Program-made: the position numbers and the translations under genes | Source: Octopus bimaculoides | Taxonomy: Eukaryota | Length of the DNA: 64,000 bases | Direction of reading: 5' to 3' | NCBI RefSeq assembly: GCF_001194135.2 | Contig: NC_068987.1 | Span: forward strand, 89,317,758 to 89,381,757 | Notes under the pieces: generated by a model | What the model saw: only the letters and a program-made list of their open reading frames with translations | The model's database searches: none | Told to the model about the DNA's origin: nothing | In this document: in pieces, positions 1 to 64,000 of the stretch | Position numbering within the stretch: position 1 is the stretch's first letter | Layout: every line of letters starts with the position of its first letter

Positions 1-54
1 TATATATATATATATACACATACATGTATAGAGTGTTTGAGGTGGTATATAGAT

Positions 55-272
55 ATTCTGACTGCCTCCTTTTTCTCAATATACTAATATTGAGAAAAAG
101 GAGGCAGTCAGAATTTTGGATAATTCTTTAGTAGCGCTTTCGTTCGTTTATCAAACTCATGAAGACAAAATCAAAATCATTGTGATTTTGTCTTGACGAG
201 TTCGATAAATGACCGAAAGTGCAAATAAACAATTACCCAAAATTCTGACTGCCCCCTTTTTCTCAATATATA
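55..272. mobile_element. Foldback/MITE-like inverted-repeat element between (TA)n runs
   Basis: Arms tattgagaaaaaggaggcagtcagaattttgg... and ...ccaaaattctgactgccccctttttctcaata; inner arms continue to an apex near 175; an extra copy of the right end sits at 55-82. Confidence 0.65.
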
Positions 273-284
273 TATATATCCTCA

Positions 285-1640
285 TCATTCATCATCATTT
301 AGCATCCATTGTCTATGCTGGCATGGGTTGGACGGTTTAACCAGGGCTGATTAGCTGGAAGGCTGCACCAGACTCCAGTCTGATTTGGTATGGTTTTCTA
401 CAGCTGGATGCCCTTCCTAATGCCAACGACTCCAAGAGTGTAGTGGGTGCTTTTATGTGCCACCAGCATGGGTGCCATTTGCATGACACCCGTTTATACC
501 ATAACTGCAGTTTTGCTTGGCTTGATAGGTCTTCTTCTCAAGCACAGCATAAGGCCAAAGATCATGGTTATTTCCTCTGTGAGGCCCAACATTTGAAAGG
601 AGCTCAACCACTATGTCTCCGTGTGGTTAAGCACTCAAAAGGTGCTTTTTAAATGTGCCACCTGCACAGGTGCTGGTTACGTGGCACCAGCATCAGCCAC
701 AACTGCCATTTCACTTGGCTTGAAGGGTCTTCTCAAGCACAGCATATCGCCAAAGGTCTCAGTCATTAGTCATTGCCTCTTTGAGGCCCAAAGTTCACAG
801 ATCATGCTTCACCACCTCATCTCATATCTTCCTGGGTCTACCTCTACCACAGGTTCCTTCTATAGTTAGGGATCGGTACTTCTTTACACAGCTGTCCTCG
901 TCCATACACATCATATGACTATACCAGCCCAGTCGTGTCTCTTGCATACCACATCTGATTCCTCTTATGCCTAATTTTTCTCTCAAGATGTTTATACTCT
1001 GTCGAACAGGCACACTGCACATCAAGTGAATCTTACTGGCTTCATTTCTTTCAAGCTTATGCATTTCCTTGGCTATGTAGCATAGCTGTTCACACACAGG
1101 CATCATACAATCTCCCTTTCACTCTGAAAGAGAAGCCCTTTGATGCCAGTAGAGGCAGGAGCCCTCTAAATTTTCCCCAGCCTAATCTTATTCTCACAGC
1201 TATGCTCTCAGGGCACCCCAGTCCGCTACTAACTTGATTACCAAGGTAACGGAAGCTATCTACTACCTCTAACTTACCCCCATGGCAGTTGATGGAGTCT
1301 ATTTTCTGTACATTTTCGGTGTTTATTGTACCTGTGCATTTTCCACACACGTCCATAGCTTACACCGGGAACATCTTATGGAGTTTCTACCTACACCTTT
1401 TCTACAGATTGAGCAGGGCCATCAACTTGAAGGGATTTGTGATTTGTCTGCCTTCCTACTTACTAAGACTTTGGTCTTTGCTAGGTTGACTGTGAGGCCC
1501 TTCGATTTTAGACTTTGTTTCCATACCTCGAACTTCTTCTCTAGTTCTGGTAGTGGTTCAGCTTTTAGAGCAAGGTCATCAGTATAGAGGAGCTCCCAAG
1601 GATATCCTGTCTTGAATTCCTCTGTTACTGCCTGGAGGAC
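285..1640 (-). mobile_element. 5'-truncated RTE-clade LINE (RT C-terminus, 3' UTR, (GAT)n tail)
   Basis: Minus-strand ORF pieces GYPWELLYTDDLAL, KLEVVDSFRYLG, RVKGRLYDACV; 3' end shared with many short copies in the window. Confidence 0.85.
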
Positions 1641-2049
1641 TATAATGAACACACACACACATTGAAAATGGGAAGGCTGGTTTATGGGATTGCCTTAGGT
1701 TTCCTGTCCATAAAGGGTTTAGCTTTATAGTGTATCGTCAGATCCCAAAAACCTGTTGGGCCCATGATCTCTTAATATATACTGCTCTACATCTTAGTGA
1801 GTGCTTCTTCTTCCAGATTTATCATCATCATCATCATCCTTATCAGCGCTTAATGTCCGTTTTCCATGCTGGCATGGGTTGGACGGTTTGACTGGGGACT
1901 GGCAAGCCAGGAGGCTGCATCAGGCTCCAATTTAATCTGGCAATGTTTCTACAGCTGGATGCCCTTCCTAATGCCAACCACTTTGAGAGTGTAGTGGGTG
2001 CTTTTTATGTGCCACCTGGTATAAAATTGACTATAAGAAAATAAACCAT

Positions 2050-3228
2050 CTATTTTATACGGATGACTTAAAACTCTACGGTAAAGAGAATAATGAGCTT
2101 GAAGGCTTATTACATACTGTGAAAGCATTCAGTGACGACATCAGGATGGAATTTGGTCTTGATAAATGTGAGATGGCCACTTTCCAGAAAGGGAAACTGA
2201 AGACTTCAAATTCAGTTGTGTTAGCCAGAAATGAAGGTGGATAGGGTTAATATCAGAAGAAAACTGCATGGAGTTAGCTAGAGTAGATATAGACTCCTAT
2301 GTAGGTAATAGTGAAAAATGTTTATTAAAAGCTGCTTGAGTCACAGCAAGACACAGGGAAACCAAAATCCCAATCAAAGTTAAAAACCAGAAAAAGAACA
2401 GAAATTATCAGACTGGCAGAAGAAGGCATTCTGTGGTAGGTTCCCAAAGATAGTTGCAGCAAATAGTGGTAGTGAGGCATGGTTATGGTTGCAGAAAGGA
2501 AAGCTGAAAAGGGAGACAGAAAGTTTGTTAGTAGCTGCACAAGATCAAGCACTAAGGACTAATTCGATAAAAGCCAAGATAGACAAAAACCAAGTAGATT
2601 CCCAATGTAAATTATGCGGAAAGCGTTACTCATATAGTAAGTGAATGTAGCTTGCTGGCACAAAATGAATACAAGCAATCTACTGGGAGCTATGTAGAAA
2701 GCTAGGATTTGAACATATTGATAAATGGTATGAACATGAACCTAGTAAAGTATTAGAAAGTAAGAAATACAAGATGTTATGGGATTTTAACTTTCAGACT
2801 GACAGAGTAATAGAAACTAGAAGGCCTGATTTGGTAGTAGTAGATAAAGAGAATAGAAAGTGCCAGATAACTTACAGTCCCAAATGATGAGATAACAATA
2901 ATAATAAGTATAGAAAAAATAGCAAAGTACCAGGACCTAGCTATTGAATTACAGAGACTATAGAAAGTGTGGGTAACATGTATCCCAGTAGTTATAGGTG
3001 CATTGGGAACTATCCCTAAAGATCTGAACAGCTGGATAGAGGAAATAGGCATAAAACCTGGTTTAGTACAGCTGCAGAAAACAGTGTTATTAGGGACAGC
3101 TAGGATATTTAGGAGGGTTCTTGGCATCTAAGGTTACTTGTTGTAACCTGAAATTAAGATTCTTTTTTTTCCAGCAGTCTAATCTGTTAAGTGTATATGA
3201 AAATAATAACAACAACAACAACAACAAC

Positions 3229-3293
<65 letters not shown>

Positions 3294-3295
3294 GA
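2050..3295 (+). mobile_element. Degraded R4/Dong-like non-LTR retrotransposon 3' end (restriction-like endonuclease) with (AAT)n tail
   Basis: Manual translation: LWDFNFQTDRVIETRRPDLVVVDK, KYQDLAIELQRL, IPVVIGALGTIPK, LQKTVLLGTARIFRRVLGI* (stop 3129-3131); RT remnant MEFGLDKC near 2150. Confidence 0.8.
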
Positions 3296-4873
3296 TTAAT
3301 AATCATAATCTGTCCTGTTGGGGTATAGTGGCATCCTGTCAGTTGCCTGTATTTTGGTCAGGTCCCTTGTCTGGGAATAACTTCCTCCCTTCCTTCCATC
3401 TGTCTTGGATGCCCTGGGATAGGTTATACTTACTGGCCTTTCTCTTCTAAGTCTGGTGAGAGGGAGTGTTATAGATTGAGATTAAGTTCAGAAAACAATA
3501 ACGATAATAAAGAAAACAGCTGACGGAGGTGACATATAACTATCGACTGTTGATATAACCTTTTTAACAATATTATTAAAATCAAAAGATAGGTCACCTA
3601 TCACTCTATTTCTTATGTGTTAATCATTTGAGTTTAACACACATATCTAATACAGAAGTTGTGTGATATAATATAGTATCTTGTTAATCTGATCAAAGAG
3701 GAGAACCAGGTACTCTTCTAGATATTTGCAAATTTATTAGTTAAAACCAGAGGAGGTATGGTTACAGCCATGCTCTTTGCAGTTCTTCCTAGATTTATGA
3801 GATTATTGCCATTGATGGCTTTGTTTGAATTTCTGTCAGTGGCATGGGAATTTCAGAGGGTTCTATTCAGGAGAGGAAGGATTGGTTACTGTTTAGTTAA
3901 ATAGTGACACATAGAGTGGAGGATGAGATGAGGAGAGATAGGTGGGTCAGAGTAAAAGCTGTATGTTGTTTGCTAGTTTAGGTCTAATAAGATCTATTGT
4001 TGTAGTGATGGAACCAGCTAATGGACATAACAGTATGTTTATGCAATAGTCATGGATGGGCTGTAGCATGTTGGAGAATGATTATGTTCTTGTTTGGTGG
4101 AGAAAAAAAGTATAAACTTCTTCCAAGATCCACAAAGCTGTTGTTTCACTTTAGATCAACCCTGATTGAGTAGACTACGTATTACCCTACCACCCTATTT
4201 TTTTCTTATATAAATGAAAAAAAGGGCTACATTCAAGAACTTTTGCAGGATCTCCAAGACAAGTGGGAGAAAGGGAAAAATTATTCTCATATTGGCGTAT
4301 CTGGTTTGAATGCTTGCCTAAAACTGGTGTTCATTGACAATATCAAGACACTTTAATGCGATGGTTAGTCATGTGTTCTTCTTAGGTTGTTCAAAAATTT
4401 GGAAGTTTTTGTGTGTAGACATTGACCACACTCATCATCCTCATCATCATCATTTAACATCCGTTTTCCATGCTGGCATGGGTTGGAGAGTTTGACTGAA
4501 AACTGGTAAGCCGGGGAGCTGCTGGGCCAGGTTCCAATCTGATTTGGCAATGTTTCTACAGCTGGATGCTCTTCCTAATGCCAACCACTCCAAGAGTATT
4601 ATAGTGGGTGCCTTTTATGTGTCACTGGTACAGGTGTCATTGATGTGACACCGGCATCGCCCATGACTACAATATCACTTGGCTTCACAGATCTTCACAA
4701 GCACAGTGTATCATCAAAGGTCTCCATCACCTGTTACTGTCTCCATGAGGCCCATCACTCGAGTGGTGCTTTTATGTGCCACTGGCAAGGGTGCTAGTCA
4801 GATGGTGCTGGCAGAATTTCCAATTATTTAATTAACCTGCATCGTTATACAAGTATGGAAGACAAACATTAAG

Positions 4874-4917
<44 letters not shown>

Positions 4918-5425
4918 GTGATGATGATGGTGATGATGATGATGATGATGATGTACATTGAATAAATTAATGGATCAATGTTTGATAAACATAATGATTA
5001 CGAATCTTCTGTATTTAACTTGGTGGATTATAAAATCATCATCATTTAGTGTCTGTTGTTCATGCTGGCATGGGTTGGACAGTTCAACCATGGCTGGTAA
5101 GCTGGAAGGCTACACCAGACTCCAGTCTGATTTAGCATTGTTTCTACAGCTGGATGCCCTTCCTAATGCCAACCACTCCATGAGTCTGTAGTAACGCCTT
5201 GTCTCATGCGCGTGCGTAGTCATCAATATCCAAGTTTGGCGCCCTTATTCATTCTCTTTTTCTCGCCGGCCGACGAAGAGGACAGACATCCAACAGAGCT
5301 CTCTCACATGGCTGCCTATTTTCCTCTGTAAATAAATATTGTTGTGTTGATGGATCGGAATCTGCGTTACGTTGTTTCAACAGATTTAATATAGGAAAGC
5401 GGGTGTACACCTAATAGTGTATAAC

Positions 5426-5680
5426 TACTTTCCTATAATTGGTGACCCCGACGTGATGCGATTCACACAGCCCTTCTGATGTGAATCCGACATGATTCGA
5501 TTCATACGGCCCTTCTGATGTGAATCCAACGTGATTCGTTCATACAGCCCTTCTGATCTGTACAGCCAACGTGATCCTGTTCACACAGTTTTTCTTACAA
5601 ACTGGTGACCCGCCGACGTTGATTCCAACACGCAGCCAACGTGAAAAGTTCACATAACTTTCCAAAAATGGTGACTTAAT
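5426..5680 (+). repeat. Tandem array of PBS/antisense tRNA-Trp-like units (39-40 bp period, plus further TGGTGAC copies)
   Basis: Units start at 5448, 5487, 5526, 5566 (cc(g/a)ac(g/a)tgat...ccttctgat(g/c)tg); TGGTGAC recurs at 5440, 5603, 5669. Confidence 0.8.
5440..5457 (+). other. Primer-binding site complementary to tRNA-Trp 3' end (TGGTGACCCCGACGTGAT)
   Basis: Matches the reverse complement of the eukaryotic tRNA-Trp(CCA) 3' end as recalled; this PBS type is used by CsRn1-like Gypsy elements. Confidence 0.8.
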
Positions 5681-7929
5681 GCCAGTAATAGACCAACCGT
5701 TCTTTCAGTTTTTTTCACCACATTTTTTTTTCTATTTCGTCTGTTTGTCTTCGACAAACCGACTGGTGCGAGGCTAGTGTAGTGAAACTAACACCTCGAT
5801 CGCCATTAGATACAAAACTACCTATCGCCATTATACACAAAGAAGCCATCTTCCCCGCTGTTAAATATAAACAAGCGCGGGCGTAGTGGAAAACAGATTT
5901 GCCTGTCATCACGTGACTGATTATTATTCGAAGCGGAAAATCCTTTGAACTGTTCCCGCCAGAACGCAAACTGACCAATCACAGCCCTTAATAAGGTCAC
6001 GTGATAGTGTTTTTCTAATACCTATTTGGGAGCCTACCCATCAACTATAAATAGATCAAATTATACCCGGCAAATTTGTCTCGGTTCAGATCTCTTAGAG
6101 ACCTGTTCCATGTACCACACGGCAGCAGCAGCAGCAGCCAGCGTCAACACCAATTATAGGAAAGTAGTTATACACCATTAGGTGTACACCCGCTTTCCTA
6201 TATTAAATCTGTAGAAACAACGTAACGCAGATTCCGATCCATCAACACAACAATATTTATTTACAGAGGAAAATAGGCAGCCATGTGATAGAGCTCTGTT
6301 GGACATCTGTCCTCTTCGCCAGCCGGCGAGAAAAAGAGAATGAATAAGGGCGCCAAACTTGGATATTGATGACTACGCATGCGCACGAGACAAGGCGTTA
6401 CTACAAGTCTAATGGGTGCTTTTACATTCCATTGGCACAGGTGCCATTTGCGTGACACCAGTATCTGCTATGACTGTGATTTTGCTTGGCTTGATGGCTC
6501 TTCTTCTCAAGCACGACATAATCTCACCTCTGTGAGGCCCAATGCTCAAAAGATGCATTTTACGTGCCACCAGCACATGTGCCAGTTACCTGACACCAGC
6601 ATTGGCCATGAGTACTATTTCACATAGCTTGACAGGTTTTCTCAAGCACAGCATATCACCAAAGATCTTGGTCACTAGTCATTGCCTCCAAAGGCCTAAA
6701 GTTTGAAGATTATGCTTCACCACCTCATTCCATGTCTTACTGGGGTCTACCTCTACCACAGGTTCCTTCTATAGTTAGAAATCAGCACTTCTTTACACAG
6801 CTGTCCTCGTCCATATGCATCACATGACCATAACAGGGCAGTCATCTCTCATGCACACCACATCTGATGCTTCTTACACTCAACTTTTCTTTCAAGATGC
6901 TTACACTCTGTCTTGTACATTGACATTGCATATCCAGCAAAGCATACTGGCTTCATTTCTTTCAAGCCTACACATGTTCTTGGCTGACACAGCCTATTTT
7001 TCACTGCCATGTAGCATGGCTGTTTACACACAGGCATCATACAATCTGCTTTTTACTCTGAGGGAGAGGCCCTTTGTTGCCAGCAGAGGTAAGAGCTCAC
7101 TAAACTTTGCCCAGCCTAGTCTTATTCTCACAGTAATGCTCTTTGAGCATGCATCTCCACTACTCACTTGGTTACTTAGATAACGGAAGCTATCTATTAC
7201 CTCTAGCTTACTCCACTTGCAGTTGATGGGGGTTAAGCTAGAGGTAATAGATATCAATATCTATTGACATTCTGTTAAACTCAGGTCAGGCCCACAGCAG
7301 TGATAGATGAAAGTAATAATTGGTGTGTGTTACTGGACATTACAAATAATGGTTTATTGCCTTTTGTTGATTACAACATAAGCGTGTCACTTGAAAGTGA
7401 AAGAAAAGGGAGGGAAAACAATACACTGAGACAAGCAACATAGATTCTCCTCAATGGCCGAGCAGCTCTCTGGCCTGATGTTAAATTTGTCAGAAGAGTA
7501 AGTGAGAGACTACCAGAGAGGGGAAAAGCAACATGATCTGTATTAACTTGGGATATCTCTGTCCAAAGTTGAATTCACTCAAGTTTTATTACTGTTGATT
7601 TAAAAGTTCTTGAATCTTTGTCCAGATTGTTTGGCACAAAAACTTGCATAGTTCTTTCAAAGATTGCTGCTACAACCATAATAGCCAGCCAGTGCTGATT
7701 GGTTGAGCTATATTTTCATAGGTGTTAATAGCTTTTATGACAATACTATTCCTTTTATGGAAATATATTAGCTTGTGGTTCTAGACTGGGAAAATTTGAG
7801 AGCTATGGTCGAATAGGGTCTCACTGTAGATTTATCTTGGTGAAAGTACTTTCTGAACTTAGGTAGGATCATGTCGAAACAACCAGTCCTTCTCTTCAGA
7901 GCTAGGGGACACTTCAGCCTCTATCAGTG

Positions 7930-8400
7930 ACTATTGCCATTCTGCTAAACTCAGGTCAGGCCCACTGTGGAATACTCCCCCCACATCTGCGATGTTAATC
8001 CTGCAGCTGCTGCATGTACAAACATCCTTGACTGCATCCAGAAAAGTTCCAGGTGACTTGTACTTCTCTGGATGCAAATACTCTTTGGCTTCAGGTCTAA
8101 AGGCACACTTCCTCTTTACCTTTTCAACTGCTATAATAATGGCCTTTGTCCTTCAGAATTAAACAGATTCATGACACCCTCATTCAGGCATCCCCACTTA
8201 CTTCTCCTTCTTTCATCATTTGTATCATGTCCAACACCCCAGTTCCCCACTAAGCTCTGTCCTCCCTTCCTAGAATGTTGTCCCTCTGGAAATCCCTCCC
8301 CACCACTGTTCCTGTTGTTTCCACAAGAGTTGTCTTACAGAAGTTCAAGAGGAATATTAATGATATCGATCTCACCAATCTAGGAGTCACTGAGAAAGCC
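7930..8400 (+). mobile_element. CR1/Jockey-like LINE 3' fragment
   Basis: EYSPHI...LDCIQK, YNNGLCPSEL, LWKSLP...LQKFKRNIN resemble the C-terminal region of CR1/Jockey ORF2. Confidence 0.55.
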
Positions 8401-8684
8401 ATGGGTATTGCACATTTCTCCAGTAATAAAAAGTCTAATAGTGGCTGTTATTGTTGTTTAGGATCAGATCAACTTAATTGTGCAGACTCCAATCATAAAC
8501 ATCCAGTTGTTTTAGAACAATCTTGGATCATATTACCTTAAAGCATTCTTCTTTGATTACAGTGATTATTGTTTTATTTGATGGTGGTTTAACTGCTATT
8601 TTTAGCAGGGTAGTTATTTCGCCATGAAATTAAGAACAGTTTTTTTGTGAGCCTGTTTGGTCATCCGTAGTTAACATATTTTAG

Positions 8685-8760
8685 AGACATGCGCAATGCC
8701 CCTATCCGGGTCTTGATGACGTCAGCCACGTGACTGCATTAATCAGTCTTTCAGTTGAAG
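8685..8760 (+). promoter_or_regulatory. Core promoter of the ADP/ATP translocase gene
   Basis: TGCGCA (NRF1-like half site) 8690-8695, CRE TGACGTCA 8717-8724, E-box CACGTG 8727-8732, Inr-like TCAGTC 8743 and TCAGTT 8751; local CpG retention. Confidence 0.65.
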
Positions 8761-8853
8761 TCGACACGAAAGCCAAGATCGGGGAAATCTAGCGGCAGCG
8801 GCTCCTCGTCTTCACCTACATAGTCTTCTTTTATTGCCGAATAAGAACTGAAC
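8745..8853 (+). other. Non-coding exon 1 (5' UTR) of the ADP/ATP translocase; start approximate
   Basis: Donor AAC|GTAAGT at 8854; acceptor tttcAG at 10956-10957 directly before ATG; splicing creates a good Kozak context aacATGG. Confidence 0.7.
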
Positions 8854-10881
8854 GTAAGTCATCACCTTTTTTTCCCCTCAATCATTATTTCAATACAGCA
8901 AATATCTATCACCATCGATCTCTGAAGACGCAAAGATTACTGACACACAGACAGATATATTAAAAAAGAAAAATGTAGGATTTCACTTTCCAAGAAATTC
9001 TTAAAATCTTTAATTTATGATTTCTACATAATTTTTTTTTTTTTTTCTAATTTTAATCCTTTAGAGATTAATTAACTGCATATTCCTATCAATCACAGAC
9101 ACAAATCAGTAATTATACAAAGATATTCTCTTTCTCTCTATCTATATATATATTTAGTACAAGGAATGTCTTCATTGTCTGAGCATTGTTAATGCGGGGA
9201 GAATGTTGGCGATGGAAGAATAATTCCAGCTTAAACAATATATATTATGTATATTTGTGACTTGATCTGTGAAATTCTAAACTGCAAAGAATAGGTTAAT
9301 AAAGGTTACAGAAAGCCTAACCTCATCTTTTGACGCCCATAAACTAGGCCAGTGCCCTCTAATCACTCATTTATATTTGATCTTGTAATATCTTTCCCAT
9401 TATCGGGGTAAATTGAATTGTTACATAATATTCTTAATTATTACTTTTAATTCAACATGTTTTATATTTATTAATAGATATTTAATTTTTCATATTGAGT
9501 GGTTTTTAACAACGAGTGTCTATAATTATGTAAATTGTTGCCGGTGAAAATATTTGTCCTTGAGAGAGAAATGTTAAATTGATGGCATTGGTTGGAAGTC
9601 AAACTTGGGATTATTGTATCGGTTCATGAATGGCTTATTTCTTTTTCTTTTAATTATTATTTCTGCCTAAAATAATTTTGGTGTTGAAAGTCACGGTGTT
9701 GGCCACGCGACTCTACTCTTCCTCGTTTAAATGGAAGCTGGTTGAGTGGAACATTGAAGGAAAATGTCGTTTCGGTCACCGCCGCCAAATTTGTTGACCT
9801 CGTGGGTTGCTTTAGAACAAATAAGCCATATATTCCACCTTGAATATATCTATCTTTTAATATCTGAATGTCTGCTGTCGATATTATATAAAAATGGACA
9901 TCTCTCTTGTCAAGTGGGAGACGAGTTCACACGTACTTGCACATGTCTTTTTTTTTTAAATATGGAAGTATTTTAATTTCAAATTAAATGTCCTTTTTTT
10001 ACTTTTTGCTGCTAAACTGAATAAATCATTTTCAATATTGTCAAAGTCTTAATATTAATGTGAGTCAATGCTACTCTAAGCTATTTCATTTAGATCTCGA
10101 TGTTCTTTTTAACCTTTCTCAAAGTCACTATCTTTAACTAAAGTTGTATCATCGCCATTTCTTCTTCTTAAATCCTCGACCCTTCCCCGAATTTTTAAAC
10201 CTCTCTCATCGTCAATTTATTTACTTATTAAATGTGACAATCCCATATTTCTTAAGGGAACTTGTTTCGTGTCTAATGTACAATACGAAGCAGATTTATG
10301 CAAAATTCATTACCTGAATTTCTAAATTAGGTCACGCTATTACACAAACTTAATATTAACTTAGTTCTCCCAAATGATACGATTTGCAAAGTTCAAATTC
10401 CTATTTAGGTATTTCCACAAATAATGATTTCATTTGCTTTTAAGTGACAGAACGCTTTCTCACAACTCGTCCTCCATTCACCCAACACTTGAGTGCTTTC
10501 ATATCTTCACTAATTATCTTCGCATTCACTTGTAGGACCATCTTTAAGTGATTATAAAATTATAATTCTCAACGTTTAAATTTTTTCAGAATATTCATGC
10601 TTTATAATTTTATATTCAGTTATCTAGGTTTTTTTAAAAAATAGTTTCTTCCTCCGATCGATCGTCAATAGAATTCACTTTTCGCATAAATTTTCTATTG
10701 ATAAAATCTTACCTTGATGAATGTCATATCACGAATTACCGACCGCTTTCTAATTACTTGAAAGTCAAACATTTTTATCGACTATTGACGAATTAAAATA
10801 TATAATATTTATACATATTCTGAAATTCACAATTATATTAGTATTGCATTTTTTGTTTATTTGAATAATGATAGAAACGAT

Positions 10882-10914
<33 letters not shown>

Positions 10915-10957
10915 TTCTGCAAACTAATATTTTTTTCCTTTTTTTAAAAAATTTCAG

Positions 10958-11866
10958 ATGGCAAAACTTGGATTTGCTGAAAATTTCGCTCTCAGTGGAG
11001 CAGCTGCTATTATATCCAAGACAGCCGCAGCTCCAATTGAACGAGTAAAGCTGCTGGTTCAAAATCAAGATGAAATGTTAAAGAGTGGTAGGCTGAAGGA
11101 GCCTTACAAGGGTGTAATTGACTGCACAATGAAGACCTTCAGGTCGGAGGGTATTTTACCATTCTGGCGTGGCAACTTGGCTAATTGCATCAGATATTTC
11201 CCAACCCAGGCTCTCAACTTTGCTTTCAAAGATCAGATCAAAATCATGTTTAAATCTAGTAAGGCAGATAGTTATACTTTGAAGTTTTCCAAGAATGTGG
11301 CATCAGGCGGTGTTGCTGGAGCTTTGTCCCTGTGCTTTGTCTATTCCCTCGATTATTGCCGAACCCGTTTAGCTAATGACGCCAAGAGCAGCAAAAAGGG
11401 TGGTGAGCGCCAATTCAACGGTATGGTCGACGTCTACCGCAAAACAATAGCATCTGATGGTGTTGCCGGACTTTACAGAGGTTTTGTGATCTCTTGTGTT
11501 GGAATCGTTGTCTACAGAGGGTGCTATTTCGGTTTCTATGACACCTTGAAACCAATCGTCATTGGTGACGAAGCCAGTCTCTTAATGTCCTTCGCACTTG
11601 GTTATATTGTAACCATCAGTGCTGGTCTTGTCTCTTATCCTATTGATACCATCAGGAGAAGAATGATGATGACATCCGGTGAAGCAGTCAAATATAGTGG
11701 ATCCATTGACTGTACGATGAAGATCGTCAAATCAGAAGGATTTATGTCATTGATGAAGGGTGCTGGTGCAAACATCCTCAGAGGTGTTGCCGGAGCTGGT
11801 GTCTTGTCAGGGTTTGATAAATTCAAAGAACTGTATGTGGCTTTCCGTATGGGTAGATCATCCTAA
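10958..11866 (+). CDS. AAC: Mitochondrial ADP/ATP carrier (adenine nucleotide translocase), 302 aa, intronless CDS
   Basis: [28 protein letters not shown] signature, three mitochondrial-carrier repeats; AATAAA at 12096 and 13142. Confidence 0.98.
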
Positions 11867-14800
11867 TATAATCTGTTAATTAGGAGAGGCAAAGTGAAAT
11901 AAGAATTTGGTAGATAAAATTTTTCAAAGTTTTAGACAGTAATGCTGTGACTTTCAAAAGAACCTGGTTTGATTGTATGCAAATTGACCAGCCCAGGGCT
12001 CAGTTGGTAAGACCAAGTTATTGAGCACAAACTTCACCTATTACCTGTATTTTAAAGTACCTTTTGAAGATGGACCCGACTTGTCGCAGTTAATTAATAA
12101 ACAAAATTAACTCGTTACTCTTGTTCTAAAGTTGTGCTTTTTCTTTACTGTCATTTCCTGGTTCCACAATGTTAAATTTTGTTAATGAATTTTGGAATTT
12201 TTATTTTACTAAACCCCATGCCTAGATAAAAGGGGTTAAAAAAAAAAACTCAGCCTATAATTTATCTTAAATTTACTGTAATCTTAATTTTTTTCAACAG
12301 AATCACAGCATTCTTGGAATGTATGTTATATTCTCTTATTTTCCATTAATTTTTATTGTAAATGCAATTCCTCTTAGTTCTTGGTTGGGTGTCCATTCTG
12401 TAGATTTAGCCTGTAAGTTTGTTACTCCACCTCCATTTTCAGATGGGTTATGTGATAAAAAAAAAATTTAGTTTGGGAAGTTAGCCCCCCCCCCCTTAAT
12501 TTTCTATTGATAGGGTGTGGTAGATCTAAGGAATTTTGGTGGGAGATTGTGATAATTTGTATCACGAAAATATTCTAGTGTTAATGTGATTGGACAAGTT
12601 TATCACTTATCATTGTTAAACTCGTGTCCTGTCTGTATTTTTTTCCCTGGCTTGCAATTGTCATAGAGGTCAATTGATTTATTGACCCACTGCAAGAATG
12701 ACCAAGGAGTTAGACTTATTCAGTTTATCCAAGTCAAAATTGTCATGGTGATTTATGGAACAGCTTACACTAAAACATATAAAACAAACAAACCTGGACA
12801 TGTAACTGAATCTAACCTATTAACATTTATATCTGGCCAAAATATTCCAGATGTTTTATGTTCAAACTGGTCAGATCTGGCCTCTCCCACCAACCGTACA
12901 ATATCATTCTAAAAATTTACCTTATCAAAATTTGCATCTTTATCTCAGTAAATTTTAATATGTAGGGTGTTTTGGGGTTTATAAATTTTATTGGGGGGCT
13001 AAATATTAGGTTTTGTACCTTTATGTAATTTATTGATCTTTAGCATAATTTGGGCATGTTAGCTTGACTTTAGGGGGATTCTCTCAGTTTTAACGATATT
13101 TCTTTGGGAAATGTCAACTATATATTTCACTTTATTCTATGAATAAAATGAAATGAGCAGACACTTGTAGTAATTGGAATTATTCTGTATTAGATCCTCT
13201 AAGCCAGCGCTTCCTAAACTCTTGGTCAGGACCCCATTGGGGGTTGCAAAAATTAAATTCAAACACTTGAATTTCAGTTTATTCTACAAATGCATATTTA
13301 ATACCTGGAGTCACGAAAAATCTTGATTAAAAAGTTTAAGAAATGTTGAAATAATGACCTGTACCAGAAAAAAGATAAATATTTAACTCACTAAACTTTG
13401 GAAACTTAAAATTGAACAAAGAAGCACTTAAAATATGACCAAGTCTTTATATCCATGACAACTGCACTATTGTTTTATACAGTGTTTATTGCCATAAATA
13501 TAGTGACTTTTGTGGAAATAAATGGAAGAAATAAGTGATTGTGTTTTGTTATTTACCATCTACAAATCTGATTTGTAGTTGACCAGTTGACATAGCTATT
13601 ACTTTTGTTTTGAGAAATAATGGTACTCTTGATTAATAGAAATCAGAAATTGTGGTGTTTACATTTTCAAAGATTAGCAAGATTTGGTAGCTTAATAGGA
13701 AACTAGTATCAGTTAAATTTGTTCAGATTCGCAAGGAATTCTATTGATAACCTTTAACTTCTTGCTAACAATTTGTGATGCTTCAAATGCTATCATAGTT
13801 CCATAGGAAGGAAAACGATTGGAAGCTTGGGTGAATCTTGATGATTCCATGCTTTTGAACACATGAAAATAAAACTTATTTTTCTACATCAAACACACCT
13901 TAATTTGAAAAAAAGACCAAATGATAGTTTGAGCATTTATCAGGTGAATAAATCCTGTTTGTTTCCAGATACGAAAATGCATATCGCATCCACTGACACT
14001 GCGATTAATACAAAATGACCTTTGACCTGTTGTCAACTACAAATCGGATTAACTTGAAGGTCATGTCTTAATATTAAAAGCTAAATATTTCCTCTGCTGC
14101 TCTTGTGTAATCAGCAAGTTTGCTGCTATAAACCGTTGAGGTTTGGATTTTTTTTTTTTCAATTTAAACCAGCCAAAATATTCTACCTTTTTATGTTCAA
14201 ACTGGCCAGATCTAGACTCTCACATTCTTTTTCTGAGAGCAAACAATCACATTTGAAATATTTAAGCTACCAGATGATGTGATTAATTCAAAACAATGTG
14301 AATAAATAAGCATTACATTTGACAGCTTAAACTGTTGGCTAGCTGGTGCTTTGCCAGTCATTTCCTGTTAATCTCCTTCAAGCAGTCATCACTGAGTATC
14401 TGTCAGCTGTGGAGTTAATATTGGCACATCTTACCAAACCTGCAGCAGCTTTGAAATGCACTTCACAAAAGTACAATGGAAAGAAAACAGAAACCTTGAA
14501 ATCAAGAACAGTTATATGACCTACCTATGTGCTTTAGATAATTCCAGATGCCACAGAAGCTTAGCGTGGACATGAATGAAAATACTTAAGGGTACCTGTT
14601 AAAGACGGTTAAGTCCTACAGATGATGTGTTGTTGGGAAGATGTTTGTGATTCACAAGACTACATTTGGAGAGAAATATAATTAATTCCAGTAACTTTGC
14701 TCTTCATCTGTTAGTGATACCAAAGGTTAAGCTTTGTGGGGGTTTGAAAACTGAAGAGAGATGAATATGTTTGATAATGCTTTAGACACCAACTTGGGTT

Positions 14801-15727
14801 TGTTTTGTCCTACTAATCCATCTGTCACTCAAGTACTGGGTCAAAGTGATTGCCTATACTCTTCCACAAATTGTGTTTACGTAAGACATTACATTCTAAG
14901 TTTTTGGATGCATTAATTAAAACTTAGAGCTGCTTGTATATGTAGAACAAGTTACGAACCTGGCTAAGGTATGCATTAGCACTTTCATATGCATGATGGA
15001 TTTTAAGTTTCTTCCTATGAAATTCACTCTAGGTTTCGGTTGACGCAAGAGTAGTAGAAGACAGCCAGGGTGCCATGGAAGCATTTAATAGGATACAAAA
15101 TCACTGGATATTCCAAATGTATGTTCCAAATTTGGACCAACCTGTTTGTTTTGAAAGTTGTGATTGTGTAGATGATGAAAATGCATAATTTCTCAAGTTA
15201 TGTGTTTATGCTATCTGTGTAGAGGTTATGAGTTCAAATCTGCTATTGGTATTTTATTTTACTATGCCTTGGCTTTTCATCCCATGTGTTTGTTTTTTTT
15301 TCTCTCTTTTTTGTACAGTTCATCTAAGATATTGGATATCTTTTTAAACCACTAGAGATTTAACTGCTATTTCTAGCAGGTCAAGCAGCTACATAGAGGG
15401 CCTCATATGTCTTGTTCATTTTGTTGGTTTATAGATACCAGATGATCTGAGAATGTTTCCTTCTATGAATTGATGTCCCTATCTCGTCTACTTCATACTA
15501 TGAAACCACAGCTAAGTACCTTTGTAGGCCCTGCAGCCTTTTTATTTTTTATCTATATACATATTGCGGAGACTTAAATTACATACAAAGGTATATTGAA
15601 ACATTCAATTTATATAGTTTGACTTGCTTTTCCATGTTAGTATCACAATCTGTTCCACCCACAGCAGCATACATGGAAGAATTTTGAATTCAGCTTTAAT
15701 AACAAACAACATACATCAACAATTTAA

Positions 15728-16272
15728 CCCTTTTATTACCGTATTTATTTTGAGATATTCTGTGTTTCTTTCAATTATTTTAAATATAACAAAGAATTTA
15801 GTGAAATAGTTTTCATTCAGCTAGTGTTAGGAACATAAATTGTGACTAAGGTTTGGTGGAAGATTTTAATTCAAAATTTATGAAAACAAGACATTTGTAC
15901 TACAGAGCCAGATGCAGTTTTAGCCAGTTTGGTATCAACACTAGCTTAATGATAATTAAGTTATTTTATTAAATTCTTTGTTATATTTAAAATTAATTGA
16001 AAGAAACAGCATCTCAACAGAAGAATGGTGACAAAAGGGTTAAATTAATCATTTGTTAACCCTTTTGTCACCATTCTTCTGTTGAGATGCTCTGTGTTTC
16101 TTTCAATTAATTCTAAATACAACAAAGAATTTAGTAAAATAACTTAATTGTCATTCAGCTAGTGTTAGGAACATAAATTGTGACTAAGGTTTGGTGGAAG
16201 ATTTTAATTCAAAACTTCTGAAAAGATATTTGTACTACAAAGGCAGTTTCAGCCGGGTTGATAACAAAAGGG
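15728..16272. mobile_element. Two adjacent piggyBac-like MITEs (TTAA-CCCT...AGGG-TTAA)
   Basis: 15728-16039 flanked by TTAA; 16060-16272; same family at about 55560-55783 and 55804-56027. Confidence 0.75.
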
Positions 16273-16889
16273 TTATATCTATCATCATCATTTAATGTCT
16301 GTTTTCTATGCTGGCATGTGTTGGACGGCTTGATAGGAGCTGGAGAGCTGCAGCAGAGTCCTGTTTGTTTTGGCATAGTTTATATTACTAGGTGCGCTTC
16401 CTAATGCCAACCACTTTACAGAGTATACTGGGTGCTTTTTACATAGCACCGGCACCTAATATCTAGGTAAGAAATCCGAACATAACTGTCAAGAATTAGA
16501 AACTGTTTTATAAGCTGCTACATCTATATAAATAAAGCCATAGCTCATAACTGACGGTTCTAGTGTGAAACATGTCCTAGAGGTCTGAGTTAAATGGAAA
16601 CTTAAAGTTTTATTTGTTCTTGATTTGATTTAGCAAAGTCTATAACCAGAACATTAGGAGGTCTAAAGCTATACTTTACTGCTCACCTTGTCCTGTTGTG
16701 TAATGGTCTTCTTTTGCCTTTCACATCCCAAACCTCTAAACTGGGGAAAATAACAAAGTTGCTATGACTTCCAGTTTAACTCCTGCCAAAAACTTCATCC
16801 CTATACAGGTATACAATGATTAAATCATCCAAACAAGCTTCACCCCTCTTTTTTCATATATGCTATTAACTCTGGCTCGAAGTCATAAA

Positions 16890-17088
16890 TAGAGGAAAGT
16901 AGAGGGAAACAGTTTAACACATTGAGTGCCATGTATACATGGCACTTTACAAATGTGCCACGTATACGTATATTGTATATGTTTTCTAATTTGAAAAAAA
17001 AAAAAACAGGTGTGGCACATGGGACCAATTTACATATTTGCCCTTGGCACTCAATATGTTAGCAGAACCAACTCTACTTATCCTTTCT
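16890..17088. mobile_element. Foldback element
   Basis: aagtagag...taacacattgagtgcca versus tggcactcaatatgtta...ctctactt. Confidence 0.55.
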
Positions 17089-17784
17089 TTGCTGTATTTG
17101 TGTTAGTACTGGTTACAAACGTTTGAAAGATTGAATCATTTTCAGAAATAATACTTGCTCAATTATTTATTTCAAACTGAAGTGAAGTCGTCAATACAAA
17201 ATTATTATTTAAAGTGTTTCAAACAAAATTTATGAGCATTCATTAAATTCTTAGATAGTATTTGGGCCACAACATAAGCATTTGTGCGTCTGTGAGCAGA
17301 AGACAAATATAGGATTATTTGATCCATGATGTGAACAAACAAAAAAATAAATTTTTTAAGTGTCAATTTAGTTTCTAATGTAAGACAACTACTGTTCAGA
17401 GTCAAATTTTAAAATTTCAGATATATTGGTGCAAAGGAGAATTGTATGTTCATTTTATTTTTATTTTTTTCTATTAATTTTAATCCTTTCCAATGTTATT
17501 CAAATTAACATGCAAAATATTTTTATCATAGTTTTTAATTTTTGTAGTTCTGTTTTTCCTTTATAACTTTCGGTTGTTTTTCTTGAAATTTGATTAATTT
17601 TTGTCGCTTTTCCGATATATGACAGAGGGGTGTCAAATAGAAAAAAAAAACAATAAAAAAATGAAGGAATTTATCTGAAGACCCCAAAATTTACAAATTT
17701 TATAGACACAGTCTTTTACACACTAATTACTATAACATTTAAATGACATTTAGATCTAATTAATTTTTACCTGTTGAATTTATG

Positions 17785-18370
17785 TTAAATTTTGTAATTG
17801 TTTAATGAGGATAGCTGCGTGAAAAAGTGCCACTCCTTAACAGTTGAGGGAACCCGTGGAAGAGGTAGGCCCAGGAAAACCTGGGCTGAGGTGGTGAGGC
17901 AAGACCTTCGAACATTGGACCTCACCGAGGCGATGACTACTGACCGAGACCTTTGGAAATGTGCTGTGCGTGAGAAGACCCGGCAAGCCAAGTGAGATCG
18001 TTGCCAGGGCCCCTGGACTGGCTCTTGTGCGGGTGGCACATAAGATGTACCATCCTGAGCGTGACCGTTGCCAGTACCGCCTGACTGGCCTTGTAGGGTT
18101 TTCGAGCGAGATCATTGCCAGTGCCCCTGGATTGGCTCTTGTGCGGGTGGCACATAAAAGACACCATTTCAAGCGTGGCCGTTTTCGTGTGGGTGACACG
18201 TAAAAGCACCCACTACACTCTCTGAGTGGTTGGCGTTAGGAAGGGCATCCAGCTGTAGAAACTCTGCCAAATTAGATTGGAGCCTGGTGTAGCCATCCAG
18301 TTGCACCAGTCCTCAGTCAAATCGTCCAACCCATGCTAGCATGGAAAGCGGACGTTAAACGATGATGATG
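17785..18370 (+). mobile_element. RTE LINE 3' end with 60-70 bp internal tandem repeats and (GAT)n tail
   Basis: DSCVKKCHSLTVEGTRGRGRPRKTW; related copies at 23255-24015, 27640-28775, 30585-30915, 45520-45850. Confidence 0.8.
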
Positions 18371-19004
18371 TCTTTTACTATGTTAGGTGAATTAATAAAG
18401 ATTATAGATTTTGGGGTTTTTAACCTTATTTTCGTAGTGGCAAGTTTGCAGAAACATTAGCACATCGCATAAAATGCTTTGTGACAATTCTTCTGGTTCT
18501 TTATGCTCTGAGTTCAAATCCTGTTAGAAATCAACTTTGCCTTTTATCTTTTCAGGGTTGATAAAATAAGGTACCACTCAAGTGCTGGGAGTCGATGTAA
18601 CTAATTTGTCCCCTCCATTCACAATTGCTGGCTCTGAACCCTATGATGGGTCAGCATCCCATTCAAGGGGTATGTTGGGATCTCTCTCATTTATACACCA
18701 TGGAAACCTGGTAACTGGTGTTATGAGTCCTGGGGCTCAAAAAAAAAAATGAGCCCCAAAAGCAAACAACATCTGTTTTCCATGCTGGCATGGGTTGGAC
18801 GGTTTGACAGAGCTGGCAAGCCAGACGACTGCACCAGAATTTATTGTTTCTTTTTGACAATACAATAAACCCTCGACTATCGCAGGTGTTATGTCCCAAA
18901 ACCTCCCACAGAAATAATTAAAATTTTAAAAAACATAAATACCAATTAGCTGCAGTAGCTGCAGAAACCTGTGAGATACTGGAATAATGTTTGCCTTTCA
19001 AACC

Positions 19005-19277
19005 CTCTTTCATGAGTCCGAAGAGATGATAGTCTGACGAGGAAGTGAAAACTGTGAAGAAGTGGCTCAAAGAACAGTCAACAGAATTTTACGTGGATAG
19101 GGATACATGCTCTCATTCGAAGGTGGAACATTGCTATTGAGAGAAATGGTGACTATGTTGAGAAGTAGGGTTGTGATCCACAGAGGACCAGCTTCATTTT
19201 GATGTATGATACATGTTCCTGTGTTGGTAATTATACCTGTCCTAAACAAAATGGCATTACTTGTTGACTCACCCTTG
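19005..19277 (+). mobile_element. Mariner transposon 3' relic
   Basis: DEEVKTVKKWLKEQSTEFY..IHALIRRWNIAIERNGDYVEK*, followed by a TIR ending cacccttg-TA. Confidence 0.8.
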
Positions 19278-19280
19278 TAT

Positions 19281-19333
<53 letters not shown>

Positions 19334-19853
19334 TATATCATTGCTTAAACATTCGCTTTCCATGCTGGCATGGATTGGACGGTTTGACTGAGGACTGGCA
19401 AGCCAGTAGGCTGCACCAGGCTCCAGTCTGATCTTGTATATATTTATGTGTGTGTGTGCTTTGTTTGTTTCCCCCACAAAGACACACCTATACATGACAA
19501 CCTTCTTTCCATTTCCATTTACCAAATCCACTCATAAGGCCCAGAGCTATATTAGAGGACACTTGCCCAAGGTGCCACACAGTGCAATTGAACCTGGAAC
19601 TATGTGGTTGGGAAATAAATTTCTTGCCACACCTGTACCTGTATGATGATGAATATATATTTTTTTTATTTCTTGCATCAAACACCTTGGAATATTTTCA
19701 GTGGTGTGCTAATTTAGTACAAATCTAAATATTAATAAAGAATTTATTCAAACAGAATAGCAACATAAAAGACTTCTAAGGCCTGTGCTAAGAACTATAT
19801 CCTGAATGTGTGGATTGAATCCTGATATTTGATTTAGAATTAAAAGTTTGAAA

Positions 19854-20482
19854 TCATTCAACTTTAGTTTGATCAGTTACCATTTCTTCCATACTTTCTG
19901 TCTCTTCCTCTGCATTTCCATTGGCAAGATTCTTCAATTTATGCATCTTTTGAATCTGCTGTTGTTTCTTTTTCTTAATCTCTTTCCATTTTTCTATGGC
20001 AACATTCCTTCTTGCAGAAAAATTATTTTTCCAAATCGTATGTTGTTCTTCCGTTTCACTGATTTCTTTCCTCAGTTGCTTCACACGATTTTCCCATTCA
20101 TCATCTTGGAACAGTGGGCTTTTTTTACCACTCTTGTCATTTTTGTTGTTGTTATTGCCAATTGTGTCATAAAGGTAGGACAAATCATCATCGTCTTCCT
20201 CTCTTCTCACTTTATCATCTGGTGTGTCTTCCAAAAGAGTTTTAATGTCATTGATATTGCTGTTGTGGTTATTACCATTATTTATGTTGTTATTACCATT
20301 ATTATTGTTGTTATTGTCACTGTTAGTGAAATTATCTTCACCACCTTCGACACCCAAGTCTTTTCCTTTAACATTACTGCTGTCATTATCATCATCTTGA
20401 AGTAATCCATTATCTTTATGGTCTATATTTGACCCTGACTCTGGAGATACATCATTCATTTCTGCCATAATAGAAGCCAAAT
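19854..20482 (-). CDS. Unrecognised Asn/Asp-rich protein with C-terminal coiled coil (single coding exon from ATG 20468, 204 aa, or last exon of a longer gene)
   Basis: 208-codon open frame; acceptor aacAG at 20484-20483; attATGG context at 20468; minus-strand AATAAA at 19743-19748; EWENRVKQLRKEISETEE heptads. Confidence 0.7.
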
Positions 20483-21309
20483 CTGTTTTATCCTATTTCT
20501 GTTATGAATCATACATATGTGTGTGTGTTGCTTTGTGTTGGGCAAACTAGAGAGGAATGCTTAGCAAATGTTGCAGAGGATATGTTTGTCTTTTTTTATT
20601 GAAACTGAAAATGAAAGTAAGTTTTGTGGTTCGAGTGTCAGACTGCTTTGATCTTCAGGCAATATATATATATATATATATATATATATGCTCACTTGAT
20701 ATATTTCAAATAGCAATAAAAAATATATAAATAGGTTTTTGTAGACATCAATTATTCTATAGTTTTTGTCTTAAATGGATCATGACCAGGCAAAACCTGA
20801 AATTAAAAAGAAAGAAAAATCTTATTAGCAAAAAATGTATGAAGGGATTAATTTAATTTATTCTTGAGAAAAAGGATGAATGATTTATGAAAGAAAATAT
20901 TAAACAGTAATGAAATAATGTTTCAAAATAGGTATAGAGATAGCTGTGTGGTTAAGAAGCTAGCTTTGCAACCACATTGATTCAGGTTCAGTTCCACTGT
21001 GTGGCACTTTGGCTGAGTGTCTTCTATTGTAGCCCAAAGCTGATCAATGTCTTGCAAGTAAATTTGTATCTGTATGTATGTGTGTATGGCAATAACTGAG
21101 TGTGTGTGTGTGTGGCAGTAACTGTGTGCATGTGTGTGTGTGGCGGTAACCGAGTGCATGTGGTAGTAACTGTTTATGTGTGAGAGTGGTCTTTGTGTCT
21201 GTTAATGTCATAGTAAGAGATTAGCAGCTATGGTTAAAGGTCTGGTTGTTTTTGTGTAGTTGTGTGTTTTTGCACATGTGCAGTAGTAGGGTGTTTGAGA
21301 GGCAGTTTG

Positions 21310-21458
21310 AAGGGTGTGTGGTAAGTAACTTGCTTACCAACCACATGGTTCTGGGTTCAGTCCTTCTGTGTGGCACCTTGGGCAAGTACCTTCTGCTATA
21401 GCCTTGGACTGACCAAGGCCTTGTGAGTGGTAGATGGAAACTGAAAGGAGCCCATCGC

Positions 21459-21490
<32 letters not shown>

Positions 21491-21660
21491 GTGTGTGTGT
21501 TTGTCCCCCCAACATCACTTGACAACCGATGCTGGTAAAAGAGACCAATAGAATAAGCACTAGGCTTACAAATGATAAGTCCTGTGGTTGATTTGCTCTC
21601 ACTAAAGGCGGTGCCCCAGCATGGCCGTAGTCAAATGACTGAAACAAGTAAAAGAATAAA
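21310..21660 (+). mobile_element. tRNA-derived SINE family with internal (TA)n/(TG)n
   Basis: A/B-box-like head, gcaccttgggcaag core, gaaacaagtaaaag tail; copies at 22485-22810, 24640-25035(-), 25788-26210, 19480-19640(-), 50240-50400. Confidence 0.8.
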
Positions 21661-22177
21661 AGAATTTATCGTGGCATTCCATCGGTTATGACAATGAGGG
21701 TTTCAGTTGATCCGATCAACGGAACAGCCTGCTCGTGAAATTAACGTGTAAGTGGCTGAGCACTCCACAGACATGAGTACTCTTAAGATAGTTCTCAGGG
21801 AGATTCAGTGTGACATAGCTGGCCCTTTGAAATACAGGTACAACAGAAACAGGAAGAAAGGGTGAGAGAAAGTTATGCTGAAAGAGTATAGCAGGGTTCA
21901 CCACCAGCCCCTGCTGGAGCCTTGTGGAGCTTTAGGTGTTTTCACTCAATAAACACTCACAACACTCAGTCTGGGAATTGAAGTCGCAATCCCACAACTG
22001 CGAGTCTGCTGCCCTAACCACTGGGCCATTGCACCTCTACAAAAGAATATCATCATCATCATCATCATCGTTTAACGTCCGCTTTCCATGCTAGCATGGG
22101 TTGGACGATTTGACTGAGGACTGGTGAAACCGGATGGCAACACTAGGCTCCTATATATATATATATATATATATTGT

Positions 22178-22418
22178 ATAAAAGGTCGTGGGTAAGGCCA
22201 AAACAATGCCAAATAAATGCAAGGTAAATCACAAGAAAACAAATATGTGAATTATGTAGATTTACCTTGTATTCAATATTTCGGGGTTATAAGCCCATTT
22301 TCAAGAAATAGACGATATATTGAATGCAAGGTAAGTCTACATTAATTCACATATTTATTTTCTTGTGATTTACCTTGCATTTACTTCACATTGTTTTGGC
22401 CTTGCCCATGATCCTTTA
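22178..22418. mobile_element. Foldback element with about 100-bp arms and a degenerate hammerhead-like loop
   Basis: Arms 22178-22278 and 22316-22418 are near-perfect reverse complements. Confidence 0.75.
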
Positions 22419-25400
22419 TGCAATATATTCTACACAATGCTTCATAGTAATTATACCATTATATATATATATATATATATATATAATGCGTGGCACCTTG
22501 GGCAAGTGTCTTCTACTATAACCTCAGGCCGACCAAAGCCTTGTGAGTGGATTTGGTAGACGGAAACTGAAAGAAGCCCATCGTATATATATATATATGT
22601 TTGTGTATCTGGGTTTGCTCCCCACAACATCGCTTCAGAACTGATGCTGGTGTGTTTACGTCCCCGTAACTTAGCAGTTCGGCAAAAGAGACCGATAGAA
22701 TAAGTACTTGGCTTACAAAGAATAAGTCCTGGGGTCGATTTGCTCGACTAAAGGTGGTGCTCCAGCATGGCTGCAGTCAAATGACTGAAACAAGTAAAAG
22801 AGTTAAAAGAGTAATACACACACACACACACAACTGTACAAATGTTTTCATAATGGACACATTATAAGCTCATGCAATAAGCAGCCATCACTTTCTTAGC
22901 AGTTGAAATTTAAATAAATGTTGCTTATTGCATGAACTTAGTATAAGTACATTATAGAAACATTTGAACAGTTGTAGTAGTAGTAGTATTAATAAATCTT
23001 TTGTTTTTGCAGCAAGAGATTGCTCAGTAGATATTTCTAATTAAGTAAATAGCTTTTTCATAATTCACATTTTTTAGAAATTATGTTGATACACATTATT
23101 CATTAAAATTGTAATATATAAAACAGACAGAGTCAACAACTATTGAAGAGGTTGCAAGAAGCAACGAAAATTATTTCTATCAATGTAGGTGATCTCCAGC
23201 CAACCAGGAGGGGCAGCAGTTCAGAGAAGGAAAAAAATTACTTGGAATGTGATATATATAAGGACAGCTGTGTAAAAAAGTGTCGTGGAAGGAGTAGACT
23301 CAGGAAGATGTGGGATGAGGTGGTGAAGCACGACCAAACATTGGGCCTTACCGAAGCAATGACTAGTGACCGAGACCTTTGGAGATATGCTGTGCTTGAG
23401 AAGACCCAACAAGCCAAGTGAGACCATAGCCCGTGGCCTATGCCAGTGGGTGTAACCAGCCCACTTATGAGTACCCCTCATTCATTGGACAATAAACTTT
23501 GCTTGCGAAGACCTGTTGAGGTAAGTGAAATCAAATCAAAATCGCTGACGTGGCTGATTGGTACTCATGCTAGTGGAACGTTAAAAGCACATCCGAGCGT
23601 GATAGTTGCCAGGGTCACAGATTGGCTCTCGTGCCGGTGGCACATAGAAAGCACCATTCGAGTGTGATTATTGCCAGCTTCACCTTACCGGCACATGTGC
23701 CAGTGGAACATGAAAAATAACATTTGAGTGTAGTTGTTGCCAGTGCTGCTGGACTGGCTCCCGTGCAAGTAGCACATAAAAAACAGCTTTTGAGCATGGT
23801 TGTTGCCAGAACTGCCTGACTGGCCCTTGTGCCGGTGGCACATAAAAAGCACCCACTACACTCTCAGAGTGGTTGGCATTAGGAAGGGCATCCAGCTGTA
23901 GAAACTTTGCCAGATCAGATTGGAGCCTGGTGCAGCCTTCTGGCTCACCAGTCCTCAGCCAAACCATCCAACCCATGTCAGCATGGAAAGCGGATGTTAA
24001 ACGATGATGATGATATATATATATATGTATATATTATCATCATCATCATCATTTAATGTACTGGTTCCACACAGGCATGCATGGAATGGTTAAGGAGGAT
24101 CCAATTAGTCTAAGGACTGTGTTAGCCTCAAATGTCTGTTTTGGAATGGTTTCTACAGCTGGATACTCTTCCTAATACCAACAAGTTTACAGAATGGACT
24201 GGACACCTTTTTTGTGACACCAGCACTTATGAAGTCACTGAATAACTCACAAGACAAGACCCCATTCACAAAGTGGTAGAGCAGTAATCGTGGCTTTGTA
24301 CCAGGTGTAGTGAAAGAGGGACAAGTATAGGGGGTCTTGCTGTGAAGGAGATACAGATATACCCCCAGTAGGAAAGTGGGGGATGGTGCAAATGAATTAT
24401 TAAGGCATGCCCTTAAGATACAAGTACATGGACAGAGAAAGAATGGGGACACAGAACCAAGGATTGGTGGGTAGGTAGATAAGGTGGATGAAGGAGTGTG
24501 TGGAGGAGACTGAAGATGCTCACAAGGCAGGGATAACTTCACAGTCACTGTCAGCCTTTTCATTGTAAAAGTTTGATAAAGATTTATTCAACTAAAAAGT
24601 ATTGAATAATCCTTACTTGATGTGAAATTGACTTTATATACTCTTTTACTTGCTTCAGTCATTTTGACTGTGGCCATGCTGGAGCACCGCCTTTAGTCGA
24701 GCAAATCGATCCCAGGACTTATTCTTCATAAGCCTAGTTAGTACATATTCTATCGGACTGTTTTGCCAAACTACTAAGTTATGGGGACGTAAACACACCA
24801 GCATCGGTTGTCAAGCGATGTTGGGGGGACAAACACAGACATATGCACACACATACATATATATTCATATACAATGGGCTTCTTTCAGTTTCTGTCTACC
24901 AAATCCACTCGCAAAGGCTTTAGTTGGCCTGAGGCTATAGAAGAAGACACTTGCCCAAGGTGTCACAGAGTGGGACTGAACCTGGAACCATGTGGTTGGT
25001 GGGCAAGCTACTTACCACACAGCCACTCCTGCACCTATATATATATATATATATATATNNNNNNNNNNNNNNNNNNNNNNNNNNNNNNNNNNNNNNNNNN
25101 NNNNNNNNNNNNNNNNNNNNNNNNNNNNNNNNNNNNNNNNNNNNNNNNNNNNNNNNNNNNNNNNNNNNNNNNNNNNNNNNNNNNNNNNNNNNNNNNNNNN
25201 NNNNNNNNNNNNNNNNNNNNNNNNNNNNNNNNNNNNNNNNNNNNNNNNNNNNNNNNNNNNNNNNNNNNNNNNNNNNNNNNNNNNNNNNNNNNNNNNNNNN
25301 NNNNNNNNNNNNNNNNNNNNNNNNNNNNNNNNNNNNNNNNNNNNNNNNNNNNNNNNNNNNNNNNNNNNNNNNNNNNNNNNNNNNNNNNNNNNNNNNNNNN

Positions 25401-26674
25401 NNNNNNNNNNNNNNNNNNNNNNNNNNNNNNNNNNNNNNNNNNNNNNNNNNNNNNNNNNNNNNNNNNNNNNNNNNNNNNNNNNNNNNNNNNNNNNNNNNNN
25501 NNNNNNNNNNNNNNNNNNNNNNNNNNNNNNNNNNNNNNNNNNNNNNNNNNNNNNNNNNNNNNNNNNNNNNNNNNNNNNNNNNNNNNNNNNNNNNNNNNNN
25601 NNNNNNNNNNNNNNNNNNNNNNNNNNNNNNNNNNNNTAGGAAGGGCATCCAGCTGTAGAAACTCTGCCAAATTAGATTGGAGCCTGATGTTGCCATCCGG
25701 TTTCACCAGTCCTCAGTCAAATCGTCCAACCCATGCTAGCATGGAAAGCGGACGTTAAACGATGATGATGATGATATATATATATATAGGCGCAGGAGTG
25801 GCTGTGTGGTAAGTAGCTTGCTTACCAACCACATGGTTCCGGGTTCAGTCCCACTGCGTGGCACCTTGGGCAAATGTCTTCTACTTTAGCCTCGGGCTGA
25901 CCTAAGCCTTGTGAGTGGATTTGGTAGACGGAAACTGAAAGAAGCCTGTCGTATATATGTATATATGGAATGCGTGTATATATATATATATATGTGTGTA
26001 TGTTCGTGTGTCTGTGTTTGTCCCCCACCATCGCTTGACAACCAGTGCTGGTGTGTTTACATCCCTGTAACATAGCGGTTCGGCAAAATGAGACCGATAG
26101 AATAAGTACTAGGCTTACAGAGAACAAGTCCTGGGGTCGATTTTCTCGACTAAAGGCGGTGCTCCAGCATGGCCACAGTCAAATGACTGAAACCAGTAAG
26201 AGAGTAAAGAGTATATATATGTTGACCTCTGTCGATTTACCAGAAATGATAAATGAGAGGACTCAATACAAATGTGGAGTGTTCTTTAACACACTATTAC
26301 TGAAAGGCTCCAATTTCTAGTAATCAGAGTTGTTCGTTTCCGATCATCAGCTGGTAAACTGAGCCTGGTTTCCTTTTGAATATCCACTGATTATTGGAAA
26401 TAAGCAACTGGAAATCAAGGCCGTTGAGTTACAATGATTTTACACACACACACACACACACACACATTCACACATTCAGTTGAAGAATTAAATGTAATGC
26501 CATAAATCCACTCTCACTTAATGTCTTATATTCTGTAACTAACTGGAATTTCAATTTGTATGGACAGCTTTCTTTGAGACAAATCTTCTATTTATGTACA
26601 CTTAGAAATACAGATATATCAAATACCATATAACATAAATTCTTGATTTATGAAAATCATCTCGGCCTCTAGAG

Positions 26675-27244
26675 CAGTGTTTCTCAACCTTTTTATCCCT
26701 GCATAACCCTTAAAATAAATTACATGTCTCTTAAAATAAATTATAAGGAACCCCTGCACAAAAGAAATTATACACCATATCTTTCTCATATATTTTTTCA
26801 TCATAGTTCACATGGTAAATATATATATTTCTATACTTTCTAATTATTAGCATTGGTTCCTGATAAACTCTTGTTTATTCTGTTGTTATTTACACTCTAC
26901 ATGCAAAATGTGTCTGAACACCAAGGCCCGGAGATAATACAGGTAATGGATACCAATAGTATATACGGATATTTTATCCCTCAGTTGGTTACTATAACCG
27001 CTAACTCTGTATACACTTCACACACACACACATATATATGGTTGTTATATTTTTTGATAATATTATAGGTTAGATAGGATGATGTCTATATTACAATATT
27101 ACAATAACCAATCATATGTTGTGCACGTAGAGTAATATTACGATCATGAAATTAGCATTAGCTTATCTCACTATTTCTTGCTGAGCCCCTAGGAACCTTT
27201 TGCGGAACTCTAGGGTTCTGGGGAATCTCCATTGAGAAACACTG
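26675..27244. mobile_element. hAT (Charlie-like) MITE, 570 bp
   Basis: TIR CAGTGTTTCTCAA / TTGAGAAACACTG; perfect 8-bp TSD CTCTAGAG at 26667-26674 and 27245-27252. Confidence 0.92.
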
Positions 27245-29276
27245 CTCTAGAGGATGTAACATAATTACTAAATGGCAATTAAGATCAGCTCCACTTGAGA
27301 AGGGGAGACAATCTTATGAATCTAGAATTCCCCAAAGTCAAAACATCATTAAGCAAAAAAGGGTAGGTTTATTCTTTGGAGAGAAGAGGACAGACATGAA
27401 CATGGCATCTGCATGACCTTGTTTCCAGTAGCCTAAGGTCAGGTCACGTGTGGGGGGCATGTGCCATTGTGATGCACTACTGAATTCACCATTTGTTAGC
27501 ATATTCCTGAATCCTTTCAAGTGACTGTTGAGTAGATTCCCCCATCAGTCGCCATCTCCATGAGATACCTCTTCATCTGTTGTGCCCAAGTGGCATGGGG
27601 GTTGATCAACACAAGCCATCAACCCAGTCAGATTCTCAGTGAAGCGAACAGGATAGACAAAGTCTAACTTGGAAATTCAAGCAACTTCCAGGGTGAAAAA
27701 CTAGAGGTAGTCGATAGCTTCCGCTATCTGGGCGACCAAGTTAGTAGTGGGGGTGGGTGCGCTGAAAGTGTAGCTGCTAGAATAAGAATAGCCTGGGCAA
27801 AGTTTAGAGAGCTCTTACCCCTGCTGGCGACAAAGGGACTCTCACTCAGAGTAAAAGGCAGACTGTATGACGCATGCGTACGAACAACCATGCTACATGG
27901 CAGTGAAACATGGGCTGTAACTGCTGAGGACATACGTAAGCTCGCAAGGAATGAAGCCAGTATGCTCCGTTGGATGTGTAATGTCAATGTGAATACCCGT
28001 CAGAGTGTAAGNNNNNNNNNNNNNNNNNNNNNNNNNNNNNNNNNNNNNNNNNNNNNNNNNNNNNNNNNNNNNNNNNNNNNNNNNNNNNNNNNNNNNNNNN
28101 NNNNNNNNNNNNNNNNNNNNNNNNNNNNNNNNNNNNNNNNNNNNNNNNNNNNNNNNNNNNNNNNNNNNNNNNNNNNNNNNNNNNNNNNNNNNNNNNNNNN
28201 NNNNNNNNNNNNNNNNNNNNNNNNNNNNNNNNNNNNNNNNNNNNNNNNNNNNNNNNNNNNNNNNNNNNNNNNNNNNNNNNNNNNNNNNNNNNNNNNNNNN
28301 NNNNNNNNNNNNNNNNNNNNNNNNNNNNNNNNNNNNNNNNNNNNNNNNNNNNNNNNNNNNNNNNNNNNNNNNNNNNNNNNNNNNNNNNNNNNNNNNNNNN
28401 NNNNNNNNNNNNNNNNNNNNNNNNNNNNNNNNNNNNNNNNNNNNNNNNNNNNNNNNNNNNNNNNNNNNNNNNNNNNNNNNNNNNNNNNNNNNNNNNNNNN
28501 NNNNNNNNNNNNNNNNNNNNNNNNNNNNNNNNNNNNNNNNNNNNNNNNNNNNNNNNNNNNNNNNNNCACCATTTCGAGCGTGGCTGTTTTCGTGCGGGTG
28601 ACACGTAAAAGCACCCACTACACTCTTTGAGTGGTTGGCGTTAGGAAGGGCATCCAGCTGTAGAAACTCTGCCAAATCAGACTGGAGCCTGGTGTTGCCA
28701 TCCGGTTTCACCAGTCCTCAGTCAAATCGTCCAACCCATGCTAGCATGGAAAGCGGACGTTAAACGATGATGATAGCCAAACAGTTTGAACTGATATTCC
28801 CAAATCATACAAGTAACAGCATGCAGCCTGCTTTCTGAGAAGAGTGATGGGTTGGATACGAAATCCGACCAATAGTAACTCATAGTCCTGCAAAGTGTCC
28901 TGGGACCAAAGAATTTCAAGTGGATCCTAAAGGCCCTGGACGATGTCCAAATCTGACAAGTACAGAGCAGCTCTGCCCTGTCCTGCTCTATACTAACCAA
29001 ACCTGGTCTTTTCTCTCTTTTTTCTATTTTTCTTTTCTTATCTACCATCCTTTTGTTATCTTTGGTCATTTACTTGTTTCGTCATGAGACTGCGGCCATG
29101 CTGGGGCACTGCCATGAGGAATATTTTAGTCGAATGAATTGACCCCAGGACCTATGTTTTTTTTAAAGCCTGGTACTTATTCTATTGATCTGTTTCGCTG
29201 AACTGCTTAGTGATGGGAATGTAAACACACCAACACTGATTGTCAGGCAGTGGTGGGGGACAAAGACACATACACA

Positions 29277-30155
29277 CAGGGTGCTATAGGTAAATTATTG
29301 CCATTTAATATTTTTAATTTCGCACATGTGCATTGTTTTTGATTTTGTCAATTACACAGTATGGTAGGGTCAGTTGGGCACTGTCTGTGAGTAAAACTGC
29401 ACAATAATGCAATTCATTCTGCCAGAAATTTGGAAATGGCATGCTGTACTGCTTGGCATTTGCACAAGAAGCTCCAATAGCAACAGATGGTGAATACTCA
29501 ACAACCGTTGGCCTGCTGTGTCCCCAAAACATGTACTGAGAGTGATAAAAATTAAACATCCAGTCAGCCTCATGGTGTTTGGAGTGATCACTAGTGATGG
29601 TGACGTCATGCCTCCATTTATCTTCCCACATGGCCTTAGACTCAACACAGAGGCCTACAACAAGTGCCTGGAGGAGGTAGTGTCCTGGATGAAGAGGGTG
29701 GCTGCTGGAAGACCCTGTGTCTGGCAACAGGACTCTGCACCATGCCACACAAACAGGAGAACCCAATCATGGGTGTCAGACAATTTCTGCAACCACATCA
29801 CCCCTAACATCTGGCCACCTACCTCCCCTGACTGCAACCCTCTTCATTATCATGTGTCCAGCACAGTTGAGTGAGACTCAAACAAAACTCCTTGTAACAC
29901 CAAAGATGAACTGAAGGCAAGGATTATGGCAGCATTCACCAACTTAAACAAGGAGATCATCCAGAAGAGTTGCAAGAGATTCCAAAGTCGTCTGGAGGCC
30001 ATGGTTGGAGCCAATGGTGATTGTATTGAATGAATTTACTCTTTAGTATTTCAAGATATTTTAAGTAATTTTGGTAAACATATCTGCTAAAATGAGATGT
30101 CAATGTTATTTTCATTTTTGCGTAATTTAGACAACAATATATTCACTGCATCCTG
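29277..30155 (+). mobile_element. Internally deleted Tc1/mariner transposon of maT (DD37D) type
   Basis: VMVFGVITSDG...WQQDSAPCH...WPPTSPDCNPL(H): 37 residues between the second D and the mutated third D; CAGGGTG-type termini. Confidence 0.85.
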
Positions 30156-30360
30156 TGTATCTATCTATCTATATATCATCATCATCGTTTAACGTCCGCT
30201 TTCCATGCTAGCATGGGTTGGACGATTTGACTGAGGACTGGTGAAACTGGATGGCAACACCAGGCTCCAATCTAATTTGGCAGAGTTTCTACAGCTGGAT
30301 GCCCTTCCTAACGCCAACCACTCAGAGAGTGTAGTGGGTGCGTTTACGTGTCACCCGCAC

Positions 30361-30395
<35 letters not shown>

Positions 30396-30949
30396 CGAGT
30401 AGACAAATGAAAGAAGGGCACCCAACATATTTATTGGGAGTTACATGTATAAATCAAAACAGTTTGATTCAGATTCCCTAGGAGTCTGTTTTAATCAATA
30501 TAATCAACTAGTTCCTTCCCCCAAAATTTCAGGCCTTGTGCCTATAGCGAAAGGATTATTATTAGTATTATTATATTATTATTCCAGTACCGCCTGACTG
30601 GCTTCCGTAGGATTTTCGAGCGAGATCATTGCCAGTGCCCCTGGACTGGCTTATGCGGGTGGCACATAAAAGACACCGTTTCGAGCGTGGCCGTTGCCAG
30701 TATCGCCTGACTGGCCTTCGTGCAGGTGACACGTAAAAGCACCTACTACACTCTCTGAGTGGTTGGCGTTAGGAAGGGCATTCAGCTGTAGAAACTCTGC
30801 CAAATTTAGATTGGAGCCTGGTGTTGCCATCCGGTTTCACCAGTCCTCAGTCAAGTCGTCCAACCCATGCTAGCATGGAAAGCGGACGTTAAACGATGAC
30901 GATGATGATGATGATGATTAGTATTATTATAATTACTATTACTAATAAG

Positions 30950-31150
30950 AAGGCAGTATGGTGGCAGAATCGTTAGCACACTGGGCAAAATGCTTAGTAG
31001 TATGTTACGAGTTCAAATTCTGCTGAGGTCGACTTTACCTTTCATCCTTTCACAGTCGATAAAATAAGTACCAGTTACGCACTGGGGTCAATGTTATCGA
31101 CTCATTCCCTTCCCCAAAATTGCTGCCCTTGTGGTCAAATACGAAACCAT
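30950..31150 (+). mobile_element. SINE with Deu/Nin-like central domain
   Basis: gtcgactttacctttcatcctttc...gataaaataagtaccag; copies at 18430-18630, 32055-32270, 37210-37430(-). Confidence 0.65.
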
Positions 31151-31660
31151 TATTATCATCATCATCATCATCATTATTATTATTGAGTGAGAGAGCAGTG
31201 CATGCCATCAAGGTGACACTGGGGTGAAATATACGAAGCCCATTATACCCATCAGGACTACCTGTCTGATAAGGGTACACCAGGCACATGCATCACAACC
31301 ATATGTGCACGACATGGTGATCTCATATCAAATATAAACAGCACATGACCTCGCAGGTGGGGGTCTAGTTAGAATTTTCTTCAGGTCGAGTAGCTTATCC
31401 TGCTCAAAAGGTCCCTGAATAAGGTTTGTTTAAGGATGTTGAGTAAAACACCCATGTTTCCATAGGTGAATTATTCAAACCCCAAAGAATTCCTCTCAAC
31501 ACATGGCTATGATGCTCCCCCACTACTTCTGCTCATGATCAGAGATGCACATATCGTCAGCCACCAAGGGACATGCTCAACTGGTTAAGGTCAAACAACT
31601 AACAAGCAAATCTGTGGTATTAAGCAGAATATTTGCTGTAGCCCATCTTTTATACCAAGA

Positions 31661-31699
<39 letters not shown>

Positions 31700-34600
31700 T
31701 ATTATTATTATTATAAAGGCAGGGAGCTGGCAGGGTGGAGAAGAACCAGACAGACTTGAAGGCATAAGAGTTGGGTAGATGACATGCCATAAGACAGGGT
31801 GAGTCGAGACACAGAAGATGGCATCAGCAAGTTATTGTGAAATGCTCTGGAGCCACATCATATATTATCCCAAAGAAATGCAAATTCCAAAGATGATCTA
31901 AAATAGAAATGGAGAGTTCTTGGCAAGTTGAACCCTGGACACAGGAAGGGCACCTGATTGCTGACGACTATGTTGATGATGATGATATTGATAATAAGGC
32001 AAGTTTATAAATTACATGCAAAGTTGTAATTGTTATTATTAGTATTATTATTATTAAGGTGGTGAGCTGGCAGAATTATTAGCATGCTGGGCAAAATGCT
32101 AAATGGCATTTCATCCGTGTTACGTCCTGAGTTCAAACTTCACTGATGTCAACTTTGCCTTTTATCATTTCGGGGTCAATAAATTAAGTACCAGTGAAAT
32201 ACTGGGATCGATGTCATTGACTAGTCCCCTCCCCCAAAATTTCAGGCCTTGTGCCTTTAGTAGAAGGGATTATTATTATTTCATGGGTAATAGACCAGTT
32301 AGAATGTCAGCTATTTAGTTAAAATACCTTATGCTTTTTTAAAATCCCACCAAGGTGGACTTTGACTTTCCTTCCAGGTTGACATCACATTTCATCCTTT
32401 CTTTTATCATACGTACAACAGTCGATTTAATTGGTAGTTATACTTTTATGAACCAAGATTTGCTAAATCTAACCATCACAACTAGTAGAAAGATAACAGG
32501 GTAGGTTATAAGGAGGAGGTTTGTTGATTCACTGAAGAGGCTAAACACATGAACAACACATTGAATAGAGGAAAAGGAAGAAAAAGAAAAGCAACAATTA
32601 AATGAAAACACAAAGATTATGGAAAAAAATTATAACAATAATAAATAAATAAAAGAAGACTTTACCTACCCTTTATTTTACAAGGCATAATATTTATCAG
32701 TTTGTTTTGTGTGAGTTGATTTTGTCCATTCTTCCTGCTATATGTTTCATCTACAGACTCTCTCTAGTCCAAGTTGCTAGCTTATTCACGTCCGCATAAC
32801 TGGATTTAATCAACTTGTCTTCATATTTTTAAGAATGTGACTTGAGAACAAGTTTGTACTTGAATTCCAACCTTCAGTATTTCCCCTGATTTCCTTTTGT
32901 GTAATTATAAATGGCACAGCTTGATTTCGTTGCAACATTCTTATAGTTAGTTACCAACATTTGTCAACAGATTTATATGAATAATTGGTGAACTCATAAC
33001 GAGCTATTATCTCTTGTTCTTTATTAGTTTTTCATTAGCTGTACTGCTTCAGGTTTGGTGTAGGGTTTGCCAACTTATACAACAAATCCTTACATTAGTT
33101 TAATTCATCTTGATATATACATTTACATACAAACACGCACAGACATATATATATATATATGTGTGTGTGTACAGAGGTTTATTTTAAGGTAGTGATCCAA
33201 CCAATCAGGTTGTTGAATTTGCTGTTCTCAGCAGTGACTGCAGTCTGTATTAATAATTATTGAACAACAGCTTCTGTTGGGAGAACAGCAAGACTGAGTG
33301 AATGTGGCTGTCAATGTATGTGTAGACGTATGAAGGTGGATGTGTATTTATATATGTGTGTGTTAAGGTATATGTATTAAGGTGTATGTGTGTTTGCATG
33401 TAGAACAATAGCTGTGATATATAATAATAATAATCATATATATATATAAAGTAATATGTGCCTGTATGTGTTTAGCTGTAAAAACAGTGTGTTAGTAAGG
33501 CTTATGGTTGTTTAGCCCTAGGTCAGCCTCGATGTACCTTTTCTTTGACCAGAAGCATTCCACTTGTGAGTATCAGTCTTTTTGTACATCTGGGACTAAA
33601 TTTTCTAGTGTGTCCTTCTATTTTAAGATAATAGAGTGCAATCTGAGGAAATATGGCTGCTATTTCTAGAAGATCATGTGGTCAAGTAGAAGCTCCCTTG
33701 TAGCAGTGATAGTAGTAACAGTTAGTGTGGCAGAAGTGGTATAATGGTGTTAACTAGTAGTTAGTATTGATTTGTTTTATGAGCCATGGATGAATGAGTT
33801 GATGGAGTCTGTGAAACAACCAGCCCAGAGATTGAATGGACGTTCATTTCCTGTCCCTGGCATTGAGCTGAATCCTTGTCCAGGACTCTTTCTCATAAAT
33901 GACTCAGTCCATTTAGCTGTAAGTAGGTACCATGGCTCACTGCACTGGTGAAGTCAATGAGAATGTTTTGCTTGCTTGCTCTATTGGAGGAGTGGGGGGT
34001 CTTTTTGTGGGTTTAGGTGAAAAGCACATGGCCTGGTGGTTAGGGTGGTGCACTCATGATTCTAAGATCATGGGTTCAGTTCCTGGACTGGGTGGTGCAT
34101 TGTGTTCTTGAGCATTTCACATTACTCCAGTCCACTAACCATTAAATGAGGAACCCTGTGTCCAGCTGGTGACCCTCTCAGAGGGAACATTGTGATTTCA
34201 GTCACTTATTTACTATAGAAACCGGGTGACCGACCCTGTGAGTCTGAGGACTTGAGACAGTCCAGGAGTGATGATGATGATGATGATGGTGGTTGTGGTG
34301 AGCTTAAGCCATGATAATCGTGCTTATAATGTAACCTTTCCTTCAATTCCATCACCACCACCACCATCACCACAGCCACCTTCATCCTTAGTAGATTTGA
34401 TAATAAACTGTTTTTCTTTTGATGAGACACTGATAATTTTGAAAAAGAAAAAGAGAAAACCAGTATAACTAATTTTCATGACACTCATATATTACTGGTA
34501 TTTGTTTCAACAGCTCTGCGAATGAAGAGAAGTAGAACTGTTGCTGATGTGATCTGAGAATGGTATATATGAACCGTCTGCAAGTGTGTCATAAGTCTTT

Positions 34601-36714
34601 GAGGTGAGTAGGAAAAATGCTAGAATATTTAATAATAATAATAATAATAATAAAATTATTGTGTACAGTGCTCAGGTGCACTACAACTCATTAAAGGTGT
34701 ATGTATGGTACATAGAGTTATGTACAAAAGTCAGGAAAGTGAACAGTATATGAGTCATTATATACATGTGTGCATGTGTATGGAGGCGGAGATGTCAGGT
34801 GTAGTGTTGGCGAATTTCAGGAATCATGGAGGTTTTCGAGGATGCAATGTCTCGGCAACTAACAACTGATGCAAGTAGTTTGTTCCATGCTTCAGCAACT
34901 CTGAGAATGAAAAAAATGTTTCTGAAAATCATGGGAGCTGTGATGCTTTCTGACTTTGTTGGCATGCCCACATGTGTCAGACACATGGAGCTCAAAAACA
35001 TGCTCAGATTGCCTTGGCTTTGTTATCTTATTTCATTTAACAAACACGCACTCACACATTCACATACCTCTCCCTTTTACATGCACACACATACATTCAC
35101 ACAGAGCTGAAACGCTGTCTGATTTATTTTTTCAGCGTACAATTTTTATCATCCCACTACCAAGTATGACATCACCCCTTCCTTCCTTATTCATCTATCA
35201 CCGCTTCCTTTCTCATTCATAAACACAAGAGTATTATTATAGTAGATTATCTCGGTAACCATGGGAGCTATGAAAAAGTACAAAGCCCAGCAACACCACT
35301 GGATCATTCTACACATCTGTGTAATTTTTCACACAATTCCCCCAGCCGTTTGACCGTGAATCCCAAGACAAGAATGAACTTCCCCTGTCAAATTTATATG
35401 TATAGATAAAAGAATGGATTATTCATTTATAAGGTATAAATAAAGAGCAGAGGAGAGAGTATTTTTTGTCTTGTGTTTTAGCATTTCACAGTGAGAATCA
35501 AAAAAAAAGAAACGCAAGTATAAAATGGAAGCTTATTAGTTTTAAAAATATCAGTGAAAATCAATAGCCTATGAAGGGCATAGGGGCACAGCAAGAGATA
35601 CAACCTTTTCCCAACATCTCTTTTGGTCATCAGCCAAACTTCAGGTTTTCCACCATCTGCCTGTCTGTCCAATTTTTGAGGTTGTTCAACCATTCATTTT
35701 ATGCTCTTTTAATGATGGTTTGTTCATGCATGACCATCAAATATGTATAGCGATTTCTTACATTGGAACAATGCCACTAATTCAGAAAGCATAGTGAATT
35801 GGTACTTCCACTCAAGGAATGAAATGTAAAATCAGCTGAATAGGATTGAAGCTCAAACCCTAAAGAAAAATGGTTATAGACTGCAAAAATTTTCCTACCA
35901 TTAATACTGCTCTTCAAATAAATAAATGCATACATGCACTGCATCATATTACTTGCATACACATGTGCAAACATGCATACATCTGTACATACATCTCCAC
36001 CTCCTATGAGACTCGTTTGACCCGAAGACCCCTTTAAACTCCAGAAATGAGATCTACAGTCCTTGTCCGCATCTTAAACGTTACCTGCTGCAAGTATGTG
36101 ATTTCCCGTTCGTTGATTAGGGTCATATAAAAAATAGTTGCGGACACAAACCAACCTAAGGGTGGTAATCCCCCTTCATCGCTTAGGGCCGTAAAAATTT
36201 GCTAATTCGGACCGGTCTTAGGGTGATAACCCGTCCCACTTAAGGCTCAAACAATATATTTGATTGTTTACAAAATTTACTGATCGTAATGGTTTTCTAT
36301 CTCCAGTTTGAAAAGAGGTTATATGTCCGTGGCTATTGGAGTCTGAGGAGTTGTCTGTTAGGCTTAGCACTTTATAGAAGTGGAACCATTGGTCACTCTA
36401 TGATGGAGGTAAATATACAGTCTTGGTCAGTTTGATGGTGAAAAATATTGGAAGGGAAAGAAGAGTTGCTACCCCTTGTACAGTTCCAGCAGTGGTCAAA
36501 ATGGGTCAGCTGTGCCTGCATATGACTTTTCCATTCTCAAGTCTGCAAACAAATAAACCACTTTTTCAAAATTAATTTTTTGTCATAGGGGCAGCAGCTA
36601 AACATTTCACTCTTTGAAATCAGGAAGACAACTGGATTGTGTGAATTTTTTTTGTGTCATTGTCCTTTCAGGTAAGACTCAGGTTGTTCCAGCAGCTTCC
36701 TGCTAATTTTATAT

Positions 36715-36850
36715 GGCATTTACTCTTTTTAATTGCCATATATAGCTAGCTAATATTGTAATGTTGTGCTTCTCTGAGATCCTAAAAGACCTGTGATTAT
36801 TTAGCCTGGCCTTAAATGGGTTGTCCTTTGCTCCAACATATTTCTTCGTA
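36715..36850 (-). mobile_element. Penelope-like GIY-YIG endonuclease fragment
   Basis: KKYVGAKDNPFKARLNNHRSFR...ILASYIWQLK. Confidence 0.7.
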
Positions 36851-37729
36851 CGTGTGTGTGTGAGAGAGAGAGAGAGAGTCCTTTCATTACTGCTGCTACT
36901 GTTGGACACCATCTCTGCTTCATAGACCACAGCTTCAGTGTTGCATTGACCATTCACAGAGTACTCACTGCTAGCCCTACGTGAGCATCCTGCTTCTGTA
37001 CTGGGCAAAGGATTTTCACTAATATCCTTTCTGTATGTGTGAGAGAAAGATAGAGAATGTGTATGTGTGTGTATTATCATCATCATCTCTTAAGCTTTTT
37101 CTTCCATGCTGGTAAGGCCTGGATGGTTTGACAGAATTTGACAGGTTGGAGGACTATCTCATACTCAAACAATTACTTCAGCATAGTTTCTATGGTGGGA
37201 TGTCCTTCCTATTTATTTCTTTATTGCCCACAGGGGTCTAAACATAGAGGGGACAAACAAAGGGTTTTAAGTCGATTACATTGACCCCAGTGTATAACTG
37301 ATACTTATTTAATTGACCCTGAAAGGATGAAAGGCAAAGTCGACCTCGGTGGAGTTTGAACTCAGAACATGACAACAGACAAAATACCACTAAGTATTTC
37401 ACCTAGCATGCTAATGATTCTGCCAGCTAGCAAGTCAGAAAAATATGCCTAGTTTTGTCTGCTTTGGTATGGTTTCTACAGCTGGATACCCTTCCTAATG
37501 CCAATCACTTTATATACACACACACACACGTGTGTGTGTGTGTATANNNNNNNNNNNNNNNNNNNNNNNNNNNNNNNNNNNNNNATTTCACCTAGCATGC
37601 TAATGATTCTGCCAGCTAGCAAGTCAGAAAAATATGCCTAGTTTTGTCTGCTTTGGTATGGTTTCTACAGCTGGATACCCTTCCTAATGCCAATCACTTT
37701 ATATACACACACACACACATATATATGTA

Positions 37730-38120
37730 CAAGGTCTGATCAAAAGGTGTTGGGACTGGTGCCTTAAAAAGAAAACTTCAACATATTTCAATTTGGCATT
37801 GAATCCCCTTTGAAGTGTTCCCCTTTTGAAGCTGCACATTTTATCCAGCATCATTTTCATTGATGGAAATATTCCTGGAACTTCTTTGTTCATCACATTC
37901 CCTTGGATTTCCTCAATGTCTTAAAAATCTTGTTGCGGTGGGGGTCTTCTACTGTGAAGACTGAGCCTTGGTTATGGAGTTATAGCCATTGACACCTGAC
38001 ACCTTTTGTCACCTGTTATGACCATTTTCAAACGTTTTCCATCTTCCTTGACACAAACAAGGAGATCCTTCACACCTGTGACCTGATCTTCATCTTGAGA
38101 CAATCACTCTCTACACACCT
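37730..38120 (-). mobile_element. Mariner relic (C-terminal end plus TIR)
   Basis: Minus strand FQEYFHQ..CWIKCAASKGEHFKGD; TIR TA-CAAGGTCTGATCAAAAG at 37730. Confidence 0.65.
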
Positions 38121-38529
38121 TATTTCCAAGCACTGCTATAAACAATGGAAATGAGCGAGAATATTATAACTTAATGTATGCGTGTGACAGAGTTCAAGGT
38201 GAATCGGTACCGAGTAGCTTCACACTGCATATTTTACCTCTGTTACCATAGCAACAATCTCACTACATTTTGATTTATATCATCCTTATCCGCATCCTCA
38301 TCATTTAATGACTGTTTTCCATGCTGGCATGGGTTAGACTGTTTGACTGGAGCTAGTAAGCTGCACCAAGCTCAAGATGTGTATTTTGTCTTGGTTTCTT
38401 TGGATGGGTGCCCTACCTAACATGCCCACCACTTTATAGAGCATAGTGGGTGCCTTCTACGTGTTACTGGCATTGGTGCCTTTCATGTGTCACAGGCACA
38501 GGTGCCTCTTATGTGTCACCAGCACTGGT

Positions 38530-38980
38530 CAGCTAGATAAACAGACAGACTGATAGAAAGAAAAATAGATAGATAGATAGAAAGACTAATAGATAAACAG
38601 ACAGACAGCTAGCTAGATAGATAGATAGGTGGACGGCCGACCGGACAGACAGATAAATAGATAGATAGATTGACAGACAGACAGAGATAAAGAGACAGAG
38701 ACAGACAGATGGCTAGCTAGCAAGCTAGATAGATAGATAGACAGACAGACAGGTAACTAGATAAATAGACAAATAGATGGACAAACAGAGACAGATAGAT
38801 TATTATGTACTTCACCAGGCATGAGATAACTTATCNNNNNNNNNNNNNNNNNNNNNNAGCAAGCTAGATAGATAGATAGACAGACAGACAGGTAACTAGA
38901 TAAATAGACAAATAGATGGACAAACAGAGACAGATAGATTATTATGTACTTCACCAGGCATGAGATAACTTATCTATAAA
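38530..38980. repeat. (GATA/GACA)n compound microsatellite with a gap-flanking duplication
   Basis: Direct reading of the sequence. Confidence 0.8.
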
Positions 38981-39841
38981 TTCCTTGAAGTACCGAACAA
39001 ATAGTTAGAGATTTATTAATGCTATGACAAAAATATCTGTATGAAGGAAATAGAACAAGATGCAGGAACCTTGAATTTATCATAAAAAGTGGACATGGAG
39101 GTTTGTCTGTATGTAAATATATGTGTATGTAGATATATCATATGTGTGTGTGTGAAAGTGCTTGTGTGCGTGCATGCGCGCACGTGTGTGTGTGTGTGTA
39201 CATGCACACATATATATACAAGTTTGGTTTCCCCCAAAAGATGGTCAGAGTAATAAAATCATTCCACAATGCTATAATGGTTTCCATGATGAAAAGTAGT
39301 TCAGTTGCTGATTATTTCCATGTAAAGATTATTTCCATGTAAAGCTCTGTAATGGTCCTTGTATTATTTGCTATCTATTTCTCAGCCTTGCTGCAAAGTG
39401 CATCTAGGAATATCGATGAAATTGTGCATATCCAATTTCGGTCAGAACCAGAACCAAAGTCAGGGAACAACTTCTGTGAGCGTTTGCATTTGCAGATGGT
39501 TGTGCTTTGATTGCACTTTCACAGAACATCTGCTAAATTCTTTGGTCAAACCATCAGCTTGAAGAAGACCGAGGTTTTGCACAAGCCAGTACCTGGCCGC
39601 CTGAACAGGATCCTATTGTCCTAAATGCTGTGCCAAAATTTTGCTACTTGGAAAGCATTCTGTCAAATAATATCTAGCCTTGTGTCTATGTTAGAAACCA
39701 TTATGCTTAAAATTTGTATAATTTCTTAAATTCCACTGTCTAGTTAATGTTAACGACCTAATTCTTGAACTACTATCATTATTTAAAAAATACCGATTTT
39801 GTCTTTAGGCGCGTTCCATAAACAAGCTGGTGAAAAAGGCG

Positions 39842-40088
39842 GGTACTACTAAAGCAGCACGGTCCCGAACGCGCAGTCGCGCTAGCTAGTCGTGAGTAGT
39901 CGATCCTAGCCCTGTCCCTAACCCTAACCCTGTCCCTAACCCTATCCCTAACCCTAACCATATCCCTAACCCGCGTTTGTAAATGAATACGTGTTTAGGG
40001 TTAGGGTTAAGGTTAGGATCGACCACTCACGACTAGCTAGCGCGGACACGCGACGGCGAGTTCGGGACCGTGCTGCTTTAGTAGTACC
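39842..40088. mobile_element. Merlin-like MITE (247 bp) containing telomeric repeats
   Basis: Perfect 29-bp TIR GGTACTACTAAAGCAGCACGGTCCCGAAC; 8-bp TSD AAAAGGCG at 39834-39841 and 40089-40096; CCCTAA tract about 39905-39972, TTAGGG tract about 39995-40016. Confidence 0.85.
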
Positions 40089-43000
40089 AAAAGGCGTAAC
40101 GCTTACATTATATTGTAATTAACGAAATAATATAGATTATATAGGGGCATAACTACAGATGTGTGTCCTTTCATTGACTTTGTTTCTTTATGACTTTCTG
40201 AAAAATGCATATTTTTTAATGAAATTTTCAACAAACATGTTTGAGATTATGTGGATTACGATTATGTCGGAAGTGTAAAAAAAAAAAAAAGATTGGGGTA
40301 GGGGTCAGAAAAATCACACACCCAGTCTTTATTTCCTCTTACGTTCAAATGAGATGTAGGAATAAACCAAACCCTTTTTGTTTCTCCATCAAAATCCGAT
40401 ATACACCATGTGAAACTGTATTAAAAAAAGAAATATTCATTTTTCATAAAGTTATAAGAAATCAAAATCGATGATGGACGGGGTACACAACTGTATTTAT
40501 ACCGATTATATTTAGCTTTAATAACGTACTTAGTTTATTAAAAACGAATCGTCGTCTTTTTTATGTTTGTTTTTGCAATNNNNNNNNNNNNNNNNNNNNN
40601 NNNNNNNNNNNNNNNNNNNNNNNNNNNNNNNNNNNNNNNNNNNNNNNNNNNNNNNNNNNNNNNNNNNNNNNNNNNNNNNNNNNNNNNNNNNNNNNNNNNN
40701 NNNNNNNNNNNNNNNNNNNNNNNNNNNNNNNNNNNNNNNNNNNNNNNNNNNNNNNNNNNNNNNNNNNNNNNNNNNNNNNNNNNNNNNNNNNNNNNNNNNN
40801 NNNNNNNNNNNNNNNNNNNNNNNNNNNNNNNNNNNNNNNNNNNNNNNNNNNNNNNNNNNNNNNNNNNNNNNNNNNNNNNNNNNNNNNNNNNNNNNNNNNN
40901 NNNNNNNNNNNNNNNNNNNNNNNNNCTTAATGCTGCCGATTTTAAGTTTTTAAAATCATCTTTGTCCTAAAGACATAAATCTGGAAATCGCCCTTGTGAA
41001 AGTATGCAATCTACATTGAAATATACATCTCTGATGTGTGCAGTTTTCATTTGAATATTAATTTGAAATGAAAATGTGAATTATTTCAATATTTAGGTCG
41101 GAATTATTATTTAAGAAATCTGTAATATTGTATTTTAATTATTGATATTTCCAATACATTGATGCGATTCCTAGCTGTAGCCACATGTAACTGTTTTATG
41201 ACCAGAAACTGGAAACTAGAACAAAAGTGTTTAAACCACAAATGGTTTTTTTAGGTTAATTTAGTAGATTTAGTTTGTTTCGCAGGTTCGATTTAACTTT
41301 TATCGAATATATTGCAACTGTTTCAGTAGTTGGTTTGCCATGAATCGAAAATTATAAAACTTTATCCTGTTAGATAAGAAGTTAATGCAAACGATTTTTA
41401 AAAAAATGAGCTCTTATGAAGCCAGCGTTATCATGAGTCTCTTGACATATTTAGTTACAATGAAGAAGAGGTGGAAAGGTTTAGCAGACATAGGAGTTAG
41501 GTGGAATCTCGACAGCTCTCAGCGAAACTCTGCCGAATATGGTATTAGATAGGGATTGATTGGCATTTAATTGAGCACTTGTTAAATAACCGTTTAAGTT
41601 TAAAATTGGAGAATCCAGTGAGGTAGATTTCTAAGCGATCGTTCGATCTGCTAGATATAACAGCTAGATTCCCCTCGATAATGTCTTAAAGTAAGAAAAG
41701 TGCGTTGAACTTATGCAGTTTAACAGCGCCATCTGGTCTTTGGATGTCTTTAGTAACATCTATTGTTGCAAATATTCAAAGTGTCTGATCTGATTGTTTC
41801 TCCCAGCATTCCTCCCTGTCTCTGAGACCCCATTAAAAGGTCATGGGCCTGTCCTTTCTCATGTGACTTAATGAAATATAAAGACTCCAGTCACGCTGCT
41901 AGAACGCGGCGTGACGAGTCATACAACTGCTCACAATCTGGGTTAACCTGAGAATTAAGAGGGAATCCAACAAGATCAATATTTCTGATATATATGGGTG
42001 ATGGTTTGAAAATATATGAGAGCCTATAAGCCTCAAAATTTTAATCTGAGAACAATTGAGAGAACTGGATTTTCACAGGACAGTAGTGATGGGCGATCTT
42101 TAGACTGAAAGATTGACTCATATAATAATACTTAGAGCATTATCTTAGTATCGCAACGAGTAAAGTATCAGATCCAACAAATTGGGGACAAAGTAGGTGT
42201 CCATTGGTTGGAATTCGTTATTTAAACCTAAGAAATAACTAGCATTCGTGATCCTTTATAAATTCTAAACCAGAATACAATACGAACAAGAACGTCATTA
42301 AATTTTCTCGTGTAACAAAAAATAATGCTTTAAATATCTATATTTAATTTTTTTAATGTATAAAATATGTAATTATATAAAATATATATTAAGCAAAGAT
42401 AATATTGTTTGATCGAATATAAAGATCAACTCTACAGCATTCGTGTATTGGTGACTAAACACGTAATCATGTTTTTCACAAAGAATATGTTGAAGTCGCG
42501 ACTGTACTGGGCGAAACAATATTGTTACATATATATATATGTGCGTGTATGTGTGAATCAGTTTTGGTTGGTTTCTTTTTTTGTTTTTTGTTTCTTTGCA
42601 TTGAGAAAATTAAATGAAGTTCATGTTTGAAGTATTATTGTATTCTGGTTTCGGTATTTCTTCTGAGTTTCTGCTCTTAACACGAGGGATCGCTTCAGTT
42701 TTCTTTGTCTGTTTTCGATGGTCACTGATCAAACAGATCTACTACTGTATGTAGGAAATGGGTTGCTCTACCGTCTCAGGTCAACTGGGTAGAGTAACCT
42801 GCTCGACGAAGTATCACTCCAGATCCTCATCTATATCGTGTTTCCTTATGGCCGAGGACCACATTTCGACATACAGAGCAGAATTACATGTATATAATAG
42901 TCTAGACACGTTGCACTCTCTACATTCATAGATTCTAGTGCGTGCCACAGTGTCAAGAGTGGGTGAAGTGGACTTATTTCTTATTCCTCTCTACGTGTTA

Positions 43001-43834
43001 GTACGCTCCTGTTACAGTATTAGGGTCTAGTGAGCTATATCTATGCATTACAGCTATATCTGTTCATTACATTCTTTATGCTTGTTTAGGCTGAATGGAG
43101 GAAACAGTATTTTAAGATGTTGTAGCAGTCTTTTGGAGGGATTTCAAGATTTTTTTTTTTTTTGTAGTGACGGACAGGGCTTGTGTTGAAGCTTGCTGTA
43201 GAATCATTCTGTGTCCGTCACATGTCTAAGAAGTCTTTTAGTTTTAATATTTTGGAGCTACTACAGTTTTGCACGACATCTGTTACGTTTTTCGTTTGTC
43301 ACCTAACAATTCCGCTTTTTTTTTAAAGACTTTTTTACTTGACGCCCACCTGTATGACGCTGCAGAATTCCTTTGGCCATTCGACCTGTTAGAAATAGCA
43401 GTCATATCTTCCTCAAAATAGTTCGAGTCGCTTTTATTTTACAATTGGCTTTAATTTCCTGTAGAAACTACTCATCTGAATGTTACCCTCCTGTCATTCT
43501 TTGTTGAGCACCTTTAACAGACTTCATCTGTAGGTGTGCTACTGTTTAATGAGATTCCTATCACAAATGTTGACACTATTGGAACGATATTTAAAAAGTA
43601 TTCTCCAAAACAAGACGTCTCAGGCTTTGCATAAGCTGTATCTTTCTATATCTTGAATTGTACAGATCAATCTGTATCAACACATAGTTGAATACCTCCC
43701 TGGGATCCTGCCTCATATTTAGAAACCACGGAAGTTCTTCATAGTTTATATAATTTCTGTGTGTGGCTCTTGTATAGTTGTCAGGCTGAAGCGAAAGTGT
43801 GAGAAAGCAGAACTGTTCCAAAAGGAAACCCGCG

Positions 43835-44227
43835 AGAAGTGATGGAAAGAGACCAGATGGTCTTACCCTTTGTCCCTGGGGAAGAGGTAGGTGCCTCATC
43901 TGGGGCTCCACGATCTGTGACTCTTTTGCTCCCTCCCATATCCTGAGTGTGCGGTAAATGGGAGGGTCACTGCTTCCGTAGTCGAGCGGAACAAAACCCT
44001 GAAGTATCAGGACCTGGCAGTGAACTATCTCTTCCCGCCTGTGATATTTGAGACGTTTGGAGGGGGCTGGACCTCTAACGATGAAGTTCTTGTCATTGTT
44101 GGTAGTTCGCCTTGCCGAGTTGTCAGGTGATGCCCATAAGGGTGCTTGGCTTTTCCAACGTCTTAGCCTCGCCATCGCCCGTATTAATGCCGCGAGCGTG
44201 TTGGCTTGTTTCAATACGTTCCGTTGA
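43835..44227 (+). mobile_element. 5'-truncated CRE-like non-LTR retrotransposon (restriction-like endonuclease C-terminus), frameshifted
   Basis: [32 protein letters not shown] / KTLKYQDL..NYLFPPVIFETFG / WLFQRLSLAIARINAASVL in three frames. Confidence 0.8.
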
Positions 44228-46429
44228 ACCTTGTGATAATGCAACCAGTTAAGGCATTTGCTGATGCATTGTTGTTGTTTTCCTTTCTTCTCTTTTTTTT
44301 TTTTTTGCTTTGTTCTTCGTTTGTATAAATTGTACAGAAAATCAAATGTTTCTTAGAGGTAAAAACAAACAAACAAGCAGAAACAAAACCTATGAGGTAA
44401 GGTACGAAACTCTCCTGGCGCCGTTTTATTTATTGTGGTTTTGTTGTTGAGAGATTGAAGCCCCAGGTAGAATTGAATCTATCTTTTACTTGTTTCAGTC
44501 CTAGGAGCATGGCCATGCTAGGGCACCACATTAAAAAATTTTTCTCGACCCCAGGATTTATTTTCATGTCTGGTACTTGTTCCTTTGACCTCTTTTGCTG
44601 AATCACAAGTTCACGGGGACGTGTATGGGCTTCCACATAGTTTCCTCTCTACCACATTCACTTAGAAGTCATTGGATGGTACGTTGCTAGAGTAGAAGAC
44701 GCCAGCGTGCCGTGTAGTGGGACTGAATTTGAAGCCACGTGGTTGCAAAGCGAGCTTCTTAACCACTGTACACCATCGTTAAATATTCCTCTTGATCAAA
44801 AGTGGTTCTTGAGATCACTCTTGTTGGTATGTTTTGATTCCAGTGTCGTAAATGTGGGGATGTTGTGACTTCTACTCTTGTTGTCTTTTGTATATCAAGT
44901 GTGATGGTTTTATATGATGTCCTCTTGTGTTGCTGGTGAAGATCTGGTGTATGCTGCTGCTTTAAACTTGTTGTTTTGGATCCAAGTTTCTTAGTGACCA
45001 AAGCATTTTCATAAGTTTGTCCTTCATGTCTGAGCTTGGTTTCAGACTTTAAGTTAACCCTTGAAGTAAAGATTTTTGCCAACATAACATGGCAGTTCTG
45101 GTTTAGGACGAATGTTGCTGCAATTTAGCCCCAGGAGACATCATCTCTAGCTGGCTATACGACACGATCTGTGTCCTTATATTTTCGAACAAGGGAATCT
45201 AGCACCCCCTCTCAGCTCAAAACAATATCTGTATATCGCAGTTTCCAGGTTATTTCCCTTCAACAGCACAGAATAATTGTTCGGCTTGAGGTGGTGCTGC
45301 CAAATTTCCCCATTCAAAATATATAGTTTTCAAAGTGACAACTAGTCACTAATCTATAAATTAAAAAATTACTGTTTTTTTAAATCACACAACGAAAGAG
45401 ATTAGTTAACCTTTGTTTTATATATTCTCAGTAATATAAAGCTTTCCTTTCATTAGTCTTAAATTACTCTAAGGTTGAAGGAAAAATATGGTANNNNNNN
45501 NNNTCCTGTGTATCACATGTGATTCAAAGGTCAAGCAAAGGTTCAAATAAGGTTAAAGCACCATTTGAGCACGATCGTTTCCAGCTTTGCCTTACTGGCA
45601 CTTGTGCCAGTGGCATGTGAACAAAACATTGGACTGACTCCCGTGCAGGTGGCACATAAAAAGACACCATTTGAGCATGGCCGTTGTCAGTACCACCGAA
45701 CTGGCACATAAAAAGCACCCACTACACTCTCGGAGTGGTTAGCGTTAGGAAGGGCATCCAGCTGTAGAAACTCTGCCAAATCAGATTGGAGTCCCCAGTC
45801 AAATCGTCAAACCCATGCTAGCATGGAAAGCGGACGTTAAATGATGATAATGATTTGTGGTGTGGTGTCTGGATAAAGGTGGAAGGGTGTGAATGTTATT
45901 ACCCTCTGTGTGTATGGTTGTCTGTATGTTTTGTTGGTGAAAGAATGGATCCATGTCATACTTCATGCAAGAAATTGCATAGCCTTGGTGGTCTGACTGG
46001 TAGTTGGCTAGCTTGTATTTTGTGTTTCTTGAATGGACAGTGGTGAATGGAGTTGAAAGGTTTGTTAAGAAAGGGCACTGGTTGTGACCCTTTCAGGTCT
46101 GAGTGTGCTGGGAGGCTATCCTCAAACTGGAGACCTGAATACGTTTGTTGCAGTGGACACTACTTGAAGACATTCAGGTGCACTGCTGTGCCCCCTTCTT
46201 TGCAACCACTTTCATCTCATTTGTGTCTTTGAGTTGTTGTCCCCAAAGACCAAACAAGTAGAAGTCAGCACCAGATCCGGGCTGTATGGTAGAGGGTGGG
46301 GAAGACCATTGATCAATCCAATTTAATGATTGCCTGATTTTATTGCCAAAGATGTGAGATTCTTGTTTGGTCTTTTCTTCCTAATAGCTTCCCTAAGCCT
46401 TTTGGATATTTCAGTGTTTCTTTTGCTGT

Positions 46430-47207
46430 TCACATTGAAATTACATTCTAGAAAATCATGAATGACATCCTTGTCATCCTCCAAGAACATATTGCTATGA
46501 CTTTCGGTGTCAATTGCTGGCTCTTGAACTTCTTATGTCTTGGAGGAGATATATGACACTATTTCGTAGACTCAGCCTTTGTTTCCTCAACATAAATACA
46601 ATCCCATTTCATTCCCTGTCCTCAAATTGGAAAAAACCTGACCCCCATTGGCTACAAATGCAGATCAGAGCAGACTTCTTGCCTTCTTTCCTTCAAATGC
46701 CAAGGTAGCCCCCCACTTTGGATAGACTTTCCAATACCCAAAATCTTTCACCATCTTCTTCAATGCATTATGACCACAGTCCAGTTGTGCAGAAAGCTCA
46801 TGGATTCTGACATGTCTCTCTTTTGTGCAAATCAATTTGTCCACTTACTGGCAAATTTGTGTCAATGGTTGCAGCTGATGGTCTCCCAACTGTGTGGCCC
46901 GCCTCTAGTGCTGCTGGCTTCCCCTTCTTTAAACTTCATCCATTTGTGCACATTGGTCTTGTCAATGGTGTCATCTCTGTAATCAGCCTGATGCCTTTTG
47001 TGGATGTCAGACGGTCTGTGTCCTTCCTTCATGAAGAACTCAATGGCTGCTTGTTGCTGCTATTTGGAACCTATTATTTGCTTGCAATGAAGAAGAACAA
47101 AGTTAGTGTAGAAGATGAGTTACTCTGCCAACCTATGCCATTTGAACGACTTGTGCCATTTAAGATTCTATGCCAACATTTTTGCATTACTTGTAGTTGA
47201 ACCCTCA
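46430..47207 (-). mobile_element. Degraded mariner transposase, 5' half
   Basis: QAAIEFFMKEGHRPSDIHKR...VHKWMKFKEG; later SPPRHKKFKS..KVIA..W..VIHDFL; TIR near 47180-47207. Confidence 0.75.
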
Positions 47208-48172
47208 TATTGGACCATTGGGTCTCAGGAATGTCTACATTATTTCATGTTTATTAGTATGTAGAATAACAAGATAACATATTTAGGCTAAACCAATGGC
47301 TTTTAGCAGTGACTTTTATGTCACATCAGTATATGGAAGAACAAAATATGGGGAGGAAACGTTTTGGCGCAGCCATTTTAGTGCTGGTTGATTTGATGCT
47401 TGCTTGTTTGACATCAGACTCTTTAATGTTTCCCTGCCTCCCTTTCTCCCTCTTTTATTATGTGTGTATTTAGTTATGTGTAATCTCTCTCTCCAATTGG
47501 TAGGTTAGTTGATGAAGTTGCCGTTTTAAGAAAACCGCTAATCTCTTATTTTGGTTTTGCAGTTTAAAAAGATTTTTTTTTTTTATGGTGACTTTTCCTA
47601 TGGTAAAATATCTTACAACAGTGTATATTTCTGTGCATGCACCTGTATTTGCTTCCAATACCAAACTGTACTTTCACCAAAACAGGTTGGATGTCCAGTC
47701 AACCATGCCAATTTGTTGGTGTCTTAACTGCTGTTGAGGTTTTTATCATCAAAAAGGCATGGCTGTGTGGTTTATTACTGGTTTCACAATCAGTCCACTG
47801 CACATCATGGGACATATCTTATTACACAGCCTCAAGTTGATCAAAACCTTGTAAATGAAATTTGTTAGTCAGAAATTATGGAGAAACTTGTTATAGAGGT
47901 TTTTTGTTCTTGGTTGGGTAGACTTACCCTGTCCACCATCACCTGGTGCATGAGAGTCTTTAGTGGTGTCCACTCTGTTGTAAGCATTAAGACCATGCTT
48001 CCCGTTTACCAATTACTTTCTTTTATTTTACCAGACTCCGAGACCTGAGAAAAGTCATGAATGATGCCTGACTAAGCGATTTATGAAATAAGCCTTATAT
48101 CTTAAAAATCTATAATTTTACTTAGAATTATTTTTTCTTTTCTTTTAAGTTCTATTTTAGTTACTTCTGAAA

Positions 48173-48356
48173 ATGGCTAAAGATAAAAAGAATAAAACTA
48201 CTGAAGGGTGTGCCGAGAAAGTTGAAGTAAATTTGAATTCTTCAGGGGTTAACAAAAAACCCCAAAAGAAAGAACAAAAAGGTCCTAAAGAGAGTAAGGT
48301 AAACGAAGCGCCATCTCAAGGGAAAGATAAGAACATCAATGCTGTACCAGCAACAG
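48173..48356 (+). CDS. Lys-rich protein, first coding exon (MAKDKKNKTTEG...NAVPAT)
   Basis: Acceptor ttttAG at 48160, ATG 48173, donor AG|GTAAAT at 48357, phase 1. Confidence 0.8.
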
Positions 48357-49141
48357 GTAAATATTCCATTGTTGATTTTGATTTACCAGTTTTCTATATA
48401 AAAAAAAAGGGACTGTTTTATTAATCATCATCATCATCGTTTAACGTCCACTTTCCATGCTAGCATGGGTTGGACGATTTGACTGAGGACTGGTGAACCG
48501 GATGGCTGCACCAGGCTTCAATCTGATCTGGCAGAGTTTCTACAGCTGGATGCCCTTCCTAACGCTAACTACTCCGAGAGTGTAGTGGGTGCTTTTATGT
48601 GCCACCTGCACAGGAGCCAGTTCAACGGCACTGGCAATGACCACGCTCAAATGTATTCTAACATGCCAGTAAGGCAACGCTGGTAACGATCACGCTCAAA
48701 TGGCGCTATTTACATGCAACTGGCATGGAAGCCAGACAGTTGCTCTAGCAATGATCACATTTGGATGGTGCTGTTAGTGCTCTGTTGATCGGATCAACTG
48801 GAACAGTTGTCATCATAACCAAAAGAGTACCAATGCGTTCACTTGTAAAAGATATGAATTCTTATGTTTTAGTTAGTGTAAGGTTTTTCTCATAACTGCA
48901 TTACATCACAGATTAGAAAAGGATGGTCATGCCTGGAATGCTTTTGTTATTTGTAATGTGTGCTACCTACTAGTAGCTATGCAAACTGGTCAGAGCTATG
49001 TCTAGCTAGGATCATTATAGAAACTGCTCATCTCTCAGTTGGTTTTCTGTTAATTGATTCAATTGATTTTTATTTTCTCTGCTGTATTATTTCACAGAAC
49101 TTGGTAACATTTTCTAATAAAAGGCTTTTTTTTTGTTTTAG

Positions 49142-49225
49142 ATGCAGAGAAGAAGAAGAAGCAGCAGAAGAAGAAACCGAATGGACTTAATGCAGAAGAC
49201 AGCAACAAACAAAATCATGTGGAAG
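49142..49225 (+). CDS. Lys-rich protein exon, 84 nt (DAEKKKKQQKKKPNGLNAEDSNKQNHVE)
   Basis: AG/GT boundaries, phase 1-1, frame open. Confidence 0.8.
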
Positions 49226-49283
49226 GTGTGTGTGATTCGGTTCTCTTGTTACTAACATAATTGTTCAGTTCTATATGTCCACA

Positions 49284-49510
49284 GGCATGTGGCGTAGTAC
49301 TTAAGAGCATGGGCTACTAACCCCAAGATTCCGAGTTCAATTCCAGGCAGTGATCTGAATAATAATAATATCGAAAAATACCTTAGGAATGAGAACCCAG
49401 GTTCAAAATTTCCCCAAGACACCTGATGAAGGCTGGAGGGTATATCAGCCGAAACGTTGTGTTAACAACAAACAAGATGAGGACAAATATCCATCAAATG
49501 TAAATAATGT
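49284..49510 (+). mobile_element. tRNA-headed SINE-like element with Penelope-type 3' region
   Basis: A box TGGCGTAGT near 49289, B box GAGTTCAATTCC 49333-49344, anticodon-like stem ggg-ctactaa-ccc; hammerhead downstream. Confidence 0.7.
49418..49463 (+). ncRNA. Minimal type I hammerhead ribozyme (Penelope type)
   Basis: Stem I GACAC/GTGTT; core CTGATGA(A); stem II GGCTG-gagggtatat-CAGCC; GAA-ACGT palindromic stem III; GUU cleavage triplet, cut after 49458. Confidence 0.75.
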
Positions 49511-49709
49511 GAATAATGAACATAATTGTTGGTATTAACATTTTTCTGTCCATTTTCAGAGTTAGCATGTAGTAGTGGTGGTTGTTTGACCTCAGTTCAA
49601 GCCTGGGTGATCAATGAGGGCTAACTTGGGGGCTAAACAGCAACAGTTGCTAACCCTTAAAAAAAGACTGTCCCGGTTTTCTTTTAAGGCTTTAGTAAAA
49701 CTACATTAA

Positions 49710-49929
49710 CCCTTTAGCATTAAACTGGCCATGTCATGCCCAAATATTTTGCTTGTTTGATGTTTAAACTGGCCAGATCTGGCCTCTCACATCAATCCTA
49801 CGATGTCATTCTAAAAATAAACAAATCACATCATTGAAATTTTGTAGCTACAAGATAATGCATGATTAATTCAAAACAAAATCAATAAATATGCATAACA
49901 TTTGGTAGAGTTATCTGAATGCTAAAGGG
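49710..49929. mobile_element. piggyBac-like MITE, second family (220 bp)
   Basis: TTAA-CCCTTTAGCAT...ATGCTAAAGGG-TTAA; relatives near 12790, 14160, 53185, 53610. Confidence 0.75.
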
Positions 49930-50138
49930 TTAATTCGTGGTCTTATATAATACAGTTTCATGTGCCCTGACAGATCACTAGCAGGTTGCATGACCACATA
50001 AGAGTCTCACTTGTTGACTCTTCGTAACCTAGGTTTATGCATCTCTTATACAGTTGACTAAAGTTTTTTTGTCATCTCATCTGTGACCATCATCATCATC
50101 ATCATCAAGCACAAACGTTTTTGTATTTTTCTTTGTAG

Positions 50139-50189
50139 GAAATGTGAAAGCAACAAAACAAAAGAAATCCGAAGAGAACGTGACTGGCG
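50139..50189 (+). CDS. Lys-rich protein exon, 51 nt (GNVKATKQKKSEENVTG)
   Basis: tttgtAG / GTAGGT, phase 1-1. Confidence 0.8.
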
Positions 50190-50396
50190 GTAGGTGACTT
50201 TAACCATTCAAATATATGATTGGGAGTTTTTGTGAATAGGTGCAGGAGTGGTTACACAGTTAAGAAGCTCACTTTGCAACCACGTGGTTTCAGGTTCAGT
50301 CCCACTGTGTAGAACCTTTAGCCCCAGGCTGACCAATACTCCATGCAAATTTGATTGAAAGAAACTGAAAGAAAGTTGTGTGTGGTGTGTGTATGT

Positions 50397-50435
<39 letters not shown>

Positions 50436-50439
50436 AAGC

Positions 50440-50793
50440 AAACAGAAAATGGAGAAGTACTGATTAATAGCAATTGACTTACATCAATTATTTAAATTCA
50501 ATACAAATAGACTGCATCCCATCTAACAGCTGTTTCTGCTTCCAGTGTGATATGGCATTGCCATTGATATTCAAAATATGTAAAAAATATTAATCATATT
50601 TGGTGATAAAACCGATCAGAAACAAGGAGCTTCGTATGATTAATATTTTTACATATTTTGAATATCAATGGCAAAACCATATAACATTGGAAGCAGAAAC
50701 AGCTGTTAGATGGGATACAGTCTATTTGTATTAAAAAGTAATAGTTAATGTTAGTCAATTGTTGTTCATCAATATTTCTCCATTTTCTTGTTT
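50440..50793. mobile_element. Foldback element with about 155-bp arms
   Basis: e.g. catcccatctaacagctgtttctgcttcca versus tggaagcagaaacagctgttagatgggat. Confidence 0.75.
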
Positions 50794-50968
50794 TTTTTAA
50801 ATTTTGATTCTTGATAAACTTATGTTTATCCTTGTCTTTACTTGTAATTTTATGAGCATGATATGTTTGCATATGTATGCCCAGGGTTAAACATAGGTAA
50901 TATACTGGTAGTGTAATGGATACTTCTATCCCTTAGACAGTTATTTTTAACCTCTAACTCAACTAACC

Positions 50969-51006
<38 letters not shown>

Positions 51007-51055
51007 TGTAAGAATTTACTGTGATTAAGGCTGCATGACATTTGATTATAAATAA

Positions 51056-51316
51056 ATAAAATAAAAAATACACATTGTGTACAGGACATCACCAATGAGT
51101 GAAAAATATATAAATGCAGGAGAGAAAAGTACAGGACAAAGTACCAAAAGAAGATAACTCACACGTCAGTTATTAGACAAGTAATAAACAGTCCGACAAC
51201 TGATGAGGGAGTCATCTTCTTTTGCATTTTCTCCTGTACTCTTCTCTCATGTGTTTATGTATTTTTCACTTGTTGTTGATGTCCTGTACATAATGTATAT
51301 TTTTTAAATTTTATTT
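51056..51316. mobile_element. Foldback element
   Basis: tacacattgtgtacaggacatca versus tgatgtcctgtacataatgta; aaaagaagataactc versus gagtcatcttctttt. Confidence 0.7.
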
Positions 51317-51317
51317 A

Positions 51318-51709
51318 CCGTAAATCCTCAAGTATAGTCCGCCCTTGAGTATAATATGCAGGGGATTTTTAGGGAGCTGTACCTCTGAAAAACCTAAACC
51401 TTGTGTATAATACGCACCTCTTCTCTAACTTGAGTCAAGGAGGTCTATATAACGTCCTTTATTATTATTGTGTATATAACATAATGCAAACGTGTAGCTT
51501 TTTTGTGCACTTTGTTTGCAGAAAATAAAGAAATAACAGTAATAACATCAGTGAAAAATAAATATTAAGTAAATTGCCTTTACATATTTATCACTTAGAA
51601 AATTTTGCTTAGAAAATATTTTCCAGTTTTAATCTCGTATATAGTACACACTAGAAATTTTGACCAGTAAATTTTTGGAAAAATGTGTGGATTATACTCG
51701 AGAATTTAC

Positions 51710-51711
<2 letters not shown>
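51318..51711. mobile_element. Tc1/pogo-like MITE with TA TSD
   Basis: TA-CCGTAAATCCTCAAGTATA ... TATACTCGAGAATTTACGG-TA. Confidence 0.8.
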
Positions 51712-51779
<68 letters not shown>

Positions 51780-51781
<2 letters not shown>

Positions 51782-52430
51782 GGGTGTTCAGGCCAAATTT
51801 GACAGTTTACGTAAAAATAAGAGAAAACACAAAATCTCATCCACAGATAAAAGTATTTTAAAAAATCAAAAAAAATATCGACTAAGTTATGGCTGAGAGA
51901 TAACAGCTTATTCAGAAGCTGCCCTCAACTTCCACCACGGCCGGTTCAGAAATCTGGTGCATGCATTTCTCACTCTGTGCCTGGGAAGATATTCAAACAC
52001 TTCCTTGATCTTGGCTACCAGCAGGCAGAGTGATTGGTGTTTTTCTCAACCATGCCCCACACATAGTAATCAATGGGATTGCAATCAGAGTAATTAGGAG
52101 GCAAGAAACAGGGGAGTGTGAAGCCTTAGAAATTCTCCAACAACCACTTCTGACTCTTTCCAGAGGTAATGCAAGGAGCCACACATATGGCCTTCCAGCA
52201 GCAACCCTCTCCAGGTCAGGGGTTGACCACAATCTCCAGCAGATGGACATAATGGTCTGAATTGAGCCTAAGACTGTGTTCAAAGATGTGGAGATGAATT
52301 CCATCGTTTGGGTACAGTTAGAACACCTGCTGTGTCCCTTCCTGCTGCCCATGGCTTCATAGTCGCTGTTGCAGCAATCTCTGTCATGTCTTTCAGCCTT
52401 TACAGTGTCCGCAGAGCATTGAGCAGCAGT
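51780..52430 (-). mobile_element. Second maT-like transposon relic
   Basis: Minus strand PPNYSDCNPIDYYVWGMVEKNTN and RVAAGRPYVW; CAGGGTG terminus at 51780. Confidence 0.7.
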
Positions 52431-53108
52431 CATCCTCATCATTTAACATCTATTTTCCATGCTGGTATGGGTTGGACAGTTTGACTGGAGCTGACAAAGC
52501 CAGGAGCTACACCTGGTTCCGTTGTCTGTTTGGGCATGATTTCTGCAGCTGGATGGCCTTCCTAATGCCAACCACTTTATAGAGTGTATTGGGTACTTTT
52601 TATGTGGCTCCAGTAGTAGCAGGGTCACCAAGTTCCTTGCAATTGGGAGTTGGAGAAGTAGAATTAAGTGGCTGTGGCTTGGTGCCAGTTGAGAGATTTA
52701 AGGTATAGAAGGTACAGATATAGGTGTCTTGCTGCAGAGTAGATTCTTGGACACCCCAGTTGGGAAATAAAGGAGAGTGATAGTGAGAGAGATGATGGTG
52801 GGGATGTTTTGGGACATGCCCTCAAGGGACATTGAGGATGGCAAAGATAGGGGAGGTGATATAGAAACTTGGGCTGGGGTGTGGGCAGGATGAAGTGACT
52901 GTAGTAAATGATGGAGAGAACTATAGGAGAGGCTTGGGGGCAGGGGTTGCAGTACATATGTAAGGACATTGAGGGTGGTAGCAAAAAAGTGAAGAGTGGA
53001 TGACAGAGAACAGTCAGATGGTAAATAACATGTCCAGAGAAATATTGCTTTCATTCATTTAAGATAATAATACTATTATTATTATTATTAATTTCAATAT
53101 TATTGTAG

Positions 53109-53144
53109 AGCTTACTAAAAAGAAAACACAGAAGCAGCAGAAAG
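53109..53144 (+). CDS. Cassette exon A1, 36 nt (ELTKKKTQKQQK)
   Basis: attgtAG / GTAAGA, phase 1-1. Confidence 0.8.
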
Positions 53145-54035
53145 GTAAGAATTTTTAATGTTTTCTTTTATGAGTCGCTCATTTTAACCCTCTAGCATTT
53201 AAACCGGCCAGATCCAGCCTCTCACATCTATCCTACAATGTCAATCTTAAAACAAACAATCACATCGTTGAAATCTTGAAGCTACGAGACATAGCAAAGC
53301 ATTACATTCGACAGAATCACCTGAATGGGTAGCCTCTCCTTTCCGTAGCTGCTTTTGGAAATTGGTCTCAAGAAAAATCTATTAAGATAACATAGAATTT
53401 GGTGTTGCTGAAGGAAAGCCTGAAAAATGAACCATTCAAAAGAAGTCTTGTTACTATTATCAGAAATAAGTCTATCAAGTTTCTGGAAGTGTGTTTTAGA
53501 TTCTGGTATCAATGTCAGATTATCCTATCGGAATAGGCTACAGATTATCCTATCAGAATAGGATAATCTGTAGCCACAGAGAAGAGGATATGCACATTCA
53601 CCAAATCTTGACCCTTTAGTATTTAAACCAGCCATATCTGGCCAAAATATTTGACTTGTTTTATGTTCAAACCAGCCAGATCTGGCCTCTTGCACCTACT
53701 CTACAATGTCATTTCAAAAATAAACAATCACATCATTGAAGTCTCAAAGCTATGGAGATAATGCGTAATCTAAAACAATGTGAATAAATAAACATTACAT
53801 TTAACAGAATAGTCAAATGCTAAAGGATTAAAGCTATAATGCTACAGAGCTGATGCTTAATAAGATCAGTAGGCCTTTGTAGTCCCATGTCTTTTGGAAT
53901 GTAATAGAAAGTCTGTCATTATTATTTTGTAATTTACGTCAGATATTTGTCAGGCTCATTCATAACTAATTGAAGCCATTGTGCCATAATAACAATTGGT
54001 TTTATGCTATAAATATGTTTTTTTTTCTCTTTCAG

Positions 54036-54080
54036 AAGAAACTCCTACACCAAAGACTGGGCAAAACAATGCTTTGAAAG
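54036..54080 (+). CDS. Cassette exon B1, 45 nt (EETPTPKTGQNNALK)
   Basis: tttcAG / GTAAAC, phase 1-1. Confidence 0.8.
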
Positions 54081-54233
54081 GTAAACAATTTTTGTTGTTG
54101 TTAGATAGTTTTAAATGTTAATGTTGCTTCTACATGTTAATGTTGCTTCTACATGTGTGCCTAATTAACACAAACATCTTTGATGCAACATCTTCCACAT
54201 TTTAGTGTTTTCTTTGTTATTTTTCCTTTATAG

Positions 54234-54299
54234 AAAATGGGAAAAATAAGAAACATAATACCAGTGGAGGAAATGTGACAGATGGATCTGCTGGAGAAG
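54234..54299 (+). CDS. Cassette exon C1, 66 nt (ENGKNKKHNTSGGNVTDGSAGE)
   Basis: tttatAG / GTAG, phase 1-1. Confidence 0.8.
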
Positions 54300-56224
54300 G
54301 TAGNNNNNNNNNNNNNNNNNNNNNNNNNNNNNNNNNNNNNNNNNNNNNNNNNNNNNNNNNNNNNNNNNNNNNNNNNNNNNNNNNNNNNNNNNNNNNNNNN
54401 NNNNNNNNNNNNNNNNNNNNNNNNNNNNNNNNNNNNNNNNNNNNNNNNNNNNNNNNNNNNNNNNNNNNNNNNNNNNNNNNNNNNNNNNNNNNNNNNNNNN
54501 NNNNNNNNNNNNNNNNNNNNNNNNNNNNNNNNNNNNNNNNNNNNNNNNNNNNNNNNNNNNNNNNNNNNNNNNNNNNNNNNNNNNNNNNNNNNNNNNNNNN
54601 NNNNNNNNNNNNNNNNNNNNNNNNNNNNNNNNNNNNNNNNNNNNNNNNNNNNNNNNNNNNNNNNNNNNNNNNNNNNNNNNNNNNNNNNNNNNNNNNNNNN
54701 NNNNNNNNNNNNNNNNNNNNNNNNNNNNNNNNNNNNNNNNNNNNNNNNNNNNNNNNNNNNNNNNNNNNNNNNNNNNNNNNNNNNNNNNNNNNNNNNNNNN
54801 NNNNNNNNNNNNNNNNNNNNNNNNNNNNNNNNNNNNNNNNNNNNNNCTGGGATCGATTTGCTCGACTAAAAAAGGTGGTGCTCCAGCATGGTCGCAGTCA
54901 AATGATTGAAACAAGTAAAAGAATAAAAATCCTCCCCCATTCCAGAACCAATTCTATTCCCCCTCATCTTCCTCCATCCCTCTGCTCTTTCCCCTCTCCT
55001 ATACTCAAGCCTTAACACCTCCTTTATTCCCTCATCTCTCCTAATGCCACCCCCCCGAACCACTCCTATTTCTCCCACTATCAATTACTAGTCATCTCTG
55101 TTTCCTCTATCAATCTCTCCTCACATTTTTATGAGGCTTCCCCCACCTGTCCACTCACCCACTCCAGTCCTCTGTATTCCCTTCGGCTCTGTACCTCGAG
55201 GGTGTGTCCTAATACACATCCATCACCCTCTCTATCTTTCTCTTAGCCTTTCTCTCTATCCCTGATTCTCCAACTGGGCTATCCTTGTAGATAGGTGCCT
55301 TGTAACAAGGCACCTATTACTATCCCTCTGTTATTCTTTTAACTTCTCATCAACTGGATGGAAAATGGACGTTAGATGATGGTGATGATGATTTTCTGAG
55401 AAATATCAGACTGAGAACGGTTGGTTAAATTCTGTCATGACATCATAAAGTACAAATTAAATTGAGAATTGATGAAAAAACTCACTAAAGACACCTTAGA
55501 CATTCACTTGGGGCTAAATTGTATAACGTGTTTATTTTGTATAAAGAATACAACATATTAATTCTTTTGTTACCAACCCAGCTGAAACTGGCTCTGGCTC
55601 TGTAGAACAAATGTTTTGTTTTCGTAAGTTCTGAATTAAAATCTTCCACCAAACCCTAGTCACAATTTATGTTCCTGACACTAGTTTAATGATAACAAAG
55701 TTATTTTGCTAAATTCTCTGTTATATTTAAAATTAATTGAAAGAAACACAGAGCATCTCAGCAAAAGTATGGTAACAAAAGGGTTAATAAATGAGTAATT
55801 TAACCCTTTTGATGCCAATCTGGCTGAAACCAACTCTGGCTCTGTAGTACAAATGTCTTGTTTTCATAAGTTCTGAATTAAAATCTTCCACCAAACCTTA
55901 GTCACAATTTATGTTCCTAACACTTAGCTTAATGCCAACTAAGTTATTTTTACTAAATTCTTTATTATATTTAAAATTAATTGAACGAAACACAGAGCAT
56001 CTCAACAGAAAAACAGTAATGAAAGGGTTAAGATCCACTGAAATTCTCAGCCATGCGATCTCCTTACTGCTGCTCTGGGAATATTTATCAACAAACTGTT
56101 TAGTGTGGGAAAAAACATTTATCATCATCATGTTGCTTCTACATGTGTGCCTGATTAGCACAAGCATATTTAATGCAACAGCTTCCATATTTTGCTGTTT
56201 TCTTTTGTTGTTTTTCCTTTATAG

Positions 56225-56271
56225 AAAATTGGGAAAAATAAGAAACATAATAGCAGTGAAGGAAATGTGAT
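56225..56271 (+). pseudogene. Dead copy of cassette exon C (pseudo-exon)
   Basis: Same upstream intron as C1/C3, but a +1 T insertion (aaaattggg) and truncation by (CA)n before the donor. Confidence 0.7.
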
Positions 56272-56954
56272 ACACACACACACGCACATACACACACACA
56301 CATACATGACAGGTTCATGTTTCTTTTTTTTATTTATGTGCAAATTAACGTTTGTGTACGTGGTGTTCCCATGCAGATAACTAACGCAAGGGAGGATAAT
56401 CATTCCTTCAACGTCTTTGGCGGAATTAGAAGATGGAATCAGAAATTTGGCATTAAGGAAAATGATGCATTGGATGTGAATATTTATTTGATTTGTTGGT
56501 TACTTGATGTGAAATAATGTTCATATGAGTTGTTAGAATCTTTCTGAATTGCTCGTTATCATTTGTACACGTGTTGCTAACGATCATTGTAGACTAAGTC
56601 AGTCAACAAATAAACTTCATGCTAGACATTCTTGAGGCTTTGCAATGTTGTGATAGAACATCTCTGTTTTTTTTTTTTTTTTTGTTATTAGCGTTCAACT
56701 CAATCACTATGTCTGCATCAAATTTTTCATGGAATTTGGTAAGATCTGCTACCAAGATCCTGTTCCGTTATTTCTTTTGTTTGAACCTGGTGAAGCCTCC
56801 TGGCTTGCCAGTCCCCAGTCAAACTGTCCAACCCATGCCAGCATGGAAAACGGACATTAAAAGATGATGATGATGATGATGATGATGATTGTCTTATGCA
56901 ATCCCATACTGTGTCATCCTGTGCCTTCCTAGAACTTTTTTGTCAGTCATTGTG

Positions 56955-56986
<32 letters not shown>

Positions 56987-57010
56987 GATTTAATTTCAAT
57001 ATCATTGTAG

Positions 57011-57049
57011 AACCTGTTAAGAAGAAGAAAAAGCATAAGCAACAGAAAG
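57011..57049 (+). CDS. Cassette exon A2, 39 nt (EPVKKKKKHKQQK)
   Basis: attgtAG / GTAAGG; exon B2 is expected inside the gap 57906-58470. Confidence 0.8.
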
Positions 57050-58573
57050 GTAAGGTTTTCTTCTCTGTCTAATTTCATATCCTTTCATATTCATAATTGC
57101 TTTTGAAAATTAACTTCATCTGATATTTGGGTCTCGGAATATATCTAATGAGTTCACAAATGGAGTTTGCTGCAGTTAAAGTGGAACAAATGATTGAATA
57201 CATAAAAAAAATCGATTTTTATTAGTTTACAGTTGTCAGAAATGAGTTTGTTGCTTGTGGGTTGAGAGTGTCAGTATTTCTGGATCCAATTGGCAATTAG
57301 TTTGCTGAAAGCTGCATATAATAACTAGACAACACCGAACAAACATGTAAACAGGATTTGTTATACCACACTTGTCATAGAAAAGATGTTCACGTGTCAT
57401 CATATATATTTAGGATCAACAAGATGAAAATAGTGTAATACAACATGCTAAAAACTGTCTTCCCAAAATTTAACACTGGGACTGGTTCTAGTTTTAACAC
57501 AATGAATAACATAATGAATGTGTGTGTGTGTGTGTGTGTGTGGTGTCATGTCTAAAAGGAGTGTGTATTCATAATGTACTCAAGAACATGCTGAATTTGG
57601 TGCTGAAAAGGACTAAATTATTTTACTAAATTCTTTGTTATATTTAAAGTAATTGAAAGAAACACAGAGCATCTTAAAATAAATACAGTAATGAAAGGGA
57701 TAAGGAAACTTCTAGAGCAATCCGGAGAAGCTGTCTTGTGAACACTAAGCCACCGATTGGGCAAAAGTTTGGCTGCACACCTGATCAAACCATTGCTGTG
57801 TCATGACATGAAATTCATAATATGGCAATGCAAGTTCACATCCTGCTACCAGTTCATCTACAATTTGTAAGAGATTGTTTTAGATTTTGTTAGCTGAATG
57901 TATTANNNNNNNNNNNNNNNNNNNNNNNNNNNNNNNNNNNNNNNNNNNNNNNNNNNNNNNNNNNNNNNNNNNNNNNNNNNNNNNNNNNNNNNNNNNNNNN
58001 NNNNNNNNNNNNNNNNNNNNNNNNNNNNNNNNNNNNNNNNNNNNNNNNNNNNNNNNNNNNNNNNNNNNNNNNNNNNNNNNNNNNNNNNNNNNNNNNNNNN
58101 NNNNNNNNNNNNNNNNNNNNNNNNNNNNNNNNNNNNNNNNNNNNNNNNNNNNNNNNNNNNNNNNNNNNNNNNNNNNNNNNNNNNNNNNNNNNNNNNNNNN
58201 NNNNNNNNNNNNNNNNNNNNNNNNNNNNNNNNNNNNNNNNNNNNNNNNNNNNNNNNNNNNNNNNNNNNNNNNNNNNNNNNNNNNNNNNNNNNNNNNNNNN
58301 NNNNNNNNNNNNNNNNNNNNNNNNNNNNNNNNNNNNNNNNNNNNNNNNNNNNNNNNNNNNNNNNNNNNNNNNNNNNNNNNNNNNNNNNNNNNNNNNNNNN
58401 NNNNNNNNNNNNNNNNNNNNNNNNNNNNNNNNNNNNNNNNNNNNNNNNNNNNNNNNNNNNNNNNNNNNNNTTTCTATTAAATATCTTTAAATATTAACAT
58501 TTGAAGCATTTGTGTCTAAATACCAGAAACATCTTTGGTATAACTATTTTCCGTCTTTTATTTTCCTTTATAG

Positions 58574-58639
58574 AAAATGGTAAAAAGAAGAAATCCAATA
58601 ACGGCGGAGAAAATTTGCCAAATGGATCTGCTGGAGAAG
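58574..58639 (+). CDS. Cassette exon C2, 66 nt (ENGKKKKSNNGGENLPNGSAGE)
   Basis: tttatAG / GTAGAA. Confidence 0.8.
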
Positions 58640-59392
58640 GTAGAAAACTTATTGAAATATTTTGTTGCTGTTTTAGAATTTTGATTTAGAATACATTAAA
58701 AGAAAAATATCAAATCAAAAACTCTAGATAAATTGTAGTTATCATTAAGATGGCCTTCATTTTATATATCGTTAAGTAAGAGCCAGCTCTCTCTGCAACA
58801 TTTGACCTCTTGTTACTCTTTCTATATCTTAAGGTCAGAAGGCAGTCCTCAATTTCTAGGGCAAAGAGCACTTCTCTTACATGAGATTAATGGTATTATG
58901 TTACTTTCTGATGATATATTTGTGAGAGGCAGCTCTACAGCAATATGTGAAAGTATCTGATGGTATAGTTAGACAACTTGTCCAGTGAAATACGTTTTCC
59001 TTTAAAACAACAAAATAGCAAAGGCAGAGAGCTTCTTACAATGCAAAAAGAAAAAGTTTATGTATTTCAGGCACAACAACCCATCATCAGAAGTGAATGG
59101 AGTAAAGAAATGTGAATATGTGTAGAACCATTCATGTTGATTGTTGAGTGCAGACGGGTTGGTACTGTATTGACTCACATTTCTTGACTACATTTACTAC
59201 TGACAATGGGCCTTTACACCTGAAATATATAAAGTTTAATGAACTTGTCCCTTTTAGCATTGTAAAAAGCTCTCTCTCTTCATTATTCTGTTATTCTACT
59301 TCTTTATCATATTGCTTCAAACTGGATGTCCTGCTCTTCTTTCTTAGTTTTGTTTATTTATTATATTATTTCTCATTTCAATATCATTGTAG

Positions 59393-59431
59393 AACCTGTT
59401 AAAAAGAAGAAAAAACATAAGCAACAGAAAG
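59393..59431 (+). CDS. Cassette exon A3, 39 nt (EPVKKKKKHKQQK)
   Basis: attgtAG / GTGAGA. Confidence 0.8.
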
Positions 59432-59978
59432 GTGAGATTGCTCTTCCCTTTCTAATTTGATGTCTGCTACCTTAAATGTTTGCATGTTTTTTTCACACCT
59501 ATTATGAGTTTGTACGGTTTGCTGCAGTTGATGAGAAAGATTTAAAAAAAAAAAGAAACTCAAATTTTTGTTTGGTTACGATTATCAGAAATGAGCTCAT
59601 CTATAATTTCTGAGAAGTAGTTTTAGATTTTCTTATCTAACTGTAATCGGATTTCATCTGAATATGGATCTTGCTCACAGCATATAAGAGAAGGACCTGC
59701 ACACTCAGGAAAATGCTAGCCCCAACATCTCTCAAACATTGCTGAGATTTAATAAGCAACAACTGATGAACATTCTGTAAATCATTGTAGTCTTGTATTT
59801 TGCACAAAATAATAGAAAGCTACAACAAATTTTTTTTACATATTTCATTTGTTGGTTACCAATGAAATACTGTCTGGTTATAATTCTGTTCATTTATAAC
59901 TAACTGAAGCCATTGTGCCATAATAACAATTGTGTTAATTGGTTTTATGCTATAAATATGTTTTTTTTTCTTTTTCAG

Positions 59979-60026
59979 AAGAAACAACTCCTACACCAAA
60001 GACTGGGCAAAACAATGCTTTGAAAG
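59979..60026 (+). CDS. Cassette exon B3, 48 nt (EETTPTPKTGQNNALK)
   Basis: tttcAG / GTAAAG. Confidence 0.8.
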
Positions 60027-60163
60027 GTAAAGTTTTTTTCTTGTTGTTGTTAGATAATTTTAAATGTTAATGTTGCTTCTACATGTGTGCCTGATTAGCA
60101 CAAACATCTTTGATGCAACATGTTCCACATTTTAGTATTTTCTTTGTTATTTTTCCTTTATAG

Positions 60164-60229
60164 AAAATGGGAAAAATAAGAAACATAATATCAGTGGAGG
60201 AATTGTGACAGATGGATCTGCTGGAGAAG
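60164..60229 (+). CDS. Cassette exon C3, 66 nt (ENGKNKKHNISGGIVTDGSAGE)
   Basis: tttatAG / GTAGAA. Confidence 0.8.
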
Positions 60230-61855
60230 GTAGAATAATATTTAGCTACTGAAATATATATTGCTGCTTTAGAATTTTAATTAAAAGAAAAAATACGGCA
60301 AAATAAAAGCTCTAAAAAGTTGCTAAAAGTTATCATTAAACTAGCCTACAATTTGAATACCTTCAGGTAAATTGTATTTGATCCATCTGTGATCTGTCAG
60401 CTATCAAATAGTGTTTGATTTTTATTATGAAATGGTCCAAAGCATTCTCTTATTTGGTTTAATCACTTGTCTATCAGCCAGATTTTCATTTTAAACCTTC
60501 TTTCACTTTTCTGTGCTAACGTGTGTGTGTGTGTATCACAATATTGTCGCAAGGTTTAGTTTTTTTTCTCATCTCATCTTTACACAAGGCACAAAGACAC
60601 ACACACACATAGAGTAGTTCTAGAGGGAGCTTTTGGGGAATATTTATAAACAAATTTCAGTATTCATTCTACATATTGCAAACATATTTTTAATGTAATT
60701 TTCCCATATGTATTATAAGCTGGTGGTGAGGGACACAAAAACTAACAGAAATGCGATGACTAGATCTGATAGCTTATTCTCTGTTGCCTCTTCAGCTCCC
60801 TGTGGAACTTTTTGACCCATGAACATGTCTTTGATTCCTTTCACTTTGTCCTCTACAATCTTCAGGTACACTTTCCATTTTCTTTCAAAGGTTGCTGAGA
60901 GGGTTCTCAGCTTTTTCTCATTCCTAGAAGATTAGCAATCTCTAAGGATCATTAAACACTGAGTTCTAATCCTTGATATGAGAAGGGGCTCCAGCCTCTC
61001 TAGTACTGCTTTAATCTGTGAATGTCCTCACTCTTCCTTTACTCTAAATAAGTGGACATCCTTTTGCTTTCTGTGGTTTTCTTAGCAAGAAATGTTTCTG
61101 TGCTGTAGATCTGTTAATTCTATGAAGAAGCGCCAGCCTAAAGGATTTGGCCTGTGTTTAGCAGCCTTTTTAATATTCTGCCCACAAACAAGTTATTGGT
61201 GTTATTTTTTTAAATGTCTGAGAGAGCAGCATACCTAGATGTGGAGATTCTGATGGCAAAGGTTCTGAGATTCTGATGGCAAATGTTCTAAACTTGTTCA
61301 GTGAATGTCCATTTTCCATCCTGACATGTGTTGGTCTGACAGGAGCCAACAAGCCAGAGGACTGCACCAAGCTCCATTGTCTGTTTTTGCATCGTTTCTA
61401 CAGCTGGATCCCTTCCTAACGCCAACCACTTCCCAGAATGTACTGACTGCTTTTTATGTGAGGTCACCAAGTAATTTCCAAGACAAGATCCTCCATCAAC
61501 TGAGGGAGGAGTAAATTTGAGGGATGTGGCTTTATGCCAGAAGGTGGGAGGTGATTTTCTTCAGCAAGAAAGTGTGCCTGAAATGCCATCAATTACAGGA
61601 CATTAACCACTAAGTGTTGTTTCTTTCTTTAAACCTTTCTGTTGCAATAAACTGCTTTTGTTACAGTTAATTTTGAAAATAAGAAGAATTTGTCAAGGGA
61701 TTGTCAATGGAGTTCCAATCAACCATAGGTTGGTCAAAGGATGATGATGAGCGGTTAAAGTCTGAGAGGGGGACAGGAAGCAGGTGTTTTGCTGTAGGGA
61801 AGTGTATTGTTTTATATTTGTTTATAATAATATTTAAATTTCAATATCATTGCAG

Positions 61856-61894
61856 AGCCTGTCAACAAGAAGAAAAAGCACAAGCACCAAAAAG
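61856..61894 (+). CDS. Cassette exon A4, 39 nt (EPVNKKKKHKHQK)
   Basis: attgcAG / GTAGGG. Confidence 0.8.
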
Positions 61895-62524
61895 GTAGGG
61901 TTTTATTCTTTCTTAAATTCTATCCTCTTTCATGATTCTGACCATTCAATTAGCATATTAAAGTTATATATGGTTTTTTTTGTTTTCATGTTTATTTTTT
62001 GTTCTTTTGGATATTAGCTCAACCGATATTTTGGTCTCAAAAAACAAATCTAATGAAATCATTATTGGTTTGCTGCAGCTGAAGGGAAAAAAAATGATTC
62101 AATGTTTGTTTGGTTACCATTGTCAGAAATGAGTCCATCTTCAGTTTCTGAAAAGTTGTTTCAGATTTTGATTTCTGAATGTAAGAGAAATTCCATCTGA
62201 ATATGGTAACAGGCACTGAGAGGAGGAGATGCACACTCACCAAGATTATGGCCTCAGCAGCATCTTTAACGCTACATTGCAACAGCACCGAGGCTTAGTA
62301 AGCAGTGATTGGTGAGCATTTTGTAAAATATTGTAGTCTCGTGTGCTGTGGATTGTAATGCAGTGTAGGAACAGACCCGACATATTCAGTTTGTAGGTGA
62401 CCAAATTAAATATTTGTCTGGCTCTAGTTCTGCTTGTTTGCAGATGGCTGAATCTAGTGTTCCATGGCAATAATTGTGATAATTGGTGGTTTTATGCTAT
62501 AAATAAGTTTCTTTTCTGTTTCAG

Positions 62525-62581
62525 AAGAAACAACAACTACAGCAAAAGCTGGGCAAAACAACACCTCATCAGCTCCAAAAG
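62525..62581 (+). CDS. Cassette exon B4, 57 nt (EETTTTAKAGQNNTSSAPK)
   Basis: tttcAG / GTAAAC. Confidence 0.8.
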
Positions 62582-62697
62582 GTAAACAGTTTTATTTCTA
62601 TTAAATAACTTTAAATATTAACATTTGAAGCATTTGTGTCTAAATACCAGAAACGTCTTTGGTATAACTATTTTCCATCTTTTATTTTCCTTTGTAG

Positions 62698-62763
62698 AAA
62701 ATGGTAAAAAGAAGAAATCCAATAACAGCGGAGAAAATTTGCCAAATGGATCTGCTGGAGAAG
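62698..62763 (+). CDS. Cassette exon C4, 66 nt (ENGKKKKSNNSGENLPNGSAGE)
   Basis: tttgtAG / GTAGAA. Confidence 0.8.
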
Positions 62764-63442
62764 GTAGAAAACTTAGTTATTGGAATATTTTGTTGGTTTT
62801 AGAATTTTGATTTAGAAATACATTACAAGAAAAATATCAAACCAAAAGCTTTAATAAATTAATGAAGTTATCGTTAAGCCTTTAATTTGTGTCAAATAGT
62901 CACTCATCTGTCACCAAACACTACAAGTCATCATCTCATTTGATATGTCCTTGAATCATTTCTGTATCTACAAAAATTTCAGTGATTTAATGTTCATCCT
63001 GAGTTGTCAAATTGCATGGAATTGACTAACTTAGAAACAGCAAAGTATTTTATTGGGGACTTTTGCCATTTATCGCTTTGTATGAGGTTGAGTATATTTC
63101 GTACTGCTTCTGTGTTTAGTGAAGCTACTGATGGGTAGGTTAGATATTCTAACTCTTCCACAGTTAAAAACAAAGAAACATTAATTATTCATGGTTCTTA
63201 ATTTCAGTTCTCGAAGATTGCGTAAATAGTTTTAATGATAATTCTTCTTCCTCTATTTACTGTCAGACAAAAGTTACTAATCTGTTTTCCGTTTGTAAAA
63301 ATGCTAGATTTATTCATTCAAAGGAAACAATGAATCATAAACACCAAGAAATAGTTCAGATCATTTTCAATGTTATCAACCTAACGATCCTAAGCATCTT
63401 TGATCTACTTCAATATTTTACTATTTTCTATGATTTGTACAG

Positions 63443-63499
63443 ATAGTGCAAAAAAGAGGAAACGCAAGATCAGTGAAGAAAATGTGAAAAGTGGTGATG
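63443..63499 (+). CDS. Lys-rich protein exon, 57 nt (DSAKKRKRKISEENVKSGD); the gene continues beyond the window
   Basis: gtacAG / GTAGGT, phase 1-1; KKRKRK is NLS-like. Confidence 0.75.
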
Positions 63500-64000
63500 G
63501 TAGGTTACTTGTTCATTGGAATAATTTGCTGGCATTGTTTAACTATACTCTTGTATAATTTAATATACTGAAACACTGGACGCGGTCAAGGAAATTGACT
63601 GGAAGAAAGCTATTTTAGCCTTGGATTGCCGTACCTAACCTACCACATTCTCACATTAAATAAGCAAAGTGTAAAAAGTAAAAAACAGGAATTTTATATT
63701 ATGGCTTTTAAGTGTTGATTTCTCAGCCCAAGAATTACAGCGTGATGTGCTGCTTGACTGGTCCCCCCTCTCTCTCTCTCTCTCTCTTTATATATATATA
63801 TGATGATGATGATGATGATCTTTTCTCCCGCCATGCCTCTGTCTACCCCTCCATCCTCTCTCTCCCCTTCGTAGTTTTTCCTTAAGGTCTTCAGGTTCTG
63901 GCTATATATAAATGAGAAACCTATTCTAAATTATCTCGCTGACGTACTACGACGAAATACCCAAGATGCAGATAAGATAGAGATTTTTTATTTATTTACG

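Follow-up and report, generated by a model that had tools for sequence, protein, structure and literature searches.

The 64-kb stretch of Octopus bimaculoides DNA analysed here (the window) contains a 1219-bp unit at positions 5187–6405 that is bounded by two long arms in inverted orientation. The unit lies within an old, CpG-depleted repeat on the minus strand, which occupies positions 5035–5186 and resumes at 6406 to continue until approximately 6744. This host repeat is also found, in the same orientation, downstream of an RTE-type reverse transcriptase ORF (27800–28010) and terminates in a (GAT)n tail, consistent with it representing the 3′ end of an RTE element. The CpG observed/expected ratio is 1.0–1.1 in the inserted element versus 0.13–0.19 in its flanks.

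The unit is flanked by two copies of AGTC (5183–5186 and 6406–6409), and deleting it together with one AGTC yields a host repeat that aligns without gaps to 12 paralogous copies in the window. In O. sinensis (L003, 4322–4340) and O. vulgaris (L006, 39836–39854), the orthologous loci show the sequence CCATGAGTCTAATGGGTGC unbroken and with a single AGTC (CCATG-AGTC-TAATGGG). Both sides of this empty site are 87–91% identical to O. bimaculoides. The uninterrupted site in both sister species thus identifies the 1219-bp unit as one lineage-specific insertion: the whole unit was inserted in one integration, with a 4-bp target site duplication (TSD), in the O. bimaculoides lineage. The initial annotation had read the locus as a single integration that split an older RTE 3′ UTR and duplicated AGTC, and the gapless restoration of the host repeat and the two empty sites agree with that reading.

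The left arm (5187–5444, plus strand) is of the LTR type: it starts with the U3 terminus TGTAGTAACGCC, contains an AATAAA (5331–5336) followed by a GT-rich stretch, continues into a U5 region with a hairpin, and ends in TGGTG, nucleotides 1–5 of a primer-binding site (PBS). The right arm (6148–6405, minus strand) is an inverted copy of the left, with the U3 terminus (...CGTTACTACA) at its outer end, its own AATAAA, and at its inner end CACCA (6148–6152), the complement of those five PBS nucleotides. The outer termini thereby read TGTAG...CTACA. The arms are 258 nt long and align without gaps, with 249/258 identical positions (96.5%); the nine mismatches (3.5% divergence) comprise seven transitions, and five of the nine fall at CpG/TpG/CpA sites (5206, 5212, 5271, 5287 and 5288). 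The extent of the inverted repeats, their 96–97% identity and the predominance of CpG-type transitions had all been noted from the sequence beforehand, with coordinates that proved exact. The inverted repeat stops directly past PBS nucleotide 5, and the rest of the PBS is missing on the right side. Judged by their sequence organization, the arms are LTR-type sequence of a retroelement and both are ‘5′-type’, each extending 5 nt into the PBS, as had also been recognized in the initial annotation.

The left side carries a complete PBS, TGGTGACCCCGACGTGAT (5440–5457, plus strand), an 18/18 complement of the 3′ end of mature tRNA-Trp, including the complement of the non-encoded CCA. The initial annotation credited each arm with the start of a PBS, which holds for the first five nucleotides common to both but understates the left side. 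The match is based on a human tRNA-Trp antisense oligo and the Rfam RF00467 consensus. Human tRNA-Trp serves as a proxy here because no octopus tRNA-Trp gene is present in the window, L003 or L006 (no tRNA genes at all were found in the window or L003, and only a tRNA-Phe gene in L006). The PBS is unique in the window, where 0.01 matches are expected by chance even when allowing three mismatches, and it is correctly oriented directly after the AATAAA-bearing left arm. An Rfam search gave no match at threshold; the only relevant one was RSV_PBS (16.8 bits versus 47), driven by the PBS itself.

From the PBS onward, antisense copies of the tRNA-Trp 3′ half form a degenerate tandem array (5440–5600, plus strand) with a period of approximately 39 bp and approximately four units, covering tRNA positions from about 76 to 38. 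Next on the same strand come a second antisense segment of tRNA-Trp, with TGG at its start (TGGTGACCCGCCGACGTTGATTCCAACACGCAGCC, 5603–5637), and a third, truncated one (TGGTGAC, 5669–5675). The further tRNA-Trp-derived segments score 50, 37 and 30, compared with a shuffle maximum of 25, the 37 belonging to the segment at 5603–5637. These tandem units are only 67–88% alike, whereas the first PBS is perfect. A fresh copy of the PBS made from the tRNA during the most recent replication cycle would account for such a perfect PBS beside decayed units, and the pattern points to very recent reverse transcription. Aberrant retroviral plus-strand strong-stop DNAs that read through the tRNA primer and gain extra tRNA sequence were described in the 1980s literature. 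The element resembles them in containing antisense tRNA sequence past the 18-nt PBS, up to approximately tRNA position 38, but its tRNA-derived unit is tandemly repeated and old (67–88%), and was therefore probably inherited from the leader of the parent element rather than produced in the final event.

Just upstream of the PBS lies a palindromic hairpin (5390–5437, plus strand) with a perfect 10-bp outer stem (TATAGGAAAG/CTTTCCTATA), in line with the hairpin that the initial annotation had placed in the arm. In the sense RNA this hairpin includes G:U pairs, and its predicted folding energy is −21.3 kcal/mol for the left copy and −25.5 kcal/mol for the right. A predicted U5:leader stem (5343–5469, plus strand), in which 5343–5374 pairs with 5449–5469, encloses both the hairpin and the PBS. 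The minimum free energy of this region is −44.7 kcal/mol (z = −5.0), and the duplex alone reaches −28.8, compared with −17.3 ± 3.5 for shuffled sequences (matched by 6/1000). The complete left PBS is thus predicted to sit within a retrovirus-like U5:leader structure.

Where U5 terminates is ambiguous. A candidate internal LTR end, GTTGTTTC(A/T)ACA (5371–5382, plus strand), agrees with the inverted U3 start at 9/12 positions in the right arm and at 8/12 in the left arm (P ~0.014 by shuffling), a weakly significant match that is no more than suggestive. This CTACA occurs in the right arm only (the equivalent of 5378–5382), the left arm having CAACA, and the sequence adjoining the PBS ends in TA, not CA. 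In reverse transcription, U5 is by definition all of the sequence from the end of R to the PBS. The initial annotation had divided each arm into a 196-bp TGTAG...CTACA core with AATAAA and a ‘spacer’; TGTAG and AATAAA are indeed present in both arms, but the internal CTACA is not, and the predicted U5:leader stem spans the supposed spacer, which is U5 by that definition.

Downstream of the tRNA-derived sequence lies a unique internal block (5700–6147, plus strand) that is not CpG-depleted. Read from the sequence, it contains several putative promoter-like motifs: TCACGTGA (5909–5916 and 5997–6004), TTCCCGCC (5953–5960), CCAAT (5975–5979) and TATAAATA (6046–6053). Downstream of these follow an ATG at 6110 and a (GCA)5.7 repeat at 6122–6138. 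A promoter-like block of this kind would not be explained by a simple leader.

Canonical LTR retrotransposons (Gypsy, BEL/Pao, Copia, ERV) share with the element their TG...CA termini and 4–6 bp TSD (here TGTAG...CTACA and AGTC) and a tRNA PBS beside the 5′ LTR. They differ in having direct LTRs, a polypurine tract (PPT) upstream of the 3′ LTR and gag/pol ORFs. In the element the arms are inverted, no direct repeat of the arm that could serve as a direct 3′ LTR was found, and the sequence beside the right arm is (GCA)n-CAGCGTCAA-CACCA instead of a PPT. No coding ORF was found in the element, the longest ORF being 87 aa, and a 614-aa six-frame chimera of its long stop-free frames had no homologs among 5.8 billion proteins. 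Exact look-up of the internal ORF and of a junction-spanning ORF in public assemblies returned no record, and 22–24-mers from the arm and junction had no matches in viral or prokaryotic genome collections. TRIM and LARD elements likewise combine a PBS with a lack of coding capacity, but retain direct LTRs and a PPT. DIRS elements rely on a tyrosine recombinase, generate no TSD and contain an internal complementary region (PMC7192593; general knowledge). They share with the element inverted terminal repeats in a retroelement, and papers on DIRS were the only literature found on inverted LTRs with a TSD. A DIRS identity was rejected, given the clean 4-bp TSD and the tRNA PBS of the element and its lack of an ORF.

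The closest likeness is to the 5′ LTR–PBS regions of tRNA-Trp-primed elements, as represented by RF00467 and by L007, the 5′ end of an LTR retrotransposon on a JGI metagenome contig. These regions have in common with the element the TG...CA-type terminus, the AATAAA, the GT-rich stretch, the U5 hairpin and the U5:leader stem; the element departs from tRNA-Trp-primed LTR elements in its inverted second LTR, truncated 5 nt into the PBS, and in lacking gag/pol. L007, the only yield of a metagenome scan, has a 22-nt U5/PBS junction (CCTATAAT|TGGTGACCCCGACG) identical to that of the element, followed by a gag-like ORF (DUF7041, E = 1.4e-25). Since the two sequences share only this 22-nt seed and the 13-mer AATAAATATTGTT (5/500 shuffles), L007 is an analogue of the element and not its parent.

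We consider it probable, with room for doubt, that the element arose as an aberrant cDNA from an LTR retroelement primed by tRNA-Trp, and that an integrase inserted it through two U3 ends. During reverse transcription, a plus-sense DNA would form that comprises U3-R-U5-PBS and approximately 700 nt of downstream sequence, ending in ...CACCA-3′. At the joint, this end may then pair through a putative microhomology of approximately 5 nt (CACCA:TGGTG) with the 3′ end of a second DNA of the plus-strand strong-stop type (U3-R-U5-TGGTG-3′). Alternatively, it may pair with its own PBS in a snap-back, although the resulting hairpin needs an extra step to yield a two-ended duplex. Mutual extension of both 3′ ends over the full length of their templates would yield a linear, blunt-ended duplex that carries a U3 terminus (5′-TGTAG...CTACA-3′) on each side. 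In the O. bimaculoides lineage, the DDE integrase of the element would then process the two U3 termini like an ordinary pair of ends and link them to target DNA cut with a 4-bp stagger at AGTC, within the old RTE tail. Since then, the inserted copy would only have decayed, mainly at CpGs. In favor of this reading, the arms appear to be young and to have been identical at insertion, with 3.5% divergence between them (five of the nine mismatches being of the CpG type) versus approximately 11% in the orthologous flanks, and the element has kept its CpGs whereas its flanks are depleted. Against it stand the promoter-like internal block, the ambiguous end of U5 and the protein search, which yielded no parent element with direct LTRs.

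Integration through two U3 ends has an in vitro precedent, as RSV integrase efficiently performs concerted integration with donors that have a U3 end only (PMC3579926). There, as proposed here, two identical U3 ends are concertedly joined to a staggered cut, but those ends come from two separate donors in a test tube, while the element would derive from one natural molecule in the germ line. Four features favor an aberrant cDNA: the perfect PBS next to decayed tRNA-derived units, the repeat boundary inside the PBS, the lack of a PPT or direct 3′ LTR (making retrotransposition impossible), and an AGTC target that fits neither of the Ginger preferences described below. Between the two origins that the initial annotation had offered, these features favor the integrase-inserted, snap-back-type cDNA with two U3 ends over a cut-and-paste element. 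Neither the Gypsy parentage nor the Gypsy-to-Ginger transition suggested there gained support from the analysis. Without a direct 3′ LTR, a PPT or a second R in the same orientation, the inserted copy could not be copied further through RNA. Most likely, it was a by-product of an LTR retroelement and dead on arrival, with its one-off status being an assumption drawn from a single locus.

A less likely, though still credible, reading is that of a propagating family with inverted, LTR-derived terminal inverted repeats (TIRs), whose members would be mobilized as DNA, either by the integrase of a retroelement or by a Ginger-like transposase related to integrases. Ginger1 elements have TIRs of 40–270 bp, TGTNR ends and a 4-bp TSD that is CCGG or CCGT/ACGG in 99% of cases (PMC2836005). 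Ginger2/TDD elements have TIRs of 50–180 bp, a 4-bp TSD (5 bp in TDD-4/5) and an RTATAY target (PMC2836005). Bao, Kapitonov and Jurka (2010) proposed that the TIRs of Ginger1 arose from two oppositely oriented LTRs, as speculation only (PMC2836005). The 258-bp arms, the TGTAG termini and a 4-bp TSD made by integrase-type chemistry all fall within the Ginger1 description, and the internal block resembles captured promoter DNA, comparable to the cargo of TIR elements that carry gene fragments, such as GingerRoot. However, the AGTC target differs from CCGG/CCGT, a comparison based on a single insertion, and from Ginger2 the element differs both in the length of its TIRs and in its target (GAGTCT, not RTATAY). 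It is set apart from both Ginger groups by its tRNA PBS and tRNA-derived repeats, and it encodes no transposase. No second copy was detected in the 64-kb window by blastn, nor in the loci of the sister species (77 kb), and the very recent reverse transcription suggested by the PBS also speaks against propagation as DNA. Furthermore, excision of integrated DNA is not known for integrases of the retroviral type. We regard it as rather doubtful that the element is a member or founder of a family using inverted LTRs as TIRs and moving as DNA, that is, a living intermediate between LTR and Ginger-type elements. If such a family did exist, its element would have retained a tRNA-Trp PBS and possibly captured a host promoter.

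With its long TIRs, its 4-bp TSD and its lack of ORFs, the element also has a MITE-like anatomy, which would allow for an ordinary non-autonomous cut-and-paste transposon (Ginger, Sola or another family with a 4-bp TSD) whose likeness to LTRs and a PBS is coincidental. This is very improbable given the 18/18 tRNA-Trp match including CCA, the additional tRNA-Trp segments scoring above all shuffles, the correct placement and orientation of the PBS relative to the AATAAA and the predicted U5:leader stem, and the identical U5/PBS junction in a gag-bearing retrotransposon. Nested and rearranged LTR elements are frequent in repeat-rich genomes (general knowledge), so that a normal direct-LTR insertion could have been rearranged later, or two insertions could have occurred in opposite orientation. 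Similarly remote, these scenarios were rejected: both outer ends are exact U3 termini at one perfect TSD in a host repeat restored to the base. From a normal insertion, a U5 end would be expected on the right; a simple inversion cannot bring an inverted 5′ LTR that includes 5 nt of PBS precisely to the flank; and two TSDs should remain after two independent insertions. Least plausible, and likewise rejected, is a palindromic chimera or collapsed repeat from assembly or library preparation, since, even though the short-read assembly behind the window is rich in gaps and has many runs of Ns, the element and its surroundings contain no Ns, its arms differ at nine positions where artefactual palindromes are identical, and misassembly does not create a perfect TSD with base-exact empty sites in two species.

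If an aberrant, integrase-inserted cDNA is indeed the correct reading, the element provides natural germ-line evidence that a retroelement integrase can cleanly and concertedly insert a two-U3-ended molecule with a 4-bp TSD, and the empty sites of two sister species date the insertion. The inner breakpoint after PBS nucleotide 5 would then be a record of how reverse transcription failed. Whether or not further copies exist, annotation tools built around direct LTRs or short TIRs will assign such elements to the wrong class. A two-U3 insertion amounts to the insertion half of turning LTRs into the TIRs of a DNA transposon of the integrase family. Should further copies exist, the element would offer a directly testable transition from retrotransposon to transposon; otherwise, it is a well-documented curiosity.

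The inverted arms reported in the initial annotation are real: a repeat finder placed two 258-nt segments, 97% complementary and separated by 703 nt, at 5187–5444 and 6148–6405, and the 1219-bp unit that they delimit (5187–6405) occurs once within the 64-kb window. Its outer ends read TGTAGTAACGCC...GGCGTTACTACA, with AGTC on either side. Differences between the arms had been described as mostly CpG-type transitions; in a gapless comparison seven of the nine mismatches are transitions, and five lie at CpG, TpG or CpA sites.

The element interrupts an abundant repeat: with the insert and a single AGTC deleted, the joined flanks align gap-free over the junction with 12 paralogous copies. The neighbouring ADP/ATP-carrier gene, with 98% identity in O. 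sinensis as well as O. vulgaris, led to the orthologous loci of these species, and both read ...ACTCCATG-AGTC-TAATGGGTGC... without interruption (O. sinensis locus L003, 4322–4340; O. vulgaris locus L006, 39836–39854). The O. bimaculoides flanks are 87–91% identical per side to those of the two species, and the downstream alignment is still collinear. Because the sites are empty in two sister species, the 1219-bp unit and its 4-bp duplication were gained in the O. bimaculoides lineage, and the single integration with duplication of AGTC that had been proposed is established. Elsewhere in the window, the host repeat follows an RTE-type reverse transcriptase ORF in the same orientation and terminates in (GAT)n, which is consistent with the RTE 3′ end suggested earlier as the target.

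The surroundings hold several further features. Directly upstream of the target copy, 4443–5037 comprises a second RTE-tail copy and an (ATG)n microsatellite (4870–4953), without counterpart in O. sinensis and O. vulgaris, where positions 4442 and 5038 adjoin; the O. bimaculoides copies share no more than ~76% identity with each other, so this stretch is not a recent duplication. An 83-bp indel between O. sinensis and O. bimaculoides (L003 4445–4527 versus window ~6522) falls inside the same RTE-tail repeat, ~115 bp further downstream than the insertion site. The carrier (Mito_carr) is an intronless ORF of 302 aa (10958–11866), also found on ~1.2-kb Logan contigs (L002, L004 and L005) that may be transcript assemblies, and an annotated 323-aa O. 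vulgaris isoform has an upstream exon and covers 36 kb. Transposase fragments of Tc1/mariner type, DDE_3-like by eye, lie at 29518–29874 and 51993–52442, and runs of N (e.g. 25050–25620, 28012–28575, 40580–40930, 54290–54850 and 57900–58470) mark a gap-rich short-read assembly.

The two arms have CpG observed/expected ratios of 1.11 and 1.02, and the interior one of 1.08, versus 0.19 and 0.13 in the flanks (3187–5186 and 6406–8405) and 0.39 in the whole window. This contrast points to a young insert in a region where CpGs of old repeats decay strongly in the germ line, implying that the unit recently landed in heavily CpG-depleted surroundings and that its own decay has only begun. Arm divergence is 3.5%, about one third of that of the orthologous flanks (~11%), which fits an insertion later than the species split, with no differences between the arms at that time.

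Directly after the U5-like part of the left arm lies a primer-binding site (PBS), TGGTGACCCCGACGTGAT (5440–5457), an exact 18-nt antisense of the mature tRNA-Trp 3′ end together with its CCA, which is added post-transcriptionally. The site matches a human tRNA-Trp oligo (bioRxiv 10.1101/400127), the PBS of the Rfam RF00467 consensus and an ALV/EAV PBS primer, and is single in the window, with 0.01 occurrences expected by chance even when three mismatches are permitted. Antisense tRNA-Trp likeness continues past the PBS (5458–5480), to tRNA position ~38, followed by about three further tandem units of ~39-bp period up to ~5600, a second TGG-initiated segment (5603–5637) and a stub (5669–5675), with local scores of 50, 37 and 30 versus a shuffle maximum of 25. 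Within this leader stretch (5440–5675), the array consists of antisense tRNA-Trp 3′ halves, tRNA positions ~76 to ~38, one unit extending to 35. It looks like an old tRNA-primer read-through, ended at the anticodon loop and amplified afterwards. Only its first 18 nt match perfectly, beside units that are 67–88% alike, a pattern that a fresh copying of the PBS from the tRNA during the most recent replication cycle would produce; the array would then be an older, inherited leader feature. In the predicted RNA fold of 5340–5470 (MFE −44.7 kcal/mol, z = −5.0), U5 (5343–5374) pairs with the leader (5449–5469), enclosing a hairpin (5390–5437) and the PBS, and the U5:leader duplex alone was equalled in 6 of 1000 shuffles. 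Such a stem around hairpin and PBS is the arrangement of retroviral PBS regions.

Scanning JGI metagenome contigs with a 22-mer across the U5 end and PBS matched one contig, Ga0123355_10259701 (L007), in which the same junction is followed ~75 nt on by a gag-like ORF (Pfam DUF7041, E = 1.4e-25), plus a D-T-G-S protease motif. This contig, evidently eukaryotic host DNA inside a metagenome, carries a LINE reverse transcriptase fragment and then an LTR-retrotransposon 5′ end with AATAAATATTGTT, CCTATAAT and a 14/18 tRNA-Trp PBS; its gag is frameshifted, with the protease motif present. Outside the seed it has only AATAAATATTGTT in common with the element and is therefore an analogue, rejected as the parent. 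Taken together, the exact PBS, the tRNA-derived units, the U5:leader fold and the L007 junction identify left arm and PBS as a genuine LTR-retroelement 5′ end, and the retroelement nature of the unit is established.

Both arms had been called 5′-type, each reaching into the start of a PBS. The right arm copies the left through PBS nucleotide 5 (CACCA, 6148–6152), bearing this out, although 'start' applies to this arm only; on the left side the PBS is the full 18-mer. Inward of the CACCA lies (GCA)n-CAGCGTCAA, neither a PBS nor a polypurine tract. With inverted LTRs, the element is also without a second R in the same orientation, its longest ORF is at most 87 aa, and no frame has a relative in a 5.8-billion-protein collection. 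Under the standard model, these properties should make the copy incapable of another retrotransposition round. An internal block (5700–6147) is promoter-like and not CpG-depleted, with putative E-boxes, an E2F-like site, CCAAT and TATAAATA (6046–6053), the motifs including TCACGTGA twice and TTCCCGCC, and an ATG at 6110 starts a short ORF, MYHT(A)6SVNT..., that reaches into the right arm. No homolog of the block was found, and both the leader of the parent and host promoter DNA that was captured are possible sources.

We consider the integration of an aberrant cDNA with two U3 ends the more likely reading. Here, erroneous reverse transcription would produce plus-sense DNA comprising U3-R-U5-PBS and ~700 nt, with CACCA at its 3′ end. 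This CACCA would anneal either to the molecule's own PBS or to the TGGTG with which another, short plus-strand DNA ends at its 3′ side. Mutual extension of both 3′ ends would give a duplex that terminates in U3 on either side, and the element's integrase would process these two U3 ends and join them over a 4-bp stagger. For RSV integrase, in vitro work with donors carrying a single U3 end has shown that two U3 ends suffice (PMC3579926). Adjoining the PBS is ...CCTATA(AT), which ends in TA, not CA, and GTTGTTTCTACA, 57 nt inside, matches the inverted U3 start better (9/12, P ~0.014). Speculatively, the normal U5 end may be a poor integrase substrate, a possible reason why a two-U3 molecule was integrated.

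A propagating family with inverted LTRs is rather improbable. Bao et al. speculated that the terminal inverted repeats (TIRs) of Ginger1, an integrase-related DNA transposon, derive from a pair of oppositely oriented LTRs (PMC2836005), and the element resembles Ginger in TIR length, TGTNR ends and duplication length. Ginger1 has TIRs of 40–270 bp, TGTNR ends and 4-bp duplications, with CCGG or CCGT/ACGG in 99%, and Ginger2 has TIRs of 50–180 bp, 4-bp duplications and an RTATAY target (PMC2836005); the element, however, fits neither target preference and carries retro-specific features. DIRS identity is ruled out by the duplication. The locus comes from a short-read assembly, but an artefact is strongly disfavoured: the arms differ at nine positions, the element contains no Ns, and the empty sites agree to the base. 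The finding is of moderate interest unless more copies turn up; silent on excision or repeated mobility, the locus does show that an inverted-LTR unit can be inserted.

Follow-up and report, generated by a model that had tools for sequence, protein, structure and literature searches.

What kind of gene is built from a chain of exons of 36-84 nt, all in one phase, with a three-exon cassette that recurs along the chain, and does the repetition serve the protein? The question arises from a window of 64,000 nt of the Octopus bimaculoides genome (the whole stretch analysed; positions below are its own), in which a first-pass annotation had called a lysine-rich gene growing by cassette duplication.

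Results

Exon anatomy and reading frame

All 15 exons have AG/GT borders at the coordinates first assigned to them (Table 1), as well as a pyrimidine-rich acceptor, and all 14 downstream of the first coding exon are multiples of 3 in length with phase 1-1 borders. Joined, they give a stop-free frame of 314 codons with the K/N/E/G-rich composition that had been described; this 314-residue product is a maximum-inclusion concept and not a demonstrated isoform. The inventory comprises 4 A exons, 3 visible B exons plus 1 in a gap, and 4 intact C exons plus 1 truncated pseudo-C; the donors of the C exons (GTAGAA) are weak, and so are the pyrimidine tracts of the A exons. The last exon, E15, is a candidate: 55 of its 57 nt are identical in O. 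vulgaris, and in each species it is open in phase 1 between AG/GT borders. From the sequence alone the exon pattern is not statistically remarkable, since chance alone leaves phase 1 open in 278 of the 806 AG..GT segments in the same region that are 36-84 nt long and a multiple of 3. The weight of the exon call therefore falls on outside evidence, namely exon use in O. vulgaris and coding constraint.

Table 1. Features of the gene in the window, with the use of each exon in the annotated O. vulgaris isoforms (P0001-P0005)
Feature	Position	Strand	Length and phase	Motif or content	O. vulgaris
E1, first coding exon	48173-48356	+	184 nt, phase 0-1	ATG at 48173
E2	49142-49225	+	84 nt, phase 1-1	DAEKKKKQQKKKPNGL...	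5/5 isoforms
E3	50139-50189	+	51 nt, phase 1-1	GNVKATKQKKSEENVTG	5/5 isoforms
A1, basic exon	53109-53144	+	36 nt	ELTKKKTQKQQK	5/5 isoforms
B1, type I	54036-54080	+	45 nt	EETPTPKTGQNNALK	5/5 isoforms
C1, type I	54234-54299	+	66 nt	ENGKNKKHNTSGGNVTDGSAGE	in P0001/P0002, not P0003/P0004/P0005
Assembly gap 1	54304-54846	.		intronic	flanks collinear with L001 27506 and 27984
Fifth-cassette relic	56117-56270	+		type-I B-C intron and truncated pseudo-C (paralogue alignments)
A2	57011-57049	+	39 nt	EPVKKKKKHKQQK	P0001, P0003, P0004
Assembly gap 2	57906-58470	.			flanks map to L001 31254 and 31871
C2, type II	58574-58639	+	66 nt	ENGKKKKSNNGGENLPNGSAGE; intact
A3	59393-59431	+	39 nt	EPVKKKKKHKQQK	P0002, P0003
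B3, type I	59979-60026	+	48 nt	EETTPTPKTGQNNALK	P0002, P0003
C3, type I, candidate expressed exon	60164-60229	+	66 nt	ENGKNKKHNISGGIVTDGSAGE; intact
A4	61856-61894	+	39 nt	EPVNKKKKHKHQK	P0002, P0003, P0005
B4, type II	62525-62581	+	57 nt	EETTTTAKAGQNNTSSAPK	matched exon by exon
C4, type II	62698-62763	+	66 nt	ENGKKKKSNNSGENLPNGSAGE	5/5 isoforms
E15, candidate exon	63443-63499	+	57 nt, open phase-1 frame	DSAKKRKRKISEENVKSGD; AG/GT

The orthologous locus and its isoforms

Significant protein matches are limited to five O. vulgaris isoforms annotated as "WKF domain-containing protein", which are also the best matches at 71-80% identity. At the DNA level, window positions 36000-63684 are collinear with positions 4300-37881 of the O. 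vulgaris locus (L001) at 85-93% identity, some 27 kb with introns included, and that locus, gap-free in an independent chromosome-level assembly, carries the same series of copies, order included. In all but two decayed C exons, the orthologous exons keep their AG/GT borders and have only in-frame indels. Twelve of the 15 visible exons (not C2, C3 and E15) are exons of annotated O. vulgaris proteins with canonical junctions, and the splice sites of these 12 are kept in both species; the counterpart of E1 (L001 18836-19016) is used by P0001, P0002, P0004 and P0005. To that extent the exon list as first drawn up is confirmed, while C3 and E15 occur in none of the five isoforms.

In-frame skipping, which the first-pass annotation had proposed, is seen in these isoforms, which differ solely in cassette exons (C1, cassette 2, A3/B3 and A4 content). 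In the O. vulgaris annotation, PASA supplied the splice variants from Iso-Seq and RNA-seq data; a gene in that genome has 1.36 transcripts on average. Cassette-exon alternative splicing is thus present in O. vulgaris at the level of annotation. The annotated variants are not all trustworthy: in P0003, B2 is joined to C2 non-canonically, at a CAATA[A/C]C microhomology. Moreover, within O. vulgaris identity reaches 98.9% between B2 and B4 and 100% between C2 and C4, so the assignment of isoform exons to these copies is ambiguous.

Collinearity places both assembly gaps in introns, gap 2 spanning the B2 interval. Gap 1 begins 4 nt past the donor GT of C1, leaving only GTAG of that donor visible, and no cassette-like exon was found in its O. 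vulgaris counterpart (L001 27506-27984). Gap 2 holds 565 N as against 617 nt between the matching O. vulgaris flanks, and its counterpart contains exon B2 (57 nt, L001 31801-31857, AG/GT), in keeping with the earlier reading of four A-B-C cassettes with one B in a gap. Window position 58471, just past gap 2, aligns with 62595, 14 nt past the end of B4, and the gap should hide a type II B2 of ~57 nt, predicted near 58400-58457. The frame cannot be broken by either gap, every exon being phase 1-1.

Duplication, homogenization and decay of the cassettes

The four cassettes first described stand; two features of the array had been missed, namely that the cassettes fall into two subtypes that alternate along it, and that a fifth has left a relic. 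Paralogous exons align together with their introns, as expected of growth by cassette duplication: cassettes 3 and 4 align, introns included, at 68% over 810 nt, and B-C modules of the same subtype, intron included, are 87-97% identical. The introns had been called homologous throughout, and this holds strongly for the B-C module; around the A exons, homology between paralogues spans only ~80 nt. In the relic, the pseudo-C (~56226-56270) carries a +1 nt insertion (AAAATTGGG), and a (CA)n run stands in place of its 3′ end and donor; A or B remnants were sought in the relic region, and none was found. O. vulgaris carries the same truncation (L001 29180-29226), which must therefore be older than the species split.

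A-exon flanks cluster by orthology (orthologues 91-94% identical vs 50-64% for paralogues). For the B-C modules the same-species paralogue is closer than the orthologue: orthologues are 92-94% identical, while within the window C1/C3 reach 95.9% and C2/C4 96.6%, and within O. vulgaris C1/C3 reach 99.3% and C2/C4 100%, with 96.7% over 737 nt. The four-cassette, two-subtype layout is older than the split from O. vulgaris, and the B-C modules were homogenized within each species afterwards, probably by gene conversion. Cassette number, which had been put forward for comparison among Octopus species, is the same in layout in O. vulgaris, with C2 and C3 decayed there: C2 is 65 nt, having lost 1 nt in an A run, and C3 lacks its 3′ end and donor. 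The A4 of O. vulgaris is 33 nt, with an in-frame 6-nt deletion relative to the 39 nt of the window. The array, which the first-pass annotation saw as growing, shows no visible growth at present; the later events are gene conversion and exon decay. The two dead C exons of O. vulgaris and the shared pseudo-C fit neutral turnover as well as tuning.

Coding constraint

Between the two species the exons are no more alike than the introns (93.6% vs 92.6-94.6% nucleotide identity), so that constraint shows only in the split between synonymous and non-synonymous changes. Nei-Gojobori dN/dS is 0.205 (25 differences synonymous, 23 non-synonymous; Fisher p = 2e-7), and omega is ~0.33 when the intron mutation spectrum of the locus itself is used. 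Non-synonymous changes stand at 50% of expectation, with 0 stops vs 3 expected (binomial p = 2e-4), and dN/dS is lowest, at 0.145, in the cassette exons. Coding constraint is thus moderate, with omega of ~0.2-0.33.

Gene identity and the N-terminal extension

The O. vulgaris orthologue ends in a WKF domain (PF10180, formerly DUF2373; E 3.2e-22), which scores 78.6 bits where the Pfam gathering cut-off is 25, and an exhaustive HMMER search returned 880 relatives, one of them named C7orf50 homolog. A Pfam search of the window's protein sequence gave no match; the domain itself is not within the window, and membership of the window gene in the family depends on its orthology to the O. vulgaris gene. 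In that species C4 is at L001 36745 and the WKF exons are at L001 43844-48340, so that, by synteny, the three WKF-domain exons should sit ~7 kb beyond the window end (position 64000), where the first-pass annotation had looked to downstream domains. We consider it probable, on this orthology, that the region makes up the 5′ two-thirds of an octopus orthologue in the WKF-domain family, to which human C7orf50 and yeast Rbp95 belong. The O. vulgaris gene agrees with bivalve and annelid members in its three final coding exons and their intron positions. In Mactra (bivalve), Owenia (annelid) and Nematostella (cnidarian), the whole N-terminus and the first half of the WKF domain form one exon, which makes the octopus micro-exon array derived. 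Across the family the N-terminus varies freely in both length and sequence, and that of octopus has no significant similarity to those of family relatives, even to P0006, the closest non-octopus relative.

The 314 residues include 76 K (24%), 38 N, 33 E and 30 G, with a net charge of +37 and only 26 hydrophobic residues (8%). Fourteen positions carry a K[KR]x[KR] motif, mostly in A exons, C exons and E15, and the N-terminus, MAKDKKNKTTEG (MAKDKKNK...), is hydrophilic and not signal-peptide-like. The disorder proposed earlier is supported: the composition fits, and an AlphaFold model of the orthologue, weak evidence at low confidence (mean pLDDT 45), has no secondary structure ahead of residue 264, so that the extension is probably intrinsically disordered. 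C7orf50 and Rbp95 (Ycr016w) are nucleolar, RNA-binding ribosome-biogenesis factors that bind (pre-)rRNA. The WKF domain binds RNA, residues 1-85 of Rbp95 form a second, stronger RNA-binding region, and the N-terminus of C7orf50 carries an NLS and a NoLS regulated by lysine acetylation. By analogy with these relatives, the suggestion that the protein is nucleolar or nucleic-acid-binding may well be right.

Discussion

In our reading the N-terminal extension is written as a chain of phase 1-1 micro-exons, each of which can be omitted without frameshift. Within the module, part A supplies a basic patch (+4 to +6, KKKKKHK) and part B a neutral T/P/Q/N spacer; in part C a short KKKK patch precedes a G/S/N spacer. 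On this account, tandem genomic duplication produced at least five copies, in two alternating subtypes, before the split from O. vulgaris; after it, the A parts diverged along orthologous lines while the B-C parts were homogenized in each species by gene conversion. Single C exons have been lost, namely the pseudo-C common to both species and, in O. vulgaris, C2 and C3. Judging from C7orf50 and Rbp95, the basic patches may serve both as signals of the NLS/NoLS type and as "stickers" that bind RNA non-specifically; if they do, exon inclusion would change the number of patches and with it nuclear or nucleolar retention or affinity for pre-rRNA.

The same exons could also be read as serving no purpose. 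The array could be an incidental outcome of tandem duplication where a disordered region tolerates it, with skipping no more than splicing noise at weak sites and exon number meaningless. The near equality of exon and intron identity speaks for this, as do the pseudo-C common to both species, the decay of C2 and C3, the weak donors and pyrimidine tracts, and N-termini so free to vary that even P0006 shows no significant similarity. We nevertheless think it unlikely, if a serious contender: non-synonymous changes are at half the neutral expectation and rarest, by dN/dS, in the cassette exons themselves, all indels of exons in use are in frame, and splice sites are conserved in both species for the 12 visible exons used in O. 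vulgaris. Neutral turnover is in any case partly compatible with our explanation, disputing the purpose of the array and accepting its anatomy.

The two remaining objections concern the data. If the exons were constitutive, apparent skipping in O. vulgaris might reflect mis-mapped reads or template switching during reverse transcription between repeats, and the near-identical B2/B4 and C2/C4 pairs and the microhomology junction of P0003 speak for this. This is improbable as a general account, because P0001 and P0004 differ by C1 alone, where the flanking B1 and A2 are dissimilar at the junction; P0005 splices B1 straight to A4; every junction apart from that of P0003 lies at canonical exon borders; and the isoforms fall below full-inclusion length under any assignment of repeat copies. 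That there is no gene at all, only stretches of A-rich DNA that happen to lie open between AG and GT, or copies made by assembly, might be entertained for a gapped draft in which open phase-1 segments are so common. It is refuted by the translation of orthologous exons in annotated O. vulgaris proteins, by the matching series of copies, order included, at the gap-free independent locus and by coding constraint between the species, and we give it almost no credence.

Among known systems, the closest is the C7orf50/Rbp95 family itself, with which the octopus gene shares, in its O. vulgaris orthologue, a C-terminal WKF domain, a basic N-terminus and matching last three coding exons; the window gene, like C7orf50, has a lysine-rich N-terminus with NLS/NoLS-like clusters. 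Unlike the Mactra, Owenia and Nematostella members, it spreads that N-terminus over at least 14 phase-1 micro-exons in ~25 kb, with a repeated three-exon module. Treacle (TCOF1) and Nopp140-type proteins are nucleolar and disordered, with repeat units that are individual, variably spliced exons and acidic serine-rich (CK2-site) stretches that alternate with basic ones. The octopus array does not belong with them: the 314 window residues contain no acidic serine runs, the B and C exons being neutral and T/P/Q/N/G-rich, each unit spans three exons, and the small protein has, in the orthologue, a WKF domain.

Schistosome micro-exon genes (MEGs) have coding sequence made mostly of very short multiple-of-3 exons, with variants by exon skipping (10.1101/2023.06.21.545858). 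Their micro-exons are 3-81 nt long, vs 36-84 nt here, and their products are secreted and lineage-restricted. The octopus gene resembles them in its very short multiple-of-3 exons and, in O. vulgaris, in its variants by skipping; with a hydrophilic N-terminus unlike a signal peptide and, in the orthologue, a WKF domain conserved from fungi to animals, it is not one of them. The general pattern was described for human genes by Schad, Kalmar & Tompa 2013 (PMC3632108): disordered proteins whose symmetric exons arose through internal tandem duplication and are alternatively spliced. The octopus gene follows it in having 14 of 14 internal exons phase 1-1 and a disorder-type composition, and internal tandem duplication in which exons align together with introns; in O. 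vulgaris, at the level of annotation, the symmetric exons are also alternatively spliced. It differs from those cases in being a cephalopod gene whose relatives are without the pattern, and goes beyond them in its alternating subtypes, exon death and gene conversion confined to part of the unit. The array is thus a lineage-specific and clear example of an ordinary, already described kind of feature.

Identity of the gene

The micro-exon array near the end of the window appears to encode a disordered, basic N-terminus, that of a protein which by orthology is a nucleolar, RNA-binding factor of ribosome biogenesis. The first-pass annotation, which had proposed a disordered, probably nucleolar or nucleic-acid-binding region, is upheld by the family to which the gene belongs. 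Searched against proteins, the 314 residues encoded in the window matched only five Octopus vulgaris isoforms of a "WKF domain-containing protein" (71-80% identity, 320-426 aa, a single chromosome). Pfam places the WKF domain (PF10180) at residues 273-334 of one of these, P0002 (E 3.2e-22), and returns no match for the 314 residues from the window. In O. vulgaris, locus L001 is collinear with window 36000-63684 at 85-93% identity, and each window exon has an orthologue there, in preserved order. The WKF-encoding exons of O. vulgaris lie ~7 kb past C4, the last C exon, and the corresponding place is thus beyond the window end; TMEM237 lies downstream of the WKF gene at this locus. With the C-terminal 114 residues of the orthologue as query, HMMER run exhaustively returned 880 relatives, among them one "C7orf50 homolog" and members from bivalves, annelids and cnidarians. 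A PDB sequence search with the full orthologue and with the C-terminal 114 residues gave no match even at E <= 10, and the AlphaFold prediction (single sequence) is of low confidence, with a mean pLDDT of 45.

The WKF family was known beforehand, and the existing annotation of the O. vulgaris orthologue lists isoforms. Rbp95, the yeast member, belongs to the early pre-60S factors and binds helix H95 of the 25S rRNA; its WKF part binds RNA, and its N-terminal 85 residues do so more strongly (PMC9508819). Human C7orf50 is found in the granular component of the nucleolus and is required for ribosome biogenesis; its N-terminus carries an NLS and a NoLS, and lysine acetylation of the NoLS frees the protein from the nucleolus (PMC13178565).

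When 48000-64000 was re-read and the exon borders were scripted, they matched the previously claimed list exactly. The first coding exon (E1, 184 nt) exits in phase 1 and is followed by 14 exons of 36-84 nt, all multiples of three, bounded by AG/GT, and entered and left in phase 1. The spliced frame is stop-free and encodes 24% K, 12% N, 10.5% E and 9.6% G, with 26 hydrophobic residues and a net charge of +37; each A exon contributes +4 to +6, and the B and C exons are approximately neutral. Such a pattern is not by itself improbable, because 278 of 806 AG..GT segments of matching size in the surrounding A-rich region are phase-1 open by chance, and proof must therefore come from other evidence. 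The 314-residue chain is conceptual and is not to be treated as a real isoform.

Two assembly gaps interrupt the array, and neither can alter the frame, because all of the exons are symmetric. Gap 1 starts four bases past the donor GT of C1; its O. vulgaris counterpart spans 478 nt (567 nt separate the anchors in the window) and includes a SINE-like element, with nothing resembling a cassette exon. Gap 2 spans the expected position of B2, and the matching O. vulgaris interval (617 nt, versus 565 N) holds exon B2, bounded by AG/GT and reading EETTTTAKAGQNNTSSASK, in keeping with the earlier claim that the missing B exon of the second cassette falls in the gap. Window position 58471 aligns with 62595, 14 nt past the end of B4, and B2 is therefore predicted to end within gap 2, ~13 nt short of its right edge. 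Gene models for the locus need this 57-nt exon, which the gap hides.

Coordinates of features in the window and in the loci compared with it
Feature	Window (strand)	Other locus
Collinear block	36000-63684	within O. vulgaris L001 (locus: OX597820.1:115790105-115848447)
E1 (from ATG)	48173-48356
Acceptor motif inside E1	48230-48250
Conserved block with transposase remnant	51767-53013	L001 24424-25668
Gap 1	54304-54846	L001 flanks 27506 and 27984
Dead C copy (psi)	~56226-56270
Gap 2	57906-58470	L001 flanks 31254 and 31871
B2	within gap 2	L001 31801-31857
C2		L001 31975-32039
C3		L001 34158-34211
WKF-encoding exons		L001 43844-44046, 44603-44750, ~48288-48340
Mitochondrial-carrier ORF	10958-11866 (+)
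208-aa ORF	19854-20480 (-)
Transposase remnant	29518-29874 (+)
Transposase-remnant ORF in E3-A1 intron	51993-52442 (-)
SINE-like copies	48424-48650, 52430-52606, 61304-61460
N-terminal exon, Mactra		L002 7134-7820
N-terminal exon, Owenia		L003 1001-1408
N-terminal exon, Nematostella		L004 1001-2410

History of the cassette array

The A-B-C cassette is represented by four A exons, three visible B exons with a fourth in gap 2, and four intact C exons plus one dead copy, psi, in which there is a +1 insertion and a (CA)n run has taken the place of the 3' part and donor. O. vulgaris carries the identical truncation, and the loss is therefore ancestral; A- or B-exon relics of a fifth cassette were looked for in both species, and none was found. 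The B and C exons are of two subtypes, which follow the order I, psi-I, II, I, II along the gene. Type I (cassettes 1, psi and 3) has TPTPKTGQNNALK in B and NGKNKKHN..GGNVTDGSAGE in C, and type II (cassettes 2 and 4) has TTTTAKAGQNNTSSAPK and NGKKKKSNNSGENLPNGSAGE. Growth by exon-cassette duplication, as originally proposed, is supported in that paralogous cassettes align together with their introns; cassettes 3 and 4 are alignable over ~810 nt at 68%. The accompanying statement that the introns are homologous holds for same-type B-C modules, with 87-97% identity in alignment, and around the A exons it holds over ~80 nt only.

The two parts of the cassette record different histories. A-exon segments are 91-94% identical between orthologues versus 50-64% between paralogues, and their grouping is strictly orthologous; the four-cassette array is therefore older than the species split. 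For the B-C modules, the same-species paralogue is closer than the orthologue (92-94%), which indicates gene conversion since that split: C1 and C3 are 95.9% identical in the window and 99.3% in O. vulgaris, C2 and C4 are 96.6% and 100%, respectively, and cassettes 2 and 4 of O. vulgaris share 96.7% over 737 nt. Moreover, 1 nt is missing from an A run in C2 of O. vulgaris (a true deletion or a homopolymer error of the assembly), the final 12 nt and the donor of C3 are gone, and an in-frame deletion has removed 6 nt from A4; all three exons are intact in the window. The locus offers a clean, datable case of the building and remodelling of a disordered protein tail, through three-exon tandem duplication, partial-unit gene conversion, single-exon death and in-frame skipping.

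Isoforms in O. vulgaris

That exons of the array can be skipped in frame finds support, at the annotation level, in the sister species, where all five proteins split exactly into exon peptides. In the O. vulgaris annotation, splice variants were derived via PASA from Iso-Seq and RNA-seq, with a mean of 1.36 transcripts per gene (PMC10700109), so five protein isoforms are well above average.

Exon composition of the five O. vulgaris proteins
Protein	Exons
P0001	E1-E3, A1 B1 C1, A2, B(2 or 4), C4
P0002	E1-E3, A1 B1 C1, A3 B3, A4 B4 C4
P0003	alternative upstream first exon; A1 B1, A2, fused B2-C2, A3 B3, A4 B4 C4
P0004	as P0001, minus C1
P0005	E1-E3, A1 B1, A4 B4 C4

The fused B2-C2 junction of P0003 is non-canonical and coincides with a CAATA[A/C]C microhomology. 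Probably it reflects either an artefact or a way around the C2 frameshift, the 1-nt deletion in C2 being the probable cause of the oddity. In the same isoform the alternative first exon lies far upstream and is spliced to an acceptor inside E1, directly after TTCTTCAG, a motif also present in E1 of the window; the 62-residue upstream peptide has the appearance of a spurious ORF.

C3 and the orthologue of E15, the last exon in the window, are absent from all five isoforms. E15 keeps its AG/GT borders and frame in both species, with 55/57 identity, and is a candidate exon only. The donors of the C exons are weak (GTAGAA) and the pyrimidine tracts are weakest at the A exons, which fits with skippable exons. 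Rbfox-type TGCATG motifs near the cassette exons number 6 versus ~3 expected, with no consistent placement, and were dropped.

Other features of the window

An unbroken 302-aa ORF with three repeats of the mitochondrial-carrier type (Pfam Mito_carr, E 1.8e-67) resembles an ADP/ATP translocase in sequence and, being free of introns, may represent either a retrogene or a gene with one exon. The N/D/E-rich 208-aa ORF, without a Pfam match, may belong to a minus-strand gene as one large exon, or may have arisen by chance in low-complexity DNA. One transposase remnant has a weak DDE_3 match, and a motif in it resembles the "VAAGRPxVW" of a second remnant within the E3-A1 intron, where the surrounding block is 90.6% conserved in O. 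vulgaris. A SINE-like element of ~190 nt, beginning ATCATCATC...GTTTAACGTCCACTTTCCATGCTAGCATGGGTTGGACG, occurs in both orientations throughout the window and the gene's introns in both species, at >10 window sites besides those tabulated and at many sites in L001. An Rfam scan of the window gave no match at the gathering score.

Constraint, turnover and possible function

Higher conservation of exons and exon flanks than of deep intron, a hallmark of regulated exons, was sought between the species and not found: identity is 93.6% in exons versus 92.6-94.6% in introns at any distance. This lack of excess nucleotide conservation, together with exon death and N-termini that vary freely through the family, is evidence for the plausible alternative that neutral turnover accounts for cassette copy number. 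At the protein level, there are 25 synonymous differences in 156 sites and 23 non-synonymous in 639 (Fisher p = 2e-7), and dN/dS by Nei-Gojobori, a method that inflates dS where transitions dominate, is 0.205 overall and 0.145 in the cassette exons. Because of this overstatement, the expectation was recomputed with the locus's own intron substitution spectrum, giving 15.1 synonymous, 42.7 non-synonymous and 3.0 stop changes versus 25, 23 and 0 observed, or an omega of ~0.33 (binomial p = 2e-4). Indels within in-use exons are multiples of three only. Purifying selection is moderate, as fits a disordered, composition-constrained region.

As to mechanism, the most likely arrangement, by inference, is one of basic "stickers" and spacers: each A exon, like the KKKK at the beginning of each C exon, would serve as a sticker, either as NLS/NoLS or as RNA contact, B and the rest of C would be spacers, and exon choice would set the sticker number per protein. 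Should isoform choice prove regulated, the gene would lend itself to relating basic-patch number to nucleolar partitioning of a ribosome-biogenesis factor. The larger proposal is that the octopus lineage turned the basic N-terminus of a conserved nucleolar ribosome-assembly factor from one exon into a symmetric micro-exon array, with patch-and-spacer modules kept similar by conversion and included in regulated combinations specific to tissue or stage. Splicing would then act as a dial that sets how many nucleolar-targeting or RNA-binding patches, and perhaps how many lysine-acetylation targets, one protein carries. This proposal strikes us as rather improbable.

Comparison with relatives and known systems

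In the bivalve Mactra, the annelid Owenia and the sea anemone Nematostella, a single exon covers the whole basic N-terminus together with the first half of WKF, the Mactra locus having been mapped by tblastn, as its translation does not match the protein exactly. Two more exons follow in Mactra and Owenia, with intron positions equal to those of the last octopus introns. The Nematostella protein (524 aa) is listed in the database as "DEAD-box ATP-dependent RNA helicase 42," apparently a misnomer due to low-complexity similarity. The closest non-octopus relative, P0006, from a transcript-length contig, is 60% identical across the WKF region and has a basic N-terminus of 200 residues without cassettes, whose similarity to the octopus N-terminus is not significant (E = 0.15). 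Given the single-exon N-terminus in relatives, the micro-exon array is therefore derived in the octopus or wider cephalopod lineage. A general rule already in print is that symmetric exons, duplicated in tandem and alternatively spliced, make up disordered regions (PMC3632108); the octopus case is specific in its contrast with relatives whose N-terminus lies in one exon and in gene conversion limited to part of the unit.
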